Part shown: positions 1 through 64,000 of the stretch, piece after piece
How the letters are laid out: every line of letters begins with the position of its first letter
Position numbering within the stretch: the first letter of the stretch is position 1
From: Candidatus Omnitrophota bacterium
Lineage (GTDB): Bacteria; Omnitrophota; Gorgyraeia; Aquiviventales; Aquiviventaceae
Assembly: GCA_016209275.1 (NCBI GenBank)
Contig: JACQWM010000029.1
Location: forward strand, 2,692-66,691
DNA: 64,000 nt
Direction: 5' to 3'
The notes under the pieces: model-generated
The model's database searches: none
What the model saw: the letters and a program-made list of their open reading frames with translations, nothing else
What the model was told of the DNA's origin: nothing
Translations under genes and position numbers: made by a program

Positions 1-991
1 TCGCGTACAGGGCGACCCCATTCCAAGTCGCATCGCCGCCCCCGGCCTCATCCACGGCGTCTTGCTCAGCGCCATAGTCGAAATTCAGCTTCAACGTCAG
101 CTTATCGATCGGCTGATAGCTAGCGACGAGATCGATGAGGTGGCGCTGATCTCGGCTGTCGCTCGTCTGCTCGGCCCCCAGCATGTAGGTGCTGATGAGC
201 GAAAAACGCTCAAACGGGGTCAGCGTCGCGCTGAACTCCAAGGTCTTGGCCTTGTTGTTGTCATCCACCACATCCCAGCCATTGTTGACGCCGAAGCAGG
301 TGGTCAGCCACTCGGTCCACGGGTAGCTCGCGCGAAGCCCCGTATGGGTAAAGGGAATCGCAAATCCGAAGAGGTAGGAACGCGAAAAGTTCCAGTTATC
401 CTTGGCTTCGATGACTTCCGCGCCATGCAGCGTCACGAACTTGCCGAATTTCAGATCCAGCCCATTGCCGATGGGGGCCAGGTATTCCACATACCCCTGT
501 TGAAGATCAAGCTCATCCGTTTGGGAACCGAGCCCGGTGGTCACCGACCCAACGACTTCGGCGTCCGCCCCGAAATTGAGATCGGTCCGGAATCCAATGG
601 GCGCTTCAGCGGAGACCGGCTTCTCGATGACTAACTCGGCGTTATTGATCATAAAATCCCCTGATCGCGTATCAAAGACGCGAAAGGAATTGGTTCGAGC
701 GGTGGGTTCATTAAAATTATAGGTATAGGAGGTATCGACGAAGCCGCTCATCTGCACGCCGTGGAAGCCGCTGGGCAATTGGACCACGGCGCTGCCAGGC
801 TCAGCGCCCGCTTGCTGCGCGGTCAGCTCGTTTTCCAATTTTGAGAGGCGCTCCTTCAACACTTCAATTTCAGCGCTCAACCCTGCGGTGGCCGGATCAG
901 CGGCGAGCACCACAGCGGAAGCGCTGAAGACCATACTCACCGCGATGATCCCCCCCACGACCAACCGCCAATACCTTGTATTCCCTCGCAT
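1..991 (-). CDS. Porin-like outer-membrane beta-barrel protein; C-terminus lies beyond the window start
   Basis: Minus-strand translation from ATG at 989-991, with RBS AAGGAGGG 5 nt upstream. Gives MRGNTRYWRLVVGGIIAVSMVFSASAVVLAADP (signal peptide), a coiled-coil (EIEVLKERLSKLENELTAQQ), then alternating aromatic/Gly-rich strands (GFVDTSYTYNFNEPTARTNSFRVFDTRSGDFMINNAELV...). The frame stays open to position 2. Confidence 0.5.
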   Translation of the reverse strand, partial: MRGNTRYWRLVVGGIIAVSMVFSASAVVLAADPATAGLSAEIEVLKERLSKLENELTAQQAGAEPGSAVVQLPSGFHGVQMSGFVDTSYTYNFNEPTARTNSFRVFDTRSGDFMINNAELVIEKPVSAEAPIGFRTDLNFGADAEVVGSVTTGLGSQTDELDLQQGYVEYLAPIGNGLDLKFGKFVTLHGAEVIEAKDNWNFSRSYLFGFAIPFTHTGLRASYPWTEWLTTCFGVNNGWDVVDDNNKAKTLEFSATLTPFERFSLISTYMLGAEQTSDSRDQRHLIDLVASYQPIDKLTLKLNFDYGAEQDAVDEAGGGDATWNGVALYA

Positions 992-1132
992 CACTTTCCC
1001 TCCTTGTTAGGTATCGTTTGCGCAATCTGTGTTACCGTGTTTGCCGAAGTTTGCTTCTTGGCTTGCCGCTTCTTGCGGAAGGGTGGATGGCACTGGTGTG
1101 GGGAGAGTTCTGTTGCCCATACGGTCAATGGA

Positions 1133-1162
1133 GCAGATAGCCCATAGCAGATAGCACATAGA
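1133..1162. repeat. Two tandem 14-15 bp direct repeats (sense CTATGKGCTATCTG x2) about 150 bp upstream of the porin-like gene
   Basis: Plus strand reads agcagatagcccatag / cagatagcacatag. Confidence 0.3.
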
Positions 1163-1283
1163 AAAAGCCAGCCGCGAAGATCACGAATCCAGCGTCGATA
1201 CATGCCCTCCCTCCATTGGTCAGGTGCGCTCATCATGCTGTGTAAGTATGGCTCAGCCACGTGACGCGCAGATTTCCGCCATG

Positions 1284-1601
1284 TTAAGTTTGTGTTACAA
1301 ACCGATAGCCCTGATCCCCCACCACGTCAATGCAGTCCCGGCCTTCTCGCTGCAAGACACCCTTCAGGTGGCGCAAATGCTCATCCACCATGCGCAAGCC
1401 GCCGGGGTCATGCCGGCCGAGGCCTTCTTCGAGGAGCCGGCGCTTGCTCACCACCTGCCCGGCACGCCCGGCCAAGTACGCCAGCAACGCGTACTCCCGA
1501 TAGGAGAGGGGCAGCGGCCGGCCTCGCACCAGCACCTGATAGCTGTCGAGGTCGATGACCAGATCGCCGAATGAGAGCGTTTGAGGTATGACCATCTTCA
1601 A
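1284..1601 (-). CDS. Standalone OmpR/PhoB-type winged-helix DNA-binding domain protein with no receiver domain
   Basis: 105 aa: ...LSYREYALLAYLAGRAGQVVSKRRLLEEGLGRH...RMVDEHLRHLKGVL...IDVVGDQGYRFV matches the trans_reg_C winged-helix pattern. Start is TTG at 1601 or ATG at 1595. The 32-bp palindrome lies 9 nt upstream. Confidence 0.65.
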   Translation of the reverse strand: MKMVIPQTLSFGDLVIDLDSYQVLVRGRPLPLSYREYALLAYLAGRAGQVVSKRRLLEEGLGRHDPGGLRMVDEHLRHLKGVLQREGRDCIDVVGDQGYRFVTQT

Positions 1602-1609
1602 GCCAGAGC

Positions 1610-1641
1610 GATATCAGATATCGAATTCGATATCTGATATC
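1610..1641. repeat. Perfect 32-bp palindrome GATATCAGATATCGAATTCGATATCTGATATC (family copy 1)
   Basis: Read directly from the sequence. Identical to the copy at 7176-7207, including the flanking ccagagc. Confidence 0.9.
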
Positions 1642-1698
1642 GCCGTTGTAGTTGAAGGATGTTACCGGCAGATGACGGCTGGGTTAAATCGAGGTAAC

Positions 1699-3546
1699 TT
1701 AGAGGCGCTGCAGCAGGGCGTTTAATTCATTCTGGAGATCAAGGATGGCTTGCTTGCGTTTGAGCCAGAACGGATCTTCAAGAGGAAATTGATCGAGGTA
1801 GGTAAGAAACTCCTGTTCCAGGGCCCGCTGCTCTTTGCCGAGGGCCTCCATCAGCCAGGGGAGCGTGTCCTCCCCGTCGTTCGGCGGCTGCCGGGCGAGA
1901 CGATCGAGATACGTCATGAAGCCGCTGCGATAGCGGACCATGAGAAAATGGGAGAAGGCCCAGCTTTGCGCATACGCATACAGCGCGCTCTGGTTGGCCA
2001 TGCCCGCAAAGCTGCCCATCCGGAAGGCATGGAGAAATTCGAGGGGAAGGATCTGCCCCGCGCCGCGGGCTTTCTGGGCATCCGGCAGACGCAACACATT
2101 GGTGCCGCCAACAGGGCTTGGTTCCATGTACCCGGCCAGCCCTTCGCTGAACCAGGAATTGGCCGCCTGAAGATCGGTGATCTGGTCTTCGTTCTCGGTG
2201 GCAAACATGGCTTCAAGCAGCTTCCGTTTCTCCTCCACGGTCCCCGCCTTCAGAAACTCGCGCTTCTGTTGCGCCTTGGCCTGATCCGCCTCCGACATCT
2301 TTGACAAGACGATATGCTGGAGCTGCCAATCGTGAAACATGGCGTGGGTCATTTCATGCCGGAGGATTTCATTGCCGAGCTGGCCGTAGGCCTGGCGCAC
2401 CATGGCGTGGCCGGACTCCAGCTTGCGCAAAAATTCCGACCACAGCCCCTCCAGCGTGTCTTCGTACTGCGAGCCTTTGTACGCCGCCGTGCTGCGATCG
2501 CGCGCGCGCCGGAAGCGGCCGAGATAAATCTCGGACAGCAGCTCGGAAAATTGCTCGCCGACCATGTTGTAGCAATACAAGACTTCATCCTCCGGCTGAA
2601 AATATCCCACCGCGAACCACCCGGGGACCCCATCCGTCAGCGCGTACTCGATATACGCATCCTGGTTTTCAAAGATCACGATGTACGCTTGGACGGTGGG
2701 AGCGCGATCCTTCACTAGGGGAAAGAACGTGAGGTACCAGTCGGTCGCGACCTCCCGGATCACCTGGCGGTACTTCTTGATATCCGGCGGGGCGGAATCG
2801 CTGACAATCGTGAAAAGCCCTTCATCGTCCCATGACATCTGGGGAAAAATGGTTTGGAGATTCTTCTTGATCGCCGTTGAGCGCTCATTCTGCGCCGGCC
2901 GAAAGAGCAGCGCCTCCACATCCTTCCGGGCGATGGTCTGCTCCATCTGCCCGCCGCCGGGCAGCTCCTGGGCGAGCACGATGTCCGTGTCGGTGACCTG
3001 GGTGATCTTGGCGTCGATCACGGTGCCCTTCATCAATTTCACGACCACCTCGTGCTGGTAATCCCAGGGAATGTTCTCGTGTTCGTGCTCCCAGGGCATG
3101 AGAATGCCATCGCCGCTCAGACTCGCCGCACCTTTTTCCACGCGCTCAATTTCATCGCGTCTGAAGCCGACATCGCCGTAGTCAAACCGCAGAATCACCT
3201 CCTCTGACGTTTCCTTCAGCAGCTCGCCGGTCATGGCCCCGCCATTGGTCAAATACAGCGTCACCTGATTGGTAGTCACGGGCGGGACGAGCGTACTCGA
3301 TGAGGATGCTGGAGTGGATGCTGGAGGCTGGAAGCTGGACGCTGGAGGCTGCGATGGCGTTGCCAGCTCCGGCGTTGTGGAAAACCGCTGTTGGGTTCTC
3401 TGAAGCAAAGCTCGCACCTGATCCGGCAGTTGCACGTGCTGCTGCAACGCATCCAGGGGCGAGTGTTCCGGGTGTGCGCGCAGATACCAGCTAGCACCTC
3501 CGGCCGCCAGCATGACCACGGCAAGGAGCAGCAGAAACGTGCGCAT
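1699..3546 (-). CDS. Secreted or anchored protein with an HExxH-like motif (HEMTHAM) and a Pro/Ser-rich linker; resembles DUF1570 / peptidase-MA-like proteins
   Basis: 615 aa. N-terminal hydrophobic segment MRTFLLLLAVVMLAAGGASW, then a PPASSFQPPASTPASSSS linker. HEMTHAMF and a downstream SWFSEGLAGY/E block are present. Family assignment is from memory only. Confidence 0.4.
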   Translation of the reverse strand: MRTFLLLLAVVMLAAGGASWYLRAHPEHSPLDALQQHVQLPDQVRALLQRTQQRFSTTPELATPSQPPASSFQPPASTPASSSSTLVPPVTTNQVTLYLTNGGAMTGELLKETSEEVILRFDYGDVGFRRDEIERVEKGAASLSGDGILMPWEHEHENIPWDYQHEVVVKLMKGTVIDAKITQVTDTDIVLAQELPGGGQMEQTIARKDVEALLFRPAQNERSTAIKKNLQTIFPQMSWDDEGLFTIVSDSAPPDIKKYRQVIREVATDWYLTFFPLVKDRAPTVQAYIVIFENQDAYIEYALTDGVPGWFAVGYFQPEDEVLYCYNMVGEQFSELLSEIYLGRFRRARDRSTAAYKGSQYEDTLEGLWSEFLRKLESGHAMVRQAYGQLGNEILRHEMTHAMFHDWQLQHIVLSKMSEADQAKAQQKREFLKAGTVEEKRKLLEAMFATENEDQITDLQAANSWFSEGLAGYMEPSPVGGTNVLRLPDAQKARGAGQILPLEFLHAFRMGSFAGMANQSALYAYAQSWAFSHFLMVRYRSGFMTYLDRLARQPPNDGEDTLPWLMEALGKEQRALEQEFLTYLDQFPLEDPFWLKRKQAILDLQNELNALLQRL

Positions 3547-3588
3547 AACCAGTAGTATGCCGAATCACGCCGGAGATTGCAAAGGGCG

Positions 3589-4683
3589 TTACGAGCAGCC
3601 GGAGGGAGGGCAATCTTGCAGCGAGGTGAGCGCTGGACGCTGGATCGACATCGGCAGCACGACACTTTGCCCGGTGTTGCCGCCGCCCATCAGACGGATG
3701 TCATGATTCAAGGTCAGCCTGCCGTTGACGATCATGCCGTCATCCCGCCCGACGAATGACCCGTTGACCATCAAGTTCGTCGGCACCAGCCCGGTGATCG
3801 CATGGTTGGTGTAGAGCACGCCGTCGATCTGCATGGTGCCGGAGGCGGGCACAGCCAGCTTCGATCGGAAGGTGTCATCCGAGAGGGTCGACTCATAGAA
3901 CTTGCGGTCAGAGCCGTCGAGCTTCGTGCCTTCCGCCAGGCCGTCGTTGTCCCGCTGGTCGTAGTTGCCGTCGAACATCGGGCGGCCCTGCGCATCCGTC
4001 ATCTGGCCGCCAGCGCCGGTGTGGTAGCCCAAGTCGGCGTCGGTCGGGTCGATGACATAGGGCTGGGTCTTGGATCCGTCTTCGGCTTTGATCAGCGGAA
4101 GCGCGTTTTCCTCATACGCCTCGCTGGTGTAGTCGCCGATGACGATGTTGCCCTTTGCCGCAAAGCCGACCAGATCAGTCATCGTGGGATCAGGGATCGC
4201 CAGCTTGCCGGCTGCGTCCTTCACCTGCGGAAAACTGTAGTCGGCATCGCCTGGCACCGTGAAGCCATAGCGGTTCCAGGCGCAGGGGACGGCGGGGATC
4301 GTGCAGGCATTGCCGCAGATCTTCCCGCGGCCGGGGGTGGGCTGGCCGCAAACGGCCGGCTGAATCGCCAGGCACGTGTTGCCGCTGAGTGTTTTGGTGC
4401 ACGCGAAGTTGCACGGCGTGGTGGTCCCGTTCGTTGTCAGCGCATCGCAGCTTGGCGCGGGAGCGTTGCAGGTGAGGATGAGCTTCTTGTAACATATGCT
4501 GCCGCAGTTATTCGTTCCCGTCGTGTACGTATACGAGGTGCCGGATCTCGGGCTCGCGCACGTCGGCTCCGGCGCGTCGCATTCGGTCGGCGTGCAGGTG
4601 CCAGCGCCAAAGGCCGCCGCCTGCCACCAGAGCGCTCCCACAACCACCAAGACACGGCACAGCATCGCGACCGCGCGGTTCAT
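3589..4683 (-). CDS. Secreted Cys-rich protein (about 23 Cys in the first 140 aa) with an Asp-rich C-terminal half; fourth gene of pilin cassette 1
   Basis: Signal peptide MNRAVAMLCRVLVVVGALWWQAAAFGAG. Repeated CxxxC-type spacing; DGNYDQRDNDGLAEGTKLDGSD acidic loop. ATG lies 3 nt after the stop of the upstream large pilin-like gene. Confidence 0.6.
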   Translation of the reverse strand: MNRAVAMLCRVLVVVGALWWQAAAFGAGTCTPTECDAPEPTCASPRSGTSYTYTTGTNNCGSICYKKLILTCNAPAPSCDALTTNGTTTPCNFACTKTLSGNTCLAIQPAVCGQPTPGRGKICGNACTIPAVPCAWNRYGFTVPGDADYSFPQVKDAAGKLAIPDPTMTDLVGFAAKGNIVIGDYTSEAYEENALPLIKAEDGSKTQPYVIDPTDADLGYHTGAGGQMTDAQGRPMFDGNYDQRDNDGLAEGTKLDGSDRKFYESTLSDDTFRSKLAVPASGTMQIDGVLYTNHAITGLVPTNLMVNGSFVGRDDGMIVNGRLTLNHDIRLMGGGNTGQSVVLPMSIQRPALTSLQDCPPSGCS

Positions 4684-4686
4684 CGC

Positions 4687-6153
4687 TCAGCATCCCTCCG
4701 GCGCCGCCCCGTTCGGCGCCACATAAGTTCCGTCATTGCAGACCTTGCCAAGATTCGACATGATCCCGCTCGTGGTATTGTATTGGCGCACGACATCGGT
4801 GGCTTCGTACCGCTCTAGCGACGCCCACCCCGACGGATTCTTGTACACGATGGACCCCACGACATGAAGATTGCGGCCGGTGTAGATCGTCCCGCGGCCG
4901 CTCACGTAGCCCCGGATGATCACATCGCCGGGAATCACCACCGGGCCGTCGATCTTGATGGGGTTCGTGGACGTGCCGATGAGCACGATTGGCTGCTTCT
5001 CATCCCCTGTCTCGGCGGCGCCATCAGGCCCCTGATACGTCGCCGTGATCGTCTTCCATTGGCTGTTCTCGTAATATTTCAGGGTGGAGCCTGCCCCGTC
5101 GTTGTGCGACGCGGCCAGGCTTTTGTAGAGGCTCAGGTTTCCCAGATACGGCATGTCCTGCACCGGCTGCTGGCTGAATCTGACCTGCTCCGGCGCGCTC
5201 GCATGCCAGCCATAGCCGGCCCCCAGGGCGGCGGTGGCCCCGCTGATCGCCGGCTGGCCGGCGGCCGTAATCTGCTGGGCCGGGCGGGCTCGCTGGTCCG
5301 ACCGCTTATAGTCCCAGTAGGCGTTCCACGACGCGGTTTGCGTGGGGTTGCCGGTAATGGTCCCGACGGCCGCAAGGCCGGTCTCCGGATTGATGAGCTC
5401 GTCGTTTTCCGACGCATACAGATCGCCGTTGACGTAGATTTTCGTCAGCTGGCCGCCGGAAACCACGTCGCTCGTAAAATCGAGATCGCCGTTGGCGCGC
5501 ACTTCGCCGTTGACGACCACGGACGCTCCACCGCGGATGTCAAACCACCCGTAGTTGTTGACGAAATAGGCGTAGCGGAAAATATCCGACACCCCCAGGG
5601 CGATGTCATACGTCGCCTGCAGCTGCTTCGTGATCCCCCCGACCGTCGCCTGGCCGATCACCGTGATGCGGCGCGGGGAGAGCGTGTCGTCGGGATTCGT
5701 GGTCTCAACCGAGCTGATCCAAGCCTCGCCGGTCCCGCTGCTGAAGGCCACGCTTCGCGGCGAGGCTTGCGTGCCAAGGCCGGCCACGTGGTAGGTGTCA
5801 TCCGCCTCCAGCGCAAACGGCGGGTCGAGGTCTTGCGGCGGCTGCTCATCGAAGGCATCCAGCCACTGCAGGGCAGCCAGCGCATTGCCCTGATAGCGCA
5901 GTTGGTAGACATCCGCCGCCAGGAACTGATAGAAATCTTCGCGCAGCTGCTGCAGCGACGCCTGGGCCAGATCGCGGGCTTGCAGCGCATCGCGCAGATG
6001 CTCAACGCTCAGCCGCTGGGCCGCCGCCCGCTGGCTCAGCGCACCGCTATAGACGAGGAAGACCGTCAGCACCATGAAGCTGCTGATCAGCACAAACCCC
6101 CGCTTTCTCTTTTCCTTAATCACCGTAATCATCTTTACGGATTCTGCACCCAC
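4687..6153 (-). CDS. Large PilX/GspK-like minor pseudopilin (cassette 1); start alternatively at 6132
   Basis: KRKRGFVLISSFMVLTVFLV is a class-III signal-like N-terminus with no Glu at +5. About 480 aa. C-terminal region is paralogous to the 522/523-aa proteins of cassettes 2 and 3. Confidence 0.6.
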   Translation of the reverse strand: MGAESVKMITVIKEKRKRGFVLISSFMVLTVFLVYSGALSQRAAAQRLSVEHLRDALQARDLAQASLQQLREDFYQFLAADVYQLRYQGNALAALQWLDAFDEQPPQDLDPPFALEADDTYHVAGLGTQASPRSVAFSSGTGEAWISSVETTNPDDTLSPRRITVIGQATVGGITKQLQATYDIALGVSDIFRYAYFVNNYGWFDIRGGASVVVNGEVRANGDLDFTSDVVSGGQLTKIYVNGDLYASENDELINPETGLAAVGTITGNPTQTASWNAYWDYKRSDQRARPAQQITAAGQPAISGATAALGAGYGWHASAPEQVRFSQQPVQDMPYLGNLSLYKSLAASHNDGAGSTLKYYENSQWKTITATYQGPDGAAETGDEKQPIVLIGTSTNPIKIDGPVVIPGDVIIRGYVSGRGTIYTGRNLHVVGSIVYKNPSGWASLERYEATDVVRQYNTTSGIMSNLGKVCNDGTYVAPNGAAPEGC

Positions 6154-6608
6154 ACTTGCGATTCCAGCGTTTGGGCCAGCTCTGACCGCATCCCATTGCC
6201 TCGCACGACGAGCTGCACCTTCACGACGTTATCCGCCTGGCAGGTGGGAGTGAAGGCGGTCAGCCCTCCGGCTACCGTCGTCGCCGGGTCGTTGTTGACC
6301 TGCTTGGTCAGCAGCGCTCCGGCGCGCGCGTAGGTGATTTGGTCAGCGCCCACCCTCATCTGCAGCGAATCCGCAGCGCAGGCCAACCCTGCGGTCGCGG
6401 AAGCTCGCCGCAGATCCTCGACGATGCGGTCCATGGCGATCTGGGCCCCGGTCGTGTTGGCGAGCGAGTCATCCGTGTGCTGCCAGATCCGATTGCCGGT
6501 CTGGGTCATGACGAGCAGCGAGCCGCTCATCAGGCTAAAGACCGTCGCCACCACCATGACCTCGACAAAGGTAAACTCCCCTCGGCGATTCCATCGTCTG
6601 CGTCTCAT
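6135..6608 (-). CDS. Prepilin-type N-terminal cleavage/methylation-domain pseudopilin, medium (cassette 1)
   Basis: The ORF track extends to 6749, but ATG at 6606-6608 overlaps the upstream TGA (ATGA) and gives MRRRRWNRRGEFTFVEVMVVATVFSL, a pilin-type N-terminal motif. Confidence 0.6.
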   Translation of the reverse strand: MRRRRWNRRGEFTFVEVMVVATVFSLMSGSLLVMTQTGNRIWQHTDDSLANTTGAQIAMDRIVEDLRRASATAGLACAADSLQMRVGADQITYARAGALLTKQVNNDPATTVAGGLTAFTPTCQADNVVKVQLVVRGNGMRSELAQTLESQVWVQNP

Positions 6609-7141
6609 CACGAGTCTCTCCGTCCCATGCGGGTGGACACCATCACCGGCGATTGCAGCCATCCGTCCGCGTCTACCTGCTCGCCAACATCGAACTGGCC
6701 GTTGCAATTGCGATCGCCGCCGATTTGCCGCCCCCGCTCCCGCCAGCACGCCGCCACATGCAAATCCAGCAGCGACGGATTGCCGGGATTGTGCAGATCT
6801 CCGCTTTTAATTTGGATCGTCAAAACACCTTGAGCACCCGCCGGCAGCCCGGTCAGGGGCGCGCTTTGCCCGTTGCCACGAGCGCCTGCATATGCAGGCC
6901 CGGTCCAGAGGGTGTCCAGCGGGGTGGCGGAGAGCTGATCTAGCTGGCCCTGCGCGGCGTTGAGCGCGGCCTGCGCATGGCTGAAGTAATCGACCTGGAA
7001 GAGCAGCGAGGGCATGCCCATCAGCAAGCCGCCGATGCCGACGACGAGCAAGGCCACACCGACGACCAGCTCAAGCAAGGTCATCCCGGACGCAAAACAT
7101 CCGACCCGCAGACGCGATGGACCTCGGATCGGATTGTGCAT
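6608..7141 (-). CDS. Prepilin-type pseudopilin, small (cassette 1)
   Basis: Start at MHNPIRG (ATG 7139-7141), preceded by AAGGGGG. Leader ...FASG^MTLLELVVGVALLVV has Glu at +5. The track ORF begins 27 nt earlier at 7168. Confidence 0.65.
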   Translation of the reverse strand: MHNPIRGPSRLRVGCFASGMTLLELVVGVALLVVGIGGLLMGMPSLLFQVDYFSHAQAALNAAQGQLDQLSATPLDTLWTGPAYAGARGNGQSAPLTGLPAGAQGVLTIQIKSGDLHNPGNPSLLDLHVAACWRERGRQIGGDRNCNGQFDVGEQVDADGWLQSPVMVSTRMGRRDS

Positions 7142-7175
7142 GACAACCCCCTTTGGCAACCCAGCCATCCAGAGC

Positions 7176-7207
7176 GATATCAGATATCGAATTCGATATC
7201 TGATATC
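7176..7207. repeat. 32-bp GATATCAGATATCGAATTCGATATCTGATATC palindrome (copy 2) in the cassette-1 5' leader
   Basis: Perfect palindrome, 8 nt upstream of the first in-frame ATG (7168). Confidence 0.9.
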
Positions 7208-7232
7208 GTCTTAGGACCTGTGGCTTTGCGAC

Positions 7233-7248
7233 CCACGCTTACGCGTGG
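7233..7248 (-). promoter_or_regulatory. Leader hairpin 1 (sense CCACGC-GUAA-GCGUGG, GNRA loop), cassette 1
   Basis: Plus strand ccacgcttacgcgtgg. The homologous positions in cassettes 2 and 3 are cctggattactccagg: a different 6-bp stem with the identical loop and flanks, i.e. full covariation. Confidence 0.6.
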
Positions 7249-7261
7249 TGTGCCTTTATCA

Positions 7262-7276
7262 GTAGGGTTTACCTAC
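7262..7276 (-). promoter_or_regulatory. Leader hairpin 2 (GTAGG-N5-CCTAC), cassette 1
   Basis: gtagggtttacctac here; the cassette-2 equivalent gtagggcccgcctac (10287-10301) keeps the stem with a different loop. Confidence 0.45.
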
Positions 7277-7290
7277 TTTTTCCTAATTTA

Positions 7291-7319
7291 AGTATACCTA
7301 ATGCGCCGAGACACTGACA
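7291..7319 (-). promoter_or_regulatory. Candidate sigma70 promoter of cassette 1 (sense TTGTCA-18-TATACT)
   Basis: Sense strand ...tTTGTCAgtgtctcggcgcattaggTATACTtaaa; the TAAGTATACCT block is conserved in the cassette-2 leader. Confidence 0.4.
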
Positions 7320-7322
7320 AAC

Positions 7323-8891
7323 CTACGGGCGCTGCTCTGCCCAGGCCACGAAGTCATAACGGCCGGTGTTCGGAAACGAGGGTGGGGCCAGGCGCAGCAG
7401 CCGCGCATCATAGACGTAGTCCTTGTCGAACCCGTCTCCGGCGCCGGTTTTCGCATCGATATTCCATCCCACCAGCCCTCGTTCATCCTGGATAAGCCCC
7501 CCAAAAAGATGCAGCCGCCCCTTGTAGCCAATCCTCGCTCGTTCATCGCTGTCGTCCTTCTTATAGGCGCCTTTGACCGTGAACGTCCGCAGCGCCATCA
7601 CCGAGCCTTGGATCATAATCCCAATAGGCGGTCGCGCAGGGTCCGGCAGGTGGACGCGATCAGGGAATTTGGTTTCATCGGAGGTATCCACGATGATATC
7701 TTTCCGTGAGACCAAGCCAAGCAGGTCACGGCTTTCTCCGTTGTCACAGGCAGGGTTGTTCTGCCGATCCTCGTCTGTGACCGGAGTGCCATCGGCGTTG
7801 ACGCTATCCGGGTTGCAGGCATAGATGATGTGCCCTTGGATCGTCATGTCCTCCTGGCTGGCCAGCGTCACCTGGCCGTGGAGTATGCTATCCTCCACCG
7901 TCAACTCCTCCTTCCCAAGTATGACGAGCTTGCCGGCAATCGTGTATCGAACTTCCAGGATGCTAGGATCCGCCGCGTTCGGGGTAGGGGCAAGTTTGTT
8001 GCCCTTCAATTTCACCTCGTCCACCCCCTTGCCTGTCACCACGAGTTCGTACCTCTGTGGGCCATCTGGTTGCAGTAGATCAATGGGATGCTGCTCGAAT
8101 CGGACCACGGCGTCATCGCCAATCACGATGCCGGAAGCCTTGGCCGCCGGCACGAGGTCCTCGTCGAAGCGTTTCTTCGCCTCGGGCATAGGAATCGGCT
8201 TCTCGAGTTTTTGAGGCAGCTCCGCATACGTCGGGTTGCACGGAGCGCTCGTGCACACAATCGCCCCGGTGTAGGACACCGGCCCGAGAAACGTCGGGCT
8301 CCCCATGATGTACAAATTGTCATTAACGTGCACCGGCCCTCTGAGCACTTCAGCGCCTGTCATGTTGATCGCTTGCCCTTTTTTATACTTATTCCAAAAC
8401 ATCAGATACTTCGAAAAACTCTCTCGTTTGATCGTCATGGCCGCCGTTCGCGTGACGGCAATGCCTGTCGTCGTGCCGCTGGCCGTAATCGTAAAAGCCG
8501 CCTGGGCAGGCTCAGCCTCATTCAGGTCATCCGGATCAACCGTCACCGTGAACGACCCTGAGCCAGGGAAGGTTTGAATGATCCCGCCCAGCTCCGGGGT
8601 AAAGGCGCTGGTCAGGGACGCGCATTGTTGCCCTTCAACAGCAAACTCGTCGGAGCAGACCGGCCGTTCGTCTTCCGCCAGCAGCCATTGCACCCCCGCA
8701 TCAAGCCCGGCTTCGGCCAAGGCTAAGGCGCGCTGCTGGGTGGCGGCACGTCGGGCGATGGCGGTATCGTTCATCGTCCGCAGCAGACCCACGGAGAGGA
8801 GTGTTGAGATCCCAGCGCTGGTCACCAAGGCCAACAGTAACAGCGAGCCTTGCCGCGGTCGTCTCATGAGCCTCCCCCCTTTCCTCATCAT
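7323..8891 (-). CDS. Large PilX/GspK-like minor pseudopilin (cassette 2)
   Basis: 522 aa. N-terminus RRPRQGSLLLLALVTSAGISTLL. Long identical blocks shared with the 523-aa cassette-3 protein (ESFSKYLM, DSVNADGTPVTDEDRQNNP, LHLFGGLIQDERG, GFDKDYVYD). Confidence 0.65.
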   Translation of the reverse strand: MMRKGGRLMRRPRQGSLLLLALVTSAGISTLLSVGLLRTMNDTAIARRAATQQRALALAEAGLDAGVQWLLAEDERPVCSDEFAVEGQQCASLTSAFTPELGGIIQTFPGSGSFTVTVDPDDLNEAEPAQAAFTITASGTTTGIAVTRTAAMTIKRESFSKYLMFWNKYKKGQAINMTGAEVLRGPVHVNDNLYIMGSPTFLGPVSYTGAIVCTSAPCNPTYAELPQKLEKPIPMPEAKKRFDEDLVPAAKASGIVIGDDAVVRFEQHPIDLLQPDGPQRYELVVTGKGVDEVKLKGNKLAPTPNAADPSILEVRYTIAGKLVILGKEELTVEDSILHGQVTLASQEDMTIQGHIIYACNPDSVNADGTPVTDEDRQNNPACDNGESRDLLGLVSRKDIIVDTSDETKFPDRVHLPDPARPPIGIMIQGSVMALRTFTVKGAYKKDDSDERARIGYKGRLHLFGGLIQDERGLVGWNIDAKTGAGDGFDKDYVYDARLLRLAPPSFPNTGRYDFVAWAEQRP

Positions 8892-8895
8892 CGCG

Positions 8896-9534
8896 TCATC
8901 CGATCGTGTTGCGCAGCTTCACCTGGGTCACCAATGGCGCGTCTTGAGGGCTCGCCCCCATCTGCCCCCCAGGCAGCTGAGCCGAAAGCTGCTGAACCGC
9001 GAGCCGTATGACCACAATGTGCGTTTGCGTGTTGTAGGTAAAGTCGAGAAGCCTCGCGTAGTGCGCCAGCACCCGGCCGCTGCCGTCTTTCAGATTGCCG
9101 CCCTCATCCAGAATATCTCGCACGAGCTGAATCGAACCATTCAACCGATAGCGCAGAAACCAGCCCGCCTTATGCGCCCCTTGCTGGTCAGGCGCTCCCC
9201 ACATCATGTTCCCGGTCCCCGAATCGTACTGGCCCACCTGAAACGTGACCGACTCGCTTTGGTCCGGGACGATTTGGGCGATGATGAGATTCGCTGCGCC
9301 CGGCCGCGCTTGCCGCAGCTCGTTGGTCATGTTCGCGAGCGCCTGGCGCGCTTGCTGCTGGACAACCACGTACATCTCCGAAGAGATCGAGGCGCGCTGC
9401 GCGGTCATCATGGCGGTCCCCACCGCCCCCACGACCACCGCCATCACCACCGCGACAAAGAGAGTTTCCACCAGCGTCGCCCCGCAAGCGCTTCCCAGAC
9501 GCGCACGATCATGGTGGATTGTTGTGTCATTCAT
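8896..9534 (-). CDS. Prepilin-type pseudopilin, medium (cassette 2)
   Basis: ...ACG^ATLVETLFVAVVMAVVVG with Glu at +5. ATG 9532-9534 overlaps the upstream TGA (ATGA). The track ORF starts at 9543. Confidence 0.65.
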   Translation of the reverse strand: MNDTTIHHDRARLGSACGATLVETLFVAVVMAVVVGAVGTAMMTAQRASISSEMYVVVQQQARQALANMTNELRQARPGAANLIIAQIVPDQSESVTFQVGQYDSGTGNMMWGAPDQQGAHKAGWFLRYRLNGSIQLVRDILDEGGNLKDGSGRVLAHYARLLDFTYNTQTHIVVIRLAVQQLSAQLPGGQMGASPQDAPLVTQVKLRNTIG

Positions 9535-10166
9535 CGACGGCAACTCACGAGTGTTTGCAGTTGCGCCGGAGAGGTGATGATCCCATCGTTATTGCCGATC
9601 GGCGGCGCATCTTCCGGCACCAATTGCGCGCCGTCCCACCGGCATTCCCCGGTCACGCGGCCGCCCTGCCGCCAGCAGACCGCGATCGTCGCCCTCAGCG
9701 GATTAAAATCCGTATCCCCCGCCTGGACGTTCCATTCGCCTGCCCCAACTTGAGTCGCCGTCCCGCAGGGCGTGGCGATGTTCCTGCTGTCGCGGCACGT
9801 CACAATGATCCGCTCGTTGATGTCCGGCATCGGTTGGATGCTCTTGCCCCCGCCTGCCACCGCCATTCACTCATTCCAACTGGCTCCCCCCGGCGGTTGG
9901 ACGGTGGGCGTAAGGCATGTATCCGAGGTATTTTGCTGTCGGAGCTGCTCGAAGACGCGGCCGGCGTCGTTCATGGCCCAGGTGAGGTTGCGCGAGGACT
10001 CATTCATCGCCGCCTGCTGCACTAGCCACGCCAGCAACCCGGCAATCCCCATCATGAAGATCAGGCTCGCGACGGCCAGCTCGATCATCGTCAACCCGCT
10101 GCTGGCTGAGCAGGCAACAAAAAATCCGATCCTGGAACGTCGCGGACGTCGGATCGGATGGAACAT
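9531..10166 (-). pseudogene. Small pseudopilin of cassette 2 interrupted by an in-frame TGA at 9867-9869
   Basis: Track ORFs 9867-10217 and 9531-9866 are colinear with the single 201-aa cassette-3 paralog. ...PPGGASWNE*WMAVAGGGKSIQP aligns with ...LSWDAWLADLNGGGGKSIRP. N-terminus is MFHPIRRPRRSRIGFFVACSASSG^LTMIELAV. Confidence 0.55.
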
Positions 10167-10200
10167 CGCAACCCCCTTTGGCAACCCAGCCATCCAGAGC

Positions 10201-10232
10201 GATATCAGATATCGCATTCGATATCTGATATC
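10201..10232. repeat. 32-bp palindrome copy 3 (GATATCAGATATCGCATTCGATATCTGATATC, one central mismatch) in the cassette-2 leader
   Basis: Read directly from the sequence; same flank ccagagc as copies 1 and 2. Confidence 0.9.
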
Positions 10233-10257
10233 GTCTTAGGACCTGTAGCTTTCCGAC

Positions 10258-10273
10258 CCTGGATTACTCCAGG
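10258..10273 (-). promoter_or_regulatory. Leader hairpin 1 (sense CCUGGA-GUAA-UCCAGG), cassette 2
   Basis: Covaries with the cassette-1 copy; flanks ...agctttccgacc and gtgtggcttt are conserved. Confidence 0.6.
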
Positions 10274-10457
10274 TGTGGCTTTCTCAGTAGGGCCCGCCTA
10301 CTGCTTCCCGTATCTGCCTAACCTGATAAGTATACCTGGTCTGTTGTAACTCCTTCAAATGGCGATGCGTTATGTTACTGTTGCTCTTCAACTTGCCAAC
10401 TCGTCATCCGCGGCCGCTTCATAACAATGGGGATGACGGGCTCCGATGCAAACCGCG

Positions 10458-12029
10458 CTAGCGCGTATCGTCCCAATAGAGGAACTCGTAGCGGCCCGTG
10501 GTCGGGAACGACGGCGGGGTCATGCGCAGCAACCGGATGTCATACACGTAGTCCTTGTCGAATCCGTCTGCGCCTGGCTGGTTGATATTCCACCCCACAT
10601 AACCACGCCTGTCTTGAATGAGCCCTCCAAATAGATGTAACAGGCCTTTATACCCAAGGTTGTCATTTCGCACATCCCCTGGCACGCTGCCGCCTCCCTT
10701 GACATAGAAGGTCTTGAGGGCCATCACCGAGCCATGAATGGTTAGACCAATGTCCGCTCCCGGACCCCCTGCGACGGGCACGCCTACATTAGGCAGTGCT
10801 GCTGTATCGACAGCGATGTTGTTTCTCGACACCAAGCCCAGGAGATCGAGGCTCTCCCCTTCGTCGCAGTCGGGGTCGTTCTGACGATCTTCGTCTGTGA
10901 CCGGGGTGCCGTCTGGGTTGACGCTATCAGGGTTGCACGCATAGACGATATTCCCCTTGATGGTCATGTCGTCATGGCTCGCTAACGTAACCTTTCCATG
11001 GAGCTCTCCGCCATTGATGATCACCTCATGGTCTCCGACGATAAGCAGGGGTTCGGTTAGATCCACCACGAGGGCGTCTTGGCCCGCCGGCCTTGACACG
11101 GTGATCCCCTTGACCTGGATCTGCCCACCATCGGGAACATCGTCAAGCTCGACCCTAGTCCCTTTGACCGCGATCTCGACGTCGTCATCGTCGGCTGCAA
11201 ATTTCATCTTGTCCCCCAGCATCGTCACGGTGGTGTCATGCTTCAGACGAAGCCCGTCATCACTGGCTCGCTGGACCAGGTTGGGGAAATCTGACAGCCG
11301 GTCTGGCAGGGGGACCTCCTCGACCCTTTTCGGCGGGCTATCTTCATAGCGCGGGGCGCAGGCATCACACTGAATAGCCCCGACATACTCGACCGTGGAC
11401 TTGAATGTTGGGGTCCCCTTCAGATACAGATTGCCCCCTGTGTAAACGGGTCCATCCATGGTTTCATTCGTGGAAAAGTAGATTACCGCATTGTTCGCAT
11501 ATCGTTTGTAATACATGAGAAACTTTGAAAAGCTCTCCCGCTTCAGGGCAACGGTCACCGTCCGCTGAGAAGGAAATGCGCCGACCGTTGTTCCTGTCGC
11601 GCGAATGGTAAAGGTGGCGCTGGAGGGATCGGTGCCATTTTCGTCACCCGGATCCACCGTGACCGTGAAATCGCCAACTCCTGGGAGGCTCAGCGGCGTG
11701 GCCACGTCGGGAGTAAAATCATCGGTTGTCCCGCCTTGACACTCTTGAGCCACTTGGTTGCCTGGAAGCGTAGGTTGGCTGCACTCAGGCAGCCGGTTCT
11801 GGCTCTTCTCGATCACCCACTGGATGCCTGCATCAAGCCCGGCTTCGGCCAGGGCAAAGGCTTGCTGATTGGCGGCTGAACGCTGGGCAATGCTGCTTTC
11901 GTTCATCGCCCGGATCTGGCCAATTGACAGCAGTGTGGCTACTAGCGCGGTGAGCATCAGCGCACTCAGCAGTATCGCCCCTCGTCGTGCCTGTCTCATG
12001 ACGGTCCTCCTTGCGTTGTTCAGAGTCAT
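10458..12029 (-). CDS. Large PilX/GspK-like minor pseudopilin (cassette 3)
   Basis: 523 aa, RRGAILLSALMLTALVATLL. ATGA overlap with the upstream gene. Paralog of 7323-8891. Confidence 0.65.
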   Translation of the reverse strand: MTLNNARRTVMRQARRGAILLSALMLTALVATLLSIGQIRAMNESSIAQRSAANQQAFALAEAGLDAGIQWVIEKSQNRLPECSQPTLPGNQVAQECQGGTTDDFTPDVATPLSLPGVGDFTVTVDPGDENGTDPSSATFTIRATGTTVGAFPSQRTVTVALKRESFSKFLMYYKRYANNAVIYFSTNETMDGPVYTGGNLYLKGTPTFKSTVEYVGAIQCDACAPRYEDSPPKRVEEVPLPDRLSDFPNLVQRASDDGLRLKHDTTVTMLGDKMKFAADDDDVEIAVKGTRVELDDVPDGGQIQVKGITVSRPAGQDALVVDLTEPLLIVGDHEVIINGGELHGKVTLASHDDMTIKGNIVYACNPDSVNPDGTPVTDEDRQNDPDCDEGESLDLLGLVSRNNIAVDTAALPNVGVPVAGGPGADIGLTIHGSVMALKTFYVKGGGSVPGDVRNDNLGYKGLLHLFGGLIQDRRGYVGWNINQPGADGFDKDYVYDIRLLRMTPPSFPTTGRYEFLYWDDTR

Positions 12030-12640
12030 CCTCCACTGGTATTGCGGAGTTTCACCTGGGTTGTCACGATACCCGGACTGACCGCGGCCGGACCGCCGGC
12101 CATTTGACCGGCCGCCTGCCTGATCTGCAAGCGCACCGTGGCCATCCGACTGTCCTGATCGTACGCAAAGTCCAACAGTTGTGCGTCATTGGCAAGCACG
12201 CGTCGACCGCCAGGGACGAGGATGCCACCGGGATTCAAGATCTCTCGGACGAGCTGGGTGCCATTCAATCGGTACTGAAGAAACCAGTTCTCTCGGTGAT
12301 CCCCACTCAGATCCGGCGCCCCCCAAACCATCTCTGTTACCTCGAACCTGCCCACCTGAAATCTGAGTACGTCGTGGGTGTCCGGGTTAATCCCCCCAGT
12401 GGTATCCGTAATCTGCATATGGACATTCGGGGGCCTATTCGGCCTGGCCAGCCGCAGTTCCTCCGCCATGGCATCGAGCGCCTGGCGTGCTTGCTGCTGC
12501 GCGTGCACGTAGGCGGCTGAGGTCACCGACGAGCGTTGGGATGATAACATGATCGTGGTCACCGAACCTATCACGAGCGTAAAGAGTAATGCAACCACCA
12601 GGATTTCGACGAGCGTGGCACCTTTCACTCGTCTCTTCAT
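12026..12640 (-). CDS. Prepilin-type pseudopilin, medium (cassette 3)
   Basis: MKRRVKG^ATLVEILVVALLFTLVIG. ATGA overlap with the upstream TGA. C-terminus ...VTTQVKLRNTSGG parallels ...VTQVKLRNTIG in cassette 2. Confidence 0.65.
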   Translation of the reverse strand: MKRRVKGATLVEILVVALLFTLVIGSVTTIMLSSQRSSVTSAAYVHAQQQARQALDAMAEELRLARPNRPPNVHMQITDTTGGINPDTHDVLRFQVGRFEVTEMVWGAPDLSGDHRENWFLQYRLNGTQLVREILNPGGILVPGGRRVLANDAQLLDFAYDQDSRMATVRLQIRQAAGQMAGGPAAVSPGIVTTQVKLRNTSGG

Positions 12641-13182
12641 CGTCGACAACTCATGACGGTTTGCAACTGCGCAGGCGAGTTCACCACGTTGGGGTCTCCA
12701 CTGGCCCCAGGGTTGTTCTCGATGAGCAAATTGCCATTCCAGGTACAGTCGCCAATGGTCCGGCTGCGATGGCGCCAGCAGACGGCAATGGTAAGATGGA
12801 TCGGATCATCGCCAGCTCCGCAAAAGCCCGAGTTATCAGCTTTTTGGCAAGTTACCGCAATAAGCTCATTAGAATCAGGCCGGATGCTTTTCCCGCCACC
12901 CCCATTGAGATCCGCAAGCCAAGCATCCCAACTCAGATACGCTACAGGGAGTTGCGGGGGTAGCGCGCTTGGTGTTACACACGCATCGGATGTATTTTGC
13001 TGCCGGATGCGCTCCAGCACGCGCCTGGAATCGTTCATGGCCAGCGTGAAGTTGCGGGAGTGCTCATTGAGCACCGTTTGCGAGACGATGGCTCTAAAGA
13101 ATCCGGCGAGACCTATCACGAGGATGAAGACGCCGATCAGCACCTCCATCGCCGTCATGCCTCCCGTGGTTCGATCTGGCAT
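12637..13182 (-). CDS. Prepilin-type pseudopilin, small (cassette 3), intact
   Basis: MPDRTTGG^MTAMEVLIGVFILVIG, a 7-aa leader. RBS AGGGAG 8 nt upstream of ATG 13180-13182. C-terminus SPAQLQTVMSCRR matches the cassette-2 copy. The track ORF starts at 13242. Confidence 0.65.
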   Translation of the reverse strand: MPDRTTGGMTAMEVLIGVFILVIGLAGFFRAIVSQTVLNEHSRNFTLAMNDSRRVLERIRQQNTSDACVTPSALPPQLPVAYLSWDAWLADLNGGGGKSIRPDSNELIAVTCQKADNSGFCGAGDDPIHLTIAVCWRHRSRTIGDCTWNGNLLIENNPGASGDPNVVNSPAQLQTVMSCRR

Positions 13183-13320
13183 GGGACACCACTCCCTAAA
13201 AACAATTTCGCCGGGTTTCCGATTTGGTGCGCTTACGCGCACGCTCTTTCGGCAACCCGGCGATCCTTGTTCTCTTCGGCAGCCTGGCTATCCGTCGAGC
13301 AGGACCCGTGGCTTTCCGAC

Positions 13321-13336
13321 CCTGGATTACTCCAGG
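13321..13336 (-). promoter_or_regulatory. Leader hairpin 1 (sense CCUGGA-GUAA-UCCAGG), cassette 3
   Basis: Identical to the cassette-2 hairpin. This leader has no GATATC palindrome. Confidence 0.55.
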
Positions 13337-13371
13337 TGTGGCTTTATCGTGAGGTACTCGCGTACATATTA

Positions 13372-13399
13372 ACTATATCCCACAACGCTGCGAGTGTCA
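13372..13399 (-). promoter_or_regulatory. Strong candidate sigma70 promoter of cassette 3 (sense TTGACA-17-TATAGT)
   Basis: Sense gtgTTGACActcgcagcgttgtgggaTATAGTtaat. Plus strand tgtcaa 13394-13399, actata 13372-13377. Confidence 0.55.
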
Positions 13400-13418
13400 A
13401 CACAAATCTTAATAAAAG

Positions 13419-14432
13419 TTATTGCGAGACTACTCCCACAGTCCCCACGTCGTAGGTCTGCCCGGCACTCAGATCAGGCACGTCCACCACACGAGCCCGA
13501 AATGTCGTCGCCGACGCACCACTGGGCGCCCCAAATCCGTCAGGATCCTCAAGGATGCGTGTCTCCGGAGGCTCCACCCGAAACTGGTAGCGTCCTGGAG
13601 GAATGCCCGGCAGCTCAAAGCGCCCAGCGGCATCCGAGCGGCGCTGGCGATCCACCAACCCGCTAAATCCGGTGAGGACCGTCTTGTTGGTCGCTCGATC
13701 GATCACGCGCAGGCTCGCCCCGATCAGCGGTGCATCGCCACGCACCACGCGCCCGGTGAGTGTCGCGGTGGCGCGTTCCAATGGAGCCTCGGCGTTGGGA
13801 TACAAGACCGCCAGGCCGACGAGGTCATCGTTGCTGAGCACTGGCAAGTGGCTGACCATCGTCATGACACTCGGGGCCACCGAATGGCCCAGCCCAAGAC
13901 AATGGCCGATCTCGTGCATGATGATGCTCTTGACCTCAGGCAGCGTAAAGGGCGCCCGGGGCTGCACCAGGATATCGCAGTCCGCGGCAAAGACAAATGC
14001 GCGGCCGACGACCAACACCCCCTGACGCGCAGCACCTGGGGCCGGCCAAAAAATCACGTTCTGGCCGTCGGGCTGTGCTGAGGTTTTTTCGGGATCGTTG
14101 ATGATGTCACCGACGCGAAACGACAGCCCGACCGACTCCATCTGCCTCCACACCTTCAGCGCATCCTGCACCATCTGCCGCATCTGCGCCTCGGAGTAGG
14201 CGGCCGGCGCATTGGCCATGTTGATGGTGAAGGCGACCGGCTCCCCCTTCGGCCAGCGGGTGCGCTGTGCCCGCAACCCGAAGGCCTCGCCTCGATGCGG
14301 TGGCAGCACGAAGAAGACGACTAAGACGGTGGTGACCAAGTGGCTGGGTGGCCGGGTGGCCGGGAAAACTCTTTGGCCACTTGGCCACCTGGCCACTTGG
14401 CCACTGCTTAGCGTTTTCGGAGTGCTACTCAT
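13419..14432 (-). CDS. Secreted zinc metalloprotease of the metzincin type (HEIGHCLGLGH) with a C-terminal CarbopepD-regulatory-like beta-sandwich
   Basis: HExxHxxGxxH plus a downstream SVM Met-turn. C-terminal LTGRVVRGDAPLIGASLRV...GRYQFRV motif. ATG 14430-14432 lies 2 nt after the RR stop; an alternative TTG/GTG start is near 14336. The REP-like hairpin falls inside the 5' coding region. Confidence 0.6.
   Translation of the reverse strand: MSSTPKTLSSGQVARWPSGQRVFPATRPPSHLVTTVLVVFFVLPPHRGEAFGLRAQRTRWPKGEPVAFTINMANAPAAYSEAQMRQMVQDALKVWRQMESVGLSFRVGDIINDPEKTSAQPDGQNVIFWPAPGAARQGVLVVGRAFVFAADCDILVQPRAPFTLPEVKSIIMHEIGHCLGLGHSVAPSVMTMVSHLPVLSNDDLVGLAVLYPNAEAPLERATATLTGRVVRGDAPLIGASLRVIDRATNKTVLTGFSGLVDRQRRSDAAGRFELPGIPPGRYQFRVEPPETRILEDPDGFGAPSGASATTFRARVVDVPDLSAGQTYDVGTVGVVSQ
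14338..14400. repeat. REP-like GC-rich hairpin element, copy A ((GTGGCCGG)2 - aaaactcttt - GGCCACTTGGCCACCTGGCCACTTGGCCAC)
   Basis: Two arms complementary with G-U wobble. A near-identical copy is at 15114-15192 and a variant at 24771-24832. Confidence 0.75.
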
Positions 14433-15108
14433 GCGGCGCCAGAAACTTATAGCCGACATTGCGGACGGTGTCGATGTAGGCCGCTCCGCGCAGCTCGATT
14501 TTGGCGCGCAGCCGGCGGATGTGCACATCGACGGTGCGCGTGCCCCCGTAGTAATCATAGCCCCACACCTTATCGAGGAGGACTTCGCGGGTAAAGACCT
14601 TGCCCGGGTGGGTCACGAGAAATTTCAACAGCTCAAACTCTTTGTAGGTCAAATCGGCCGGCTCGCCGTGCACATGCACTTCGTACCGCTCGAAATCGAT
14701 CACCAGGCCTTGATGGGAGAACCCGTTTTTCACTTCGATGCGGTCCGATTTCCAGAGCAAAAATTTCAGGCGCTGCATGAGGCGAGCCGCGCTCACCGGC
14801 AGGGTGAGGTAGTCGTCCATGCCCCACCCCACATCGAGCCGCCCGAGCTGCGCTTCGGTGACCAGTAACATCAGCGGCAGCTCCTTCAGCGGCCGCTCGC
14901 GTTTCAGCGCGCGGCAAAGCTTTGACGGTTCGGTGGCACAGCGCTCCAGATCCACGACCACGACATCCAGCGACGACGGCGGAATCCAGCGCTCCTGCAG
15001 GAACTCCGAGGAGGCCACCGGGTCGAGGGTAAAGCCCTGCTGGAGCAGCTCGGATTTGAGCGGCTTTTTCGTCTTCCAGTCGTCCGTGATCAAAAGGACA
15101 CGATACAT
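14425..15108 (-). CDS. OmpR-family response regulator (receiver plus winged helix)
   Basis: MYRVLLITDD...VVVVDL...MLLVTE...Y(L)TLP receiver, then C-terminal ...TYKEFELLKFLVTHPGKVFTREVLLDKVWGYDYYGGTRTVDVHIRRLRAKI. ATG at 15108 lies 2 nt after the nadE TAA. No cognate kinase is in the window. Confidence 0.85.
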   Translation of the reverse strand: MYRVLLITDDWKTKKPLKSELLQQGFTLDPVASSEFLQERWIPPSSLDVVVVDLERCATEPSKLCRALKRERPLKELPLMLLVTEAQLGRLDVGWGMDDYLTLPVSAARLMQRLKFLLWKSDRIEVKNGFSHQGLVIDFERYEVHVHGEPADLTYKEFELLKFLVTHPGKVFTREVLLDKVWGYDYYGGTRTVDVHIRRLRAKIELRGAAYIDTVRNVGYKFLAPHE

Positions 15109-15110
15109 CG

Positions 15111-16874
15111 TTAGTGGCCGGGTGGCCGGGTGGCCGGGTGGCCGGAAAAACTCTTTGGCCACTTGGCCACCTGGCCACTTGGCCACTCTTCTTGGTAGCG
15201 GTTCGTAATGGGCATGCGCCGATCTTTTCCGAAGGCGCGCGGCGTAATCTTCACCCCGGGCGGCGCTTGGCGCCGCTTGTATTCGGAGCGGTCGACCATC
15301 GCCACCACGCGCCGCACCACAGCGGCGGGGGTGTGGGTGCGGCGAACCGTGGCCTCAAGGCTTCGATCCTCCTCGACGTAGGCTTTCAGAATCCGATCGA
15401 GCGCAGGATAGGGCGGCAGCGTATCCTGATCAGTCTGATGCGGGGCGAGCTCCGCCGTCGGCGGACGGGTAAAGATGCGCCGCGGGATCGGAGCACCTTG
15501 GCGGCGGTTGCGGAACTCCGCCAGCCGGTACACGAGCATCTTCGGCACATCTTTGATCACGGCAAAACCGCCGGCCATGTCGCCGTAAAGCGTGCAGTAG
15601 CCCGTGGCCATCTCGCTTTTATTGCCCGTCGTCAGCACGAGCCAACCGAACTTGTTGGAGAGCGCCATCAGCAGATTCCCGCGGATGCGGGCTTGGATAT
15701 TCTGCTCCGTGACATCAGGGGCGTGCGCGCCAAACACGGGCCGCAACATCTGCAAGTATGCCCGAAACACCGGCTCAATTGACAGATCCATCTGCCGAAT
15801 GCGCAGGGCCTTCGCCAGAGCCCGCGCGTCGGCTTGGGTGCCGCGCGAGGAAAACCGCGAGGGCATCACGACCCCGACGACGCGATCCGCCCCCAGCGCG
15901 TCGACGGCGATGCAAGCGGTGAGGGCGGAGTCAATGCCGCCGGAGAGTCCCAGCGCCAGTGTTGCAAACCGGTTCTTACGCGCATAATCGCGCAGGCCGA
16001 GGGTCAGGGCCTCGTAGACCTCCTCGACCGCTCCGAGCGGATGCGGACGCGGCGCCTGCCGCAGGGGACGCTCGCGCCAGCGGTGCGGCAAGCGCACCGC
16101 GCTGGCACCTCCCCGCAGAGATCCGACCGCTGCGCTCGGCAGCGGCAGGTCCGCCACGAGAAGCTTCTCCCGGAACTGCGCGCCCCGTGCTAGCAGACGG
16201 CCGCGCGCATCGAAGATGAGGCTGCCGCCGTCAAAGACCAATTCGTCCTGGCCGCCGATCAGGTTGCAGTAGGCGACCGCCAGATGATGGCCGGCCGCGC
16301 GCTTCGCAAACAGCCACTCGCGCAGCGCTAATTTGTCGGCGTGATAGGGGCTGGCGGAAATATTGATGACCAGCCGGGCCCCGCGATCCGCCAGCACGGC
16401 GCACGGCTGCGGCTCCCATAGGTCCTCGCAAATCGTCAGGCCGATCCGCACCCCGCCCAATTCCAGCAGGCCCGGGTCGCTGCCTGGCGTAAAGTAGCGT
16501 TTCTCATCAAACACCCCGTAGTTCGGCAGATGCCGCTTGCGATACGTCGCCGCGTGCCGGCCGGAGGCCAGGACGGCCATCGCATTGTACAACCGTCCCT
16601 GGCGATCGCGATCCACGAAACCGACCAAGGCGGCCAGCGACGACGGGACGCGGCGGGCCAGCGCGGCCAAGACCCGCTGATTGGCCGTAATGAACTGGGG
16701 CTTGAGCAGCAGATCCTCCGGCGGGTAGCCGGTCACGGCCAACTCCGGCACCGCCACGATATCGGCTTGCCAGGCCGCCGCCTGGCGGATGGCATCATCG
16801 ATCCGGCGCTGGTTGCCCTCAAGGTCGCCGACGGTCAAGTTGAGTTGGGCTAAGGCTAGCCGCAGCGTGGGCAT
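15111..16874 (-). CDS. nadE: Glutamine-dependent NAD+ synthetase (nitrilase plus NAD-synthase domains) with a roughly 28-aa C-terminal extension encoded by the REP-like element
   Basis: MPTLRLALAQLN...ICEDLW (CN-hydrolase); GLSGGIDS P-loop; ...RMPITNRYQEE then WPSGQVAKWPKSFSGHPATRPPGH* comes from repeat copy B. Confidence 0.9.
   Translation of the reverse strand: MPTLRLALAQLNLTVGDLEGNQRRIDDAIRQAAAWQADIVAVPELAVTGYPPEDLLLKPQFITANQRVLAALARRVPSSLAALVGFVDRDRQGRLYNAMAVLASGRHAATYRKRHLPNYGVFDEKRYFTPGSDPGLLELGGVRIGLTICEDLWEPQPCAVLADRGARLVINISASPYHADKLALREWLFAKRAAGHHLAVAYCNLIGGQDELVFDGGSLIFDARGRLLARGAQFREKLLVADLPLPSAAVGSLRGGASAVRLPHRWRERPLRQAPRPHPLGAVEEVYEALTLGLRDYARKNRFATLALGLSGGIDSALTACIAVDALGADRVVGVVMPSRFSSRGTQADARALAKALRIRQMDLSIEPVFRAYLQMLRPVFGAHAPDVTEQNIQARIRGNLLMALSNKFGWLVLTTGNKSEMATGYCTLYGDMAGGFAVIKDVPKMLVYRLAEFRNRRQGAPIPRRIFTRPPTAELAPHQTDQDTLPPYPALDRILKAYVEEDRSLEATVRRTHTPAAVVRRVVAMVDRSEYKRRQAPPGVKITPRAFGKDRRMPITNRYQEEWPSGQVAKWPKSFSGHPATRPPGH
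15114..15192. repeat. REP-like GC-rich hairpin element, copy B ((GTGGCCGG)3 arm)
   Basis: gtggccgggtggccgggtggccggaaaaactctttggccacttggccacctggccacttggccact. Confidence 0.75.
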
Positions 16875-16892
16875 GTTAGGGGACAAACAATC

Positions 16893-16901
16893 ATTATAGC
16901 A
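16893..16901 (-). promoter_or_regulatory. Extended -10 promoter element (sense TGCTATAAT) about 20 bp upstream of the nadE ATG
   Basis: Plus strand attatagca. Predicts a 5' UTR of only about 12 nt with no SD. Confidence 0.5.
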
Positions 16902-16911
16902 AATCAAGGCC

Positions 16912-16947
16912 ATATCAGATATGAAATGGCCATTTCATATCTGATAT
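16912..16947. repeat. Perfect palindrome ATATCAGATATGAAATGGCCATTTCATATCTGATAT (GATATC family, GGCC centre)
   Basis: Read directly; sits in the -35 region of the nadE promoter. Confidence 0.9.
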
Positions 16948-16964
16948 CGCTCGTGATGGGGCCA

Positions 16965-17000
16965 TATCAGATATCAAATGGCCATTTGATATCTGATATC
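16965..17000. repeat. Perfect palindrome ATATCAGATATCAAATGGCCATTTGATATCTGATAT (second tandem copy)
   Basis: Read directly; 17 bp from the previous copy. Confidence 0.9.
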
Positions 17001-17061
17001 GTAGTTAGGTGGGGAGGGGGAATTCCGCGGATTGGCCGTTATGGAAGGGAGACAGGCCTGA

Positions 17062-17850
17062 TCACTTGCCTGCGCCGATGAGAAGGAAATCCGTGCCCAT
17101 CGCGACGAAGAATCCGATCAGCAGCCCAATGCCCACCACGGCTTCCTCTTTCAGCTGGCGCCCAAGGTGCAGCAGCTCGCCGATGATATAGAGGATCGTT
17201 CCAGACGCGAGGGCAAGGCAGAAGGCTTCAAGAGACTCATTAACCCACCAGCCCCCGATGATCGTCCCGAGGAATGTCGGCCCGCCGGCGATGAGCGCAG
17301 TCAGCGACAGAAACCCCCAGCTGACCTGATGGCCGGAGAGCGGGGCGGCAATGCCGAAGCCTTCGGTGGCGTTATGCAGCGCAAAGCCGATCGCCAGCAG
17401 CCAAGCCAACTGCATGGCTCCGCCGGCATAGCCTTGGCCGATCGCCAGCCCTTCAGAGAAGTTATGCAGCCCTAAACCGATCGCGATCATCATCGCGATT
17501 TGTTTCGCGCGTGTCTTGGAAGCCGCGCCGTTTTTCGCCGCACCCAAAAACCGCCATTCGAAGTAGACCAGCCCCAGCAATCCCAGCGAAAAGCCGACCA
17601 CGAAGAGTCCGCCGTATTGGACAGCACCCGTCAACGCCGTCCCGTGCTCCACCGCCGCCTCGATCAATTCTTCGATCTCTTCGAGGAGATGCCCGGTGAT
17701 CTCCACGAGCAAGAAGATGAGCACGCCGGTGGCGATGGCGTTGAGGAACCCTTTGGTCTTCGCTGAGACGTGTCGCAGACGGGCAATCGGCAGCCCCAGC
17801 ACAATCGTTCCCCCAGCCAACAGACCCAGCAACAGCTGTGTGACGTCCAT
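17062..17850 (-). CDS. zupT: ZIP-family zinc/metal transporter
   Basis: GLHNFSEGLAIG and ALHNATEG motifs; 8 TM segments; 262 aa. Confidence 0.85.
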   Translation of the reverse strand: MDVTQLLLGLLAGGTIVLGLPIARLRHVSAKTKGFLNAIATGVLIFLLVEITGHLLEEIEELIEAAVEHGTALTGAVQYGGLFVVGFSLGLLGLVYFEWRFLGAAKNGAASKTRAKQIAMMIAIGLGLHNFSEGLAIGQGYAGGAMQLAWLLAIGFALHNATEGFGIAAPLSGHQVSWGFLSLTALIAGGPTFLGTIIGGWWVNESLEAFCLALASGTILYIIGELLHLGRQLKEEAVVGIGLLIGFFVAMGTDFLLIGAGK

Positions 17851-18413
17851 TACGATCCTCCCGAAATTAGCTGAAAGGTGATCGGAATCTCCACCCAGAC
17901 GGCCACTGAGCTCATGCCCCGCTTCGCTGGCTTAAACTGCCACTGCCGCACCGCCTTCAGGGCGGCGGCATCGAGGAGGGACGAGCCTGAAGAGGAGAGC
18001 ACGTCCAGCTGACCGCAACGGCCCGTGGACAGCACCTCCGTCCTCAAGATGACGGTGCCTTCGTCGCCTCGTTGACGCGCCAGCCAGGGATAGACCGGTG
18101 CCGGGTTGCGCAGATAGCCTGGCAAGATCTCGCTGAGCGCTCCGTGCGATTCCGGTGTCACAAGACTCTGCGGCGCTGGCTCAGGCGGCGGCATGGCATC
18201 CAGCGGCAACTCCGATGGCGGTTCCGTCGCTTGGGGGACGACCACCACCTGAGGAGTGCTCGGTGCCGGCCGTGGCGCCAGTAGGCGAATCTCAAGACTC
18301 GTCGGCGCTCGCTCCACATCGAAGGCCACCGGGCTGGTGGTCGGCCATCCGAACAACGCGCCCGCATGGAGCCCCACCGAGAGGCCCAACGCCGTCCTCA
18401 GCACGCCGTTCAT
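17850..18413 (-). CDS. tonB: TonB energy-transducer protein
   Basis: N-terminal anchor, Pro-rich spacer (PRPAPSTPQVVVVP...PPPEPAPQ), and C-terminal TonB domain (...YPWLARQRGDEGTVILRTEV...LLDAAALKAVRQWQFKPA). Confidence 0.8.
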   Translation of the reverse strand: MNGVLRTALGLSVGLHAGALFGWPTTSPVAFDVERAPTSLEIRLLAPRPAPSTPQVVVVPQATEPPSELPLDAMPPPEPAPQSLVTPESHGALSEILPGYLRNPAPVYPWLARQRGDEGTVILRTEVLSTGRCGQLDVLSSSGSSLLDAAALKAVRQWQFKPAKRGMSSVAVWVEIPITFQLISGGS

Positions 18414-18820
18414 GATTCATCCTGCGCGATTTGGAACGACACCCGCTGCAAGCCGGCGGTGCGTACGGCATCCAAGACGGCCATCACCGTGCCGTGCGCC
18501 ACCTGGCGGTCCGCATTGATGGTCACGAGAGGATCAGCCATCTGCTGCGGCCGCTGCCGCAGCGCATCAGGAAGACTCGGCACCGTAACCGGCTCCTGAT
18601 TCAGAAACACCGCGCCCTCGGCGGTCACGGTGATGGTCAGCGGCTCATCGTTGGGCGCGCTCACCGCCGTCTCCGCCGTGGGCAGAGCCACCAGCAACCC
18701 TTGCTGCATCGTCATCGAGAAGACCCCGAAGATGAAAAAGACCAGCAGCAGGAAAAACATGTCGATCAGCGGGATCATCTCGACCCGCGGACGTTTAGAC
18801 ACGAATGGCTTCACCAGCAT
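18410..18820 (-). CDS. exbD: ExbD/TolR biopolymer transport protein
   Basis: EMIPLIDMFFLLLVFFIFG; 136 aa. Confidence 0.85.
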   Translation of the reverse strand: MLVKPFVSKRPRVEMIPLIDMFFLLLVFFIFGVFSMTMQQGLLVALPTAETAVSAPNDEPLTITVTAEGAVFLNQEPVTVPSLPDALRQRPQQMADPLVTINADRQVAHGTVMAVLDAVRTAGLQRVSFQIAQDES

Positions 18821-19421
18821 GTTTCGATCTGCCCTTCTGGTAGAGGATCTGGAAATTCGTCACGTGCGTGGAAATCTGGCTGGCCGCATCTTCCACCTTG
18901 GCGCAAAAATAGTTGTATGCAACAACCGTGGGAATCGCGATGGCGAGCCCTACCACGGTCGTGATGACCGCCTGCGCGATGCCTGAGGCGACGATTTTTG
19001 GATCCGGGATCCGGCCCTCCAGCGCTCCAAAGGCCACAAGGATGCCGGTGACTGTCCCAAAAATCCCTAACAGCGGGGCCACGGTGATGATCGTATCCAG
19101 GACACCTAGATAGCGTTTCATCCGCTTCAGCTCCGCCTGCACCGCCACCTCCAAAGCTCCCTCCAAGGAGAAGTGATGATGGCTCAGTCCGTTGACGAGG
19201 ATTCGCGCGACCGCATCCTGAGACCCTTGGGCTGCTGCGCTCGCCTCATCAAAAAGTCCCCCTTCGGCGAAATGCAGCAGCTTGTGAATGAGCGCCGTAT
19301 CTTGCGCTTGGCGCTCCATGACCCAGAAGACCATGCGCTCGATGACCACGCCAAGCGCAATGATGGAACACAAGAGGAGGGGCCACATGACCGGCCCGCC
19401 CTTCACGAACCAATGCCACAT
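18795..19421 (-). CDS. exbB: MotA/TolQ/ExbB proton channel
   Basis: MWPLLLCSIIALGVVIERMVFW...3 TM; 208 aa. Confidence 0.85.
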   Translation of the reverse strand: MWHWFVKGGPVMWPLLLCSIIALGVVIERMVFWVMERQAQDTALIHKLLHFAEGGLFDEASAAAQGSQDAVARILVNGLSHHHFSLEGALEVAVQAELKRMKRYLGVLDTIITVAPLLGIFGTVTGILVAFGALEGRIPDPKIVASGIAQAVITTVVGLAIAIPTVVAYNYFCAKVEDAASQISTHVTNFQILYQKGRSKHAGEAIRV

Positions 19422-19433
19422 CGCCTTCTCCTG

Positions 19434-21503
19434 TTAGAACGCAAAGCCGACCCGCACGCCGCCGTAGATGTTCCGCTCGTAGGCCGGATCAATCCCCCCG
19501 CTGGTCACGCGAGCGTAGTACCGCTCATCAAAAAGGTTGTTGATCCCGCCAACAAGGCTCACATATTCTTTGTAGAGCCGGATCTCGCCGGTGAGATCCC
19601 ACACCTTGTACGAGGGAATGGTTTGGTTGGCGGTGTTGCCGTCATCGCCGAAGTGATCGTCCACAAACGCGCTGCCCAGGCGCGCCTTCACGCGATCCTT
19701 GAAGGCGTACTCCACGCCGAAGCGCATCGTGTACTGGGGCGCATACTGCGGCGTCTTCCCCTGTTGCGGCCCCTTGGTGAACTTGGCATCCAGCAGCATG
19801 AGGTTGAAGAAGGGGCGCAGCGTGCCATACCAGCCGATGAGATCGGCGTCGACGGCCAACTCCACGCCTTGATGGAGGGCATTCCCGACATTCGCCACCG
19901 TGTTGCCGGAGGTGCCAATCTGATCATTGAATCGCAACAGAAAATAGCTCATATCCCAGGTGAGGGCTTGCGCATACCGGCCCCGCATCCCGACATCGAA
20001 AGTCCAACTCTTCCCCTCCGCCAGGTCGCCGCTCACCACTTGGGTCGCTCCGGTCGGGACCGCCTGAGTAAAGAGCTTCGGCCGATACCCTTGGGAGAAA
20101 TTGCTATACAGCCGCGTTTCAGGTGTGAGATCGTAGCCCGCCCCAACGCCAAACAGCGGCACGAAATCAAACTCATCCGCATCGCCCAGCGCCACATGTG
20201 TCTTGCTCGTATTCGCCTGCTCTTTCACATGCTGCCAGATATGCTCCAGCCGCACCCCCGGGGTGACCGACAGCGATCCTAGACGGAAGAGGTGCTCGGC
20301 AAAGAGCGACAGGTACTGCATCTGCCGATCGCTTTTGTTGGTCAACGCGCCGGTTTCTGCCGCCGGGGTCGCGCCAGTTTGATCTTCGCGTGGCGAGTCA
20401 GAAAAATACGACAGCAGCCCCACGGTGAAGGCGTGTCCCAGCTGCCCAAAGGCGTCGTAGCTGTGCCGGAATCGCGGCTCCATGCCAAACGTGTAGAAAT
20501 CTTGCTCTTGGATGGCGTTGGTGGTCCCTGTCGGCGCCGTGCCAAACCCGCCGCCGTTCTGGCGTTTGCTCCAGCGTCGATAATGCCCGCCGAAGATCCG
20601 AAGATCCAGCTCGGTGCGCTCTCCCATCGATCGCTCATAGCGCAAGGTGCCATAGGCGCGTTCAAGACGAAATCGGTCATTGAATCGCGTGGTCCGGTCG
20701 CGCCCTTCGCTATCCGCCACGGTTTTCGTCAGCCCCCCCGGCTCGCCATGCTCTTCGCGATACTCGTCAAAAGAGAGGGCGAGCCTGGAGTCCGTCGTCT
20801 GTCCGTAGGTCGCCGTCACACCGCCGCCCAAGACCTCCACGTCGCTGTTCGTTTCGCGAAAGCCGTTCGTTTCTCGTTCATGGACATAGCCGCGGAAGCC
20901 TAGCGGCTTGACCATGCCGGTCAGCGTGGTGTAGTGCGAAAACAACTCATCGGTCCCAAAGCTGTTTTCGCTGTAGATAGCCAACGGGGTATCGGCCGCC
21001 GGCGGCTTGGTGATAAAATTCAGCGCTCCGCCTGGTTGCGGCCCGTACAGCAATGAGGCCCCCCCCTGGATGAACTCGATCCGGTCGATACTCTGAAAAG
21101 GCGGGGTGTAATACACTTCAGGGTAGCCGAAGATTTCCGCCTGAATCGGCATCCCGTCTTTGAGTACTTGCATAAACTGCACCCGATCCGGGGCCAGGCC
21201 GCGATAGCCGATGCTCAGCAGCGGGGTGGTTTCTTCACTCAGCAGCAATCCAGGCGTTTTCTCCAAGGCCTGCCGGTAGTTGTTGTTGATGATCGTCGGC
21301 TGAGCCTTCAAGTCGATCACCGCGGTTTTCTTTCCAGCGTAGAGGGAAGTGCCGGCGACGTCGGGCAAGAAGGGTTGGCTGCTCTGAAGTTCCTCGGCTT
21401 GGACTCTCACCTCTTCCAGGCGAGGCGTCTTTTCCGCAGCGGATTCCGACGCCCACCACCAGGGCAATACCAGCGCCAACCAAACAACTCTTCGACATTC
21501 CAT
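19434..21503 (-). CDS. TonB-dependent outer-membrane receptor
   Basis: 689 aa. Signal peptide, plug, barrel with C-terminal ...GGVRVGFAF. TonB box-like region near the N-terminus. Confidence 0.85.
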   Translation of the reverse strand: MECRRVVWLALVLPWWWASESAAEKTPRLEEVRVQAEELQSSQPFLPDVAGTSLYAGKKTAVIDLKAQPTIINNNYRQALEKTPGLLLSEETTPLLSIGYRGLAPDRVQFMQVLKDGMPIQAEIFGYPEVYYTPPFQSIDRIEFIQGGASLLYGPQPGGALNFITKPPAADTPLAIYSENSFGTDELFSHYTTLTGMVKPLGFRGYVHERETNGFRETNSDVEVLGGGVTATYGQTTDSRLALSFDEYREEHGEPGGLTKTVADSEGRDRTTRFNDRFRLERAYGTLRYERSMGERTELDLRIFGGHYRRWSKRQNGGGFGTAPTGTTNAIQEQDFYTFGMEPRFRHSYDAFGQLGHAFTVGLLSYFSDSPREDQTGATPAAETGALTNKSDRQMQYLSLFAEHLFRLGSLSVTPGVRLEHIWQHVKEQANTSKTHVALGDADEFDFVPLFGVGAGYDLTPETRLYSNFSQGYRPKLFTQAVPTGATQVVSGDLAEGKSWTFDVGMRGRYAQALTWDMSYFLLRFNDQIGTSGNTVANVGNALHQGVELAVDADLIGWYGTLRPFFNLMLLDAKFTKGPQQGKTPQYAPQYTMRFGVEYAFKDRVKARLGSAFVDDHFGDDGNTANQTIPSYKVWDLTGEIRLYKEYVSLVGGINNLFDERYYARVTSGGIDPAYERNIYGGVRVGFAF

Positions 21504-21520
21504 GGGATTCCTCTCGGCGC

Positions 21521-21766
21521 TCAGCGGCCGAATGCTGGTCCATGGCTTCCGGTCGTCCGGTCAGCCTGCGACGATGTCTCATGAGAGCCTCCTGCGGGCA
21601 GGTCGGCGTGCGGCGAGACGAGTCGAATCTTCTCTGCCTTTTCAATTTGCACCACATGAGAATCGTGAATGGTAATTTGGACACAGCCATACTGAATGCT
21701 GCTGATGGCCCGCGCAATCTGTGCTAAGACATCGGGCGAGAGCGCGCGAGGCGAGGCGGTCATTAC
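21521..21766 (-). CDS. DUF2292/YezD-like small protein
   Basis: ...ISSIQYGCVQITIHDSHVVQIEKAEKIRL resembles YezD. TAATG overlap with fur. Confidence 0.5.
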   Translation of the reverse strand, partial: VMTASPRALSPDVLAQIARAISSIQYGCVQITIHDSHVVQIEKAEKIRLVSPHADLPAGGSHETSSQADRTTGSHGPAFGR

Positions 21767-22251
21767 GCCACCACCTCTTCCACATGCAAGTGCGGCGGAT
21801 GGAGTCTTGCCAACGAGGCCGGAGCGATCCGCTGGCAGCGTTGGCACAGCCCGTAGAGCTTATGCGTATGGGACAAGAGCTGATACTTGAACCGCTTGAC
21901 CACCGCGTCTTGCAGATCTTCGATCCGCGGCTCCTGGAATTCGATGATTTCCCCGCACCGCACGCACATCAGATGATCATGGTGCGCTTTGCCGAAGGTG
22001 ACTTCGTAGTTTGGCGGGCCGTAGCGGAAATCGTGCTTCTCCACCGCCCCCGCCTGATGCAGCAGGGCCAGGGTGCGATAGACCGTCCCTCGCGCCACGG
22101 ATGCATCGATGCGGCGCACATCGTTGACCAGGCCTTCAGCCGTAAAATGAAGAAATTTGACCGCCCGGCGAGTGATCAGTCGGCGCTCCGCGGTCAACCG
22201 TATCCCATGGCCCTTCAGCAGCTGTTCAACCTTCTCGAGTCGTTGGCTCAT
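21763..22251 (-). CDS. Fur-family metalloregulator (Fur/Zur/PerR; subtype undetermined)
   Basis: ...GIRLTAERRLI...HDHLMCVRCGEIIEF...C..C pattern; 162 aa. Confidence 0.85.
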   Translation of the reverse strand: MSQRLEKVEQLLKGHGIRLTAERRLITRRAVKFLHFTAEGLVNDVRRIDASVARGTVYRTLALLHQAGAVEKHDFRYGPPNYEVTFGKAHHDHLMCVRCGEIIEFQEPRIEDLQDAVVKRFKYQLLSHTHKLYGLCQRCQRIAPASLARLHPPHLHVEEVVA

Positions 22252-22253
22252 AT

Positions 22254-22270
22254 TTGAGACTTAGTCTCAA
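22254..22270. promoter_or_regulatory. 17-bp perfect palindrome TTGAGACTAAGTCTCAA abutting the fur start codon; candidate auto-operator
   Basis: Lies between the predicted -10 (sense TATTCT, plus 22273-22278; -35 TTGACA, plus 22304-22309; 17-nt spacer) and the ATG. Confidence 0.5.
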
Positions 22271-22302
22271 CTAGAATACTCAAACATGACACTTGTGTCA
22301 AC

Positions 22303-22341
22303 TTTTATTTTAAAAAAATCGCCTGGGGTATTCCCCAGGCG
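22303..22341 (-). terminator. Intrinsic terminator downstream of nfu (hairpin GCCTGGGG-tatt-CCCCAGGC followed on the minus strand by GAUUUUUUUAAAAUAAAA)
   Basis: 8-bp GC stem plus U-tract, read from the sequence. The U-tract overlaps the fur -35. Confidence 0.7.
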
Positions 22342-22351
22342 CTGCGTGCCT

Positions 22352-22383
22352 CAATCACCCAATCACTGAATCACTCAATCACT
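22352..22383. repeat. Four tandem octamers (sense GTGATTGA GTGATTCA GTGATTGG GTGATTGA) overlapping the nfu stop
   Basis: Read directly from the sequence. Confidence 0.6.
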
Positions 22384-22603
22384 GATCAATCGCTTCCACC
22401 CCCGTAATTTCCGGCACCTCAGCGCGGATCGCGCGCTCGATGCCCATCTTCAAGGTCATCGTCGACGACGGGCAGCCGACGCAGGCCCCGATGAGGCGGA
22501 CCTTGACCACGCCGTCCACCACGTCGACGAGCTGGATGTCGCCGCCATCCATCTGGACGGCCGGACGAATGCGATTGATCACCTGTTCTACACGGTCTTT
22601 CAT
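22379..22603 (-). CDS. NifU-C/Nfu-type Fe-S cluster scaffold protein (74 aa)
   Basis: [28 protein letters not shown]...GACVGCPSS CxxC motif. ATGA overlap with the sucD stop. The track ORF is extended upstream without support. Confidence 0.75.
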
Positions 22604-23511
22604 CCTGGTCTCCTTGATGAACTTCCCGTCGCTGGTTTTAAGCTTAGCACATCTTTGACCGCTTGGCCAATGGCGGCGGGGCTTTCCACGATGGTCACAC
22701 CGGCGGCGCGCAGCGTGGCCATCTTCTCCACCGCGGTGCCATGAGCTCCAGCGATGATCGCCCCGGCATGGCCCATCCGCTTTTCTTTCGGTGCCATCCG
22801 CCCCGCGACAAATGCAAAGACCGGTTTCGTCACGTGGGCTTTGATATAGGCGGCGGCCTCCTCTTCTTCCGTGCCACCGATTTCGCCGATCATGACGATA
22901 GCCTCGGTCTGCGGATCCTGTTGCAGCAGCGGCAGCAGATGAACGAAGCTCGTACCTAGCACCGGATCGCCGCCGATCCCAATGCAGGTGGATTGGCCCA
23001 AACCGGCTTGTGTGAGTTGATAGACCGCATCGTACGTCAGCGTCCCGCTGCGCGAGAGGACGGCGACTGATCCCGGCCGGTGGATATAGCCTGGCATGAT
23101 GCCGACCTTGCACGCCCCCGGCGTGATCAACCCTGGGCAATTCGGGCCGATGATGCGAATGGATGTTCCCGCTATTCGGCGACGGATCTTGAGCATGTCG
23201 ATGGTCGGAATGCCCTCGGTAATAATGACGATGAGTCGAAGCCCGGCTTCGATCGCCTCGACCATGGCGTCATAGGCAAATTTCGCCGGCACAAAAATGA
23301 CCGAGGTGTTCGCACCGGTAGCTTGCACGGCTTCCTTGACCGTGTTGAACACTGGGACATTGTGGATTTTCTCGCCGCCCTTCTTTGGCGTGACCCCGGC
23401 CACGACGGAGCCTGGCGCGTATTCCACCATTTTCTCGGTGTGAAAGGCGCCCGCCTGGCCGGTGATGCCCTGCACGACCACCCGTGTATCCTTACCAACT
23501 AAAATGCTCAT
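22600..23511 (-). CDS. sucD: Succinyl-CoA synthetase alpha subunit
   Basis: [24 protein letters not shown]...SRSGTLTYE-like (SRSGTLTYD)...catalytic His region GHAGAII. Confidence 0.9.
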
Positions 23512-23576
23512 ATCAATTTCGTTCCAGGTTCCAGGTTCCAGGTTTGCCGCCAACGTGAAACTTGAAACCTGAAACG

Positions 23577-24758
23577 TTATTTGGCAAGTTCCACGACTTT
23601 GCGGGCGGCGGCTTCGAGCTCATCGACGCTGATCAGGTTCAACCGTTTGGCCTGGGTGAGCAGGCGGCGGCCTTCCTCAACATTCGTCCCCTGCAAGCGG
23701 ACAACGATGGGAACTTTCACGTCGAGTTGCTCGGTCGCATTGAGCAGCCCTTGCGCGATCCAGTCGCAGCGCATGATGCCGCCGAAAATGTTCACCAACA
23801 CGGCTTTCGCCTTCGGATCGGCGAGGATGATCGAAAAGGCGTTGGCCACCTGCTCGACATTCGCTCCGCCGCCCACGTCGAGAAAATTGGCCGGCTCCCC
23901 GCCGCAGAGTTTGATGATGTCGTTCGTCGCCATCGCCAATCCGGCCCCGTTGACCAGGCAGCCGATGTTTCCGTCCAGGCCGACATAGGAAATGCCGATC
24001 TTCGCGGCGTTCAGCTCCAGCGGATGCTCTTGGCTTTCATCGCGCAGGGCCGCGAGCTGCGGATGGCGAAACAGCGCGTTATCATCGAGGGTGACTTTGG
24101 CATCCAGGGCGAGCAACCGCTGATCGCTCGTAATGATCAGCGGGTTGATTTCAATCAAGGAGGTGTCGGCGGAAAGAAACACGTTCCACATGCCGCGGAC
24201 CACGCTCGCACAGGATTCCGTCAGCGCTCCGGCGCACCCTAACGCTGCCGCGAGGCGATCGACCATGGGGTCCTGCACGCCGCCAATGATATCCACCGGC
24301 TCGCGGAGAATCGCCGCAGGCGTCGTCGCCGCGACCTCTTCGATATCCACACCGCCTCGCTGGCTGGCCAGGAACATCGGACGCGCGTTGAAGCGGTCAA
24401 TGGTCAGGGCCAGGTACAACTCCTTGGCCGGCTCAATGCGCTCATCAATGAGAACGGCGGAAACGGGCAGCCCTTGGGGGCCGGTTTGCTTTGTCACGAG
24501 CCGCCGCCCCAGCAAGCCGGCGGATTTCTCAGCGGCTTCTGCCGCGCTGCCGGCCACCAGCACCCCGCCGGCCTTGCCCCGGCCGCCAGCGTGAAGCTGG
24601 GCTTTGATGTTCGCGGCGCACGGCGTGGGATGGCCAAGCTCTCGTCGGAGGGTCTCGTACGCGGCGGAGGCTTCTTGAGGGGTCTTGGCGACATGCCCTC
24701 GCTGGATGGGAATGCCGGCCGAGGCAAAGAGCTGCTTCGCCTGATACTCGTGGAGCTT
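23577..24758 (-). CDS. sucC: Succinyl-CoA synthetase beta subunit
   Basis: [12 protein letters not shown]... ATP-grasp fold; GGRGK. RBS GGAG 8 nt upstream of ATG 24758. The track ORF starts inside REP-like copy C. Confidence 0.9.
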
Positions 24759-24770
24759 CATGCGCGACTC

Positions 24771-24832
24771 CGGCCACTTGGCCACTTGCCTGCCCGCCGA
24801 AGCCTTGGCGGAGGCGGGGCCACTTGGCCACG
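24771..24832. repeat. REP-like element copy C (GGCCACTTGGCCAC ... palindromic core ... GGCCACTTGGCCAC) in the sucC 5' UTR
   Basis: Read directly; a variant of the 14.3 kb and 15.1 kb copies. Confidence 0.6.
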
Positions 24833-24837
24833 CGTCG

Positions 24838-26943
24838 TCATTTGCGTTGAGCGAGGGGTGTCACTTTCAAATCGCGGGGGCCGATGTAGGCGGCGAGCGG
24901 GCGGATGAGGCGGTTGTCGGCGGCCTGCTCAATGATGTGCGCGGACCACCCAGCACTCCGCGCGACCGCAAACATGGTCGTAAACAGCTCGGTGGGAATG
25001 CCCAGGTAGTGCAGCAGCGAGGCGGAATAAAAATCCACGTTGATATAGAGCCCCTTGGCCTTGAAGACCGCTTCCTGCAGCCGCTCGGAAATCTCATACC
25101 ACTTCAACTCGTTGGCGGCCTGGCCCAGCGGCCTGGTGAACGCTTTCAAGTGCTTGGCGCGGGGGTCTTCCCCCTTGTAGACGCGGTGGCCGAAGCCCAT
25201 GAAGCGCTTGTGATCCGCCAGCGTTTTGTGCACGTACGTTTCCACCTGATCCGCGCCGCCGATTTCCAGCAGCATCTCCATCGCCTTGCGGTTCGCCGCG
25301 CCATGCAGCGAGCCCTTCAGCGCCCCGATCGCGCCGGCGACGGCGGAATAGTAGTCGGCGCGCGTGGAGACGATGACGCGCGCGGCAAAGGTGGAGGCAT
25401 TGTAGCTGTGGTCGGCCAAGAGGATGAAATAGGCATCGAGCGCTCGGGCTTGCGGCTCGCTCGGCTCTTCGCCGTGCAGCATATAGAGGAAGTTGGCCGC
25501 ATGAGCCAGGCCGGATTTTGGGGGCACGAGGGGAGCGCCGCTGCGGATGCGGGCGATGGCGGCGACGAGGCTCGACATCTTGGCGATCGTGCGGACGGCC
25601 TGGCGCTGCATCACCTCCGCGGACTCGGCATCGGCTTCCGGATCATCGAGCCCGAGGAATGAGACCGCCGTGCGCAGCAGCCCCATGGGGTCGGCCCGGT
25701 ACGGCAGGCTCTGCAGGCACGCCAGGACTTGCGGCTCCAGAGCGCGCGAAGAGTCAAGCTGCTTGGTCCAATCGGCCAGCTGGCTGCGTGTCGGCAAGGC
25801 GCCAAAGAGGAGCAAATAGCTGACCTCTTCGTATGTGGTCTTGCCGATCAACTCATCGATGTTGTAGCCGCGGTACACCAATTGGCAGCGCTGGCCGTCG
25901 ACATCGGAAATGGCGGTCTCGCCGGCGACGACGCCTTCAAGGCCTTTGGCGATGATCGGCGCAGCCGTCGGCGCGGGCGCGGGCGCGGCCGCGGGAGCCG
26001 CCGGTTTCGCTTGCAGCGCGGCAAGCGCTTGCATCCCCTCGCTGACTTGCCGGGCGGAGGCGGCGAGGGCGGCGTGCTCGGCCTCGCTGAGCGGCAGCTC
26101 GACGACGCGCTCAATGCCATGAGCGCCGAGCTGCACCGGCACGCCGATGCACACATCGCGCAATCCGTATTCACCGTGCAGCAGCGCGCAGGCCGGCAGC
26201 ACCTCATGCGTATCGTTCAGGATCGCCTGCGCCATCAGCACAGCGCTGCTGGCCGGCGCGTAAAAGGCGCTGCCCTGCTTGAGCAGATTGACAATCTCCG
26301 CGCCGCCGTTTTTCGTCCGCTCCAGCATCGCGGCGAGCTCCGCCTCCGGCAGGCGCGAATCAATCGGCTGATGATCCACCTGAATAGAGTGCGGCAGCGG
26401 GACCATGAGATCGCCGTGCGAGCCGAGGACCATCGCTTCGACACTGCGCGGAGCGACTTGCAGCCGCTCCGCGACAAACGCCCGCAGGCGCGCGCTATCC
26501 AAAACCCCGGCCATGCCCATGACGCGCTCGCGGGGAAACTTCGTCTTCTCAATGGCGAGGGCCACCATCATGTCGAGGGGATTCGTCACGACGATGACGA
26601 CGGCCTCCGGGGCCAGCTGCGCGATGCGCTCCGCGATGGGCCCGACGATATTGGCGTTGGCGAGGAGCAGGTCATCCCGCGACATGCCGGGCTTGCGGGC
26701 CAACCCTGCGGTGATGATGGCCAGGCGGCTGCCGGCGAGGGCGGCAAGATCCGTCGTGCCGCGAATCGACACGGAGAACCCCTCGACCGGGGCTGACTCA
26801 AACATGTCAAGGGCTTTGCCCTTGGCTAGCCCATCGACGACGTCAATGAGGGTGATATCCGCGAGGCCTTTGAGGGCGAGCAGGTGGGCCGTGGTGGCCC
26901 CGACTTGTCCAGCGCCAATCACGGTGACACGAGGAAGCGACAT
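24838..26943 (-). CDS. Natural fusion: NAD-dependent malate(/lactate) dehydrogenase (N-terminal, about 310 aa), AP-rich linker, citrate synthase (C-terminal, about 370 aa)
   Basis: One 701-aa ORF. N-terminal GAGQVGATTA, VTNPLD and GSHGDLMVP (LDH/MDH). Linker AKPAAPAAAPAPAPTAAPIIAKG. C-terminal GLEGVVAGETAIS..., SLHGAANRKAMEML and GFGHRVYKGEDPRA (citrate synthase signature). Confidence 0.8.
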   Translation of the reverse strand: MSLPRVTVIGAGQVGATTAHLLALKGLADITLIDVVDGLAKGKALDMFESAPVEGFSVSIRGTTDLAALAGSRLAIITAGLARKPGMSRDDLLLANANIVGPIAERIAQLAPEAVVIVVTNPLDMMVALAIEKTKFPRERVMGMAGVLDSARLRAFVAERLQVAPRSVEAMVLGSHGDLMVPLPHSIQVDHQPIDSRLPEAELAAMLERTKNGGAEIVNLLKQGSAFYAPASSAVLMAQAILNDTHEVLPACALLHGEYGLRDVCIGVPVQLGAHGIERVVELPLSEAEHAALAASARQVSEGMQALAALQAKPAAPAAAPAPAPTAAPIIAKGLEGVVAGETAISDVDGQRCQLVYRGYNIDELIGKTTYEEVSYLLLFGALPTRSQLADWTKQLDSSRALEPQVLACLQSLPYRADPMGLLRTAVSFLGLDDPEADAESAEVMQRQAVRTIAKMSSLVAAIARIRSGAPLVPPKSGLAHAANFLYMLHGEEPSEPQARALDAYFILLADHSYNASTFAARVIVSTRADYYSAVAGAIGALKGSLHGAANRKAMEMLLEIGGADQVETYVHKTLADHKRFMGFGHRVYKGEDPRAKHLKAFTRPLGQAANELKWYEISERLQEAVFKAKGLYINVDFYSASLLHYLGIPTELFTTMFAVARSAGWSAHIIEQAADNRLIRPLAAYIGPRDLKVTPLAQRK

Positions 26944-26949
26944 GCGGAC

Positions 26950-27276
26950 TTACAATTTCGTTAGGACGTGAACTCCCAGCCCGATACAGGACATGCCCAC
27001 GAGGGTCCACCCGAACCATGCGGCGGCGGCCCACAACCATGAGCAGCCCATCGCCAGCTGGGCAAATCCTCCCACAAACCGCGCATCCCAGCCTTCCAGA
27101 ACACCGGTGGATCTTGAGAGGATCCGCCCATGGACGCGCTGAGCGTCATGCACCATGTGCCGGGCCAGCAGCACCCCAATCCCGACCGACAACACGCCGA
27201 TCGTCACAATGAGGCCGCTAACCACGTAGGTAGGCATCGCTGAAAGATATTGCCAGTGTAGCAAAGCCGCTTCCAA
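26950..27276 (-). CDS. Small membrane protein (3 TM)
   Basis: 108-aa hydrophobic ORF with a consistent minus-strand context. Confidence 0.4.
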   Translation of the reverse strand: MEAALLHWQYLSAMPTYVVSGLIVTIGVLSVGIGVLLARHMVHDAQRVHGRILSRSTGVLEGWDARFVGGFAQLAMGCSWLWAAAAWFGWTLVGMSCIGLGVHVLTKL

Positions 27277-27342
27277 GCGTCAACCTGTCGTGGACGATAG
27301 ATGGGCGCTGGTCCTGGACACATGCAGCCTAAGATGTGCAGA

Positions 27343-27433
27343 CTAAGGTAGCGCAGGTTTAAACCTGCGCTACCTTAGCTGCGGTTTTTGCTGACAGCTG
27401 ATCGCTGAGGGCTAGCTGTCAGTTATTTTTCTT
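27343..27433 (+). terminator. Two tandem perfect stem-loops, each followed by a T-run on the plus strand (CTAAGGTAGCGCAGG-TTTAAA-CCTGCGCTACCTTAG ctgcggttttt; CTGACAGCT-N14-AGCTGTCAG ttattttt)
   Basis: Read from the sequence. Located between two minus-strand genes. Function (bidirectional terminator or sRNA 3' end) unresolved. Confidence 0.4.
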
Positions 27434-27881
27434 GCCACAACGAGGACAGCTTCTGACGCAGCGTGGCTTTCGCGCCAGCCTGGGCGAGCATCGACTGCCA
27501 CTGCACCCCCATCGCTTCCAGCACGGCGTCGGCGGCCTTGTCCATCTTGGGTCCCCACGCCTTCTGAAGCTTTTGCTTCAAGATATCAACCTGGACTTCT
27601 TTCATCGCGGTGAAAAACGCGCAGGACCACATGCCGGTTGCACAGTCGATCGGATCGCCGCTGCACCCTGGCGTGCCGCAAGGGCAGCCCTTGCCTGATG
27701 TTGGGCAGCAATCCTGCGATGAAGTTTCCACGTCACACGACCCTGAGTCACATCGTCCAGACATTGTTTCGCTCCTTTGGCTTCCCGTGGAGACAGTCCC
27801 CACGGGGACTGTCTCCATTACGCGCCGATGACGCCATCTCCCATGACACCCACCTCCTTTCTGCGCTGGTTGTAATACCAA
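27423..27881 (-). CDS. Small Cys-rich protein (11 Cys in about 45 aa) with a helical C-terminal half; likely starts at MSGRCDSGSCD (about 27762)
   Basis: ...CDSGSCDVETSSQDCCPTSGKGCPCGTPGCSGDPIDC...; adjacent to TetR. Confidence 0.4.
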   Translation of the reverse strand: MVLQPAQKGGGCHGRWRHRRVMETVPVGTVSTGSQRSETMSGRCDSGSCDVETSSQDCCPTSGKGCPCGTPGCSGDPIDCATGMWSCAFFTAMKEVQVDILKQKLQKAWGPKMDKAADAVLEAMGVQWQSMLAQAGAKATLRQKLSSLWQEK

Positions 27882-27921
27882 CTAGTTGGTTTTTAACGAA
27901 CGATTAAAAAGCCTCCCCTGA

Positions 27922-28539
27922 TTATCGCGGCGTCCTCTCAAACAACGACTGCACATACCGCCGAAGGTGGCCCAAGCTCTGCTCTTCAATAGACGGATCG
28001 CGCTTGGCCTTCGCCAAGATCTTCGCCCCTTCCATAATGGCAATAAAGTGGTCGGCCAGGCTTTGCGTATCAATGGCCGCTTTCGGGGCGTGCTTCGCCT
28101 TGGCCGCATCCAAATCCTGCTTGAGCCACTGCGCCCAGCGCGCAAACGCTTTCGCGCACTGATCCCGCATGGCCGGGTTCGTTTCCGAGAGCTCCTGCGC
28201 AAACGTGCCCAACAAACACCCTTGCTCTGTCCCGCACTGTGCGGCCATCTTGATGCCGAAATCAATGAAGGCGTACACGCGCCGCAGCGGATCGACGTCA
28301 ACCCCGCCAACCGCCGAGCGCATCTGTTCGCCGGCATGACGGCAGAACCGCTCGAGCAATTCCCTGCCAAGATGCTCCTTGCTCTCAAAATAGTGGAAGA
28401 AGCTGCCCTTCGTCAGTTTGGCGGCTTCGCAGATTTCATCCACGGTCGTGGCGGCATAGCCTTGGGCGAGCATCAGCTTCTCGGCGGCCTCGAGGAGGCG
28501 ATCCTTGGTCGGCGAATCAGTCAGCGCGGCTTTAGCCAT
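27922..28539 (-). CDS. TetR-family transcriptional regulator
   Basis: LLEAAEKLMLAQGYAATTVDEICEAAKLTKGSFFHYFESKE HTH. Confidence 0.85.
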   Translation of the reverse strand: MAKAALTDSPTKDRLLEAAEKLMLAQGYAATTVDEICEAAKLTKGSFFHYFESKEHLGRELLERFCRHAGEQMRSAVGGVDVDPLRRVYAFIDFGIKMAAQCGTEQGCLLGTFAQELSETNPAMRDQCAKAFARWAQWLKQDLDAAKAKHAPKAAIDTQSLADHFIAIMEGAKILAKAKRDPSIEEQSLGHLRRYVQSLFERTPR

Positions 28540-28611
28540 GGCACATACCAGTTAGTATGTTTATACGCTATCGGGGCGCGCCCTGTCAAGAGGCGTTTTC
28601 CCTGGCCTGCA

Positions 28612-29640
28612 TCAATAGCTGGTCGGTTCCAATCGCACCTTGCCCCGGAAGATCCAGTAAATGCTCACCGTATACGCCAGCACCATCGGCATGCCCAGCA
28701 GCGCGATGGCCAGCATGATGCGCAACGTCTTCGGCGAGGAGGCGGCATTATAAATCGTGAGGCTGTGCTCAGGCAACGGGTTGGAGAGCACGATATTCGG
28801 ATAGATCCCGACCCCGAAGAGGGCCAGCAGCGCGGCGATGGCGGCACAGGAAGACAGAAACGCTCGGAACTCCCTGCCGAAATAGATTTCCCTGGGGATA
28901 TTGGCGATCGCGAGCATATTCAATACCGGCAGCGCAAACAGCCAGGGGTGTTCCCGGATGTTCACCGGCATATGCGGCATGTAGACCAGTGTGGCCATGG
29001 TCGTGGCGGCATAGCAGATGATGAAGAAAATCATCGCGCGCTGCACCCAGCTTTTGGCCCGGCGCTGCAGTTTGCCTTCGGTTTTCATGACGAGATAAAT
29101 GGCGCCGTGCATCTGAAAAAGTGCGAGGGTCGTGATACCAACCAGCAGCGCGTACGGATTGAGCAAGCCGAGAAATGAGCCGGCGAATTCATGCTCGGCG
29201 GTCAGCGGCACACCGCGCGCGATATTCCCCAAGGCGATCCCAATGAGCAGGCTGCACAGGATGCTGCTTGCGCTAAAACTCATATCCCACATCGCGCGCC
29301 ACCATCGCATGGGCTGCTTGCTGCGAAACTCAATCGCCACCGCGCGGAAGATCAGCGCGGCGAGCAGCAGCATGAGCGCCGTGTAAAATCCTGAGAAGAC
29401 CGTCGCGTACACCATGGGAAAGGCAGCGAAGAGCGCACCGCCCCCGGTCACGAGCCACACTTCATTGCCGTCCCAGACCGGGCCGATGGCATTGAGCATG
29501 AGCCGCCGCTCCTCATCGGTCTTGCTGAACAGATGCAGCGACCCGACCCCCAAATCAAAGCCATCCAGCATGGCATAGCCGGTCAGCAACGCGCCGACGA
29601 GCCAGAACCAGAGGGTGGGAAGATCGAAACTAAAAGGCAT
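28612..29640 (-). CDS. cydB: Cytochrome bd ubiquinol oxidase subunit II
   Basis: 342-aa polytopic protein; [33 protein letters not shown]. Confidence 0.85.
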   Translation of the reverse strand: MPFSFDLPTLWFWLVGALLTGYAMLDGFDLGVGSLHLFSKTDEERRLMLNAIGPVWDGNEVWLVTGGGALFAAFPMVYATVFSGFYTALMLLLAALIFRAVAIEFRSKQPMRWWRAMWDMSFSASSILCSLLIGIALGNIARGVPLTAEHEFAGSFLGLLNPYALLVGITTLALFQMHGAIYLVMKTEGKLQRRAKSWVQRAMIFFIICYAATTMATLVYMPHMPVNIREHPWLFALPVLNMLAIANIPREIYFGREFRAFLSSCAAIAALLALFGVGIYPNIVLSNPLPEHSLTIYNAASSPKTLRIMLAIALLGMPMVLAYTVSIYWIFRGKVRLEPTSY

Positions 29641-30982
29641 GGCGGGTGTAGACGCCGGAGGCTTCGTCTTCCGCCGGTCCCCGGCGGATTTTCTGATCCA
29701 AGAGAAAAATAAACAGCGCGAAGAGCAGGACGTAGATCACGGTAAACATGATCAGCGACGACAATACCGCCGAGGCGCTCACGACTTTCGAAACCCCCTC
29801 GCTCGTGCGCATCAGTCCATAGACGATCCACGGCTGCCGGCCGATTTCCGCCGCGGCCCAGCCGAGCTGATTGGCGATCTGCGGCCCGAGCACCGAGAAG
29901 ACAAAGCACCATAAGAGCCAGCGTCGATCGAACAGGCTGCCGCGCCACAGATGCCACCATCCTAAGACGCTCAAGCCCAACAAGGCGCCCCCAATGATCA
30001 CCATCCCGTGAAACGCTTGAAAGGTGACATTCACCGGCGGCCAGTCGCCAGGCGGCGCGGACTCCAGACCGGTGAGAGGATGCGTCGGATCCCCGGAGAC
30101 GAGCCAGCTCAACAACCCCGGCACCGCTATGCCGTGCACGCGCCGCTGCGTTTCATCCACCCAGCCGATCAAGTGCAGCGGAGCCGGCGCTGAGGCTGAA
30201 TAATGGCCCTCAAACGCCGCCAACTTCAGCGGTTGATGGCGAGCCACCACCACACCGCTCGCATGCCCGGTCAGCACCTGCAAGATGGAAGCGACGAGTG
30301 CCGCGGTCAACCCGATGCGCATTGAGGATTTGGCGAAGGCCAGATGTCGGCGCTTCAACAAATAATACGCGCTGACACTCAGCACGAGAAACGCCCCGGC
30401 CTGCCACGCCCCCATCAGCACGTGAGCCAGGCGCTGCATCGATGAAGGATTAAACACCATCGCCCAAAAATCAGTGATCTCTGCTCGGGCCATTCCACCA
30501 TGGTCCACAATATGAAATCCCGCTGGGGTTTGCATCCAGGAGTTGGCGACGACGATCCACACCGCGCTGAACATCGAGCCGAGGGCGACCATGACGGTGG
30601 AGAAAAAATGCATCCGGGGGCTGACGCGATTCCACCCGAAGATCAGCACCGCGAGAAACCCTGACTCGAGAAAAAAGGCGAAAATCCCCTCGGCCGCCAG
30701 CGCACTGCCAAACACATCGCCTACGTAGCGCGAATACGTCGCCCAATTGGTGCCGAACTCAAACTCCATCACGATGCCCGTCGCCACCCCCATGGCAAAG
30801 GTCAGCGCAAAAATATTCACCCAAAACTTGGCCATCTGATGATAGAGCGGCTTGCGCGTTTTCAGCCACAACCCTTCCATGATCACGAGGATGACGCCGA
30901 GGCCGATGGAGAGCGGCGGGTAGAGATAGTGGAAGCCGATCGTCAGCGCAAACTGCAGCCTGGACAGCCACACGACATCCAT
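29630..30982 (-). CDS. cydA: Cytochrome bd ubiquinol oxidase subunit I
   Basis: 450 aa; ...[12 protein letters not shown]...MEFEFGTNW...Q-loop. Confidence 0.9.
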
Positions 30983-31058
30983 GGGAGTATCCTAGCAAAA
31001 AACAGCCTTCATCTCATCTACAGGCTATGTGCATTGTTCCGGCTGGAATAACTTTTTG

Positions 31059-31088
31059 TTGACTCCGTCTCAAGAAAATACTATTATC
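31059..31088 (+). promoter_or_regulatory. sigma70-like promoter of lexA (TTGACT-18-TATTAT), followed by a 10-bp palindrome CTACCGGTAG (31106-31115)
   Basis: Read from the sequence, 44 bp upstream of the ATG. Confidence 0.5.
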
Positions 31089-31131
31089 GAAAGTAAATAG
31101 AAAACTCTACCGGTAGGGAAACAACCGCAAA

Positions 31132-31731
31132 ATGACGCTCACCAAGAGACAAAAGCAAGTCCTCGATTTCATCAAGAGCTTCATCAAGAAGTACGACTAC
31201 GCGCCCTCCCTGGAAGAAGTCAAAAAGCATCTGGGGCTTGCCTCTGTCTCGACCGCTCATTTCCACGTTCAAACCCTGCAGCAGAAGGGTTTTCTTCGAA
31301 AGGACGACAATCGGCCACGGGCCATTGAAATCAGCAAGAACGGCGGAGCCAACGTCCGAGAAATCCAGTTGGCAGGCACCATCGCGGCCGGCCAGCCCAT
31401 CGAAGCAATCGAGGGCCACGACACCATTCAGGTTCCCGCGCTCTTGGTGCCAAACAAAGGCCGCAAGTATTTTGCGCTCAAGGTCAAGGGCGACAGCTTG
31501 ATTGAGGATGGCATTCTGGACGGCGACGTCGTCATCGCGGAGCAAACCAGCACCGCCAAAAATGGCGACCTGGTCGTCGCGCTGACTGAAAATCACGAGG
31601 CGACCTTGAAGTATTTCTACAAAGAGAAAAGCCGCATTCGGCTTGAGCCGCGCAACCGCGCCCTCAAGCCGTTGTTTCTAAAAACCTGTATGGTCCGAGG
31701 AAGGTTTGTTTCGCTCCTCAGAGGGATATGA
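31132..31731 (+). CDS. lexA: LexA repressor (HTH plus S24 peptidase)
   Basis: MTLTKRQKQVLDFI...; AAGQPIEA cleavage region; KVKGDSL (Ser) ...K dyad; 199 aa. Confidence 0.85.
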   Translation: MTLTKRQKQVLDFIKSFIKKYDYAPSLEEVKKHLGLASVSTAHFHVQTLQQKGFLRKDDNRPRAIEISKNGGANVREIQLAGTIAAGQPIEAIEGHDTIQVPALLVPNKGRKYFALKVKGDSLIEDGILDGDVVIAEQTSTAKNGDLVVALTENHEATLKYFYKEKSRIRLEPRNRALKPLFLKTCMVRGRFVSLLRGI

Positions 31732-31783
31732 AATAGTCTGTGCCCGCTGGTGTTGTCCTTCGGTATGATGGAGTAAGAATTGT

Positions 31784-32698
31784 ATGAGTGTTCCGCACCC
31801 AATTCCATATCAAGGTAGCAAACGCGCTCTTGCCGCCGCCATTCTCTCCTACTTTCCACCCAACACAAACAGGCTTGTAGAACCTTTTGCCGGATCAGCT
31901 GCCATTTCACTCGCCGCTGCCTATCACAGAAAAGCAAGCCGTTTTCTTCTGAATGATACGAATCCTGCTCTGATGAGTTTGTGGCGAGGAATCATTAACC
32001 AGCCGGAGTCAATTGCTCGGGAGTACCGGAAGCTTTGGGAGGCTCAGCTAGGACAAGAGAGAGGGTACTACGACCTGATTAGACAGCGGTTCAATACGAT
32101 GCAACGGCCAGACCATTTCTTATATTTACTTGCACGGTGCGTCAAGGCTTCGGTTCGCTACAATTCCTATGGGGAGTTCAATCAAAGCCCAGATAATCGC
32201 AGGAAGGGCACTAACCCAGTAACGATGCGGGCACACGTCGTAAGGGCATCTCGGCTCCTCGCCGACAAGACACAAATTACGTGCAGGGACTACTTAGATG
32301 TACTTCGAGACGTTAAACGGGATGATGTTATCTATATGGATCCTCCATATCAAGGGGTTTGTGGTGAGAGGGATCAGAGATACATTAGCAAAGTTGCGTT
32401 TGATTTTTTTGTCAAAGCTCTTCAGAACCTTAACGACAGGAAGATCTTTTATATTTTGAGTTACGATGGACGGACTGGTTCGAAAAAATACGGGCGTCCC
32501 CTTCCGAAGAATCTTACTCTAACGCACATCGAAGTCGATGCCGGAAGATCAACTCAATCAACTTTGCTCGGGCGAAACGCAAGAACTTATGAATCCATCT
32601 ATTTGTCTCCTTCATTGGTCGCCGTGCTTGAGAAGTTAACTCCGACAACTCAGCCTCTTGAGCCTCAAGAACAGCTGATCTTCGCAGAGGCCTTATGA
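31784..32698 (+). CDS. Dam-type N6-adenine DNA methyltransferase (D12 class)
   Basis: YQGSKR, EPFAGSAA (motif I), DPPY (motif IV). Lower GC than the surroundings. Confidence 0.8.
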   Translation: MSVPHPIPYQGSKRALAAAILSYFPPNTNRLVEPFAGSAAISLAAAYHRKASRFLLNDTNPALMSLWRGIINQPESIAREYRKLWEAQLGQERGYYDLIRQRFNTMQRPDHFLYLLARCVKASVRYNSYGEFNQSPDNRRKGTNPVTMRAHVVRASRLLADKTQITCRDYLDVLRDVKRDDVIYMDPPYQGVCGERDQRYISKVAFDFFVKALQNLNDRKIFYILSYDGRTGSKKYGRPLPKNLTLTHIEVDAGRSTQSTLLGRNARTYESIYLSPSLVAVLEKLTPTTQPLEPQEQLIFAEAL

Positions 32699-33426
32699 GG
32701 AAAGGACAGAAACTTCCTGCGAAATTCTTAGAGGCGCTAAAAGCCGTTACGAACAAGCGCCCAAGAATCGTTATTGAGCATATCCTCAAACATGGCTTTA
32801 TAACCACAGAAGAGCTTGAGTCAAAATATGGATATAGCCATCCTCCGAGAGCCGCGCGCGACGTACGGGAACAAGGAATTCCGCTTGAGACCGTTCGAGT
32901 CAAGAGTAAGGGGGGTCGGAGCATCGCAGCTTACAGGTTTGCCGATTTCAGTAAAGTTCGAGAAGACCGAATAGACGGCAGGCAAGTATTTTCGAAGCTA
33001 TTTAAGAAAAAGCTGGTCAAGGAATCCAGTTGCCGCTGTTATATCTGTCTGGAGAAGTACGAAGAAAGATACCTCCAGGTAGATCATCGAATTCCGTATG
33101 AAGTATCTGGGGATGCGGCATCCGAAATGCGACATCCTCGTGAGTACATGCTGATCTGTGGTTCCTGTAATAGAGCGAAATCGTGGTCGTGTGAGCATTG
33201 TTCAAATTGGCTGGAACAAAAATCTCCCCAAGTCTGTCTCTCTTGCTACTGGGCCAGCCCAGAGTCTTATAAACACATAGCCCTGAGACGCATCAGAAGA
33301 CTTGATGTGATCTGGACTGACCATGAAGTGGAGGTTTACGAGCGCCTTAAGAGGCGCACCGAAATTGTTCAACAACATATGCCAGACTACGTCAAGGCTG
33401 TGATCAAGAAACACTTGGACGCATAA
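32695..33426 (+). CDS. HNH-family endonuclease (probable restriction partner)
   Basis: CRCYICLEKY...LQVDHRIPY...CGSCNRAKS (HNH/zinc-finger); ATGA overlap with the MTase. Confidence 0.65.
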   Translation: MRKGQKLPAKFLEALKAVTNKRPRIVIEHILKHGFITTEELESKYGYSHPPRAARDVREQGIPLETVRVKSKGGRSIAAYRFADFSKVREDRIDGRQVFSKLFKKKLVKESSCRCYICLEKYEERYLQVDHRIPYEVSGDAASEMRHPREYMLICGSCNRAKSWSCEHCSNWLEQKSPQVCLSCYWASPESYKHIALRRIRRLDVIWTDHEVEVYERLKRRTEIVQQHMPDYVKAVIKKHLDA

Positions 33427-33501
33427 GAAGCAGGGTTTGGTTAGGTTAGTAGGCAACCGCTGGATGATTGGGCCCAAGTGATTTTCGAGGAGGTATCGGG
33501 A

Positions 33502-33711
33502 ATGAGCGGCGGGCAAATCCGAAATCGATGTCATGCTTGCGGCGGGAGTGGAGTGCTGGCCCCTGCCATGCCCTCGTGTAAGATTCTGGCGCGGAAGGAG
33601 CCGTGGATCGTGGTCGAGAAATGCGACGCTTGCGATCGATACGTTGATGATTTGACCGCAGCCTCATCTACCTTTTCTTTGCCTCACAAAAGCCCGTTGC
33701 GAAGACCATAG
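33502..33711 (+). CDS. Small zinc-ribbon protein (CxxC...C...CxxC)
   Basis: MSGGQIRNRCHACGGSG...CKIL...VEKCDACDRY; strong RBS GAGGAGG 8 nt upstream. Confidence 0.45.
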   Translation: MSGGQIRNRCHACGGSGVLAPAMPSCKILARKEPWIVVEKCDACDRYVDDLTAASSTFSLPHKSPLRRP

Positions 33712-33751
33712 TTGATCATATCTTCCGAAAGTATAAGAACAAGGGAAAGTA

Positions 33752-34540
33752 ATGGCAGAATATTCATCAATTGAATGGACGGATGCGACCTGGAATCCTG
33801 TAACCGGTTGCACAAAGGTTAGCCCGGGGTGCAAGCACTGCTATGCGGAGGCATTCGCGGAGCGATGGCGGGGTATCAAGGGGCATCCCTACGAGCAGGG
33901 GTTTAATCTAAGACTTTGGCCGGAGAGACTAGAGTTGCCGCTTCGCTGGAAGGAGCGGCGAAAGATTTTCGTCAACTCTATGTCTGATCTGTTTCACAAG
34001 GATGTGCCAGACGAGTTTATCGGTAAGGTCTTCGATGTCATGCGACAGGCGAACTGGCACATTTTTCAGCTTTTGACAAAGCGTCCTGAGCGGATGAGAG
34101 CGTGGTCAAACACATACTTCTGCTCGAGCGATTATCCCCCGAACGGCAAACACGTCTGGCCGGAGCACGTCTGGGCAGGCGTATCTGTGGAAACGCAGGC
34201 CTACGTCTCACGCATTCGTGATCTGCAACACGTTCCGGCGAAGATTCGCTTTCTCTCAATAGAGCCGATGCTTGGGCCAGTGGAGCTCGATAGCTCGCTG
34301 CTTGAAGGGATACATTGGGTCATCGTCGGTGGCGAGAGCGGTCCTTCTGCGCGTCCTATGAATCCTGAATGGGTCTACGCAATCCTGAAACAATGCAGAC
34401 AGCATTGCGTTAAGTTTTTCTTCAAGCAATGGGGTGCCCACACGCCCGACGGACGACGGGTAGGCAAAAAAGCTGCCGGAAGACTCCTCAAGGGACGGAC
34501 ATGGGACGAGATGCCAGTGGAGCTAACGTTAGTGAGCTAA
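33752..34540 (+). CDS. Phage Gp37/Gp68-family (PF07505-like) three-Cys-motif protein
   Basis: [33 protein letters not shown]... N-terminal signature and ...VIVGGESGP. Assignment from memory. Confidence 0.55.
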
Positions 34541-34548
34541 TAATCCCA

Positions 34549-35151
34549 CTAAATGAAACCACCTCTGGCGATCTCGGAATGGCGGAAGCAGGAGATGACA
34601 TGGTCGTTGACCATGCCGGTCGCTTGCATGTGCGCGTAGCAGATGGTCGAGCCGACGAAGCGAAAGCCAAGACGCTTCAATTTCTTGCTCATCGCCTCCG
34701 ATGCTTTCGTCGTCACTGGCAGATCCTTGATCCGCCGCCAGCGATTGACAATCGGCTTGCCGTCGACGAATTGCCACATGAGACGGCTAAAACTGCCCTG
34801 CGCTTCTTGAACCTCGAGGAAGGCGCGGGCATTGGCGATCGCCCCTTCGATCTTCAGCCGGTTGCGGATAATGCCGGCATCGCGCAGGAGTGCCTGGATC
34901 TTCGGCCGGCCATAGCGGGCGATCTTCGTCGGGTCAAATTGATCGAAGGCGGCTCGAAACGCTTCGCGCTTTTTCAGGACAGTGACCCAACTTAAACCCG
35001 CCTGCATGCCTTCAAGAATCAGGAACTCAAAGAGCTTGCGATCCTCATGCAGCGGCACCCCCCACTCGGTGTCATGATAGCTCATCATGATCTCGGGCTG
35101 GCGGCTCCAATCACCCCACTCGCAGCGCTGTCGCACCGCCCTCATCAGCAA
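34549..35151 (-). CDS. tag: DNA-3-methyladenine glycosylase I
   Basis: ...HDTEWGVP...[19 protein letters not shown]...; start may be 35145. Confidence 0.8.
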
Positions 35152-36200
35152 ATCCTCGGGAGCTGCTCGCCGCTGAACAAATCGAGCATCCGTTGAGAGC
35201 CAATGGCGTTGTGAACTGTCACCTGCGATGGGGCGGCATCCGCCACATACCCGATGAGGGTGGCATCGCGCCCCAATGGATGCGAGCGCATCAGCTCCAA
35301 CGCCCGCGAGGCGTCATCGGCGGCGACAAAGGCCACGCACCGTCCTTCATTCGCCACATACAGCGGATCCAGCCCTAACAACTCGCACGCGCCGCGGACT
35401 TCTTCTTGGATCGGCAGCACGGTTTCATCGATGTCGATAGAGACCTTGGCAGCGTGCGCGATTTCAATCAGGCCGCTGGCCAGCCCGCCGCGCGTCAAAT
35501 CGCGCAGGCAATGCACCTGCATCTTCGCCGCCAGCAGCCGTGCGACCAGATCGGCCAGGGGTGCTGTGTCGCTTTCGATGGTCGTCTCGAAATTCAATCC
35601 CTCGCGCACCGCCATGATCGCAATCCCATGACGCCCCAGATCACCCGAGAGCAGCACTGCATCCCCTGCCCGCACTTGACTCGGAGCAATCACCACACCG
35701 GCAGGCACGACTCCGACACCTGAGGTGTTAATGAACAACCCGTCGCCCTTGCCCTTCTCGACCACTTTGGTGTCACCGGTGACGACCGAGACGTTGGCCG
35801 ACTTCGCCGCGTGCTGAATCGACTGAATCACGCGCCAGAGGGTCTCCATCGGCAGCCCTTCTTCTAGAATAAACCCAAGACTCAGCCAGAGTGGGCAAGC
35901 CCCGCACATCGCCAAATCATTCACCGTGCCGTTGACCGCAAGCCGGCCAATGTCGCCACCGGGAAAGATCAACGGCTGGACGACGTACGAGTCGGTGGTG
36001 AAGGCCAGCCGAACCCCCTGAAGATCCATCACGGCTCCATCATGCCGCATCCCAAGCCAGGGATTATTGAACGCAGGCAGCATGAGGCGCTCAATCAATT
36101 GTTGCGTGAGCTTGCCGCCGCCGCCATGGCCCAAGAGCACAGTTGGGTAGTCTGTCAGCGGAATGGGGCAGGCCAGCGGAAATCCTGTCGTGAGGCTCAT
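35145..36200 (-). CDS. hypE: Hydrogenase maturation protein HypE
   Basis: AIR-synthase-like fold; C-terminal ...PRIC. ATGA overlap with the hypD stop. The track ORF extends to 36374. Confidence 0.8.
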
Positions 36201-37309
36201 GCGACGGCTTCCGATGGTGCGGCGGCCGGCCGCCGATACCGATAGTACGCCGCGCAGGCTCCCTCCGATGAGACCATGGTGGCTCCCAGGGGACGCTCCG
36301 GCGTGCATCGTGTTCCGAACGCCGGACATTCGATCGGCTTCTTGATGCCTTGCAGGATCAGGCCGCTGATGCACTCAGAGGATTCCTCCGCGCTCAGCGT
36401 TGCGACGTCGAACCGCAGCGCCGCATCAAACGCGTCGTAGGGCGCTCGCAATCCGAGCCCGCTGCGGGCAATCGGGCCGATGCCTCGCCATTTGCGCGGC
36501 ACGATCTCGAAGACTTCGCGGATCGCCCACATCGCCTGCGCATTGCCCTCGCGCCGCACCGCGCGCGTGTATTGGTTTTCGACCTCGGCCCGGCCCTCTT
36601 CAAGCTGCGCAACACACATCAGCACGCCGTGCAGGATATCCAACGGCTCAAACCCGGTGACGACGATTGGCACGCGATACCTGGCGGCGATCGGCTCATA
36701 CTCGGTGTACCCCATGATGGCGCAGACATGGCCGGCCGCCAGAAATCCTTGGACGGTGTTGTGAGGCGAGGAGAGCACGGCCTCCATCGCCGGTGGAACC
36801 AGCACATGCGAAACGAGCATCGAAAAATTCGTCAGATGCTGCTGCGAAGCCAACACCACCGCCATCGCGGTTGAGGGCGCGGTGGTTTCAAATCCCACGG
36901 CGAAAAAGACCACTTCGCGATCCGGATGCTCTCGGGCAAGGGCGACCGCATCCACCGGGGAATAGACGATGCGCACCTCCGCCCCGGCAGCTTTCGCCGC
37001 AAACAGATCCTGGGACGTGCCCGGCACGCGCAGCATGTCGCCGAAGCTGCAGAAGATCACCTCGGGCCGCTGCGCAATGGCGATGGCTTGATCGACGAGC
37101 TCAACCGACGTCACGCACACCGGGCAGCCCGGCCCGTGCACCAATGTGATGAGCTTCGGCAGCAACTCATCGATACCGAAGCGCACGATGGCATGGGTCT
37201 GGCCGCCGCAGACTTCCATGAGCGTCCAAGGGCGTTTGGTGATCTTCGTAATCGCCGAAGCGATGCCACGGATGGCTTTCGCATCGCGATACTCGTCAAG
37301 AAATCGCAT
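36197..37309 (-). CDS. hypD: Hydrogenase maturation protein HypD
   Basis: MRFLDEYRD...CGGQTH...GPGCPVC motifs. Confidence 0.9.
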
Positions 37310-37556
37310 CGCGCGGTGCGAGCTCCTTCAGTTCATCGATCTGCTGCAAATAGTCAAATACGCGGGTGGCTTCTGCCTCATTCACCTTGCTGATGGCGAA
37401 TCCCACATGCACGATGACAAAGTCGCCCACGTGGGCGTCTGGCACAAACGACAGGTTCACCTGTTTCGTGATCCCGCCGAAACTCACGACACCGGCGCGA
37501 GCCACCCCTGCTGATTCCGTAATCTGAAGAATTTTCCCAGGAACGCCAAGGCACAT
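37296..37556 (-). CDS. hypC: Hydrogenase assembly chaperone HypC
   Basis: [10 protein letters not shown]-terminus; about 86 aa. Confidence 0.8.
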
Positions 37557-39934
37557 CACGACACCGATCGGCTTCGTGCGACCGCGGCCAACTGCCCAAG
37601 CGCAATACCACCATCGTTGGGAGGTACCTGACGGTGCCAAAATGGTTCAAGGTCTTCGCGGCGCAAGCGAAGAATGGCGCGCTCAGTCAGCACGCGATTT
37701 TGGAAACAGCCGCCGCTGAGCACAACGCGCGGCAATCCAAGATGATGCGCGACCGTGACGATCGTTTCTGCCAACGCATTGTGGAACTTCGCGGCGATGA
37801 TGGCGGGCGGCACAAGCATTTTAAGATCCGAAAGAATCCCTCTGACCAGCGGCTCCCAATCCAGCTGCTGATGGAAATTCGCCTCGTGGAATATCGTGCA
37901 AGGGATCAATGGCATGGAATAGCTGTCGTCTGTCTCAGCGCGCTCGGCGGCATGCTCAAGCGCCATCGCGGCTTGGCCTTCGAATTGACGTCCGTGGTGC
38001 AGATTGAGCAGCGACGCGACCGCGTCAAACAGGCGGCCGATGCTCGTGGTCCACGGCGATTGCACACCGCGCGAAAGCATGGCGGCCAGTACCGCGCGCT
38101 CGCGATCGGTAAGGCTTGCGATGGGTGCCAGCCGCGGGAATAGCGTTAGCGTATCAGGCTCCATCGCGATGAGCAATCCTAACGCGCTGCGGCGCGGCTC
38201 GCGGATCGCCTGCTCCCCGCCCGGCAGCCGAAACGGCCGAAGGTGCGCTACCCGCTCAACTTTCCTGTCATCGACGGCAAAATATTCTCCGCCCCAGATC
38301 ATGCCGTCAGAACCCAATCCTGTGCCGTCCCAAGCTACGCCAAGCACAGCGTCGGAGAGCTCATTATCCGCCATGCACGAGAGCACATGCGCCACGTGAT
38401 GCTGGATCGGCACAACCGGCCGCGCCTGCCGCTTCGCCCACCGGCTGGACTCGTAGTCTGGATGCAGATCACACGCGATCATCGTTGGCATCGTGGCATA
38501 AAAGGTTTGCAACGATTCGATGGCGCGCGTGAAGCCGTCAATCGCCTGCGGCGTTTCCAAATCCCCAAGATGCTGGCTCAGCACCGCCTGGTCTCCGACG
38601 GCGATGGCCACGGTATTTTTCAGATGCGCGCCGACCGCAAGACATGGTGGTGGCTCACCAGCAAGATTCACCGGCAGCGGCGCGTAGCCGCGCGCTCGGC
38701 GCAACAGCAGCGGCCGATTGGCCACGATACGCACCACCGAATCATCCACATGGCGCGCAATCGGCCGGTCATGCACCAGCCAGACATCCGCCACCGAGGC
38801 TAATCGCTGCAAGGCCTCGCGCTCATCGGTGCAGATCGGCTCTTCCGACAGATTGCCGCTAGTCGCCACGACTGCGAATTCTAGCTCGCGCAGCAGCAGA
38901 TGATGGAGTGCTGTCATCGGCAGCATCACGCCAAGCCATGGATTCTTGGGTGCTACCGCCTCAGCGATCTGGATGTGTTCTCTTCGGCGACGGACCAAGA
39001 CGATCGGAGCCACGGTCGACTGGAGCACGTACCGTTCATCTTTTGTGACCTCGGCATGCGCTTCAATCATCTCCATTGACGGATACATGAGCGCAAACGG
39101 CTTGGCCTCCCGGCCTTTGCGCAAGCGCAACCGCTGCACCGCCTTTTCATTTCGCGCATCCGCCATCAGATGAAAACCGCCAAGCCCTTTGACCGCCACG
39201 ATGCGGCCGTCGCGAATCGCCTGCGCTGCGCGGATGAGCGCCTCATCGCGCGATGCGATCACTCCGCCGGCCGCATCCCAAAGCTGAAGCTGCGGGCCGC
39301 ATGCCGGGCACGCATTCGGCTCGGCATGGAACCGGCGATTCATCGGATCGTCGTATTCCGCGCGGCAATCATTGCACATGGCAAACCGCCGCATGGTGGT
39401 CTTCGCCCGGTCATACGGCAATTGCTCAATGATCGAAAAGCGCGGCCCGCAATGCGTGCAGTTAATGAACGGATAGCGAAACCGGCGATTGGACGGATCA
39501 CAACATTCGACGAGGCACGCCTCGCACGTCGCCAGATCCGGCAGCACGACCGCTGTCGGTGCGCCTTGGTCATCGCTTGGCCGAATAACAAACTGCGCCC
39601 CGCCCTCTGCGCCAATGGATTGCGCCTCGATGGTCTCAATCGCCGCCGGGGCTGGCAGCTCAGCGCCTAGCCGCTGTTGAAATGTTTCCAACTGCTCAGG
39701 CGAGCCTTCAATTTCAAGCGATATGCCGTGGCGGGTATTGACGACCCATCCGGAGAGCCGCAACTGCGTCGCTAACGTGTAGACAAACGGACGGAATCCC
39801 ACCCCCTGCACCGCACCGGTAATGGTCAGTCGCCGGCGCTGGAGCCCCACGTGCTTGCCCGTGGGGCGGAACCGCTCCGAAGCCTCCGGCGAAGGAGGGT
39901 GAATCGCAGGCTGTGTCAACGTGGTTGAAGTCAT
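37556..39934 (-). CDS. hypF: Carbamoyltransferase HypF
   Basis: Acylphosphatase domain, two CxxC zinc fingers (CEACLVEC...CTHCGPRF, CNDC...CPACGP), YrdC and Kae1-like domains. Track ORF start 39982; M17 at 39934 preferred. Confidence 0.9.
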   Translation of the reverse strand: MTSTTLTQPAIHPPSPEASERFRPTGKHVGLQRRRLTITGAVQGVGFRPFVYTLATQLRLSGWVVNTRHGISLEIEGSPEQLETFQQRLGAELPAPAAIETIEAQSIGAEGGAQFVIRPSDDQGAPTAVVLPDLATCEACLVECCDPSNRRFRYPFINCTHCGPRFSIIEQLPYDRAKTTMRRFAMCNDCRAEYDDPMNRRFHAEPNACPACGPQLQLWDAAGGVIASRDEALIRAAQAIRDGRIVAVKGLGGFHLMADARNEKAVQRLRLRKGREAKPFALMYPSMEMIEAHAEVTKDERYVLQSTVAPIVLVRRRREHIQIAEAVAPKNPWLGVMLPMTALHHLLLRELEFAVVATSGNLSEEPICTDEREALQRLASVADVWLVHDRPIARHVDDSVVRIVANRPLLLRRARGYAPLPVNLAGEPPPCLAVGAHLKNTVAIAVGDQAVLSQHLGDLETPQAIDGFTRAIESLQTFYATMPTMIACDLHPDYESSRWAKRQARPVVPIQHHVAHVLSCMADNELSDAVLGVAWDGTGLGSDGMIWGGEYFAVDDRKVERVAHLRPFRLPGGEQAIREPRRSALGLLIAMEPDTLTLFPRLAPIASLTDRERAVLAAMLSRGVQSPWTTSIGRLFDAVASLLNLHHGRQFEGQAAMALEHAAERAETDDSYSMPLIPCTIFHEANFHQQLDWEPLVRGILSDLKMLVPPAIIAAKFHNALAETIVTVAHHLGLPRVVLSGGCFQNRVLTERAILRLRREDLEPFWHRQVPPNDGGIALGQLAAVARSRSVS

Positions 39935-39938
39935 GAGC

Positions 39939-40634
39939 CTACCTCCGAAGAAGCCTGCGCGCCAGTTCGTGGACTTCCTCATTGGCGAGTGCTTTCAGGC
40001 GCTTGCTGACCGTTCTGTAGAAATACGTTTTCTCCGTATTGGTCATCTCTGCGCCCTCCGCTCGCTTTCGTAACAACTCTTTTTGACGAGGCGTGAAGAG
40101 CTCGGAGAGCAAGAGTTCAAATTCCAAGGCATGCGTCTTCTCCCTGTCCTCCACTCCCTCCCGCGCGTTAACATAATACGTCCGGAAGGTATTTTTCAGT
40201 CGTTCCGTGGACAGCTCAAAACCGTTCATGGCCAGCGGCTCTGATTTCAGGAAGTGTGATTCGACATTCCGAAGGGTGTCCTCTCCATTCTTGCACTTGA
40301 AGAGCAGCGTCCGCGCACGCTCTTGCAAACTCTTCTCCAGGCCAAACAACCGAAAGAGGACGTAACTGAGCGCTAATAAACGGGCGAGACGCTGTGACCT
40401 CATCACCCCCAGCGCTTTCTCTGGGTTCCAATTGGGTGACTCCCATCGCAGATTCGTCTTTTCACGCAGGGCGTTCAGGAGAACGACTGCGAAGCCCTCT
40501 ACGATGCGGCTTTCCCGCTGTCGCAACAGGCGTTCGAGCACCGTTTCAGGATCGCTGCGACGCACGGGCCTCATGAGGGGGTAACCATACGCAGCCAATT
40601 GTTCTACGAGCGCGTGTGTATCATGCGGCGTCAT
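39939..40634 (-). CDS. Hypothetical 231-aa protein with a C-terminal HTH-like segment (LFTPRQKELLRKRAEGAEMTNTEKTYFYRTVSKRLKAL); lower GC
   Basis: No recognisable family. ATGA-coupled to an upstream 57-aa ORF. Confidence 0.4.
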   Translation of the reverse strand: MTPHDTHALVEQLAAYGYPLMRPVRRSDPETVLERLLRQRESRIVEGFAVVLLNALREKTNLRWESPNWNPEKALGVMRSQRLARLLALSYVLFRLFGLEKSLQERARTLLFKCKNGEDTLRNVESHFLKSEPLAMNGFELSTERLKNTFRTYYVNAREGVEDREKTHALEFELLLSELFTPRQKELLRKRAEGAEMTNTEKTYFYRTVSKRLKALANEEVHELARRLLRR

Positions 40635-40804
40635 TTCGAAACACCCCTCGCCTTGGTCAGGAAGTGCTTGAGATTCTTGATGACACGCTCCTCGCTGACC
40701 TCATAGCGTGCGGTTTCTCGATATCGTTCCTCGAGCGCTCGAAGACTGACAGCTTCGTGCTCGAGCAATGTAAGACACGGGCATGTATATTTTTTGGCAC
40801 TCAT
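40631..40804 (-). CDS. Hypothetical 57-aa protein (MSAKKYTCPCLTLLEHEAVSLRALEERYRETARYEV...)
   Basis: By-eye minus-strand translation (not in the ORF track). Its TGA overlaps the ATG of the 231-aa gene. Confidence 0.35.
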   Translation of the reverse strand: MSAKKYTCPCLTLLEHEAVSLRALEERYRETARYEVSEERVIKNLKHFLTKARGVSK

Positions 40805-40954
40805 CTGTTCGCTCGACGTGCAATGACCTCCAGATGTTGCTGTGGTGTCTGGTAGTCCAGCGATTCATGGATACGCTCAGTTTTTGGAAAATCCTGGACG
40901 GTGCTCATGTTACAGATAGCTCAGGCGGAGTCAGGAGTTTCAAGGCGGCGGTCA

Positions 40955-42160
40955 CTACTTTTCTCCGCCAGAGCCGAGAAGCGTGCCCTGCGCGAGCGGG
41001 GCTTCGAGAAACTGCTGCACGCTCAACGCTGAGCCGCCGACCGTGATGGTCTTGGCGACGGGGTAGCGCTTGATGAACGCCGTCAGGCCTGGGTGCGCCA
41101 TCCGTCGCGATCCGCTTTTGACCTCAATCGCCGTCACACCAGCACCCTTGCGCGCCACGAAATCCACCTCCTCGTTCCCTTCCCGCCAATAAAACACCTC
41201 GACCCCTTCGCTCGCACCGCGATTGACCAGATGCGCGCCGACCGTCACTTCGACCAACCGTCCCCATCGCTGCGGATCCGCCCGCCACTCTGCAAAGGAT
41301 TGGTTGCTCAGGGCGGTCATCAATCCCGTGCTCAGCGGCAGCCATTTCGGGCTTGAGCCTCGTCGGCGGACAGCAGACCCCGACCACTTGGGCAGACCGC
41401 GCAGCAGGAACGCCGATTCCAACAGGCGCTGATACGACGCCAATGTTTCGGTATGCCCGGCATCAGCCAATTGGCCCAGGATTTTTTGATACGACAGGAC
41501 TTGCCCGCCGTACTCGCAGGCGAGCACGAAGAGCTGGCGCAGCAGGGCAGGTTTGTCGACGCGGTTGAGCAGCAGGATGTCTTTCGAGATGGCGGTCTCG
41601 ATCAGCGAATCCTGCACATACTGGCGCCACCGCAGCTCATCAGCGATCAGCGCGGCAGCGCCCGGGTAGCCGCCGAAGTACACGTACTGATCCAGGGACC
41701 AGCCGAAGGCGTCACGGCATTCGGTCCAGGACCACTGAGGGCACCGGATGACCTCGAAGCGTCCGGCCAGACTTTCCTCCAACCCGCGCTGGACCAACAA
41801 CGACGAGGAGCCAAGAATCACGACGTGTAATTGACGCTTCAGACGCGCATCTTCATCCCAGAGCCGCTTGACCTCGATCGACCAGTGGGATACGCGCTGC
41901 ACCTCATCGAGCACCAAGACCGCCGGGGCTCCGGCGTGGCATTGCATCCGCGCGCGGTCCCACTGTTGCGCAATCCATTCAGTCGCGGGCGGAGCCGGCA
42001 GATCGGCGGCGGCATAATGCGACGGCATCGTAAGCTCACTGAGCACCTGCTGGATGGCAGTCGTCTTGCCCACCTGGCGCGGCCCGGTGATCACCTGCAC
42101 AAAACGCCGCGGTTCACCCAACCGATGGCTGATGATCTTTGTAATATCTCGTTTATACAT
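40955..42160 (-). CDS. AAA-family ATPase with a DUF4143-type C-terminal domain
   Basis: Walker A GPRQVGKTT; ...VLVLDEVQ Walker B; 401 aa. Confidence 0.7.
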   Translation of the reverse strand: MYKRDITKIISHRLGEPRRFVQVITGPRQVGKTTAIQQVLSELTMPSHYAAADLPAPPATEWIAQQWDRARMQCHAGAPAVLVLDEVQRVSHWSIEVKRLWDEDARLKRQLHVVILGSSSLLVQRGLEESLAGRFEVIRCPQWSWTECRDAFGWSLDQYVYFGGYPGAAALIADELRWRQYVQDSLIETAISKDILLLNRVDKPALLRQLFVLACEYGGQVLSYQKILGQLADAGHTETLASYQRLLESAFLLRGLPKWSGSAVRRRGSSPKWLPLSTGLMTALSNQSFAEWRADPQRWGRLVEVTVGAHLVNRGASEGVEVFYWREGNEEVDFVARKGAGVTAIEVKSGSRRMAHPGLTAFIKRYPVAKTITVGGSALSVQQFLEAPLAQGTLLGSGGEK

Positions 42161-42214
42161 AGATAGTTAGCTCTATGAGTAATTTTACTCAATTGTGTGA
42201 GAAATATCAAGCTG

Positions 42215-42673
42215 CTACAGGACTTCGCGCGCGATCGATGTGACGACGCGGTCAATGGCCTGGGTAACCGATGGGCTGATGGTCGTACCGGCGTCGAACC
42301 GTTCGCCTTCGATGCCGTAGACAATCAGCTCGGCCGGCAGCCGGCCCATCGCCCGCGCCAGCTCCACCGCCTCAGCCACTCCAATGGCATGTGTCGACGA
42401 GGACCCGAAGACCTGAACCGGCAGCGGCTGATCATGCGCGGTAAAGCGATGCACGGTGCCGGCGGCCGAGCCTGATCGCACCGCGTCAATCAGAATGACG
42501 CGCGCTGTCTTGGGCCACTGCGCCATGAGGCTGATCCCTTCGCCGCCGGCTTCCTGAATGATGGCCGCTTTCCCCACCAGCGGCTGCAGCCGCCGCGCAG
42601 CCAGCAGACCTGCGGCGTCATCGCCGGCATACGCGTTGCCGATCCCAATAATGACCGTGTGTTTAGCGTTCAA
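42215..42673 (-). CDS. Hydrogenase maturation endopeptidase (HyaD/HybD/HoxW family)
   Basis: [16 protein letters not shown]... 152 aa. Confidence 0.8.
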
Positions 42674-43946
42674 CGGTGAGTTTCAGGAAATGGGTCGCGC
42701 AGGAAATGCACGGATCATAGTTGCGGATCGCCTGCTCGCACTGCCACTGCAGCTGATCGTCGGGAAGGTCAATGCGCGGGGGGATGAATGTTCGCAAATC
42801 TTCTTCAATCATGCGCTGATTCTGCGAGGTGGGCGGCACGATCTTCGCCTCCACGATGTGCCCCTCGGCATCCAATTGATACCGATGGTACAGGATGCCG
42901 CGCGGAGCTTCGCTGCAGCCGAATCCTGTCGCTGCGCGGGGTTCAACCGGCACGAATGGCTTCGGCGGCGGCTCATACGCATCGATGATCCGCAGCGCTT
43001 CATCGCAGGCATACAGGACTTCCACCGCCCGGACGATGATGCTTTGAAATGGATTATTGCATGTCAGACCAAGCCCAGCACTCCGCGCCGCCTCCTGGGC
43101 GATCGGGGACAGCTTATCAAAGTTGAGACTGTAGCGGGCCATCGGACCCACATGATACGACCCCCGGGCTTGTAATTTCGCATGCAGCGCATTCGAGTGC
43201 GGTACCTGCTCTTCGACGACATGCTGCTCAAAGTCGCTGACAGCAATATCCAGTCCTTTGTTCGAGACGAGGCGGCCCTCGTTGAACGGATACTCATCGG
43301 GATGCCTCAGGGCGACGTATTCATACGGCTGGGAAAATTCTGGAAACGAAAGCTTCGCGACCCATGCCACCGTCTCGCGGGCGGCATCGCGAGCCCATTT
43401 CAGCTCCTCGGCCAGCGGGCCGAGCTCCGCTTGTGTCGGCACCCGGTAAAATCCTCCGACGCGAACGTTGATGGGATGGATTTCCCGGCCGCCGATGAGC
43501 GACATGATCGCGTTACCGGCCTTTTTCAAACGGAGGGCTCGCTCCACGATCTGCGGATGCGCCTTCGCCATCTGAATGGCATCCTCGCACCCTAGAAAAT
43601 CCGGGGCGTGCAAAAAAAAGATGTGCAGCGCGTGGCTTTCGATCCACTCGCCGCAGTAGATCAGCCGCCGGAGCGCTCGCAATTGTCCATCCACCGTCAC
43701 CCCGCAGGCATCCTCCATCGCATGCGTAGCACTCATCTGATACGCGATCGGACAAATGCCGCAGATGCGCGCGGTGATGTCCGGGGCCTCGGTAAAATCC
43801 CGGCCGCGCAGAAACGCCTCAAAGAACCGCGGCGGCTCATAGATCTTCAATTGCACGTCGGTGACCGCGCGGTCTTTGATTTTGATCAGCAAAGCCCCTT
43901 CGCCCTCGACCCTGGCTAAGGCCCCCACCGAAATTGTCTTATGCAT
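42663..43946 (-). CDS. [NiFe] hydrogenase large subunit (group 3b-like)
   Basis: N-terminal RICGICP (RxCGxC) and C-terminal DPCISCATH followed by a cleavable FLKLTVER tail; 427 aa. Confidence 0.85.
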
Positions 43947-44718
43947 GGGCGCTTTCGGTTCGAAACGGCTCGGCGTTGGCGTTAAAGGTCCGATACAGGC
44001 GCTGCCGTTGCTCCTCGCTCACACCGAGCACCGTCAACTGGCGGCTGAGCGAGGCGGTGTTCGCGGCCTCTTTCGGTCCGAAGCATCCGTAGCAGCCGCG
44101 ATGGTACGCGGGACAGATCGCCCCGCAGCCGGCATGCGTCACCGGCCCAAGGCACGGAATGCCCTGGGCCACCATCACGCAGACGGTGCCGCGCCGCTTG
44201 CATTCGATGCACACGCTGGCCGACGACACATTTGGTTTGCGCCCTTTCAAGAATGCGCTGAGCACTTCCACGAGCTGCTGCTTGTTGATCGGGCAGCCGC
44301 GCAGCTCAAAGTCCACCTTCACATGTTCGGCGATCGCCGTCGATGTCGCCAGCGTTTCGATGTATTCCGGCTTGGCATAGACGACCGAGAGAAACTCGCG
44401 CACGTGGCCGAAGTTGCGCAGCGCTTGGATCCCGCCGGCGGTGGCACACGCCCCGATCGTCACCAGGAATTTGGACGCCTTGCGCACCTGCGTGATGCGC
44501 TGGGCGTCATGCGGAGTCGTAATCGAGCCTTCCACCAAGGACAGGTCATACGGCCCTTTGACCACCGCGCGCGAGGCTTCAAGAAAATTGGCGATCTCGA
44601 CTTTTCCAGCGATGGCGAGCAGCTCATCTTCGCAATCGAGCAGGCTGAGCTGGCAGCCGTCGCATGAGGCGAATTTCCAGACGGCCAGTTTCGGCCGTTT
44701 CGGCGTACGCGCGCGCAT
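43939..44718 (-). CDS. [NiFe] hydrogenase small subunit (no Tat signal; cytoplasmic type)
   Basis: ...[12 protein letters not shown]...GACATAGG...[14 protein letters not shown] Fe-S ligands. Confidence 0.8.
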
Positions 44719-44719
44719 A

Positions 44720-45589
44720 TTAAATTTCCCGCCATTCAATCCACGAATGCAACGCCGAATACGGCAGCACCGGGCCGTTTTTGCAGATGAACATCGGGCC
44801 GAATTGGCAATGGCCGCACGTGCCGATGGCGCATTTCATGTTCCGCTCCATCGAGGCGAAGATGCGATCAACCGTCGCTCCCCGCTTGATCAGTTCGCGG
44901 GCGGAGAAACGCATCATGACTTCCGGCCCGCACATCATCGCCATGGTGTTGGACGGGTCGAACGTGGCGCGATGGAACAGCGCGGTCACCACGCCCACAT
45001 GCCCGCGCCACTCGGCCGTGGCCCGATCCACGGTGACATGCACCTCCAGATCGAATCGCCCGCGCCACCGTTCCAGCTCTTTGCGGAAGAGCATGTCCTC
45101 GGGGCTGCGCGTGCCGTAGAGCAGCGCAATGCGCCCATAGCGATCGCGATGGGCCATCAGCTCCAGCACCGCCGGCCGCAGCGGGGCCAGCCCGATGCCG
45201 CCGGCGACGATCACGACATCATGGCCTTCGGCTTCGCGCAGCGGCCACGCGCTGCCGAAGGGCCCGCGCACGCCGACCGCGGCCCCTCGCTTTAACCCGC
45301 ACAACGCCTTCGTCACCGCCCCCACGACCCGGGTCGTATGGATGAAATGCTGCGGCTGCCGAGGGCTGCCGCTGATCGAAATCGGGATCTCCCCCACGCC
45401 GAAGACGTACACCATGTTGAACTGCCCCGGCGAAAACGCGCAGGAAGCGGCGCCATCAGACGGCCCCGGCCCGACCCGTGCCGCCCGCCCCGACACGTGG
45501 CGGGCCGGGGGGACGGGCTGCAACGCCAGTGTTGAGGTATCAGCGGTTTCCCGGCGTACCGACTGGACCTTGAACACGCGCGGCACCAT
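44720..45589 (-). CDS. Hydrogenase gamma-type subunit (FAD/NAD(P)-binding oxidoreductase with a C-terminal 2Fe-2[10 protein letters not shown])
   Basis: [20 protein letters not shown], ...[12 protein letters not shown]..., C-terminal Cys cluster. Contains a low-complexity roughly 20-aa insert ([20 protein letters not shown]). Confidence 0.75.
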
Positions 45590-45617
45590 CGGATCCTCGC
45601 GCGTTGCGATCGTGGGA

Positions 45618-46085
45618 TTAGGCGCTACTTGTGTAGACATCCAAGAGTTGCAACCTCGTGGCTTGCAAACGCTGGCCAAGGAGCTGGGTGAAGCGTTTCA
45701 TCAACTCAAAGCCGAGTTTGGGATCGTGCTCGCATTTGCCGCGCAGACAGGTGGCGTCGAAGGCCAGCGCTCGCGTCAACTCAACTGCCCGGGCGTCAAA
45801 CTGCTTGGTGTGCGGCGGGACGATCCACGACCAGCCAAGGACATCACCATCATCCAACGTTTCGATGGTAATCGCGACGCGGCCAGGCACGGCGATCTCA
45901 AGCGCAACCTTCCCTTGGCGAATCGCGAAGAATCGATTCGCTTGATCGCCTTCGCGAAACAGGTATTGTCCCGGCTGAAACACGACGTTCGACGCGCAGC
46001 CGGCCAGCAAATGCAGATACGCCTGGTCCAACTCTTTGAAAAACGGATGTGCGGCGAGAAAGGCGTCAAGCGGTTGTTCCTGCAT
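45618..46085 (-). CDS. Standalone cyclic-nucleotide-binding (cNMP/Crp-type effector) domain protein
   Basis: ...[22 protein letters not shown]...GDVLGWS...[15 protein letters not shown]..., a beta-roll cNMP fold pattern with no HTH. Confidence 0.6.
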
Positions 46086-47217
46086 GGCCGGTGTCCTCCT
46101 GTGAATTGGCGCGAAGCGCTTTGACTTCTTCGGTCAGGTCGATGCCCACCGGGCACCAGGTGATGCACCGGCCGCAGCCGACACAGCCTGACGTGCCGAA
46201 CTGATCGATCCACGTCGCGAGCTTATGCGTCAGCCATTGGCGGTAGCGGGAGCGGATCGATGAGCGCACGCTGCCGCCGTGGAGATAGGAAAAATCCGCG
46301 GTGAAGCACGAATCCCACTTGCGCACGCGCTCGGCCTGCTTGCCGGAGAGATCCGAGACATCCTCCACCGTCGTGCAAAAGCAGGTCGGGCAGACCATCG
46401 TGCAGTTCGCGCAAGCCAGGCAGCGCGAGGCGACATCATCCCATCGCGGGTGCTCATAATTTTTATAGAAGAGCTCTTTCATGCCGGTGGTATCCATCTG
46501 CCGCCCCATCTGCTTGGCGGCCTGCTCAGAGCCGCGCTGAGCCTGGGCCAGGTCCTCGGCGCTGGCGGCTGGGAGGGCGAGCTCGCGCACCAACTCTTCT
46601 CCGCGCGGACTGCCGACCTCGAGTACAAAATAGTGCTGGTCTGTGGTGAGAATTTCCGTCAGGGCGAGATCAAAGCCTGTGGTGGCTTTGGGGCCGGTCT
46701 TCATTGAGACGCAAAAACACGTCCCGCCGGCCTGGGTGCAGTTGACGGCGATGATGAAGAGCTGCTCGCGGCGCGCGGCATAGACCGGATCGACCGCCGG
46801 CCCTTGGAGAAACACCCGATCCTGCACCGCAATGGCTGCGATTTCGCAGGCGCGCACGCCGAGGAGCGCTTGGCGCGGAGCCTCCGGGGGTTCAGGAATC
46901 ACGCGAAAGCCGTCAGGCTCGCTCACTGCGCTCCAGAGCCGATGGACCGGCGGCAGCAAAAATTTCTTCCAGCTCTGCGGCCCGACGACAAAACCGAACA
47001 CCGCCTGGTCATGGCGGCGTTTGAGGCGATACGTCCCGGCCTCCTGCTCTTCGGTCCAGCCGATGGGCAGCTCATCCACCGAGGAGAGCCGGTCATAGAC
47101 GATGGCGCTCTCGCGCACGGTGGGGCCGATAATCTGGTAGCCGCGGCGCGTTAAGGCATCGAATAATCGCGGCAGGTCGGTCCGACTGAGGGCTGCCGTA
47201 GCGGGTTGAGAAGGCAT
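46066..47217 (-). CDS. Hydrogenase beta-type Fe-S subunit (sulfhydrogenase HydB-like)
   Basis: [16 protein letters not shown] and [12 protein letters not shown] 4Fe-4S motifs; 383 aa. Confidence 0.75.
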
Positions 47218-47247
47218 GGGGGTTCGCCTGTTCGCGCTCGACTCACC

Positions 47248-47973
47248 TCAGCTGCCGAACGTAAAATCCGCGGTAGACGACTGGCCGGCCTGCACCGTGA
47301 TCGGTGCCTGCCGAGTGCCGAGCTTCTCGTGCCAGGCTTCGAGCGTGTAGGTGCCTGGCGGCAGATCCTTGATGGTGAATGCGCCGTCATCGCCGGTGAC
47401 GGCGAAGAACGGATGGGCAAGCACGTGCAGGTAGGCGACCATCCAATAGTGCACGTCGCATTTCAGCGGAATGCCGATTTCTTGCTGCTGCATCACCTTC
47501 GTGGTCTTCATGCCCTTCGTCGGCTGGGCGATGTTGAACCGCTGGCCGAGCTTGGATTGCGCGCGCACGTTGTGCAGCACATCGTCGTTGTTGATCACTT
47601 CGATCGGCTGGCCGGCCATGGCGGCCGCCACGTGCGGGAGGAACACGCAGCCAGTCTGCGCATAGGTCACCGGGGTCGCCGGCGGCGCGTACGTGCCGGG
47701 CACGGTGCTAGTGACGTAGACCAACACGTTCTTCAAGGTGCCGTTGCCATTGACGACGATTTCTTCGCCCATCGGCATCTGGTCTCCATGCGCGATCGCG
47801 CACTGCTTTTCCGCGCCGAAGTTCAGCGGCTTACGGGTCGGCGGCGTCCCCGCAAACGCCACGTTGCCGCTGACCGTGGCCCCGTCAGCCGCCCAGACCA
47901 TCGGTCCTCGAGCCCCTGCCAGCAGCGCGGTGATGAGCATGATCATCCACCATCGTCCCTGCGTGCGTGTCAT
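47248..47973 (-). CDS. Periplasmic protein of unknown function (signal peptide; possible metal-binding beta-sandwich) co-translated with nosL
   Basis: MTRTQGRWWMIMLITALLAGARGPMVWA signal. Cys/His scattered (CAIAHGD, HNVRA, CDVHYWMVAYLHV), C-terminal GTYTLEAWHEKLG. ATGA overlap with nosL and RBS GGAGGAG. Confidence 0.5.
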   Translation of the reverse strand: MTRTQGRWWMIMLITALLAGARGPMVWAADGATVSGNVAFAGTPPTRKPLNFGAEKQCAIAHGDQMPMGEEIVVNGNGTLKNVLVYVTSTVPGTYAPPATPVTYAQTGCVFLPHVAAAMAGQPIEVINNDDVLHNVRAQSKLGQRFNIAQPTKGMKTTKVMQQQEIGIPLKCDVHYWMVAYLHVLAHPFFAVTGDDGAFTIKDLPPGTYTLEAWHEKLGTRQAPITVQAGQSSTADFTFGS

Positions 47974-48425
47974 CGCTTCTCCTCCTTGTGTGCGTTGAGC
48001 AGCTCCTGAAAGGTCCGGACGCGTCCATGGGTGGCCGAGGCGAGTTGTTGCGCCTCCTCGAGGGTCGAGAGCGCGACGATCCCTCCACCCATGGGTGTCG
48101 CCATCTCTCGACTCTCGACGAAGACCGCGGCGTGCGCCGGCAGCCACTGCTGCGCCTGATACGCATGCACCCAGATGCGCATCGGGATCTGCTGACGCTG
48201 CGGCAGGCCGCGCGTCAGGCAGCCGATGTCGTCAAAGTGCGCTCTGGTCCCGTCAGCCAGCGTCACTGAGGCTGAAAACCTCGCTTCGCTGATGATCATG
48301 TGGCATGTGGCGCACGCATCCTCTCCAATACGAATGCGCGGGGGCGCATCGAGCGCGGGGCCCCCGCAGCCGAGTACCATGACGCTCAGCCCCGCAGCAA
48401 TCGACCGCGCCGCAGCGCCGCTCAT
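47970..48425 (-). CDS. nosL: NosL copper-chaperone lipoprotein
   Basis: Lipobox LGCGG; ...GEDACATCHMII...FDDIGC. ATGA overlap with the nosY stop. Confidence 0.75.
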   Translation of the reverse strand: MSGAAARSIAAGLSVMVLGCGGPALDAPPRIRIGEDACATCHMIISEARFSASVTLADGTRAHFDDIGCLTRGLPQRQQIPMRIWVHAYQAQQWLPAHAAVFVESREMATPMGGGIVALSTLEEAQQLASATHGRVRTFQELLNAHKEEKR

Positions 48426-49258
48426 AAGGCGCCTCGACGCTGAAAGCCTGCCCATGCCAGGCCGACGGTCAACGCCATCCACCCGCAAAGCAGACTGATG
48501 AGCAGCGGCAGCAGCCATCCCCCCAGCACCGAGGCGGCGTAGAGCCCTGAGGATCCTAATCCCTCCAGATGGCCTTGCAGCGCTTGCGTCGCCGCCAGCT
48601 TGAAGACCTGTGCTGGGTTGCCGAGTGAGAGCCATAAGAGTTGCCCGGCACTCAGGCGCAGCACGATCGCCGTGCCCATCATCCCAAGATCGCTCAGCAG
48701 CACAACGCCCAGCCACACCACGATCGCCAGGCTCATCGCCGTGTTGGTGCGCCCGGTGAGCACGGAGATCAGCAGACCTAACCCAAGGTGAACGCACCCC
48801 AACAGCAGGGTCAGGCTGATCACGGCCAGATACGCGCCCATCTCGCTAAGGCCCGCGGCACGCGCGATCAACACCCCGCTCACACTGCATCCGAGCAGCA
48901 CCACCGCGCCGAGGGCTGCGGCCGCACCAAAAAATTTTCCCAGCAGCACCTCGCCGATCGTCACCGGCTGGGCTAGCAGCGTCAACAAGGTGCCGCGCTC
49001 GCGCTCACCGGCCACGCTGACGGCGCCGATCAGTAGCCCCATCAGCGGCACAATCAGCACGATCAGATTGACCAGGCTCGCCGCCGTGCGGCCGAACCCG
49101 GCGATGCCTAACCCGCCCAGCCCGGAAAGGCCCAACCCGCTGAGGCCCAACGAGAGGACGGTAAACAACGCCGTAAACAGCGCAAACCACCGATGCCGGC
49201 GCGCTTCCCGCAGCTCCTTGCGCATGATGATGAACACCGTCGATGCATCCATGACCAC
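48422..49258 (-). CDS. nosY: ABC-2 type permease NosY
   Basis: 278 aa, 6 TM; follows nosF. Confidence 0.75.
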   Translation of the reverse strand: MVMDASTVFIIMRKELREARRHRWFALFTALFTVLSLGLSGLGLSGLGGLGIAGFGRTAASLVNLIVLIVPLMGLLIGAVSVAGERERGTLLTLLAQPVTIGEVLLGKFFGAAAALGAVVLLGCSVSGVLIARAAGLSEMGAYLAVISLTLLLGCVHLGLGLLISVLTGRTNTAMSLAIVVWLGVVLLSDLGMMGTAIVLRLSAGQLLWLSLGNPAQVFKLAATQALQGHLEGLGSSGLYAASVLGGWLLPLLISLLCGWMALTVGLAWAGFQRRGAL

Positions 49259-49267
49259 ATCCTTGAA

Positions 49268-50095
49268 TTAGCTTCGCTGGGCTTGGCCGGATTCGATCTC
49301 AATATCCAGCACGTGGACATCAAGACCCTGGCGCTTCAGCGCGTCGACCGCTGCGGCGTGTTGCTCAGGCGGCACCATGATGCCCAGCAGCGCTTCGCGG
49401 TTGATGGCGCCGCGCACTTCCTCCGGTGTGCCGCAGCGCACCGCCCGCCCGCGCTCCAGCACGATCACGCGGTCTGCCAGCTTCATCGCTTCGCTCATGC
49501 GATGGGAGCACAGCACTAAGGTTTTGCCTTCGCCCTGCAAGCGCTTTAGCAGCGCGGTGAACTCTCCGCGGCTGCGCACATCCAGGTGGCTCGTCGGCTC
49601 ATCCAGCAGCAAGATCGGCGGATCAGACAACAGCGCGATCGCCACGGCGAGCTTCTGCTTCATCCCGCCTGAGAGCGTGCGCACGAGCTGCCGTGCTGCG
49701 CCGCCCAACTGCCACGCGTGCAGCACATCCGTCGCGCGCGAGGCGGGCACTCGGCGCAGCTGCGCATACAGCATCGCGGCTTCCCAGACGGTGGCATCCC
49801 CTGGCAGCCCGAGCTCCTGCGGCACGTAGCCCAGCATCCATCGCACGGCCTTGCCCTCGCGCGCCGCGTCATGGCCGAAGACGCGAATCGATCCCTCAAA
49901 CGGCAGCACGCCCAGCACGCAGCGCAGCACGGTGGTCTTGCCCGCCCCGTTGGCGCCCCAAAGCACGACAGTCTCGCCGCGCGCCACCTCGAAACTGAGC
50001 TGATCCACCGCCGGCTGCGCGCCGAACCGTTTCGTCAATCGCTCAACACGGATGGCGGCCGCCGGTGCTGCGGCGGGTGAGTCGGTAGTGCTCAT
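49268..50095 (-). CDS. nosF: ABC transporter ATPase NosF
   Basis: Walker A GANGAGKTT, signature LSGGMKQK, Walker B LLLDEPT. Confidence 0.85.
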   Translation of the reverse strand: MSTTDSPAAAPAAAIRVERLTKRFGAQPAVDQLSFEVARGETVVLWGANGAGKTTVLRCVLGVLPFEGSIRVFGHDAAREGKAVRWMLGYVPQELGLPGDATVWEAAMLYAQLRRVPASRATDVLHAWQLGGAARQLVRTLSGGMKQKLAVAIALLSDPPILLLDEPTSHLDVRSRGEFTALLKRLQGEGKTLVLCSHRMSEAMKLADRVIVLERGRAVRCGTPEEVRGAINREALLGIMVPPEQHAAAVDALKRQGLDVHVLDIEIESGQAQRS

Positions 50096-51933
50096 GGGGC
50101 GGGCGCCGCCGGCATCGGGCGCATGCGCGGATGCAGGTCGGCCAGCATCGGGCGCGGCGCAAAAATCGGAAACAGAGCCGCGGCCGCGTCGATCGCGGTC
50201 GCCGCCGGGCTGCCGGCATAGAGCCGCAAGGCCGGGTGCGCATCGGCCAGCCGCTCAAAGAGCCGCAGATGACGGTACGGCACGTCGCCGATCCCGTCGC
50301 CGTCGGCATCAAAGCCGCGGTAATCGCTCCAGAAATTTCCGTCCCAGCGATTCAGCGCTGCGTCGGATTCCCCGTCGACCGAGACCTGCTCGCCGTTGTC
50401 CATGAAGCTGTTGCCGGAAAATCCGCTGGCGACCCCGGAGGGAACCAGCCGCAGGCCGATGTCGTTCGCCCCGATCACATTACGCGTAAACTGTACAGCG
50501 GCATGCTCCAGAAACACCCCGACGCGGTTGTCGGCGATGAGATTGCGGTCGATCCGCGTGTCCTCCATGTCTTTCAGGCCGAGCCCGAATCCTGAGGGGC
50601 CGCGGTTGCGCGTGATCCGATTATCGGACAGCCGCAGCCCGCGGCTGTACATCAGATAGACGCCGACCGAGTTGTCTTCCAAGCGATTCTGCCGCACGTC
50701 GGCGTCGTTGCAATACATGAAATGCAAGCCGTAGCGGCCGCGGCGCACGTTGTTGCGCAGCACTCGAATCCGCCGGGAATACCACAGCACCAAATCCCGC
50801 CCGCCGTCAATGCGATTGTCGGCGATGGTCACGTCATCGCTGTACCAGGTCTTGATGAGATCCCCGCGCCGTGCCACCGCCAGCCGATGGCTGCGCAGCT
50901 GGTTGCGGCGGATGACCGCGCCGGGCGCTCGGCGCAGCGAAATGCCGAAGAGCACGTCATCGAGCTGATTGTCTTCCACCACCGCCTCCGGCGCCCTCAC
51001 CAGGATGCCGGTATCGCCCTGTGCGAGCAGATCGCCGCTGCGGCGGATGGTAAATCCGCTGAGGCGGATCTTGGGAGCGGCCAACTCCACCACCGTGCCA
51101 GCGCCACCGCCGTCGATCACCGGCTGGTGACGGCCGATCAACGTCACCGAACGCTGCACGATCACCGGGCCGGCGTGCACGCCGCCCTCGACCACAATCG
51201 TGTCGCCATCCTCGGCAGCGTCCAGCGCTGCCGCAAGTGTTGGCGCGCTGGAAGCCGACACCGTCAGCGTCTTGGCCCAGGCCTCGGAGCCGCCCAGGAT
51301 CAGGGCAAGACTTACGCCGGCGGAGATCATCGTGCGCCGCGAGCTCCCGCCGCGCGCCCAGGTCAGCCACAACGCCGCCAGGACCAACCCGGCAGCGCCC
51401 GCGGCCAGCCAAAACCCGAGGTCGAACCCGGCGGATGAGTGGAATTGCGCGATCGTGCCTTCACCGACGATCTTCGGGACGAACGGCTTGACGGCGCGGT
51501 TCAGCGGCGCTTTCGGATCAAGATTCAATCCGTAGTCGCGCATCCAGAGGAGCAAATCCGCCGCGAAGACCGGGGGCAGCAGCAGGGTGGGCAGCGCGCC
51601 AAGCCTTCCCCACCGGCGGCGAACGGCGGCCGCCAGCAGCAGCCCGAGCACCGCAAGGATCAGCCCTGGGATGGCGATGGCTCGCTCCACTTTCGCGCCA
51701 TGGGCGAGCGCTCGCATGCCGATATAGTGGTTAAGCGAATCGATTTCCCGGACATCGCCTTCGAGCCGATTGACATAGATAATGAGATGGAGGCCTTTGG
51801 GATACTGGGGGGCGGACACGCGCATCCGCCAGTAGGGATGAAAGGCGGAGGCGATGAGCAGCGCTGCAGCGAGCAGAAACACACCGCGACCCCATCCCCC
51901 AGCGCGCGGGATGGGGCGCTGATCAATCGGCAT
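50092..51933 (-). CDS. nosD: NosD periplasmic beta-helix protein fused in-frame to a roughly 200-aa N-terminal polytopic membrane domain
   Basis: Residues about 202-613: signal-like MISAGVSLALILGG, then a right-handed beta-helix repeat pattern (NRIDGG..., NNVRRG..., NRLEDN..., NRITRN..., NLIADN...). Residues 1-200 hold about 4 TM with no stop between them. Confidence 0.65.
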   Translation of the reverse strand: MPIDQRPIPRAGGWGRGVFLLAAALLIASAFHPYWRMRVSAPQYPKGLHLIIYVNRLEGDVREIDSLNHYIGMRALAHGAKVERAIAIPGLILAVLGLLLAAAVRRRWGRLGALPTLLLPPVFAADLLLWMRDYGLNLDPKAPLNRAVKPFVPKIVGEGTIAQFHSSAGFDLGFWLAAGAAGLVLAALWLTWARGGSSRRTMISAGVSLALILGGSEAWAKTLTVSASSAPTLAAALDAAEDGDTIVVEGGVHAGPVIVQRSVTLIGRHQPVIDGGGAGTVVELAAPKIRLSGFTIRRSGDLLAQGDTGILVRAPEAVVEDNQLDDVLFGISLRRAPGAVIRRNQLRSHRLAVARRGDLIKTWYSDDVTIADNRIDGGRDLVLWYSRRIRVLRNNVRRGRYGLHFMYCNDADVRQNRLEDNSVGVYLMYSRGLRLSDNRITRNRGPSGFGLGLKDMEDTRIDRNLIADNRVGVFLEHAAVQFTRNVIGANDIGLRLVPSGVASGFSGNSFMDNGEQVSVDGESDAALNRWDGNFWSDYRGFDADGDGIGDVPYRHLRLFERLADAHPALRLYAGSPAATAIDAAAALFPIFAPRPMLADLHPRMRPMPAAPAP

Positions 51934-51962
51934 GGCGCCTCACGCGAACCGGATGGCGAGTA

Positions 51963-54056
51963 TCAGGAACTTGGCGCGGCGGAGGACTCGGCGGCAACCT
52001 CGGCCTCTGGGGGTTTCACGAGGAAGTAGCCGGCCATTTCCAGGTGAAGCGCCGAGCAGAACTCCAAGCAGTAAAAAGGAAAGACCCCTTCTTTGGCGGC
52101 GATGAACTCCACCGTCGCGGTCTCGCCAGGCTCGATGCTGGCCGCGATATTATACCCCGGCACCGTGAAGCCGTGCGTGGCATCGCGCGTCCGCTCCAAA
52201 TTCGTGATATGCCAAATCACGTGCTGGCCCTTGGTCACCTCGACATGCTCCGGATCAAAATGGCTGCGGATCGAGGCGGTGTAGACCTCGACGGTGTCGC
52301 CGTGGCGCTCGATCTTGCCTTCCAGCGACGCGTCCGCGCTCTTGGCCTGCTCCAGCGGATTCCAGCCGACCTCAGGATACACCTCCCAGGCTTTCAGCTT
52401 ATCCGCCTTGATGATCTGGGCATAGTGCGGCTCGCCCATCCCGATGGGCATGTCATACAGCACCTGCATAGTATCGCCGGACTTCGACACATCGACGAGC
52501 TGCAGGTTTTGGGGCAGCAGCGGCCCCACGTTGAGAAATCGGTCGACCGACCATTTGTTCAGCGAGACGAGATACTTGCCGTCCGGACTGACCGTGTCGC
52601 CCTCGGCCGCGGCGATGTGCCCCACGTTAAAGTGCACCGGGACTTTGCTCACCAGGCTCCACGGTTTCTCCGGCGCTGTGTACTTGCAGTCGCCCATGGT
52701 CCAACGAGCCACGGCGCTCTCCAGAAAGAGGCTCGTGTACGCATAGCCCTGGTTGTCGAACTGCGTGTGCAAGGGCCCCAAGCCCAGCTCCACCTGGGCT
52801 TCCTTCACCGAATCGAATCGGATGATCGGCACCCCGTAGGAGTCTTTGCCTTCGAAATCTTGCTTGGCGATGGCGTCTTGAATCTTGTTGAAGTTGTAGA
52901 TCGTCACGTGCGGATCGAGCTTGCCGGCGACGACGATGTGCGTCCCCTCAGGGCAGATATCGACCCCGTGAGGGCTTTTCGGCTCGGGGATGAAATACAG
53001 CAGCCCTTCCGCAATCGCCACCGGCAGGCGGATCACCTTGAAGCCGTTGATCATGTCGACCTTGCCCGCGGCGACGACCTGTGCGGCTTTCTTCCAATTG
53101 ATCACGTGCATGTAGTCCATGTCGCGCTCGGAGGCCCCGGCTTCAAACGGCGGATTGCCGCTTTCCACACCGCCGGTCGCCATCTCGGTGTTGAACGAGT
53201 TGAAAAACACCCAGCCGTCGCTGACCAGCTTGCCGGCATCGGCCAGATCCTGCCAATACGGCGGCAGCTCGATAGCGAAGGATTCATCGACCATGATGCG
53301 CCCTTTGTCGCGGTTGAATTTCCAGAAGGCGGCGAAGCCGCGGTACTCCTGCTGGTATTGGCTGATCGGCGCGTACTTGCCGCCGAGGGGGGCAGCGTAT
53401 TGGGAGGATTCGAACACGTAGTCGGTGTTGGGGGTCACGAACGCGGCGCCATGGTTGTTGACGAACACGGGGTTGGCGACGATTTGCTTCGTCTCGAAAT
53501 CGCGCAGGTCGATCACCCCCATGCGGCCGTTGGCCTTATCTCCGATAAAGAGGTACTGGCCGTCATACTCGCCGTTGGTTTCGCTCAAGCCCGGATGATG
53601 CGTATCGGCCCATCGCAGCGGCGGAAGCCCGGCGCGGCTGTCATCGGCCCCATGGCCCATCGGGCTTTCTTTGACCCCATAGCCATAGCCCTGCCACGGC
53701 TCCGGCGTAAAGACGGCGATGGTGCGCAACAGCCGCATCGAGGGCAGCCCGATCGCGAACATCTGGCCGCTGTGGCCGCCGGAGGCGAACATCACATACT
53801 CATCTAGCTTGCCCGTCGGCATGAACGTGGCGACCGCGGCGGAGACATCGGCCGGGCTTAAGCCCCGCTCCTTGACGATGTCCATCGCGTCCTGCGGCAA
53901 TCGGGCTGCCTGGATGGACGGCTGGCCGCCGCCGCCAGGAGCCGATGTCGTGGATTGGAGCGTCGCCTTGTGGTTGGCCGAGCCCTGCCATAACCCGATC
54001 ACAAGACCAACCGCAAGACCAGCGCTTAAGATAATCCACAGCCGAGACGAACGCAT
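51963..54056 (-). CDS. nosZ: Nitrous-oxide reductase, Sec-type (clade II-like) NosZ
   Basis: 697 aa. N-terminus MRSSRLWIILSAGLAVGLVIGL with no twin-arginine. C-terminal CuA domain ...HGFTVPGYNIAASIEPGETATVEF...FYCLEFCSALHLEMAGYF. Confidence 0.85.
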   Translation of the reverse strand: MRSSRLWIILSAGLAVGLVIGLWQGSANHKATLQSTTSAPGGGGQPSIQAARLPQDAMDIVKERGLSPADVSAAVATFMPTGKLDEYVMFASGGHSGQMFAIGLPSMRLLRTIAVFTPEPWQGYGYGVKESPMGHGADDSRAGLPPLRWADTHHPGLSETNGEYDGQYLFIGDKANGRMGVIDLRDFETKQIVANPVFVNNHGAAFVTPNTDYVFESSQYAAPLGGKYAPISQYQQEYRGFAAFWKFNRDKGRIMVDESFAIELPPYWQDLADAGKLVSDGWVFFNSFNTEMATGGVESGNPPFEAGASERDMDYMHVINWKKAAQVVAAGKVDMINGFKVIRLPVAIAEGLLYFIPEPKSPHGVDICPEGTHIVVAGKLDPHVTIYNFNKIQDAIAKQDFEGKDSYGVPIIRFDSVKEAQVELGLGPLHTQFDNQGYAYTSLFLESAVARWTMGDCKYTAPEKPWSLVSKVPVHFNVGHIAAAEGDTVSPDGKYLVSLNKWSVDRFLNVGPLLPQNLQLVDVSKSGDTMQVLYDMPIGMGEPHYAQIIKADKLKAWEVYPEVGWNPLEQAKSADASLEGKIERHGDTVEVYTASIRSHFDPEHVEVTKGQHVIWHITNLERTRDATHGFTVPGYNIAASIEPGETATVEFIAAKEGVFPFYCLEFCSALHLEMAGYFLVKPPEAEVAAESSAAPSS

Positions 54057-54113
54057 CCTATTCTCCCTCGGTTAAGCGTACGAGCCTGCCTGTCCGTTAA
54101 GCTGGCGGAGACG

Positions 54114-54716
54114 TTACCAACGGCGCGACTTCTTCTTGTCCTTCACCTTGGCAGGCTGGGTGGCAACCGGCTGCTGCTCGCTTGCCGCGGCAGGCGGCGC
54201 TTCGATCGCCGGCGCTTCGATGATCGCCGGCGCTTCGGGCTCTGTTGCCGCAACCGGGGCAGGTTCAGGGACGGGGATAGCCGCGCTCTCCGGCTGTTGC
54301 GGCTCGGTTGATGACGTCACCGGCGGCTCTTGAACTTGGGCCGGTGCCGGCTCTGCACCCGGTTTTGAGGCCGGATCGCCGGGGTTGGTGCCGGCCTTCA
54401 GCTCATCGCCGTTGTAGACGCCGTCGCCGTCGTCGTCGTATTCCTCCATCCGCTTGAAATGCTCCGGGGTCATCGCCTTGATTGAAACAGCCGCCATGAA
54501 TTTTTGCATCGCGCGGCCGTAATAATTCAGATTCTTCGCGCTGCCGGCCGCGGATTCATGGCAGGTCTTGCAGGAAAACTCCGACGCCTTGGCTGGATAC
54601 GATTTCTTCAAGCTCTGCAGCTCTTGCGGCGAAGCCCAGACCGCCGCCGCGGTGGCGGCCATGACACTCCCGATGATCAGCCCGATGAGAAGATGACGCC
54701 GCTGCGCATGATGCAT
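54114..54716 (-). CDS. Monohaem c-type cytochrome with an EF-hand-like DDDGDGVYNGDE loop and a long Pro/Ala/Glu-rich tail ending KVKDKKKSRRW
   Basis: CKTCHE haem motif. RBS GGAGGAGG 6 nt upstream of ATG 54714-54716. First gene of the nos transcription unit. Confidence 0.7.
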   Translation of the reverse strand: MHHAQRRHLLIGLIIGSVMAATAAAVWASPQELQSLKKSYPAKASEFSCKTCHESAAGSAKNLNYYGRAMQKFMAAVSIKAMTPEHFKRMEEYDDDGDGVYNGDELKAGTNPGDPASKPGAEPAPAQVQEPPVTSSTEPQQPESAAIPVPEPAPVAATEPEAPAIIEAPAIEAPPAAASEQQPVATQPAKVKDKKKSRRW

Positions 54717-54755
54717 GAGAAACCTCCTCCGGTGTGGGGTGCGGTTGTTGCGCCT

Positions 54756-54783
54756 ATTATACCGCACCGCGCGCGGGTGTCCA
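54756..54783 (-). promoter_or_regulatory. Candidate promoter of the cyt c-nosZ operon (sense TGGACA-16-TATAAT)
   Basis: Plus strand tgtcca 54778-54783 and attata 54756-54761. Confidence 0.5.
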
Positions 54784-54914
54784 GGGCGGTGTTGCGCTAT
54801 CTACTGCGCCGTGCTGAAGGGGCTAGCTCAAGCCCGAGTGGGCGATTGTGCTACACTTTCCGGCTCAACTGTAGCAGAACTTCACATAACTCATTGTAAC
54901 ACAATAAGTTACGT

Positions 54915-54943
54915 TTGACAAAATCCCGCGAATATGGTACGAT
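54915..54943 (+). promoter_or_regulatory. Candidate promoter of the GAF gene (TTGACA-17-TACGAT), overlapped upstream by the inverted repeat GTAAC-N7-GTTAC (54896-54912)
   Basis: Read from the sequence; RBS AGGAGA before ATG 54971. Confidence 0.5.
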
Positions 54944-54970
54944 GGTCTCGTAAAGCAACGAGGAGATCAG

Positions 54971-55681
54971 ATGAGCCCTCACAGCCCTCAGGATCGCGCC
55001 ACCGAGACTCGCGAACCTTCCGTTTTCGCGAACGTCTCCCCGCAAGACGCAGACTCCGGACGAGCGCCGGAGAGGCTCGTGCAGCTGACCGCCTGCTTTT
55101 TGCGTTTCGGCTCAGACGGCATCGAAAATATCCGGCAGCTGACCGCGCTCGCCGGCCAACTGCTCGGCGGGGCCTACGCGGTCTATTTCCGGATGGAGGG
55201 CGACCGGCTCTACGCCCTGGCCCAATGGCAAGTGCCGCCCGGGTTTCCGTGGAGCATTGAGGCCGAGGGGCGCGTGGGCACGGAAGAAATCCTCAACGGC
55301 TGCCAGGAATTGCACGTCGTGCGCCACCTGCCGGCGACGTCGTACGCGACCACCGACCCGCACGTTTCACTCTATCATCTGAAAACCGCCGTCAGCCAGG
55401 CGGTGAAATGCGGGGAGGCATGCGTAGGATCGCTGTGCGTGATGTTCCGGGAGGACATGCTTCCCAACGACGAGGATCGCGCGCTCTTCGCCATCCTGGC
55501 CTCCGCGATCCGCATCGAGGAGCAGCGGCGGGCCGCCGAGCAGATTTTAGCACGGGAGCAAGCGCTGGTCGCACAGCTCAATCAGATCACGATGGACCGC
55601 GAGGATCGTGTGATTGAATTAAAGCGGGAGGTCAATCAATTGCGCGAGCAGCTGGGGCTGGAGAAACCCTACCGAGTTTAG
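54971..55681 (+). CDS. GAF-domain protein with a C-terminal coiled-coil, divergent from the nos operon
   Basis: ...LRFGSDGIENIRQLTALAGQLLGGAYAVYFRMEGDRLYALAQW...GSLCVMF... then heptad-like EQRRAAEQILAREQALVAQLNQI... Confidence 0.55.
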   Translation: MSPHSPQDRATETREPSVFANVSPQDADSGRAPERLVQLTACFLRFGSDGIENIRQLTALAGQLLGGAYAVYFRMEGDRLYALAQWQVPPGFPWSIEAEGRVGTEEILNGCQELHVVRHLPATSYATTDPHVSLYHLKTAVSQAVKCGEACVGSLCVMFREDMLPNDEDRALFAILASAIRIEEQRRAAEQILAREQALVAQLNQITMDREDRVIELKREVNQLREQLGLEKPYRV

Positions 55682-56223
55682 ACCGCCACGCCGAGCTTTT
55701 TCATCCACCGCATCAGGCAAAACCGGCTCACCCCGAGCAGCTCCGACGCTTTCACTTGGTTCCAATTCGTTTTCGTCAGCGCGGCCAGAATCAATTTCCG
55801 ATAGACCTGGTCCCGCCCCTGCCGAAGCGAGAGACTCCGCAGCTCGACTGGAATGCGTTCCTGGTGGTCGAGGGCGCGGCCAATCGCATCGACAAGCGCC
55901 TCGTGGCTGAACGGTTTGCCAAGGCTTTCAAACGCGCCCAGCGACTGATAGTGCTTGGCATCCTTGGGATCGCAGTAGGCCGAGACGAGGATGACCGGCA
56001 GATCCGGGCGCAGCCGCTTCATCATCGGCAGCAGATCGGTCCCTTCAATGCCGGGCATGCGAATGTCGAGCAAGACGATATCGAACGTTTCGGCTCTCAG
56101 GAGGGGGAGGGCTTGGGAACTCTCGGAGCACGCTGTCACGGCAAAGTGATGGCAGGTGAGCAGCTCGCGGTAACTGCTGACGATGTTCTCCTCATCATCA
56201 ATCACCAGGATGCGCCGCTCCAT
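55678..56223 (-). CDS. Response regulator (receiver plus Fis-type HTH; no AAA+ domain)
   Basis: ILVIDDEENIV...IVLLDIRMPG...; C-terminal NWNQVKASELLGVSRFCLMRWMKKLG. Confidence 0.8.
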   Translation of the reverse strand: MERRILVIDDEENIVSSYRELLTCHHFAVTACSESSQALPLLRAETFDIVLLDIRMPGIEGTDLLPMMKRLRPDLPVILVSAYCDPKDAKHYQSLGAFESLGKPFSHEALVDAIGRALDHQERIPVELRSLSLRQGRDQVYRKLILAALTKTNWNQVKASELLGVSRFCLMRWMKKLGVAV

Positions 56224-56334
56224 CGAATCCTCCTGTGCAAAAGTATACCTGATCTGTGCGAAAAATTACCAGTGGGCGCACACAATCGCACGGAGATGTT
56301 GCACAATCGCACGGAAGGGATGAGCCGGACGGGC

Positions 56335-57309
56335 TTACAAGCCGGTGGCGGGGTCGAAGAGGCCTTCGAACAACACGCTGGAGAGATACCGTTCGCCGGA
56401 ATCCGGCAGGATCACGACGAAGGTTTTCCCGGCACATTCCGGCAGCTTGGCCAACCGCACCGCAACCGCGACGGCCGCCCCGCAGGAAATGCCGGAGAGA
56501 ATGCCTTCTTCTTTATTCAAGCGTTTGGCGTACTCGATGGCTTCATCATTGGTCACTTGCTCGACCCGGTCGACCATTGATAGATCCAGCGTGCCGGGGA
56601 TGAAGCCCGCCCCGATGCCTTGAATCTTGTGCGGGCCAGGCTGCAGGGGCGCTCCGGAGAGCCGCTGCGTGATCACCGGGCTGTGCGTCGGCTCCACCGC
56701 CACCGAGAGGATCTTCTTGTTTTTCTGGAGCTTGATGTAGCGCGACACCCCGGTGATGGTGCCGCCGGTGCCCACACCGGAGATAAGCACATCAATGGCC
56801 CCGCCGGTGTCCTCCCAAATTTCCGGGCCGGTCGTCGTTTCATGGATCTTCGGATTGGCCGGGTTCTCAAATTGCTGCAGTAGCACGTAGCGGGCAGGGT
56901 CGCTGCGCTGAATCTCCAGAGCCTTATCAATCGCGCCCTTCATGCCCTTCGGCCCTTCGGTAAGAACGAGTGTTGCGCCGAAGGCCTTGAGGATCTTGCG
57001 CCGCTCGATGCTCATCGTCTCCGGCATGGTCAGCGTCAGCGGATAGCCGCGGGCCGCGGCCACAAACGCCAGGGCAATGCCGGTGTTGCCGCTCGTCGGC
57101 TCGATCAGCGCCTTGCCAGGGGAGAGCGCGCCGCGCTGCTCGGCATCCCACACCATGGCCGCTCCGATGCGGCACTTGACCGAGTAGGAGGGATTGCGGC
57201 CCTCGATCTTCGCCAACACCGTCGCCCCCGACGGCGCAATGCGATTGAGCTTGACCAGCGGGGTGCGGCCGATCGAGAGCGAATTATCGTCAAACACGCG
57301 CGGCGCCAT
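56335..57309 (-). CDS. cysK: Cysteine synthase A (O-acetylserine sulfhydrylase)
   Basis: ...[12 protein letters not shown]...[11 protein letters not shown] (PLP Lys)...GTGGTITG... Confidence 0.9.
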
Positions 57310-57369
57310 GGCAGTAGGACCTATTATATCGCATCGGCTAACACGAGGGGTATTCTCCGAAAAAATCCC

Positions 57370-57588
57370 TCAACCCTGCCCCACCCACTGAATGCGCCGA
57401 TGCGACTGCACGCAGTCCCTGAGGTAGAGATTAATCAAATTCTGATACGGCACTTCCATCTGATTCCCCATGGTCTTGAAATACTCCACCACATCCGCTC
57501 CCAGCCGAATCGTCACGGGCTTCTTGAGCAGCCTGGCATACGGATTTCGGCGGCCCTTCATCTTGGAAAACTCGTATTCTGCTCTCAT
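57370..57588 (-). CDS. brnA: BrnA-type antitoxin
   Basis: MRAEYEFSKMKGRRNPYARLLKKPVTIRLGADVVEYFK...; ATGA overlap with brnT. Confidence 0.5.
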   Translation of the reverse strand: MRAEYEFSKMKGRRNPYARLLKKPVTIRLGADVVEYFKTMGNQMEVPYQNLINLYLRDCVQSHRRIQWVGQG

Positions 57589-57881
57589 GGGGTTTCCCTC
57601 CGGTAATGTTTCGCTTCGTGGCGCGTGGCTCGTCTTGCCGAAATAATTCTGATCACTGACTGCGCCTCTCTGACGCAATGACACACCACCAAGAGCCGCA
57701 ACGTGAAACTCAACCCCAACATGATAAAACGATCCTCCCGCTCCGAATGATCGGGATCGAAGAACTCAATGGCGTTCTCATCGTAAAACACCGTCTGCGC
57801 TTCTTCGAAGGACACGCCGTGCTTCCGTCGATTCAACGCGGCCTTGGTTCTGTTCCACTCGAAGCGAATGTCATGCATATG
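57585..57881 (-). CDS. brnT: BrnT-type toxin (DUF497 ribonuclease)
   Basis: MHDIRFEWNRTKAALNRRKHGVSFEEAQTVFYDENAIEFFDPDHSEREDRFIMLG matches the FEWDxxKxxxNxxKHGVSFEEA pattern. Confidence 0.6.
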   Translation of the reverse strand, partial: HMHDIRFEWNRTKAALNRRKHGVSFEEAQTVFYDENAIEFFDPDHSEREDRFIMLGLSFTLRLLVVCHCVREAQSVIRIISARRATRHEAKHYRRETP

Positions 57882-57935
57882 TACAATGTAAATATACCAC
57901 TCCTGCGGGATGCTTTCAAGGATTTTCACGGGCGG

Positions 57936-59792
57936 CTAAAAGTCGGAGAGGGATTTCGGGGGGATCGAGGCGCGCAGGGCGTTGAGGATCGCCAGCAAAT
58001 CGATGGCCTCTTGGGCGAGTGCTCCGGCCACAGGCACGATATACCCGGCGGCGGCGAAGCCCATGCCGATGAGGCTCAGCCCCATGCCGCCCACCGCGCT
58101 TTGCAAGGCGATGCGGCGCATGCGCTCGCTGATGTGAAAGAACTGATCGATCTTGATCAGCGAGGAATCCATGATGACCACCCCGGCGGCTTCGGTGGTG
58201 ATGTCGCTGCGCTGGCCCATGGCAATGCCAACGGTGGCGGCCAGCAGGGCCGGCGCATCGTTGATGCCGTCGCCGACCATGAGGGTCTTGGCCGCAGCGG
58301 TTTCTCGGCGCACCAGCTCCACCTTCTGCTCCGGGCTTTGCTCCGCATACACCTCGGCAATACCCACGCGCTCGGCCAGATGCCGCACCTCGGATTCGCG
58401 GTCCCCGGAGACGACCAGAATGCGGTGCAGCGCGTGTCGCGGCCCAAGATGCGTGATGAATGACCGGCCCTCGGTGCGCGGCTGATCGCGGAACCGCAAG
58501 AGCGCGGCGAACTGGTCGCCGAGAAACACCAGGCATTCCATCCCGGCCGGCGGCGGCAGCGCGCCGGCCGCCGCGCGCTGCTCGGCGGTCAAGCTGCCGC
58601 GATTCATGATGCGCACGTGATGGCCGGCCACAACACCTGAGGGGCCCAGACCCGGCACCTCTTCAATGCGAGAGGCTTCCTGCAGGGCCAGGCGCTCTTT
58701 CGTGGCCGCCGCCAACACCGCGCGCGCCAAGGGATGCTTGGAATACCGCTCGATGCTCGCCGCCCATTGCAGCACCTCCTGCCGCAAGGCCCCGGGCGCG
58801 CACATGATATCCTCGAGCACCGGCGTGCCGTAGGTGAGCGTTCCGGTTTTATCGAAGATGGCGGTTTCGCACGTCGCGACTTGCTCCAAGACCACGGGCT
58901 TTTTCACGATGATCGCGTGCCGCGCGCACAGCGAAACGGCGCCGATGATCGCCACGGGAATGGCGATGAGCAGCGGGCACGGGGTGGCGATCACCAGCAC
59001 CGCCAAAAAGCGGCTCGACTCGCCGCTGAGCGCCCAGGCGGCGATGGCGATCCCCAGCGCCACCGGGGTATAGAAGGCCCCAAGCTGATCGCCCAAACGC
59101 CGCAGGCGCGGCTGATGCTGCGCTGAGGCGCGCATCACCTGCATGATCTTGGCGTAGCGGGAGTCTTCCGCGCGCTTGGTGGCACGGATCGTCAGGGCGG
59201 CCTCGCCGTTAATCGCGCCGGAGATGACCGTGGCTCCGGGCGCTTTCGACATCTCAAACGGCTCGCCGGTTAAGTACGACTCATCCATGACGCTGTGGCC
59301 TTCGATGACAACACCGTCCACCGGGGTGATTTCATGCGGAAAAATGACCAGCGTATCGCCCGGGGCGATGTCGGCGAGGGCCACATCGAGCAGCTGCGCG
59401 TTGTGCTTGCGATGCGCCACCGACGGCAGGCGCTTCGACAGCGCGCGCAAGACCGAGGAGGCGCGCGTCACCGCGTAGCCCTCCAAGGCGGTGCCGCCGG
59501 AGTACATCAGCACGATAATCGCCCCGGCCACGTATTCGCCCAGGATCACCGCGGTCAGGATGGAGAGTGCGGCTAAGACATCGGATCCCCACTCGCGGCG
59601 CAGCAATCCGCCGGCAATGTCGTAGAGCAACGGCGCGCCTCCGAGCAGAAGGATGCCTAGCAACGGGGCGTCATAGAGGGCGGCTGAGCTGCGGAGGATC
59701 CATCGCAGGATAACGTAGGCGGCCAGGGCCGCCAACGTGGCGATGGCGATCGCGGTGTGCTTGCGATCTAGCGAGGCGTCTTTGGCGTCCAT
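57936..59792 (-). CDS. Heavy-metal translocating P1B-type ATPase lacking an N-terminal metal-binding domain
   Basis: DKTGTLT, TGEP, VIATPCPLL (CPx-like), MVGDGINDAPAL; 618 aa. Confidence 0.85.
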   Translation of the reverse strand: MDAKDASLDRKHTAIAIATLAALAAYVILRWILRSSAALYDAPLLGILLLGGAPLLYDIAGGLLRREWGSDVLAALSILTAVILGEYVAGAIIVLMYSGGTALEGYAVTRASSVLRALSKRLPSVAHRKHNAQLLDVALADIAPGDTLVIFPHEITPVDGVVIEGHSVMDESYLTGEPFEMSKAPGATVISGAINGEAALTIRATKRAEDSRYAKIMQVMRASAQHQPRLRRLGDQLGAFYTPVALGIAIAAWALSGESSRFLAVLVIATPCPLLIAIPVAIIGAVSLCARHAIIVKKPVVLEQVATCETAIFDKTGTLTYGTPVLEDIMCAPGALRQEVLQWAASIERYSKHPLARAVLAAATKERLALQEASRIEEVPGLGPSGVVAGHHVRIMNRGSLTAEQRAAAGALPPPAGMECLVFLGDQFAALLRFRDQPRTEGRSFITHLGPRHALHRILVVSGDRESEVRHLAERVGIAEVYAEQSPEQKVELVRRETAAAKTLMVGDGINDAPALLAATVGIAMGQRSDITTEAAGVVIMDSSLIKIDQFFHISERMRRIALQSAVGGMGLSLIGMGFAAAGYIVPVAGALAQEAIDLLAILNALRASIPPKSLSDF

Positions 59793-60583
59793 GCGTGGCG
59801 CGCCTTATCGATCAGCGCATAGGCGATCGGCGGCACCCACGGGCTGACATAGCGGCGGATGAATCCGTCGGTGGGCAGCACCCGGTAGAGGGTGGAGTGG
59901 CGCGCGGTGTGCTCCTGGGCCGGCCGCCCGTTGGAATAGTAGTAGAGGGCGAGGGATTTCCGCGTCACACCCTCGGGAGAGGCCAGCGGATGCGGATGGC
60001 CGTGGTACGACGTGCTGGTCGTCGAGAAGATGGCCATACGGTTGAAGCGCGGCGCAATCTTCTGTTGGCATGTGGTCATGGTCCGATCCCAGAGCTCTAA
60101 CTGGCCGCCCCATGCGTCCTGCCAGTCTTTATTCAGATAGACCAGCAGATTCAGGCGGCGGTCGAGCCCCCACTGCGGATGCTTGTTGAAATCGGCGTGG
60201 ATGGCCAGCTGGCCGCCCCGGACGGATTGGTGCATGCCCCCGCCGACGAAGTGCGGATCAGGGATCAGGTTGGGGATGCCGGTGAGCTGCTCGAGAAACC
60301 GCAGGAAAGTCGAGGAGTTGAGCTGATACAAAAACTGCCGAATGGGCAGCGGAAGTTGCGCCTCGTGTGTTGAACCGAGTTTCTGCTCGGTGGCGCTGCG
60401 GAACTGGTGCCACTCGATGTCGTTCGGGCCAGGAAAGACCGCGAGCAGCTGCTCCAAACGCTGCGGGTTGAAGAAGTCATCGATGGCGATGTGCGGAAAC
60501 GGCTGCGCGGTGTGATACGCCTGCGCGGAGGTTTTCGCCACCTCATCTAGCTGGAGGCGGGGATGCAGGATGGTCACATCCAT
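59768..60583 (-). CDS. 2OG-Fe(II) oxygenase superfamily protein
   Basis: HxD...H arrangement (IHADFNKH ... SYHGH); 271 aa. Confidence 0.5.
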   Translation of the reverse strand: MDVTILHPRLQLDEVAKTSAQAYHTAQPFPHIAIDDFFNPQRLEQLLAVFPGPNDIEWHQFRSATEQKLGSTHEAQLPLPIRQFLYQLNSSTFLRFLEQLTGIPNLIPDPHFVGGGMHQSVRGGQLAIHADFNKHPQWGLDRRLNLLVYLNKDWQDAWGGQLELWDRTMTTCQQKIAPRFNRMAIFSTTSTSYHGHPHPLASPEGVTRKSLALYYYSNGRPAQEHTARHSTLYRVLPTDGFIRRYVSPWVPPIAYALIDKARHAWTPKTPR

Positions 60584-60599
60584 GGCGGCACGAACGTGG

Positions 60600-61169
60600 T
60601 TAGTTGGCGGGAGAGATCTTCACAACCTTCACGGCAAAGTGCAGCGTTTTGCCGGCCAACGGATGATTTAAATTGAGGATCACCGTATCCTTATCCACTT
60701 TCGAGATGGTCGCGCGAAAGGGCTGGCCGTTCTTGCTCGTTCCCTGCAGCGCGAGACCGACGGCTGGCGTCATCTCCGGCGGCAGCTGGGTCTTTGGGAC
60801 CTCGACATACGCTTGCGGATCCACCGCGCCATACCCTTCCTCAGGAGCCACCGTCACATCACGCGCATCCCCCACTTTCAGCCCCGCGAGTTGTTTTTCC
60901 AAGCCCGGAATAATTTCTCCTTGGCCCTGCACGTAGCTCAAGGGGCTGCGGCCCTGGCTGGAATCCACGACCGCGCCATCGACGGTCAACGTGTAGTCGA
61001 TTTGCACCATCATGCCGTTTTGAATCCCGGCCGGCGCGGGAGCCGTTGCCGCGGGGGCGGCGGCTGGGGTTGCCGAGGCTTGCGGCTCCTCGGCGCGCGC
61101 ATGCGCCGCCACCAGGAGGCTGCCGACGGCGAAACCAAGACCGATGAAGACATCGGGACGAAGCACCAT
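60600..61169 (-). CDS. Periplasmic FKBP-type peptidyl-prolyl isomerase
   Basis: Signal peptide MVLRPDVFIGLGFAVGSLLVAAHA; ...MVQIDYTLTVDGAVVDSS...PLSYVQGQGEIIPGLEKQLAGLKVGD... Confidence 0.75.
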   Translation of the reverse strand: MVLRPDVFIGLGFAVGSLLVAAHARAEEPQASATPAAAPAATAPAPAGIQNGMMVQIDYTLTVDGAVVDSSQGRSPLSYVQGQGEIIPGLEKQLAGLKVGDARDVTVAPEEGYGAVDPQAYVEVPKTQLPPEMTPAVGLALQGTSKNGQPFRATISKVDKDTVILNLNHPLAGKTLHFAVKVVKISPAN

Positions 61170-61248
61170 CCAACCCTCCTCTGAACAACAGCCCCTATGT
61201 TTGCGTTCTGCGGCACTATAGCACAAACGCGCGCCGCTTCCTACTACG

Positions 61249-62070
61249 CTAAGACCTCCACTGCTGCGCGAGCAGCTCGCCGATGCGGCGGCTCACGCGC
61301 CGGTCGCTGAAATACCAACTATGTGATTCAAGCGAGCGCAGCAAGGGAACCTGCGCGATGGCCAAGCGCGTGATCCCGCGCCAGAGGCCGGCCGAGGCCC
61401 AGGCCGGGGCCAGGCGCAGATCTTCGTCGACGGCCTGGTGATAGGCGGCGTTGAGGGGCTTGAGCGGATAGCCCACCAGGTCTTCCGGGTAGAAAAAGTT
61501 CACCCAGATCTTCGGGCGGATCGGCTTCGTGAAATGCTCCAACCCGTAGCGCAGCCCGAAGAGCGCGATCGGCGAGCCCATCGTGAAGAAATTCACGAGG
61601 GCAAGCTGCGTAGGAAACTGGCCGGATTGCTGCAGCTCATAGACGCCGTCCGAGGCGATAACGGATCCCAGGCTGTGGCTGATGATGGTCAGCCGCGTGG
61701 GGGTCGTCGCACGGGCGGCGGCCTCCTCGGCGATGGCGCGCATGGCCTCGGCGAAGCGGCGTTGAATCTGGCCGTATTTATCCGGCGGATACGGCAGCTT
61801 CGCGTAGGCCACCACATCGCCGAGCGAGCTGACCATGAACTCGCGCAGCTTGCCGCGCACATCCAGCCGGCGCTTCAACGCATTCTGATCCGGCTGCACC
61901 ACGTCGGCCCAGGGCGCTTCGCGCCACGCCAGCGCCTCCGCCGGGGGCGCTCGGTGGCCGGCCTCGCGCACGCCGCGCGCAAACGCCTCGGTAATGCCGC
62001 GCTGAAACGCCGCCGGCAGCGTGTAGGGTTTCGTCCCCATTCCGTGCACGAACAGGATCACATGGCGCAT
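61249..62070 (-). CDS. alpha/beta-hydrolase (lipase/esterase-like; GxSxG = HSLGS)
   Basis: MRHVILFVHGMGTK...ISHSLGSVI. Confidence 0.55.
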   Translation of the reverse strand: MRHVILFVHGMGTKPYTLPAAFQRGITEAFARGVREAGHRAPPAEALAWREAPWADVVQPDQNALKRRLDVRGKLREFMVSSLGDVVAYAKLPYPPDKYGQIQRRFAEAMRAIAEEAAARATTPTRLTIISHSLGSVIASDGVYELQQSGQFPTQLALVNFFTMGSPIALFGLRYGLEHFTKPIRPKIWVNFFYPEDLVGYPLKPLNAAYHQAVDEDLRLAPAWASAGLWRGITRLAIAQVPLLRSLESHSWYFSDRRVSRRIGELLAQQWRS

Positions 62071-62101
62071 GCGCTGTTGCGTCCCATGCTACACCACATC
62101 G

Positions 62102-63355
62102 TCACCGGCGTTCAAGCGTGCGCGGATCAAAGCGCAGGCGGCGCAGCTGCGGCGCGAGCAGCGCCGTGCCGGCCACGATGCCGAGCGTGGCCACGCCGCC
62201 GACGGCGACACACGGGACGACGCCGATCAGCGAGGCTAGCATGCCGCTTTCAAACGCGCCCAGCTCGTTGGAGGCGCTGATGAACACCCAGCTGGCCGCC
62301 GCGATGCGGCCGCGCAAATGATCCGGGGACAGCAGCCGCACCGTCGAGCGGCGGATCACGACGCTGATCCCGTCGAAGATCCCGCTGAAAAACAGGGCGG
62401 CCATCGACAGCCAAAAGTGCCGGGACAGCGCGAAGACGATGATGCTCAGGCCGAAGCCCGCCACCCCCAGCAGCAGGTTGCGGCCGGCGCGCGCGATCGG
62501 GGGCCGGTGCGTGGCCATCAGCGTGATCACGAGCGCGCCCACCGCCGGGGCGGCGTTGAGCAGCCCCAGCCCTCGCGCGCCGACGCGCAGGATGTCATCC
62601 GCGTAGATCGGAAACAGCGCCACCGCCCCGCCGAAGAGGACGGCGAAGAGATCCAGCGCCATCGCGCCGACCAGCGGCTGATGAGAGAACACGAACCGCC
62701 ACCCGACGATCATGCGCTCCAGCAGCGGCTCGCCGGCGGTCGGCGGCGGCTGCGGCTTCGGGGCGATCAGCGCCGTGCACAGCCACGAGCCGACGAAGGC
62801 GGCGGCGATCAGCAGATACGAGCCGACCGCGCCCCACCATTCGAACGCGAAGCCGATGATCGCCGGCCCGGCGGCGGCGCACGTCAGCCACGTGCTGGTG
62901 ATCCACGAGGAGGCATTGACGGTGAGCGTTTTGGGCACCACCTGGGCCTCAAAGGCCGTATGGGCCGGATCGGCGAATCCGCGCGCAATGCCGGCGATGA
63001 AAATCACGACGTACAAGCCGATGAGCGAGGCGGCGTGCTGGGTGAGCGACAGCAGGGCCAGCGCGATGGCGCAGAGGCAGGACACCGACCGCGTGATCAG
63101 GAGGATCCGGCGCCGGTTGCAATGGTCGGCGACATAGCCGCCGATCAGAAAAAGCGAGATGGCGGGGATCGCCTCGACGAGCCCCAGCAATCCCAACGCC
63201 GCCGGTTGGCGGGTCAGCCGATAAATCTGAAAGCCGATGACCACCAGCAGCGAGCGGCCGGCGAGGGTAAAGCACGCGACCGCGGCGAGCAGCAGGCGCA
63301 CCTCGGCGACCTTCAGCGCATCGGCGAAGTGGCGGGGGGCTGGCTGATCAAGCAT
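62102..63355 (-). CDS. MFS transporter
   Basis: 417 aa, about 12 TM, MFS-type loops. Confidence 0.75.
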   Translation of the reverse strand: MLDQPAPRHFADALKVAEVRLLLAAVACFTLAGRSLLVVIGFQIYRLTRQPAALGLLGLVEAIPAISLFLIGGYVADHCNRRRILLITRSVSCLCAIALALLSLTQHAASLIGLYVVIFIAGIARGFADPAHTAFEAQVVPKTLTVNASSWITSTWLTCAAAGPAIIGFAFEWWGAVGSYLLIAAAFVGSWLCTALIAPKPQPPPTAGEPLLERMIVGWRFVFSHQPLVGAMALDLFAVLFGGAVALFPIYADDILRVGARGLGLLNAAPAVGALVITLMATHRPPIARAGRNLLLGVAGFGLSIIVFALSRHFWLSMAALFFSGIFDGISVVIRRSTVRLLSPDHLRGRIAAASWVFISASNELGAFESGMLASLIGVVPCVAVGGVATLGIVAGTALLAPQLRRLRFDPRTLERR

Positions 63356-63423
63356 GCGCAGAAACCATCAATTGTTGCGAGGAGGCGTGAGAGCCGTCTA
63401 GAGAGACGAAAACGGATATGTCC

Positions 63424-64000
63424 TCAACCTGAAATCAGCTCGTCTGTCGACTGCCACGGCACCGCGGTGATCCGCCGGCTGAGTTGCATGTTGCGTGGCA
63501 CGCGGCACACCAGATAGCCTTGCTTCGATGACGCGTATTCCTGGAGAAAAATCTCCAGTCCGCGAACATCGCCGAGTTGCGGTCGATCCGTCCATTTGAC
63601 TTCTACCGGGGTGTACGCGCCGTCATGGTCAATTACCCAATCGACTTCAGGGCCGTCCGGGTCGCGCCAAAAACGAATTTTCATCGCCGGGTGCTGGATA
63701 TGCGCGCAGCGCACGAGCTCCAGGCCCACGAACTGCTCAAATAACCGCCCGAAGGTCTCGCGGGACGGCCGGGAACCTTCGCGCGCGGCCAGACGCCGAA
63801 CCCCCAGGTCAAAGAATAGGTATTTCTCCGATTTCGTCAGCTTCTTGCGGGTTGCGCTGTGAGTCAGCGGTTCGATGCGCTCGGCAATCAGGCAGTCTTC
63901 GAGGATGTGGTAGTAGCCGGCGATCGTCGTGTGCGCCACGCCGATTTCCTGGGAGAGCTTGCGCGTATTAACAATGTTGCCGGATTCCGACGCCGCCAGC
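63424..64000 (-). CDS. AAA ATPase, DUF4143-type C-terminal domain (N-terminus beyond the window)
   Basis: C-terminal region paralogous to 40955-42160 (...EVDWVIDHDGAYTPVEVKW...). Frame open through 64000. Confidence 0.55.
   Translation of the reverse strand, partial: LAASESGNIVNTRKLSQEIGVAHTTIAGYYHILEDCLIAERIEPLTHSATRKKLTKSEKYLFFDLGVRRLAAREGSRPSRETFGRLFEQFVGLELVRCAHIQHPAMKIRFWRDPDGPEVDWVIDHDGAYTPVEVKWTDRPQLGDVRGLEIFLQEYASSKQGYLVCRVPRNMQLSRRITAVPWQSTDELISG

What the first reader, a model, noticed from the sequence alone, without database searches (positions are those of the whole stretch)
3589..13242. Three tandem paralogous cassettes of minor (pseudo)pilins with no major pilin, ATPase, platform or secretin
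Cassettes at 13182->10458, 10166->7323 and 7141->4687 each encode small, medium and large proteins with class-III (prepilin) N-termini, in that order and ATGA-coupled. The small and medium ones carry Glu+5; the roughly 500-aa one does not, as in GspK/PilX. This mirrors the GspI/J/K or PilV/W/X tip-complex logic, but the large subunit has an unusually big C-terminal domain. Cassettes 2 and 3 share long identical blocks; cassette 1 is more divergent. Cassette 1 alone adds a Cys-rich secreted protein. No major pilin or assembly machinery is in the window. One reading is three alternative tip modules for a filament machine encoded elsewhere, or an undescribed pilin-like surface or secretion system. 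The array is flanked on the same strand by a metzincin and a DUF1570-like HExxH protein, which could be substrates or partners.
Basis: partly seen in the sequence, partly recalled or inferred. Interest (0 to 1): 0.85.

Follow-up and report, generated by a model that had tools for sequence, protein, structure and literature searches.

The report
Riboswitch-gated alternative pilus-tip gene cassettes
An uncultured Omnitrophota bacterium carries three side-by-side gene sets for the tip complex of a type IV pilus, each behind its own c-di-GMP-sensing RNA switch, which suggests that the cell chooses among pilus tips according to this second messenger.

Summary

- Each cassette has its own sigma-70-like promoter and a c-di-GMP-I riboswitch aptamer (Rfam, 56-66 bits). 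Seven independent related loci carry the same riboswitch.
- In the divergent cassette, the large pilin and the "Cys-rich secreted protein" are the two halves of a protein that is a single ~560-aa chain in other Omnitrophota. This split is conserved.
- The small gene of the middle cassette has an in-frame TGA.

Syntenic relatives carry one, two or about two and a half cassettes at the same site. The flanking metzincin and DUF1570 genes are not conserved there. No assembly machinery is in the window.

Best reading: c-di-GMP-gated, alternative tip/priming modules for a type IVa pilus machine encoded elsewhere. This is a new variant of a known kind, with precedents in Thermus ComZ, cyanobacterial PilX sets and the Myxococcus clusters. 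Whether c-di-GMP switches the cassettes on or off is unresolved.

The parts
13372..13400 (-). sigma-70-like promoter of cassette A (TTGACA-17-TATAGT)
   Evidence: 11 of 12 matches
13274..13351 (-). c-di-GMP-I class riboswitch aptamer, cassette A
   Evidence: RF03167, 65.6 bits (gathering 59), E 3e-13. The nucleotide that defines the GGC variant is A here, as in canonical c-di-GMP-I.
13198..13262 (-). terminator-like hairpin (CGCCGGGTTGCCGA...TCGGAAACCCGGCG) plus T-run in the A leader. Its 5' arm duplicates the 3' half of the aptamer.
   Evidence: The same layout, with changed stem sequences, is found in L024 and L028.
12637..13182 (-). cassette A small prepilin-like protein (181 aa, PilV/GspI-like)
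   Evidence: G|MTAME N-terminus. TIGR02523 PilV 24.7 bits, below threshold. Orthologues pass Pfam N_methyl.
12026..12640 (-). cassette A medium prepilin-like protein (204 aa, PilW/GspJ position)
   Evidence: G|ATLVE N-terminus. N_methyl 18 bits. ATGA overlap at both ends.
10458..12029 (-). cassette A large pilin (523 aa), ComZ/PilX-type, no Glu5
   Evidence: 49% identical to the B large protein. DUF4900 24.2 bits, PilX_N 15.9 bits, GspK 19.8 bits, all below threshold.
10329..10358 (-). sigma-70-like promoter of cassette B
   Evidence: 9 of 12 matches
10177..10289 (-). c-di-GMP-I riboswitch aptamer, cassette B, with a REP-like palindrome in the loop of the second helix. Its 3' end abuts the RBS AAAGGGGG.
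   Evidence: RF01051, 55.8 bits (gathering 35). Palindrome.
9531..10166 (-). cassette B small prepilin-like gene, interrupted by an in-frame TGA at 9869-9867
   Evidence: Trp in the paralogue and orthologues (SWDAW) becomes a stop here.
8896..9534 (-). cassette B medium prepilin-like protein (212 aa)
   Evidence: G|ATLVE N-terminus. 49.7% identical to the A medium protein.
7323..8891 (-). cassette B large pilin (522 aa), ComZ/PilX-type
7291..7320 (-). sigma-70-like promoter of cassette C
   Evidence: 10 of 12 matches
7151..7263 (-). c-di-GMP-I class riboswitch aptamer, cassette C, with the same palindromic loop insertion
   Evidence: RF03167, 63.6 bits. Its first hairpin differs from that of A and B by compensatory changes (CCACGC/GCGTGG against CCTGGA/TCCAGG).
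6608..7141 (-). cassette C small prepilin-like protein (177 aa)
   Evidence: G|MTLLE N-terminus. Orthologues in L024, L030 and L031 at E 1e-29 to 1e-46.
6135..6608 (-). cassette C medium prepilin-like protein (157 aa), atypical G-EFTFVE N-terminus
4687..6132 (-). cassette C large pilin (481 aa): the N-terminal part of a split ComZ/PilX-type protein
   Evidence: Residues 6-436 match P0241 residues 11-374, 33% identity, E 1e-60.
3589..4683 (-). secreted partner (364 aa): signal peptide, three 4-Cys repeats, then the C-terminal part of the split ComZ/PilX-type protein
   Evidence: Residues 170-352 match P0241 residues 392-555, 40% identity, E 4e-35. 109 homologues. A partner follows every C-type large gene seen.
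1699..3546 (-). DUF1570 HExxH protein, 42 nt downstream of the partner gene. Possibly co-transcribed, but not conserved in relatives.
   Evidence: Only a remnant in L024, absent in L030 and L031.
13419..14558 (-). M10 metzincin upstream of cassette A, a separate transcription unit, absent in syntenic relatives

Best explanation
The locus holds three independently transcribed modules. A fourth lies elsewhere in the same genome. Each module encodes the core of a type IV filament tip/priming complex. That core is a PilV/GspI-like small pilin, a PilW/GspJ-like medium pilin, and a PilX/GspK-class large pilin that carries an ice-binding-protein-like beta-solenoid, as in Thermus ComZ and cyanobacterial PilX.

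By analogy with those systems, the trio would sit on the inner-membrane platform of a type IVa pilus machine encoded elsewhere. It would prime polymerisation of the major pilin and end up at the filament tip, where the solenoid acts as plug and adhesin.

Each module is gated by its own c-di-GMP-I riboswitch. Cassette A uses a terminator. In B and C the aptamer abuts the ribosome-binding site. The c-di-GMP level would therefore decide which tip modules are made.

In module C the large pilin is split. The pilin carries the helix, the pilin sheet and about two thirds of the solenoid. A Sec-secreted partner supplies the rest, plus a variable Cys-rich N-terminal head.

Shown: gene content, prepilin-type N-termini, fold similarity, riboswitch aptamers, the split, and copy-number variation among relatives.

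Inferred: tip location, priming role, use of a T4aP machine, response to c-di-GMP, and association of the two halves.
For: Prepilin-type N-termini are read directly. N_methyl passes in 6 of 10 small and 5 of 10 medium orthologues.

Fold of the large proteins:

Riboswitches:
- Three aptamers above the Rfam gathering score, each with a promoter.
- The same riboswitch precedes homologous genes in L018, L022, L024, L026, L029, L030 and L031.

Split of the C-type large pilin.

Comparative context:
- The same small-medium-large order occurs in other phyla, with a GspH-like pilin next to it. A PilB/GspE ATPase lies 2.5 kb away in the KSB1 loci.
- Copy number at the syntenic site is 1, 2, about 2.5 and 3.

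Literature:
- ComZ is tip-located and binds PilA2 (PMC6561018).
- Two PilX-solenoid minor-pilin sets prime two different filaments on one machine (bioRxiv 10.64898/2026.02.12.705559).
- Three minor-pilin/PilY1 sets serve one machine in Myxococcus (PMC7541494).
- T4aP genes are common in all Omnitrophota classes (PMC10066038).
Against: - No major pilin, prepilin peptidase, ATPase, platform or secretin could be examined for this genome. The link to a T4aP machine rather than a T2SS or competence machine is indirect.
- The cassettes lack a GspH/FimU-type fourth minor pilin.
- All Pfam and NCBIfam hits of the window's own small, medium and large proteins are below threshold, except DUF4900 in B large.
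- No sequence-level match to ComZ or to any solved structure was found.
- The B small gene carries an in-frame stop, so that module may be decaying.
- 16 loci from other genomes (4 Omnitrophota, the rest other phyla), plus metagenome loci L017 and L019-L021, have the large gene without a riboswitch.
- The direction of regulation could not be derived.
Confidence: 0.7

Rival explanations
1. The cassettes are pseudopilus tip complexes (GspI-J-K) of a type II secretion-like system. That system would export the neighbouring metzincin and DUF1570 proteases.
Against: The metzincin is absent and DUF1570 is absent or decayed at the syntenic site in L024, L030 and L031. The closest structural relative is a pilus tip protein, ComZ. 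The solenoid-bearing PilX class has been described for T4P, not for T2SS (PMC6561018; bioRxiv 10.64898/2026.02.12.705559).
Confidence: 0.1
2. One or more cassettes build a short competence pseudopilus whose ComZ-like tip is a DNA receptor. The locus would then serve DNA uptake rather than adhesion or motility.
For: The best structural match is ComZ, which binds DNA and is essential for transformation (PMC6561018). Cyanobacterial PilX_Com sets prime competence pili (bioRxiv 10.64898/2026.02.12.705559).
Against: Identity to ComZ is only 18%, and the DNA-binding lysines could not be mapped. No com genes are in the window. c-di-GMP control and the Cys-rich variable heads are more typical of adhesins.
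Confidence: 0.12
3. The array is the product of recent duplication at a recombination hot spot and has no functional specialisation. Some copies are decaying.
For: In-frame TGA in the B small gene. Variable copy number and scrambled gene order in relatives such as L024, L028 and L004. REP-like elements sit inside two of the riboswitch loops.
Against: A and B are only 49% identical, yet both keep intact large and medium genes, their own promoters and aptamers that score above threshold. C belongs to a distinct, widely conserved four-gene type.
Confidence: 0.08

Closest known systems
ComZ with PilA2/PilA3 of the Thermus thermophilus competence pilus (PDB 6QVI; PMC6561018)
   Different: There is no detectable sequence similarity. 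This locus has three to four paralogous sets per genome, riboswitch control, one set with the protein split in two, no adjacent major pilin, and unknown DNA binding.
Cyanobacterial core minor pilin sets FimT-PilW-PilV-PilX (Com and EPS types), bioRxiv 10.64898/2026.02.12.705559
   Same: PilX carries a triangular solenoid like that of ice-binding proteins. Alternative sets prime different filaments on one machine. Expression is linked to second messengers, including c-di-GMP.
   Different: The present cassettes have no FimT/GspH member. Control is by cis-acting c-di-GMP-I riboswitches rather than CRP-type regulators. The host phylum is different. A split PilX has not been described there.
Myxococcus xanthus cluster_1-3 (FimU, PilV, PilW, PilX, PilY1), PMC7541494
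   Same: Three paralogous tip/priming sets serve one machine. PilX lacks Glu5. A Sec-secreted non-pilin protein with a conserved C-terminal domain and a variable N-terminal domain sits on PilX, which parallels the module-C partner.
   Different: No PilY1 domain is present here (no Pfam hit). The partner is a detached piece of the PilX solenoid itself. No FimU is present.
GspI-GspJ-GspK tip complex of type II secretion (PDB 3CI0)
   Different: GspK has a small helical insertion, not a ~300-residue solenoid. No T2SS genes lie nearby.
c-di-GMP riboswitch control of type IV pilus genes in Clostridioides difficile (Cdi-2-4 upstream of pilA1; PMC6200980)
   Same: A cis-acting c-di-GMP riboswitch gates pilus genes through transcription termination.
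   Different: That one is a class II riboswitch in front of the major pilin operon. Here class I aptamers sit in front of each minor-pilin module.

Membership tests
Type IV pilin-like proteins (class III signal peptide) | Short basic leader, Gly at -1, hydrophobic +1, Glu at +5, followed by ~20 hydrophobic residues | tested here: met
   Read directly for all three small proteins and for two of the three medium proteins. C medium has G-EFTFVE, which puts Glu at +6.
Type IV pilin-like proteins (class III signal peptide) | Pfam N_methyl (PF07963) at the gathering score | tested here: inconclusive
   The window proteins score 12.9-18 bits against a cutoff of 21.2. Six of 10 small and 5 of 10 medium orthologues match at E down to 1e-8.
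Type IV pilin-like proteins (class III signal peptide) | Cleavage and N-methylation by a prepilin peptidase | not testable with these tools
   No peptidase gene is in the window.
PilX/GspK-class minor pilin | Pilin-type N-terminal helix without Glu5 | tested here: met
   G|AILLS, G|SLLLL, G|FVLIS. The AF2 model has a helix at 14-72. PMC7541494 states that PilX and GspK lack Glu5.
PilX/GspK-class minor pilin | Family HMMs: PilX_N (PF14341) and T2SS_GspK (NF037980) | tested here: not met
   15.9 bits against 25.5, and 19.8 against 130. Fused C-type homologues are named 'PilX N-terminal domain-containing' by NCBI.
PilX/GspK-class minor pilin | Fold similarity to GspK | tested here: met
ComZ-like solenoid pilins | Beta-solenoid of the ice-binding-protein type inserted in the pilin fold | tested here: met
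ComZ-like solenoid pilins | Sequence homology to ComZ | tested here: not met
   A profile search of PDB sequences found nothing significant.
ComZ-like solenoid pilins | Binding to the PilV-like pilin and to DNA; tip location | not testable with these tools
   This needs biochemistry.
c-di-GMP-I riboswitch (Rfam clan CL00126) | Covariance-model score at or above gathering | tested here: met
   65.6, 55.8 and 63.6 bits.
c-di-GMP-I riboswitch (Rfam clan CL00126) | Ligand-contact nucleotides equivalent to Vc2 G20, A47 and C92 (PMC4744006) | tested here: met
   By alignment to the Rfam consensus, there is a G before and an A after the closing pair of the first hairpin, and GCC in the 3' strand, in all three aptamers. 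The mapping of the numbering is my own.
c-di-GMP-I riboswitch (Rfam clan CL00126) | Binding of c-di-GMP and ligand-dependent gene control | not testable with these tools
   This needs in-line probing and reporter assays.
c-di-GMP-I-GGC variant (RF03167) | G instead of A at the position equivalent to A47 | tested here: not met
   The consensus is GACGCGAAGCC. The window has GUCGGAAAGCC or GUCGCAAAGCC. I treat these aptamers as canonical even though RF03167 gave the best score for A and C.
Verru_Chthon pseudopilin cassette (TIGR02599) | NCBIfam score at cutoff | tested here: not met
   21.9 bits against 256.5.
PilY1 tip adhesin | C-terminal PilY1 beta-propeller domain | tested here: not met
   The partner has no Pfam or NCBIfam hit. 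Its C-terminal part is homologous to the PilX solenoid.
Pfam DUF4900 | Gathering score 29.4 | tested here: met
   B large scores 29.7 bits. A large (24.2) and C large (19.1) are below the cutoff.

The most novel reading that the evidence does not exclude
Module C may be a two-chain tip adhesin. A truncated solenoid pilin would be completed in trans by a Sec-secreted protein. That protein supplies the last third of the solenoid, probably also the closing strands that return to the pilin sheet, and a hypervariable Cys-, Pro- or Gly-rich head. This would be a fission-derived analogue of the PilX-PilY1 pair. Per-module c-di-GMP riboswitches with different expression platforms would then let the second-messenger level select which tip 'warhead' is mounted on a single pilus machine.
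Probability: 0.35. Interest if true: 0.7.

Novelty: new variant of a known kind. Interest (0 to 1): 0.55.

Why it matters
Minor-pilin tip complexes decide what a type IV pilus does: adhesion, DNA uptake or motility. How cells choose among alternative sets is only now being worked out.

Here the choice appears to be hard-wired in cis. Each tip module has one second-messenger riboswitch, and the pattern recurs across Omnitrophota, a phylum of mostly ultra-small, possibly host-dependent bacteria in which pili are thought to mediate cell-cell contact (PMC10066038). That makes "tip switching by c-di-GMP" testable with simple RNA and reporter assays.

The conserved, clean split of a ComZ/PilX solenoid pilin into a pilin and a secreted partner also offers a natural experiment. 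It bears on how non-pilin tip proteins such as PilY1 could have arisen and how they dock onto PilX.

Tried and rejected
- A word-indexed homology search with the B large protein found only itself. The exhaustive profile search was needed.
- Alignments A3 and A4 were too divergent to seed a genome scan. A5 worked.
- BLASTP of the Cys-rich protein against the A large protein showed nothing. The relationship appeared only through fused homologues of the C type.
- Profile searches of PDB sequences with the large, small and medium alignments gave no match, or only weak matches to the pilin N-terminal helix.
- No exact record of P0001 was found for context.
- An Rfam E-value search of L028 did not recover the aptamer, which is cut by the contig end. 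The case there rests on alignment A9.
- I tried to derive ON or OFF logic by folding. For the A leader the minimum-energy fold is aptamer (first 3' half) plus terminator, at -84 kcal/mol. The fold using the second 3' half is -69.9 kcal/mol. Both halves look ligand-competent, so the direction stays open. The B and C folds gave no clear sequestration of the ribosome-binding site.
- I could not retrieve the paper that describes the GGC variant.
- The afdb50 fold library was unavailable.
- The idea that the palindrome in the B and C leaders is a protein operator was dropped. The same element occurs at 1603-1657 and near 16908-17001, so it is a dispersed REP-like repeat.

Full report
**Observation.** The region holds ten co-oriented minus-strand genes in three groups.
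- Cassette A: small 13182->12637, medium 12640->12026, large 12029->10458.
- Cassette B: small 10166->9531, medium 9534->8896, large 8891->7323.
- Cassette C: small 7141->6608, medium 6608->6135, large 6132->4687, then a 364-aa Cys-rich protein with a signal peptide, 4683->3589.

The small and medium proteins start with a short basic leader, then Gly, a hydrophobic residue and Glu at +5. C medium is odd, with G-EFTFVE. The three large proteins have the same kind of leader and hydrophobic helix but no Glu5.

A and B are about 49% identical in all three proteins. C is 26-34% identical to either.

ATGA overlaps exist at three of the six junctions. The B small gene has an in-frame TGA at 9869-9867, where the paralogue and orthologues have Trp.

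A motif scan found no other pilin-like N-terminus in the window. Pfam scans of 30 other ORFs found TonB/ExbB, TCA-type enzymes, cytochrome bd, hydrogenase maturation, NosZ/NosD, transporters and similar functions. None is a filament ATPase, platform, secretin or peptidase.

**Source.** B large and the Cys-rich protein are identical to proteins of a 'Candidatus Omnitrophica bacterium' MAG, locus-tag prefix HY737, on a contig of 67,341 nt.

**What the proteins are.** Family HMMs give only weak hits for the window's own proteins. These are N_methyl, PilV, GspK, PilX_N and Verru_Chthon cassette protein C, all below their cutoffs. DUF4900 just reaches its cutoff in B large. N_methyl is clear in orthologues of the small and medium proteins.

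An exhaustive profile search with the three large proteins found 1617 cluster representatives at E<=1e-3. They fall cleanly into an A/B type and a C type.

ComZ is a pilin with a beta-solenoid inserted in the pilin fold. It is argued to fit only at the pilus tip, and it binds the small pilin PilA2 (PMC6561018). A 2026 preprint reports the same architecture for all cyanobacterial PilX proteins. [quoted passage not shown] The large proteins here are therefore PilX/GspK-class minor pilins of the ComZ type. The trio corresponds to the I-J-K (PilV-PilW-PilX) core of a tip/priming complex. The cassettes contain no GspH/FimU-type member.

**Regulation.** Rfam finds a c-di-GMP-I class aptamer in front of each cassette:
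- 13351-13274, 65.6 bits.
- 10289-10177, 55.8 bits.
- 7263-7151, 63.6 bits.

A sigma-70-like promoter lies 20-40 nt upstream of each aptamer.

Two of the aptamers score best with the GGC-variant model. However, the nucleotide that distinguishes that variant is A here, as in canonical aptamers. The equivalents of the Vc2 contacts G20, A47 and C92 (PMC4744006) are present by my alignment to the consensus. I therefore expect c-di-GMP as the ligand. The first hairpin of aptamer C differs from that of A and B by fully compensatory changes.

In B and C, the loop of the second helix holds a perfect 33-nt palindrome. The same element also occurs at 1603-1657 and, as variants, near 16908-17001, so it is a dispersed REP-like element rather than an operator. 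In these two leaders the aptamer ends about 10 nt before the start codon, overlapping AAAGGGGG. This suggests control of translation.

In A, the aptamer is followed by a second copy of its own 3' half. That copy forms the 5' arm of a strong hairpin followed by a T-run. The same layout, with different stem sequences, precedes homologous genes in L024 and L028. This suggests control of transcription termination.

I could not decide whether c-di-GMP turns the cassettes on or off. In C. difficile, class I riboswitches act as off switches, while the class II switch before pilA1 is an on switch (PMC6200980).

**The riboswitch link recurs.** Seven independent loci with homologous genes carry a c-di-GMP-I aptamer at their head: L018, L022, L024, L026 (and its copy L027), L029, L030 and L031. 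The aptamer lies before the small gene in L026, L030 and L031, and directly before the large gene in L018, L022, L024 and L029.

A fourth cassette of the same MAG (P0004 = HY737_06935, locus L028, order large-small-medium) is preceded by the 3' part of such an aptamer plus a terminator. The contig end cuts it.

Sixteen loci from one genome per species, four of them Omnitrophota and the rest other phyla, have none.

**The split pilin.** The Cys-rich protein has 109 homologues. About two dozen of them are ~560-aa Omnitrophota proteins that also match C large. NCBI names some of these 'pilus assembly PilX N-terminal domain-containing protein'.

For P0241 (561 aa):
- Residues 11-374 align with C large residues 6-436 (33% identity, E 1e-60).
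- Residues 392-555 align with the Cys-rich protein residues 170-352 (40% identity, E 4e-35).

Across 39 split large proteins, the homology to P0241 ends at a median residue of 381. Across 105 partners, it begins at a median residue of 387.

Every C-type large gene I saw is immediately followed by a partner gene: one in the window, two in L024, three in L029, two in L030 and one in L031. The N-terminal regions of the partners vary (Cys-rich, Pro-rich or Gly-rich), while the C-terminal domain is conserved.

I infer that the partner is exported by Sec and completes the solenoid of the truncated pilin. It probably also supplies the final strands that return to the pilin sheet. Its variable head would then sit at the extreme tip. 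This parallels PilY1, whose conserved C-terminal domain docks on the minor pilins and whose variable N-terminal domain faces outward (PMC7541494). This association is not shown.

**Comparative context.** The locus sits between NadE plus a GlnR-like response regulator on one side and a ~104-aa winged-helix gene on the other. The same site holds different numbers of cassettes in relatives:

| Locus | Cassette content at the syntenic site |
|---|---|
| L031 | one C-type cassette |
| L030 | two C-type cassettes |
| L024 | a scrambled set of about two and a half |
| this window | three, of which A and B are of the single-chain type |

The M10 metzincin is absent from all three relatives. DUF1570 is absent from two and is a 60-aa remnant in L024. 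The flanking proteases are therefore not conserved companions.

In distant phyla (Armatimonadota-like, Bacillota and Kiritimatiellia MAGs), the same small-medium-large order occurs. A GspH-like pilin lies next to it in L008 and L013. In KSB1 loci, a PilB/GspE ATPase with an MshEN domain lies 2.5 kb away. This ties the family to type IV filament machines. Genes for most T4aP components are reported in the large majority of genomes of all Omnitrophota classes (PMC10066038).

**Mechanism proposed.** Each module is transcribed from its own promoter. The nascent leader senses c-di-GMP and sets how much of the module is made. The small, medium and large proteins are inserted in the inner membrane and processed by the prepilin peptidase. 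They assemble into an I-J-K-like complex with the solenoid pilin on top. This complex primes polymerisation of the major pilin on a T4aP machine encoded elsewhere and is carried to the tip, where the solenoid (plus the partner head in module C) plugs the filament and binds a target.

Different modules would give different tips, and possibly different filament types, as shown for cyanobacteria and proposed for Myxococcus. The gene content, motifs, fold, aptamers and the split are shown. The remaining steps are inference from homologous systems.

**Verdict.** The 'alternative tip modules' reading is supported, and the 'undescribed system' and 'protease substrates' readings are not. The locus is a new variant of a known kind. 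Its distinguishing features are per-module c-di-GMP-I riboswitches, recurrent across Omnitrophota, and a conserved split form of the ComZ/PilX solenoid pilin.

Noticed in passing
window 1603-1657, 7169-7223, 10194-10248, 16908-17001: A REP-like perfect palindrome (CGATATCAGATATCGAATTCGATATCTGATATCG) is dispersed in intergenic DNA. Two copies sit inside the loops of riboswitches B and C. One follows the DUF1570 gene, where it could act as a terminator.
   Followed up: partly
window 14327-14405 and 15101-15187: A second palindromic repeat family is built of GGCCGG/GGCCAC units between the metzincin, response-regulator and NadE genes. Translated, it gives spurious N- or C-terminal extensions such as 'WPSGQVAKWP' and 'GHPATRPPGH'.
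   Followed up: no
window 9867-9869: An in-frame TGA in the cassette-B small pilin gene sits where the paralogue and orthologues have Trp, and is directly followed by ATG. It could be a nonsense mutation, an assembly error or a two-piece gene.
   Followed up: partly
window 6578-6608: The cassette-C medium pilin has G-E-F-T-F-V-E instead of G-F-T-L-V-E. The conserved Glu would therefore be at +6 after cleavage at Gly.
   Followed up: no
L028 (same MAG, gene HY737_06935): A fourth cassette lies elsewhere in the same genome, in the order large-small-medium. It is preceded by the 3' part of a c-di-GMP-I-like aptamer and a terminator, both cut by the contig end.
   Followed up: partly
window 13198-13300; L024 8355-8450; L028 1-105: These leaders carry two near-identical copies of the aptamer's 3' half, and the second copy forms the 5' arm of the terminator. 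Infernal used the first copy in the window and the second in L024.
   Followed up: partly
window 24841-26943 (-): A 701-aa protein fuses malate/lactate dehydrogenase domains to a citrate synthase domain. It lies next to a succinyl-CoA-ligase-like pair, possibly a citrate-cleaving or reverse-TCA module.
   Followed up: no
window 31784-34000: GC content drops to 0.49 against about 0.6 elsewhere, around a D12-class adenine methyltransferase gene. This may be a foreign island or a restriction-modification system.
   Followed up: no
window 42666-54056: A NiFe hydrogenase with hyp maturation genes, NosZ-like and NosD genes, and cytochrome bd (28615-30982) indicate a respiratory, N2O-reducing metabolism in this Omnitrophota MAG.
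   Followed up: no
L007 12275-13963 and L011 14519-16207: In KSB1 MAGs, a PilB/GspE ATPase lies about 2.5 kb downstream of the ComZ-like gene. In L007 it carries an MshEN domain, a known c-di-GMP-binding module. c-di-GMP may therefore act on the machine there rather than on the mRNA.
   Followed up: no

Follow-up and report, generated by a model that had tools for sequence, protein, structure and literature searches.

GEMM RNAs were originally described as motifs carrying a covarying first hairpin capped by a GNRA tetraloop and an AAA linker, and they are classically linked to pili genes (PMC1950547). In Geobacter and other bacteria, these RNAs precede genes for pilus assembly (Weinberg et al. 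2007, PMC1950547), and in those motifs with loops of the GYRA type the tetraloop receptors are usually absent (PMC1950547). For the Vc2 aptamer, the ligand-contacting residues G20, A47 and C92 and the residues of the interhelical pair have been listed (PMC4744006; the contact residues also in PMC5888326), while in the c-AMP-GMP variants a changed pocket nucleotide reads the A or G base (PMC9481103). A c-di-GMP riboswitch of class II, Cdi-2-4, has been reported upstream of pilA1 in Clostridioides difficile (PMC6366702).

The window analysed here, a stretch of 64,000 nt (64 kb) from a metagenome-assembled genome (MAG) of Candidatus Omnitrophota, contains three 5′ leaders that we identify with high confidence as c-di-GMP-I riboswitches (GEMM-I, RF01051 clan), an assignment based on aptamer identity, architecture, covariation, canonical pocket nucleotides, location in a 5′-UTR and the pilin-like genes that follow (Table 1). 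The leader RNA type is an already-known RNA family, present in three copies before pilin-like cassettes, real but ordinary.

Table 1. Features of the three leaders and their cassettes in the window (positions in window coordinates)
Feature	Position	Strand	Basis or details
Leader 1, promoter-like site TTGTCA-18-TATACT	7291-7320	-	scan
Leader 1, upstream hairpin AGUAGG-UAAAC-CCUACU	7261-7277	-	GUAGG-N5-CCUAC core 7262-7276
Leader 1, aptamer (P1, P2 and P3 complete)	7151-7263	-	clan CL00126, 63.6 bits, E 1.1e-12
Leader 1, contact positions	G20 = 7254, A47 = 7227, C92 = 7156		alignment
Leader 1, P2 arm	7228-7253	-	sequence, covariance-model alignment, covariation in relatives
Leader 1, P2 stem CCACGC/GCGUGG	7243-7248 / 7233-7238		GUAA loop 7239-7242
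Leader 1, P2 basal pairs	G7253-C7228, C7252-G7229		
Leader 1, 34-nt perfect palindrome CGATATCAGATATCG-AATT-CGATATCTGATATCG	7175-7208		apex of P3
Leader 1, SD GGGGG, then AUG of first cassette-1 gene	7139-7151	-	SD 7147-7151, AUG 7139-7141; sequence
Cassette 1 genes, behind leader 1	1699-7141	-	translations, HMM; also a second pseudopilin-like protein, a Cys-rich 364-aa protein and a DUF1570 protein
Cassette 1, PilV-like prepilin	6608-7141		
Cassette 1, DUF4900/PilX-like protein	4687-6153		
Third copy of 34-nt palindrome	1609-1642		between last cassette-1 gene and 105-aa Trans_reg_C gene (1284-1601)
Leader 2, promoter-like site TTGAAG-18-TATACT	10329-10358	-	scan
Leader 2, upstream hairpin GUAGG-CGGGC-CCUAC	10287-10301	-	
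Leader 2, aptamer (complete)	10176-10289	-	RF01051, 55.8 bits against a gathering score of 35, E 3.3e-8
Leader 2, contact positions	G20 = 10279, A47 = 10252		alignment
Leader 2, P2	10253-10278	-	GUAA loop 10264-10267
Leader 2, 34-nt palindrome with centre AATG	10200-10233		in P3
Leader 2, SD GGGGG abutting P1, and AUG of first cassette-2 gene	10164-10176	-	SD 10172-10176, AUG 10164-10166
Cassette 2 genes	7323-10166	-	pseudopilin 8896-9543, DUF4900 protein 7323-8891
Leader 3, promoter-like site TTGACA-17-TATAGT	13372-13400	-	scan, 11/12 matches
Leader 3, aptamer (5′ half and H3a)	13274-13351	-	65.6 bits, E 3e-13
Leader 3, contact positions	G20 = 13342, A47 = 13315		alignment
Leader 3, P2	13316-13341	-	GUAA loop 13327-13330
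Leader 3, H3a (first aptamer 3′ half)	13274-13293	-	
Leader 3, H3b (second aptamer 3′ half, GGAUCGCCGGGUUGCCGAAAG)	13246-13266	-	
Leader 3, terminator-like element	13198-13262	-	MFE fold; stem 13249-13262 / 13209-13222, inner GUAA-capped hairpin 13227-13242, U-run 13198-13205
Cassette 3 genes	10458-13182	-	PilV-like 12637-13182, N_methyl pseudopilin 12026-12649
Cassette 3, DUF4900-like 523-aa protein	10458-12029	-	

Identity and architecture of the aptamers

A search of the whole window against Rfam revealed that all three leaders match clan CL00126 above the gathering score on the minus strand, and no other Rfam match above the gathering score was obtained in the 64 kb. Two more CL00126 matches above their own gathering scores, one of them on leader 1, were suppressed as lower-scoring overlaps and presumably correspond to RF01051 on leaders 1 and 3. 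The covariance model (80-87 positions) was matched end to end in each of the three leaders, and its alignment places G20, A47 and C92 (Vc2 numbering) in all of them. In the same alignment we find the residues of the interhelical pair, the C of GGGUCG and a G in the P3 bulge (GG, AG or CG), from which a Watson-Crick contact between P2 and P3, equivalent to C44-G83 of Vc2, is predicted. The first hairpin is GNRA-capped and covarying, and an AAA linker joins the two hairpins. The tetraloop itself is GUAA, of the GYRA type; the sequence CCUAAG...GAUGG of leaders 1 and 2 resembles the 11-nt tetraloop receptor without matching it, and this candidate was not adopted because of the imperfect match and a clash with the pairing of the covariance model.

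The GUAA hairpin had already been singled out by a first-pass annotation of this DNA, which saw in it a structure selected at the RNA level and lying in a long, separately promoted leader. The quoted leaders, their shared flanks, the GUAA loop and both versions of the stem (CCACGC/GCGUGG in leader 1, CCUGGA/UCCAGG in leaders 2 and 3) are all present in the sequence as given, far beyond what chance would give (Rfam E-values of 3e-13 to 3.3e-8 for the whole window). A structure selected at the RNA level within a long leader stands, but the hairpin is not a unit on its own: it forms the P2 arm of an entire aptamer of three helices, which continues downstream for another ~90 nt as far as the ribosome-binding site, and its conserved flanks are the ligand-contacting junction nucleotides (G20 and A47, with C92 further 3′) together with the 5′ strand of P3. 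The annotation also held that all six stem pairs change in a compensatory manner, which is true of only three of them: from leader 1 to leaders 2 and 3, pair 3 goes from A-U to U-A, pair 4 from C-G to G-C and pair 6 from C-G to A-U, whereas pairs 1, 2 and 5 (C-G, C-G and G-C) are the same in the three leaders. Similarly, the flanks described as identical are shared except for two positions, written as s, which differ between leader 1 and leaders 2 and 3; these two positions form a fourth compensatory pair at the base of P2, G-C in leader 1 and C-G in the others.

Disruptive stem changes in relatives would have spoken against such a structure, and the changes found there are compensatory and not disruptive. 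Among 13 distinct relatives, 99% of the P2 cells are paired, with double changes in 5 of the 8 pairs; none of 500 shuffles reached the covariation score of P2, and slid controls paired in 22-55% of cases. For the whole aptamer in 12 relatives, pairing was 91% and 12 of the 24 pairs showed compensatory changes (0/500 shuffles), with P1 and P3 covarying as well. The leader structure is very probably cis-regulatory.

Other readings of these aptamers have to be weighed against the c-di-GMP-I assignment. It is very improbable that they are specificity variants for another ligand, either of the c-di-GMP-I-GGC type or of the c-AMP-GMP (GEMM-Ib) type. The GGC model, RF03167, does score best on two of the leaders (1 and 3) and on the majority of Omnitrophota relatives, but leader 2 falls below its cut-off (58.2 bits against 59) while passing that of RF01051. 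Moreover, the three letters in the names of these variants stand for positions 20, 47 and 92, as inferred from the model consensus (U, A and U in the UAU model), and at position 47 the GGC consensus differs from RF01051 by a G in place of the A. All three window aptamers keep A at this place (model position 37, A47 of Vc2), so that the GGC label is a cross-hit lacking its defining G47. In c-AMP-GMP riboswitches of the GEMM-Ib type the changed pocket nucleotide is A20, an adenine-reading criterion that reportedly comes from the work of Kellenberger and Nelson in 2015; position 20 is G and not A in the three leaders, and this identity was also rejected. Still less can be said for a stand-alone leader structure (a protein site, a stability element or a thermometer) with an incidental riboswitch match, which has almost no chance of being right: the earlier annotation took this view, and the covariation seen inside the window is clearest in the hairpin by itself, but the model is matched over its whole length in every leader, P1 and P3 also covary in relatives, and the so-called flanks coincide exactly with the junction nucleotides that are invariant in GEMM-I. 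Decay is a somewhat more serious matter, although we regard it as quite unlikely that at least one of the three copies, with leader 2 as the main candidate, is a non-functional relic of cassette duplication. An in-frame TGA (9867-9869), at a codon that specifies Trp in the paralogue of cassette 3, breaks the PilV-like first gene of cassette 2, so that the gene behind leader 2 may be in decay, and this leader is a mosaic with a P2 like that of leader 3 and a P3 and platform like those of leader 1. Against this, its aptamer has lost none of the conserved positions and still reaches 55.8 bits, and the TGA might stem from an error in sequencing or assembling the MAG. In addition, the leaders are 94-99% identical in segments, compared with 49% for the DUF4900 proteins of cassettes 2 and 3, which suggests that the leaders have been maintained.

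Expression platforms

The sigma70-like promoters proposed earlier (TTGACA-17-TATAGT for leader 3, a TATACT -10 for leaders 1 and 2) were recovered by our scan and lie 28-40 nt upstream of the aptamers. From the predicted starts, the 5′ UTRs would measure ~143, 156 and 183 nt for leaders 1, 2 and 3, respectively. A CAGGyAUACUUA box is repeatedly found upstream of homologous aptamers in relatives. The second hairpin of the annotation, GUAGG-N5-CCUAC, is indeed present in leaders 1 and 2, each time with another loop, but relatives lack it and no covariation is seen in it. In leader 1, its 3′ arm coincides with sequence of both the P1 5′ strand and the anti-SD CCCU. Because this arm is the 5′ strand of P1, the hairpin is best taken as belonging to the expression platform, with a candidate role as an anti-P1 (anti-sequestor) element.

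In leaders 1 and 2, the G-run of the Shine-Dalgarno sequence also serves as 3′ strand of P1 in its outer part; three relatives (L013, L021 and L022) likewise have an SD that adjoins P1. Binding of c-di-GMP at the three-helix junction of leaders 1 and 2 would stabilize P1, whose outer 3′ strand is the SD G-run, with CCCU pairing to GGGG, and the ribosome-binding site would thereby be hidden and translation of the minor-pilin cassette turned OFF. In the ligand-free RNA, the upstream GUAGG/CCUAC hairpin would capture the 5′ strand of P1 and set the SD free. As the SD lies inside P1, ligand binding should switch translation OFF, and a translational OFF switch in leaders 1 and 2 is a proposal whose chances we see as evenly balanced. 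The alternative platform folds lie within about 5-6 kcal/mol of each other, so that folding does not decide the state, and the SD of leader 1 can also pair with downstream coding sequence.

Leader 3 is built in another way, with a duplicated 3′ half of the aptamer. The complex formed with the first copy, H3a, has a C.A mismatch at model pair 44-69, whereas the second, H3b, can pair with the same 5′ half with zero mismatches and is at the same time the 5′ strand of a terminator-like stem, an element that a simple terminator scan misses because its loop is longer than 8 nt. This H3b/terminator module is present in nine leaders, namely leader 3 and eight relatives from Omnitrophota and Planctomycetales (L004, L006, L007, L008, L010, L017, L027 and L030). 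In L030, two substitutions in the 5′ strand of P3 (U42 and C48) are met by compensating changes in H3a as well as in H3b. Leader 3 would therefore carry a transcription-terminator platform in which H3b provides the 5′ strand of the terminator; an aptamer built with H3b would exclude the terminator and act as an ON switch, and H3a, with its conserved C.A mismatch, would keep the 5′ half in a default terminating fold. The ON direction is the least certain step of this model, and our confidence in it is divided equally. Constrained folding gave a terminator state 8-14 kcal/mol more stable than the aptamer state with H3b, and the aptamer with H3a also looks competent for binding, which makes an OFF logic for leader 3 equally conceivable.

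A palindromic repeat in P3

The P3 helices of leaders 1 and 2 end in a 34-nt palindrome, which in leader 1 lengthens P3 by about 15 bp and is scored by the covariance model as a loop insertion. With the copy at 1609-1642, which was considered as a degenerate riboswitch and rejected since nothing aptamer-like lies upstream, the window holds three copies of the 34-nt form and two related tandem units at 16908-17003, upstream of nadE, built on the same ATATCAGATAT core. Matches to miRNA families at 14331-14405, 15102-15199 and 16908-17003 score far under the gathering scores and represent long hairpin repeats. In related metagenome contigs, where gene names were read from translations, copies of the palindrome lie between nuoL-like and nuoM-like ORFs (L024), after a fabF-like ORF (L020) and before an ABC ATPase-like ORF, and a variant copy (L023, 282-315) keeps the palindrome through a compensatory change of an inner pair. 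No match was found in viral contigs. These are multiple near-identical short palindromes at unrelated intergenic sites, with tandem pairs, as in REP-like elements, and the P3 palindrome is, to judge from sequence, a copy of a lineage-specific dispersed intergenic repeat of this kind. It would be tolerated in P3 because its effect is only a longer helix.

It is unlikely, on the other hand, that the palindrome is a DNA operator, for instance for the adjacent 105-aa Trans_reg_C protein, which would bring dual control by protein and c-di-GMP. Such a role would agree with arms that are perfectly conserved around a variable central 4 nt while the surrounding riboswitch has diverged, with one copy placed just upstream of a small winged-helix gene, and with five of the eight distinct copies from an exact-arm pattern search falling within GEMM-I P3 loops; the perfect conservation of the arms is in part a matter of ascertainment, because the metagenome search demanded exact arms. 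Against an operator speak the copies in unrelated housekeeping spacers (L024 and L020), the related tandem pair upstream of nadE, the L023 variant that retains the palindrome by compensation, and relatives with a syntenic small Trans_reg_C gene and no palindrome. The pattern of unrelated sites, a tandem pair, a compensatory variant and synteny without the palindrome is that of a REP-like repeat, so that the operator of the small Trans_reg_C protein is disfavoured and retained only as a rival. Rather unlikely as well, in our view, is that the perfectly conserved palindrome of P3 has been domesticated for a sequence-specific function, for instance as a site for a protein or for RNase III, and is more than a passive insertion.

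The downstream cassettes

Minor (pseudo)pilins of type IV pili or T2SS are expected to carry a class III signal peptide (G-1/E+5) followed by a hydrophobic helix, and to match a family HMM. The prepilin motifs G|MTLLE, which belongs to cassette 1, G|MTAME, G|ATLVE and G|LTMIE are found in the translations downstream of the leaders. The pilin HMM scores are sub-threshold (PilV with E 2.6e-5, N_methyl with 18 bits against a cut-off of 21.2), and that of DUF4900 is marginally above its cut-off (29.7 bits against 29.4). From these features, the products of the cassettes appear to be prepilin-type, minor-pilin-like proteins. A distant DUF4900 homologue is located in a pilMOQ locus. The homologue search with the 523-aa protein of cassette 3 gave only four matches, including distant ones without riboswitch context (L001 and L002); exact look-ups for this protein and for P0001 returned no match, and a protein-pattern scan of genome contigs for two DUF4900 paralogues revealed zero relatives. 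The syntenic order of nadE, response regulator, riboswitch and cassettes is kept in other Omnitrophota MAGs.

Implications

The identification gives a predicted function to three long leaders, and with it the prediction that, in a member of the uncultivated phylum Omnitrophota, the choice of minor-pilin-like cassettes for expression is under the control of c-di-GMP. A full-text literature search combining Omnitrophota and riboswitch retrieved only a study on the ComFB receptor (preprint and published version), which uses both terms in passing. A more ambitious reading, rather unlikely in our view, is a reciprocal control of the three paralogous minor-pilin cassettes by c-di-GMP through two platforms on the same aptamer. 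High c-di-GMP may shut translation of cassettes 1 and 2, with the SD held in P1, and relieve termination before cassette 3, where the mismatched decoy H3a and the terminator-embedded H3b may compete for one aptamer 5′ half; if true, the cell would swap sets of pilus-tip or minor pilins according to its c-di-GMP level. The two oddities of the platforms are leads only and leave the classification unchanged. If confirmed, they would be of specialist interest: a terminator platform with a duplicated 3′ half across several Omnitrophota and Planctomycetales MAGs, and a lineage-specific palindromic repeat recurrent at the tip of P3. As a practical point, whenever a 5′ leader shows a covarying GNRA hairpin between invariant flanks, a comparison with Rfam should come first.

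Comparison with known systems

The leaders resemble the type examples of RF01051 in Vibrio cholerae, Vc2 (tfoY/tfoX-GEMM) and Vc1 (gbpA), in their three-helix aptamer and 5′-UTR location, and share with them the GNRA-capped first hairpin, the AAA linker, the G20/A47/C92 pocket and the interhelical C-G residues. They differ in the GUAA (GYRA) loop in place of GAAA, in the 34-nt palindrome within P3 of two copies and the duplicated 3′ half of another, and in their host, an uncultivated member of Omnitrophota. The association with pilus and secretion genes is that of the GEMM RNAs first described, and in many of those the second hairpin shares sequence of its 3′ side with the 5′ side of a terminator (PMC1950547), an arrangement like that of H3b and the terminator in leader 3. 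Unlike in Geobacter, however, the genes are minor-pilin-like (PilV/PilW/PilX-like and DUF4900) and not pilMNOPQ. The Geobacter examples largely sense c-AMP-GMP through A20, whereas the Omnitrophota RNAs carry G20. With Cdi-2-4 of C. difficile the leaders have in common the control, predicted in their case, of type IV pilin genes by c-di-GMP and, for leader 3, the proposed ON logic by termination, although Cdi-2-4 has a c-di-GMP-II aptamer, targets a major pilin and has been validated experimentally. Finally, the palindrome is similar to REP/BIME elements, which are short and perfect intergenic or intra-operon hairpins found in several copies and tandem pairs, with conserved arms and variable loops, and departs from them in the unusually high share of its known copies that reside inside riboswitch P3 loops.

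Identity of the Leader RNAs

At the gathering threshold, Rfam returns exactly three matches in the whole window, all on the minus strand, which is the coding strand of every gene in the region, and all from the c-di-GMP-I clan (Table). They fall in leaders 1 to 3, the 5' leaders of three paralogous cassettes of pilin-like and DUF4900 genes, and in each alignment the covariance model is covered end to end. The hairpin reported in the first-pass annotation is the first hairpin of this aptamer, P2 (P1 in the 2007 nomenclature), and its invariant flanks are the junction nucleotides plus the 5' side of P3, the second hairpin.

Table. Features of the window.
Feature	Positions	Strand	Description
Leader 1 aptamer	7151-7263	minus	Rfam c-di-GMP-I clan, 63.6 bits, E 1.1e-12
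Leader 2 aptamer	10177-10289	minus	RF01051, 55.8 bits (gathering score 35)
Leader 3 aptamer	13274-13351	minus	Rfam c-di-GMP-I clan, 65.6 bits, E 3e-13
H3a	13274-13293		aptamer 3' half, first copy
H3b	13246-13266		aptamer 3' half, second copy, GGAUCGCCGGGUUGCCGAAAG
Long stem	13249-13262 / 13209-13222		U-run on its 3' side
Second GUAA hairpin	13227-13242	minus	GUGCGC-GUAA-GCGCAC
Third palindrome copy	1609-1642		outside any riboswitch
Tandem palindrome pair	16908-17003		units of GGCCATATCAGATATsAAATGGCCATTTsATATCTGATATCG; on ATATCAGATAT core, as in P3 palindrome
Second repeat family	14331-14405, 15102-15199		arms (GGTGGCCG)n / (CCACyTGG)n
Trans_reg_C gene	1284-1601	minus	stand-alone
In-frame TGA	9867-9869	minus	cassette 2, first gene
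701-aa ORF	24838-26943	minus	Ldh_1_N/C and citrate synthase domains

The motifs originally quoted, with the GUAA loop and two stem versions, were recovered on the minus strand of all three leaders. Sequence and alignment give AAAG-s-CACACC, a 6-bp stem, GUAA, the return strand and GGGUCG-s-AAAGCyACrGGUCC; leader 1 has the stem CCACGC/GCGUGG, and leaders 2 and 3 share CCUGGA/UCCAGG. All six pairs had been taken as compensatory, a count that a position-by-position comparison reduces to three: pairs 3, 4 and 6 are altered on both strands and pairs 1, 2 and 5 are the same in both versions. A fourth compensatory change, between G-C and C-G, involves the two flank "s" positions, which pair with each other.

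The first-pass annotation had proposed covariation in relatives as a test of the hairpin. A degenerate pattern leaving the four inner stem pairs free was scanned against species-representative genomes and matched 17 loci in Omnitrophota, Planctomycetales, Blastocatellia, Bdellovibrionia and Desulfobacterota-type MAGs, every one of them an Rfam c-di-GMP-I clan match. Among these loci, the window and metagenome contig L021 there are 12 distinct inner stems, with essentially complete pairing; changes in relatives are compensatory, where unpaired changes would have spoken against the hairpin. For P2, 99% of cells pair across 13 distinct sequences, with double changes in five of eight pairs; the score was reached in 0 of 500 shuffles, and in slid controls pairing is only 22-55%. 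The complete aptamer (P1, P2, P3), taken across 12 relatives, has 91% of cells paired and compensatory changes in 12 of 24 pairs; here too 0 of 500 shuffles reached the score. The RNA structure is real and strongly supported.

Two relatives have riboswitches side by side: a Desulfomonilia MAG carries two c-di-GMP-I aptamers in tandem (L016, 7610-7788), and in L018 (5149-5670) an AdoCbl riboswitch precedes a c-di-GMP-I aptamer by ~250 nt, an arrangement discussed in PMC9481103.

Ligand Specificity

Leaders 1 and 3 score best with RF03167, the "c-di-GMP-I-GGC" variant. At the equivalents of G20, A47 and C92 of the Vibrio cholerae riboswitch Vc2, the consensus of the UAU variant reads U, A and U, and the GGC consensus has G at A47, where RF01051 has the A that opens its AAA linker; the three-letter names therefore denote positions 20, 47 and 92. 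In the alignment all three leaders carry G, A and C there, and the canonical c-di-GMP contacts are G20, A47 and C92 (PMC4744006; PMC5888326). The GGC label is a cross-hit, given the A at 47; leader 2 misses the RF03167 cut-off (58.2 vs 59) yet passes RF01051. Specificity for c-AMP-GMP is unlikely because position 20 is G.

Probable Expression Platforms

In leaders 1 and 2 the aptamer 3' end, ...UUGCCAAAG, is immediately followed by GGGGUUGUC-AUG. Their P1 comprises inner UG/CA pairs, a 2x2 internal loop and then CCCU with the Shine-Dalgarno GGGG, and the same CC(C)-AC-UG ... CA-AA-GGGG geometry is found in relatives L013, L021 and L022. Since the outer 3' strand of P1 is the Shine-Dalgarno itself, a ligand-stabilised P1 should sequester it, which would make both leaders translational OFF switches. 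The GUAGG-N5-CCUAC hairpin, present as first described, would compete with P1 because CCUAC is both the P1 5' strand and the hairpin 3' arm; it is the same in both leaders, without covariation, and was missing from the relatives. In constrained folding the alternative states lie 5-6 kcal/mol apart at most, which does not decide between them. A promoter scan recovered the promoter-like hexamers previously listed for the leaders.

Leader 3 has a different arrangement, where H3a is followed by H3b, a better-conserved copy of the aptamer 3' half that can pair with the same 5' half without the C.A mismatch of H3a and doubles as the 5' arm of the long stem preceding the U-run. This module occurs once per leader, always 3' of the aptamer, in L004, L006, L007, L008, L010, L017, L027 and L030. 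For L007 and L010, H3b is the copy to which the Rfam model itself aligns, H3a being handled as a loop insertion, and in L030 both P3 5'-strand substitutions are compensated in H3a and in H3b. A terminator overlapping the aptamer 3' side is usually read as an ON switch (PMC1950547); the default terminating fold, which H3a would then stabilise, lies 8-14 kcal/mol below the H3b aptamer state in predicted energy. On this reading leader 3 would be a terminator-platform ON switch, OFF logic being equally conceivable because H3a also looks binding-competent. The loop of the terminator-like stem contains a second GUAA-capped hairpin, and relatives have a hairpin of different sequence at this position.

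Palindromic Repeats

In leaders 1 and 2, P3 is lengthened by ~15 bp through CGATATCAGATATCG-N4-CGATATCTGATATCG at its apex. A metagenome scan that demanded exact arms, and so exaggerates arm conservation, gave seven contigs, five distinct. Three of the five copies lie in GEMM-I P3 loops (L021, L022 and L023, equal to L026), the L022 aptamer having an enlarged P2 that escapes Rfam; the other two lie in housekeeping spacers (L020, after a fabF-like ORF; L024, equal to L025, between nuoL-like and nuoM-like ORFs), neighbour names in L020 and L024 being taken from translations. A further, variant copy in L023 has a compensatory inner pair and lies immediately upstream of an ABC ATPase-like ORF. In the window, the spacer upstream of nadE holds a tandem pair of related palindromes, ~42 nt each, differing by a compensatory change. 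The ATATCAGATAT core was absent from other Omnitrophota loci, including those keeping the small Trans_reg_C gene. This distribution over P3 loops, housekeeping spacers and a tandem pair, together with that absence, is the pattern of a REP-like repeat specific to the lineage, which the P3 tip tolerates or has perhaps co-opted. That the palindrome is an operator is a minority view; a point of difference from REP elements is the unusually large proportion of copies within P3 loops.

The L022 leader (5930-6095) is GEMM-I-like, syntenic with the window and below the Rfam gathering threshold, with a large branched insertion of ~60 nt in P2 and the 34-nt palindrome in P3. In L020 an AdoCbl riboswitch (7539-7717) lies ~2 kb from the palindrome. 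A second hairpin repeat family overlaps gene ends in the window, and the sub-threshold Rfam miRNA-precursor matches at both sites are spurious products of it.

Gene Context

The first two products of each cassette have prepilin-type N-termini (G|MTLLE, G|MTAME, G|ATLVE in translations), with PilV, N_methyl and pseudopilin HMM matches all below curated cut-offs; the third is DUF4900/PilX-like, marginally over its cut-off, and one distant DUF4900 homologue belongs to a pilM-O-Q locus. The NAD+ synthase of the window shares 100% identity with a protein annotated as coming from a Candidatus Omnitrophica bacterium MAG. Synteny of nadE, response regulator, riboswitch, pilin-like cassettes and small Trans_reg_C gene extends to other Omnitrophota MAGs and metagenome contigs, with c-di-GMP-I matches at the corresponding place.

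The small gene encodes a 103-125 aa OmpR-type winged-helix protein without receiver domain. Several Omnitrophota MAGs conserve it on the distal side of the cassette block (syntenic loci L027, L028 and L030); a full response regulator adjoins nadE at the proximal end. Leader 2 is a mosaic: its P1-P2 half differs from leader 3 at 3/47 positions and from leader 1 at 10/47, and in the half with P3, palindrome and SD it shares 99% identity with leader 1. Set beside only 49% identity between the DUF4900 proteins of cassettes 2 and 3, this suggests recombination or gene conversion among leaders. The in-frame TGA of cassette 2, leaving ORFs of 116 and 111 aa, appears aligned with a Trp (SWDAW) of the intact 201-aa cassette-3 paralogue; the gene could be a pseudogene, or the codon a recoding site or an error of sequencing. 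The 701-aa ORF joins malate dehydrogenase to citrate synthase, genes which in L030 are separate, adjacent and one base apart; the ORF is either naturally fused or the result of a lost stop codon or of faulty assembly.

Comparison with the GEMM Class

Novelty is low, because the leaders are canonical members of a riboswitch class known since 2007-2008 and are detected by the standard Rfam model; what interest remains attaches to the candidate terminator platform with its duplicated 3' half and to the P3 that bears a repeat. Leaders 1 to 3 fit the first account of GEMM RNAs in each particular: a highly conserved, strongly covarying first hairpin, almost always capped by a GNRA loop, and an AAA linker joining it to the second hairpin (PMC1950547). 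The same paper also records terminators that often overlap the second hairpin and an association with pili genes.

Follow-up and report, generated by a model that had tools for sequence, protein, structure and literature searches.

A single open reading frame joining malate dehydrogenase and citrate synthase domains in a Candidatus Omnitrophota genome

The window analysed here is a 64-kb stretch of DNA from the genome of an uncultured Candidatus Omnitrophota bacterium of groundwater type. Its minus strand carries a fused mdh::citrate-synthase ORF of 701 aa (24838..26943; stop codon 24838-24840), which starts with ATG and contains no internal stop. The encoded protein consists of a malate dehydrogenase (MDH) domain (residues 1 to ~308), an Ala/Pro linker of ~24 residues and a citrate synthase (CS) domain of the short kind (type II; residues 333-701). 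It is 100% identical to the public protein MBI4597618.1 (P0001) from a Candidatus Omnitrophota MAG, the annotation of which, 'malate dehydrogenase' only, overlooks the CS half. The initial annotation had described an entire MDH joined to an entire short-type CS in this single ORF, and the ORF listing, Pfam, NCBIfam and solved-structure alignments all bear this out. Each motif it had quoted was located at definite residues (GAGQVG 10-15, VTNPLD 119-124, GSHGD 174-178, AKPAAPAAAPAPAPTAAPII 312-331 and GFGHRVY 583-589), and the AP-rich linker it had proposed corresponds to the Ala/Pro segment at about residues 309-332. It had also allowed for a missed stop or frameshift between the domains; the sequence contains neither, and both complete domains share one reading frame.

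The operon comprises, in this order, a small ORF, mdh::CS as the first large gene, sucC, sucD, a nifU-like gene and a terminator. The small ORF (26950..27283, minus strand; 108 aa, no Pfam match) ends 6 nt before the ATG of the fusion, and a sigma70-like promoter match (27283-27255), a match to the consensus only, precedes it. The genes for the beta and alpha subunits of succinyl-CoA ligase, sucC (23577..24785, minus strand; likely true start ATG 24761) and sucD (22600..23553, minus strand), were identified by Pfam and by the models NF001913 (512.9 against a cut-off of 370) and NF004230 (435.7 against 336). The earlier description of the fusion as flanked by sucCD is imprecise: both genes lie downstream, and its upstream neighbour is the 108-aa ORF. 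Malate-CoA ligase was rejected as an identity for sucCD, as its model stays under the cut-off while the succinyl-CoA ligase equivalogs are passed, and citryl-CoA synthetase was rejected on the same curated cut-offs. The last gene of the operon encodes a NifU-like protein of 74 aa (22379..22603, minus strand) and overlaps the sucD stop by 4 nt; in the relative L001 the same gene (PF01106 NifU) follows sucD. A terminator-like hairpin (9 bp, 8 of them GC) with a T-run lies at the operon end (22320..22341, minus strand). Sites of this kind are as frequent in the region as shuffling predicts, so the argument for a terminator rests on its position and not on its occurrence. Elsewhere the window carries genes for a cytochrome bd oxidase, an N2O reductase and a multi-subunit [NiFe] hydrogenase, the last accompanied by hypD and hypF.

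The N-terminal half (26020..26943, minus strand) is an LDH-like NAD-dependent malate dehydrogenase domain. Pfam detected Ldh_1_N at residues 5-143 (1.3e-35) and Ldh_1_C at residues 148-305 (3.4e-30), covering essentially the whole profiles, and the NCBIfam model TIGR01763 (MalateDH_bact) scored 375.6 bits against a cut-off of 351.85 (residues 5-307 on profile positions 3-305 of 305). Residues 1-304 align with residues 1-304 of the solved structure 7aob (309 aa), and the stretches GAGQVG, ARKPGMSRDD (82-91), LDSARLR (148-154) and GSHGD match the solved MDHs 7aob and 1uxi residue for residue. The key residues are R83 and R89 (LDH positions 102 and 109), D149, R152 and H176; thus Arg109, Asp168, Arg171 and His195 in LDH numbering and the GxGxxG NAD motif are present. 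Position 102, the established substrate-specificity position, carries Arg and not Gln. This Arg, within ARKPGMSRDD, aligns with the same Arg in solved MDHs, and the 16 best solved-structure matches of the domain are all named MDH. An L-lactate dehydrogenase, which the initial annotation had also allowed for, was rejected, with TIGR01771 reaching 226.8 against a cut-off of 303.55 and PRK00066 217.6 against 339. Judged by models and motifs, the N-terminal domain is an MDH and not an LDH.

The C-terminal half (24841..25947, minus strand) was identified as a short CS by Pfam Citrate_synt (PF00285; residues 334-682, 9.3e-131, 436.5 bits, profile 1-356 of 357) and by the NCBIfam model TIGR01800 (cit_synth_II; residues 333-700 on profile 1-368 of 368), which scored 468.4 bits against a cut-off of 421.3. 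It aligns with residues 3-370 of the P. furiosus CS 1aj8 (371 aa). The catalytic residues are conserved: the His of LHGAAN (546-551), the His of GFGHRVY and the Asp of NVDFYS (635-640) line up with the corresponding motifs HG, GHRVY and NVD in 1aj8 and in the T. thermophilus CS 1iom. Citryl-CoA lyase was rejected as an identity of this domain; its models span residues 482-680 only and score below their cut-offs (e.g. 128.8 against 212).

Fold boundaries from the solved-structure alignments place the interdomain linker at 25948..26019 (minus strand; about residues 309-332: AALQAKPAAPAAAPAPAPTAAPIIA). Its reading frame contains no stop and no ATG, GTG or TTG, and from residue 304 to residue 355 no such codon occurs in frame that could start a separate CS. 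Across the linker the two alternative frames have a single stop, a TGA within the KGLEG codons that the CS conserves, and both frames encode Arg/Pro-rich nonsense. A hidden stop in the fused ORF was rejected, the frame being stop-free, and so was a frameshift mendable by a 1-nt indel, with no CS start at residues 304-355 and no usable stop in the other frames. Tandem Repeats Finder detected a repeat inside the linker (25958..26003, minus strand; period 12, 3.8 copies) with a core of period 6 (4.3 copies, 25970-25995), in which GCGCCC on the coding strand gives Ala-Pro repeats. The junction adjoins this 6/12-nt repeat and has about 72% GC. As assembled it reads GCGCCCGCGCCGACGGCTGCGCCGATCATCGCC, and its two-gene counterparts with two extra bases are CCATGACG or CCATGATC. 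Adding the 2 bp AT at CCG|ACG produces an ATGA overlap and a CS starting MTAAPIIAKGLEG; adding it at CCG|ATC produces an ATGA overlap and a CS starting MIIAKGLEG. The sequence retains no remnant ATG or TGA. G|A codon junctions, which permit such a restoration, make up 6.4% of all codon junctions, so that chance alone would place ~1.4 of them in the 21 junctions of the linker, where 3 were counted by eye. At this frequency, lying one step from ATGA is not itself evidence of error, and the restoration of ATGA by one AT insertion was rejected as proof of one.

In all 41 distinct related loci mdh is followed by CS within 124 nt as a separate gene, and none of the 41 is fused. The two genes share a 4-nt ATGA stop/start overlap in 26 of these loci; the rest show a single same-frame stop or gaps of up to 124 nt. 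A second clade has the reverse order, CS-mdh, with a gap of 20-110 nt. In a neighbour-joining tree the window protein is nested inside the clade of separate mdh-CS relatives, and the fusion is therefore the derived state. Its MDH and CS halves share their nearest relatives at like identity (75%/74% for both L001 and L087), on which ground we rejected a chimera put together from two organisms at the repeat. Of 202 columns found invariant across 34 relatives, the window protein alters 2, compared with 0-4 in the relatives themselves and 14 in one outlier; there is no sign of decay of one domain after the fusion. By sequence similarity, the linker is an MDH C-tail followed by a CS N-tail, each homologous to those of the relatives: its 'LQAKPAAP...' resembles the MDH tail of L100 ('LAAKPAVATTP*'), its '...PAPAPTAAPIIAKGLEG' resembles the CS N-termini of L084 (MSTPAPTATPAPISKGLEG), L094 and L102, and its spacer of 20 residues equals the 60-nt spacing seen in same-frame relatives.

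A covalent MDH-CS fusion had been called uncommon at the outset, and the protein searches agree in that they returned no second example. The best 120 relatives of each half (240 in total, 68-76% identity) are all stand-alone proteins, in searches that appear to exclude much longer proteins. No two-domain match was found in the best 150 of 1.84 billion representatives, a set from which the query is absent, so that fusions could hide there as cluster members. The fusion protein forms a singleton 90% cluster from one contig, and the collections hold no sibling genome, fused or unfused, at >=90% identity, the best being 75% (CS, P0218) and 76% (MDH, P0317). Searches of the literature for a natural fusion of MDH and CS turned up engineered ones only, and a 2024 review makes no mention of a natural one (PMC11461322).

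We consider a genuine lineage-specific fusion of mdh and CS to be the probable state of this genome. In the host's Omnitrophota clade, adjacent mdh and short-type CS genes head an mdh-CS-sucC-sucD-nifU operon and are usually translationally coupled via the ATGA overlap; the separate genes are the ancestral state. A small deletion at this overlap would have taken out the mdh stop together with the CS start and set both genes in frame, in the simplest case by loss of AT from ...CCATGACG.... The flexible MDH C-tail and the Pro/Ala/Thr-rich CS N-tail would thereby have become the Ala/Pro linker, the hexanucleotide repeat of which would leave its length free to vary with the frame kept. The protein is presumably made as one chain and would act as a bifunctional enzyme, converting malate and NAD+ to oxaloacetate and NADH, and oxaloacetate and acetyl-CoA to citrate and CoA. 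The MDH:CS stoichiometry would be fixed at 1:1, with the producer of oxaloacetate tethered to its consumer, so that the exergonic CS step could pull the very unfavourable MDH step. The oligomer may consist of CS dimers borne on a dimer or tetramer of MDH; the unlike symmetries of MDH (dimer/tetramer) and CS (dimer) could make the fusion awkward.

The fusion lies one 2-bp deletion from the ancestral state, and a real mutation is the favoured, probable account of that deletion; an assembly or consensus error is unlikely. Under such an error the true genome would carry separate ATGA-overlapping genes, and two bases would have been lost in a GC-rich repeat stretch, leaving a spurious ORF. Because the sequence is one 2-bp insertion from the two-gene state at either of two sites, an error would look alike; both insertions recreate a canonical overlap and leave the MDH and the CS with plausible ends. 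The junction lies beside the GC-rich tandem repeat, and the fusion is a singleton with 41 of 41 relatives unfused. The metagenome-derived protein collection also holds other singleton 'fusions' of MDH with neighbouring genes, so sporadic fused ORFs, real or artefactual, are not rare. However, a 2-bp deletion is an unusual error in short-read assemblies, to which this MAG, judging by its accession series, appears to belong, and the rest of the window contains no broken genes. It is made up of long intact genes with about 90% coding density and several ordinary 4-nt overlaps, which argues against an indel-ridden assembly. An error in the copy number of the period-6 repeat preserves the frame and could not itself cause the fusion, restorable G|A junctions are expected by chance, and no remnant ATG or TGA is left. 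The fusion was seen once, and no independent copy turned up that would confirm it or speak for its persistence over evolutionary time.

Two other readings accept the single chain and differ in what it does. It is highly improbable that the C-terminal domain acts chiefly as a 2-methylcitrate synthase in propionate metabolism, in which case the protein would not be a TCA-cycle MDH-CS pair. The one model above its cut-off, TIGR01800, is a subfamily model titled '2-methylcitrate synthase/citrate synthase II' that covers both activities, every citrate synthase and bifunctional equivalog model scores under its cut-off, and the good structural matches include the methylcitrate synthases 3hwk, 3o8j and 3tqg; the best solved matches, however, are the bona fide citrate synthases 1aj8 and 1iom. 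The operon mdh-CS-sucC-sucD-nifU, conserved between the window and its relatives, showed no prpB, no prpD and no gene of the acnD type, and this context of mdh and sucCD without prp genes favours a predicted CS. Methylcitrate synthase likewise consumes oxaloacetate, so the logic of the pairing with MDH would survive even then. It is also improbable, if less so, that a real fusion runs reductively as part of a reversed oxidative TCA cycle, with the CS cleaving citrate to acetyl-CoA and oxaloacetate and the tethered MDH at once reducing the oxaloacetate to malate and pulling the unfavourable cleavage. Mall et al. (Science, 2018) reportedly found that some anaerobes run CS reversibly in vivo, and with the [NiFe] hydrogenase of the window H2 could supply the reductant. 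A groundwater study proposes that Omnitrophota run truncated TCA modules in reverse (PMC13014828). Against this, the part of the window ORFs that was scanned yielded no fumarate reductase and neither a 2-oxoglutarate:ferredoxin nor a pyruvate:ferredoxin oxidoreductase, and the cytochrome bd oxidase and N2O reductase genes suit a respiratory, oxidative metabolism; the direction of the reaction itself is not readable from sequence.

The hand-off of oxaloacetate from MDH to CS is the textbook metabolon, the physiological reality of which is still debated (PMC11461322), and support for it comes partly from engineered fusions. If the fusion is natural, evolution was able to take the same step as engineers, and a stable stoichiometric bacterial complex would be available for cryo-EM and for structural and transient-time kinetic tests of channelling. 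A bolder and rather unlikely reading makes the protein the first covalent MDH-CS 'metabolon' known from nature, at which a drive towards coupling both enzymes, shared by the whole clade of groundwater Omnitrophota, would have arrived. The drive is suggested by the adjacent genes in every relative found, the ATGA overlap in most of them and the CS-mdh order of the second clade. Selection may have favoured it since direct hand-off matters in very small cells, where only a handful of oxaloacetate molecules are free at a time, and the fused complex possibly operates in either direction of the cycle. On the other hand, the single fused copy among hundreds of close relatives with tightly coupled neighbouring genes and among billions of database proteins suggests selection on co-expression, and that covalent linkage brings little extra benefit or carries costs, e.g. 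mismatched oligomer symmetry. Such extreme rarity argues that a covalent MDH-CS fusion is not generally favoured.

The closest known systems are the separate mdh-CS pairs of Omnitrophota (L001, L005-L013, L087-L103 and others), which share the domains at 68-76% identity, the operon mdh-CS-sucC-sucD-nifU and the Pro/Ala/Ser/Thr-rich tails at the junction; they make two polypeptides, whereas the fusion makes one. The citZ-icd-mdh operon of Bacillota also co-transcribes CS and MDH, and both domains are 44-53% identical to those of the window, but there the genes run CS, icd, mdh, a distance of ~1.4-1.7 kb separates CS from mdh, and none of the loci seen had the two side by side or fused. The linker can be compared with the E2 chains of 2-oxo-acid dehydrogenases, in which low-complexity (Ala-Pro)n linkers of about 20-30 residues serve as extended flexible tethers between domains. 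The likeness is one of composition and not of homology, and with a genome GC3 of about 0.8 an Ala/Pro composition also easily arises from GC-rich repeats. The non-covalent mitochondrial MDH-CS metabolon carries out the same two sequential reactions sharing oxaloacetate, with the same thermodynamic rationale; it is transient, regulated and reliant on electrostatic surface complementarity, whereas the fusion is a covalent tether. In the engineered fusions of Lindbladh and Shatalin the CS reportedly precedes the MDH with very short linkers, in contrast to the order MDH then CS and the ~24-residue Ala/Pro linker found here. These constructs, yeast CIT1-MDH1 (Lindbladh et al. 1994) and porcine CS-mMDH (Shatalin et al. 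1999), both cited in PMC11461322, likewise hold both enzymes on one polypeptide, but are laboratory constructs of mitochondrial eukaryotic-type enzymes, whereas the fusion pairs a short type II CS with an LDH-like MDH of bacterial kind. They are active, with a shorter transient time and less competition for oxaloacetate, and serve to show that oxaloacetate is protected from a competing aminotransferase (PMC11461322). By analogy with them, we infer that the fusion may gain a kinetic benefit or true oxaloacetate channelling, and the 'hard-wired' channel of the initial annotation would follow from the same comparison. The fusion is a new arrangement of ordinary parts and, seen once, looks like the natural counterpart of a design that until now was known from laboratory constructs only.

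The fused mdh::citrate synthase (CS) ORF (24838..26943, minus strand) starts with ATG and runs through 701 codons with zero internal stops in the ORF listing, an uninterrupted reading frame as the initial annotation had it. The Pfam profiles Ldh_1_N (residues 5-143), Ldh_1_C (148-305) and Citrate_synt (334-682) were each matched almost end to end. Comparison with NCBIfam gave a score of 375.6 for the N-terminal half against TIGR01763 (bacterial malate dehydrogenase equivalog; curated cut-off 351.85) and 468.4 for the C-terminal half against TIGR01800 (citrate synthase II / 2-methylcitrate synthase; cut-off 421.3; profile positions 1-368 of 368). Residues 1-304 align with residues 1-304 of the solved malate dehydrogenase (MDH) 7aob (309 aa), and the alignment of the C-terminal half with 1aj8, the 371-residue citrate synthase of Pyrococcus furiosus, spans residues 3-370 of the latter. 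Since these alignments span whole domains, both domains are complete, which supports the reading of the ORF as a complete MDH joined to a complete short-type CS in one chain. All motifs quoted for it were located at the expected residues, and the AP-rich linker is found as a ~24-residue Ala/Pro segment (AALQAKPAAPAAAPAPAPTAAPIIA), forming an unstructured spacer at about residues 309-332.

The N-terminal domain is an MDH. Its ARKPGMSRDD motif places an arginine, in exact alignment with solved MDHs, at the site distinguishing MDH from lactate dehydrogenase (LDH), where LDH carries Gln102; the catalytic set D149/R152/H176 and the NAD motif GAGQVG also align exactly. An L-LDH, the identity that would have undone the original reading, is ruled out by this arginine and by NCBIfam L-LDH models scoring far under their cut-offs. 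The C-terminal domain retains the catalytic His/His/Asp of citrate synthases. A preference for propionyl-CoA, i.e. a 2-methylcitrate synthase, is formally possible, as only the subfamily-level model TIGR01800 is passed; however, among solved structures the top matches are bona fide citrate synthases, and prp genes are absent from the operon. NCBIfam citryl-CoA lyase models covered only part of the domain with scores under their cut-offs, and this assignment was rejected.

On the same strand, 3' of the fusion, lie sucC and sucD, both above the succinyl-CoA ligase equivalog cut-offs, a NifU-like gene of 74 aa that overlaps the stop of sucD by 4 nt, and a strong terminator-like hairpin. The sucCD genes thus adjoin the fusion but do not flank it as described, both being downstream and none upstream. 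The model cut-off for a malate-CoA ligase was not reached by sucCD. Upstream, a 108-aa ORF without Pfam match, preceded by a promoter-like match, stops 6 nt before the fusion ATG. Between the operon and an upstream TetR regulator gene (27922-28539) lies a 152-aa Cys-rich ORF without Pfam match (27423-27881, minus; CDSGSCD..CCPTSGKGCPCGTPGC..). The TetR gene adjoins two neighbouring ORFs for long hydrophobic proteins of 450 and 342 aa (28612-30982, minus), read by eye as putative cytochrome bd oxidase subunits I and II, which point to microaerobic respiration.

Elsewhere, the window encodes Fur, LexA and a TonB-dependent receptor. An N2O reductase cluster (48422-54056, minus) comprises a nosZ-like gene with nos_propeller and cupredoxin domains (51963-54056), nosD (50092-51933), an ABC ATPase (49268-50095) and a permease (48422-49258), which suggests that the bacterium behind this Omnitrophota MAG respires N2O. 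Multi-subunit cytoplasmic [NiFe] hydrogenase-like and maturation genes (36197-47217, minus) include the large subunit (42663-43946), an NAD-binding/Fe-S subunit (44720-45679), a 4Fe-4S subunit (46066-47217), hypD (36197-37309) and hypF (37556-39982). On the plus strand, 31784-32698 encodes a DNA methyltransferase-like protein with a DPPY motif, and the next two ORFs have a clearly lower third-position GC (0.49-0.61) than the ~0.75 found elsewhere; the region 31784-34540 probably represents a restriction-modification island gained by horizontal transfer.

The fusion protein is identical to MBI4597618.1, named at NCBI only 'malate dehydrogenase [Candidatus Omnitrophota bacterium]' and encoded on a MAG contig of 67 kb; its 90% cluster contains no other protein. 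A word-indexed search of 5.8 billion clusters revealed no other two-domain match. An exhaustive phmmer search of 1.84 billion representatives, which did not include the query protein and among which fusions could hide as cluster members, gave a top match of 375 bits to one half only. The best 120 + 120 relatives of the separate halves (68-76% identity) were all stand-alone proteins of 311-400 aa, and no sibling of at least 90% identity, fused or unfused, was among them. These protein-relative searches seem to list only proteins of ~0.55-1.8x the query length, which bears on any search for fusions or fragments: the 701-aa query gave no match below 385 aa, and half-length queries omitted the 100% identical 701-aa protein. 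That a covalent fusion is uncommon is borne out by the lack of a second instance in these very large sequence collections.

Many Omnitrophota loci in species-representative genomes and JGI metagenomes carry CS directly after mdh. By tblastn and frame analysis none of 41 distinct loci is fused (0/41); 26 show a 4-nt ATGA stop/start overlap, and in the remainder the genes either share a frame interrupted by one stop or are spaced by -1 to 124 nt. In the closest relative examined (locus L001), the operon is the same, mdh-CS-sucC-sucD-nifU. With MDH and CS concatenated, a neighbour-joining tree placed the window on a terminal branch inside the mdh-CS clade; the fused state is derived and so far unique. 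In one relative, L089, the junction (~1996-4198) contains a 115-nt spacer with an AT-rich tandem repeat of AAAATC / GATTTT units, whereas the other loci have GC-rich junctions. In a second clade the gene order is reversed, CS-mdh (loci L023, L055, L123, L125, L127, L133 and L134, labelled Omnitrophota or Planctomycetia), with a more distant CS (36-38% identical), an MDH of 55-58% identity and 20-110 nt between the genes, which in three loci share a frame with one stop between them. This looks like an independent tight linkage of CS and mdh.

Compared with the mdh-CS relatives, the linker is not new sequence. Its start resembles their MDH C-tails (locus L100: ...LAAKPAVATTP*), its end their CS N-tails (L084, MSTPAPTATPAPISKGLEG; L094, MTPTGPAPAPIVHKGLEG; L102, MSTEPSPIIAKGLDG), and its length equals the 60-nt spacing of same-frame relatives. 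At its core, GCGCCC on the coding strand is repeated in tandem with a period of 6 (4.3 copies) or 12 (3.8 copies), and this array can lengthen or shorten with the frame kept. Because the ATGA overlap offsets the CS frame from mdh, fusion requires the loss of 2 bp, or the gain of 1 bp together with loss of the stop. Re-insertion of 'AT' at CCG|ACG yields an MDH ending ...APAP* and a CS starting MTAAPIIAKGLEG, and at CCG|ATC a CS starting MIIAKGLEG, with a canonical overlap in both cases and termini that are plausible against the relatives. A single small deletion thus separates the fusion from the ancestral state, a simple route by which it could have evolved. This property is not diagnostic, since G|A codon junctions make up 6.4% of junctions in the fusion gene; chance alone predicts ~1.4 for the 21 junctions of the linker, where 3 were counted by eye.

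The same single step is also the sole type of assembly error able to mimic a fusion, and an artefact would fit a singleton protein whose junction adjoins a GC-rich repeat, in a protein collection that holds other singleton ORF fusions of MDH with neighbouring genes. Against this, neither a missed stop nor a frameshift between the domains, either of which would have overturned the initial annotation, is present in the sequence, and no stop or start remnant remains at the junction. A 1-nt indel cannot restore two genes, because residues 304-355 contain no in-frame start codon and the other frames no usable stop. The window is otherwise without fragmented genes; long intact ORFs cover ~90% of it, and 4-nt gene overlaps are common there. 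Only 2 of 202 columns invariant in 34 relatives are changed in the fusion protein, the relatives' normal range. A chimeric join is ruled out, as both halves share nearest relatives at equal identity. We consider an assembly artefact unlikely and the fusion probably genuine.

Fusion of MDH or CS with a neighbouring gene also occurs in other ORFs (proteins P0112, P0148, P0204, P0036, P0037, P0065, P0151 and P0074). The aminotransferase-MDH, ICDH-MDH, aconitase-MDH and MDH-SucC fusions are all singletons at 90% clustering, and a CS-phosphate propanoyltransferase fusion has 3 members. A sigma70-CS fusion is probably real, as its 5 members come from 6-9 Mb genomes.

Judging by its domains, one chain should oxidise malate and make citrate, and would fix a 1:1 stoichiometry and the proximity of oxaloacetate producer and consumer. 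With a strongly unfavourable MDH reaction and very little free oxaloacetate, a coupled CS pulls the flux. The ~24-residue Ala/Pro tether may allow true channelling or, instead, mere co-localisation. As a rule, LDH-like MDHs form dimers or tetramers, and short CSs form dimers; an MDH tetramer bearing two CS dimers is therefore one closed solution and may be the oligomer formed. Operation in the reductive direction, with oxaloacetate reduction pulling citrate cleavage, is conceivable given the hydrogenase genes, but nothing in the window supports it specifically.

Evolution is well known to fuse neighbouring genes whose products act in sequential steps. Both domains are ordinary members of well-known families, and it is the architecture that is new; the literature searched yielded no description of a natural MDH-CS fusion. 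The clade-wide mdh-CS adjacency and ATGA coupling, together with the reverse-order clade, indicate selection for co-expression of MDH and CS; from the near absence of fusions it seems that a covalent link brings little benefit or carries costs. In engineered CS-MDH fusions, the transient time was shorter and oxaloacetate was shielded from a competing aminotransferase (PMC11461322). The Omnitrophota protein is a testable and probably natural counterpart of this classic engineered construct, but a single, unreplicated occurrence in one MAG.
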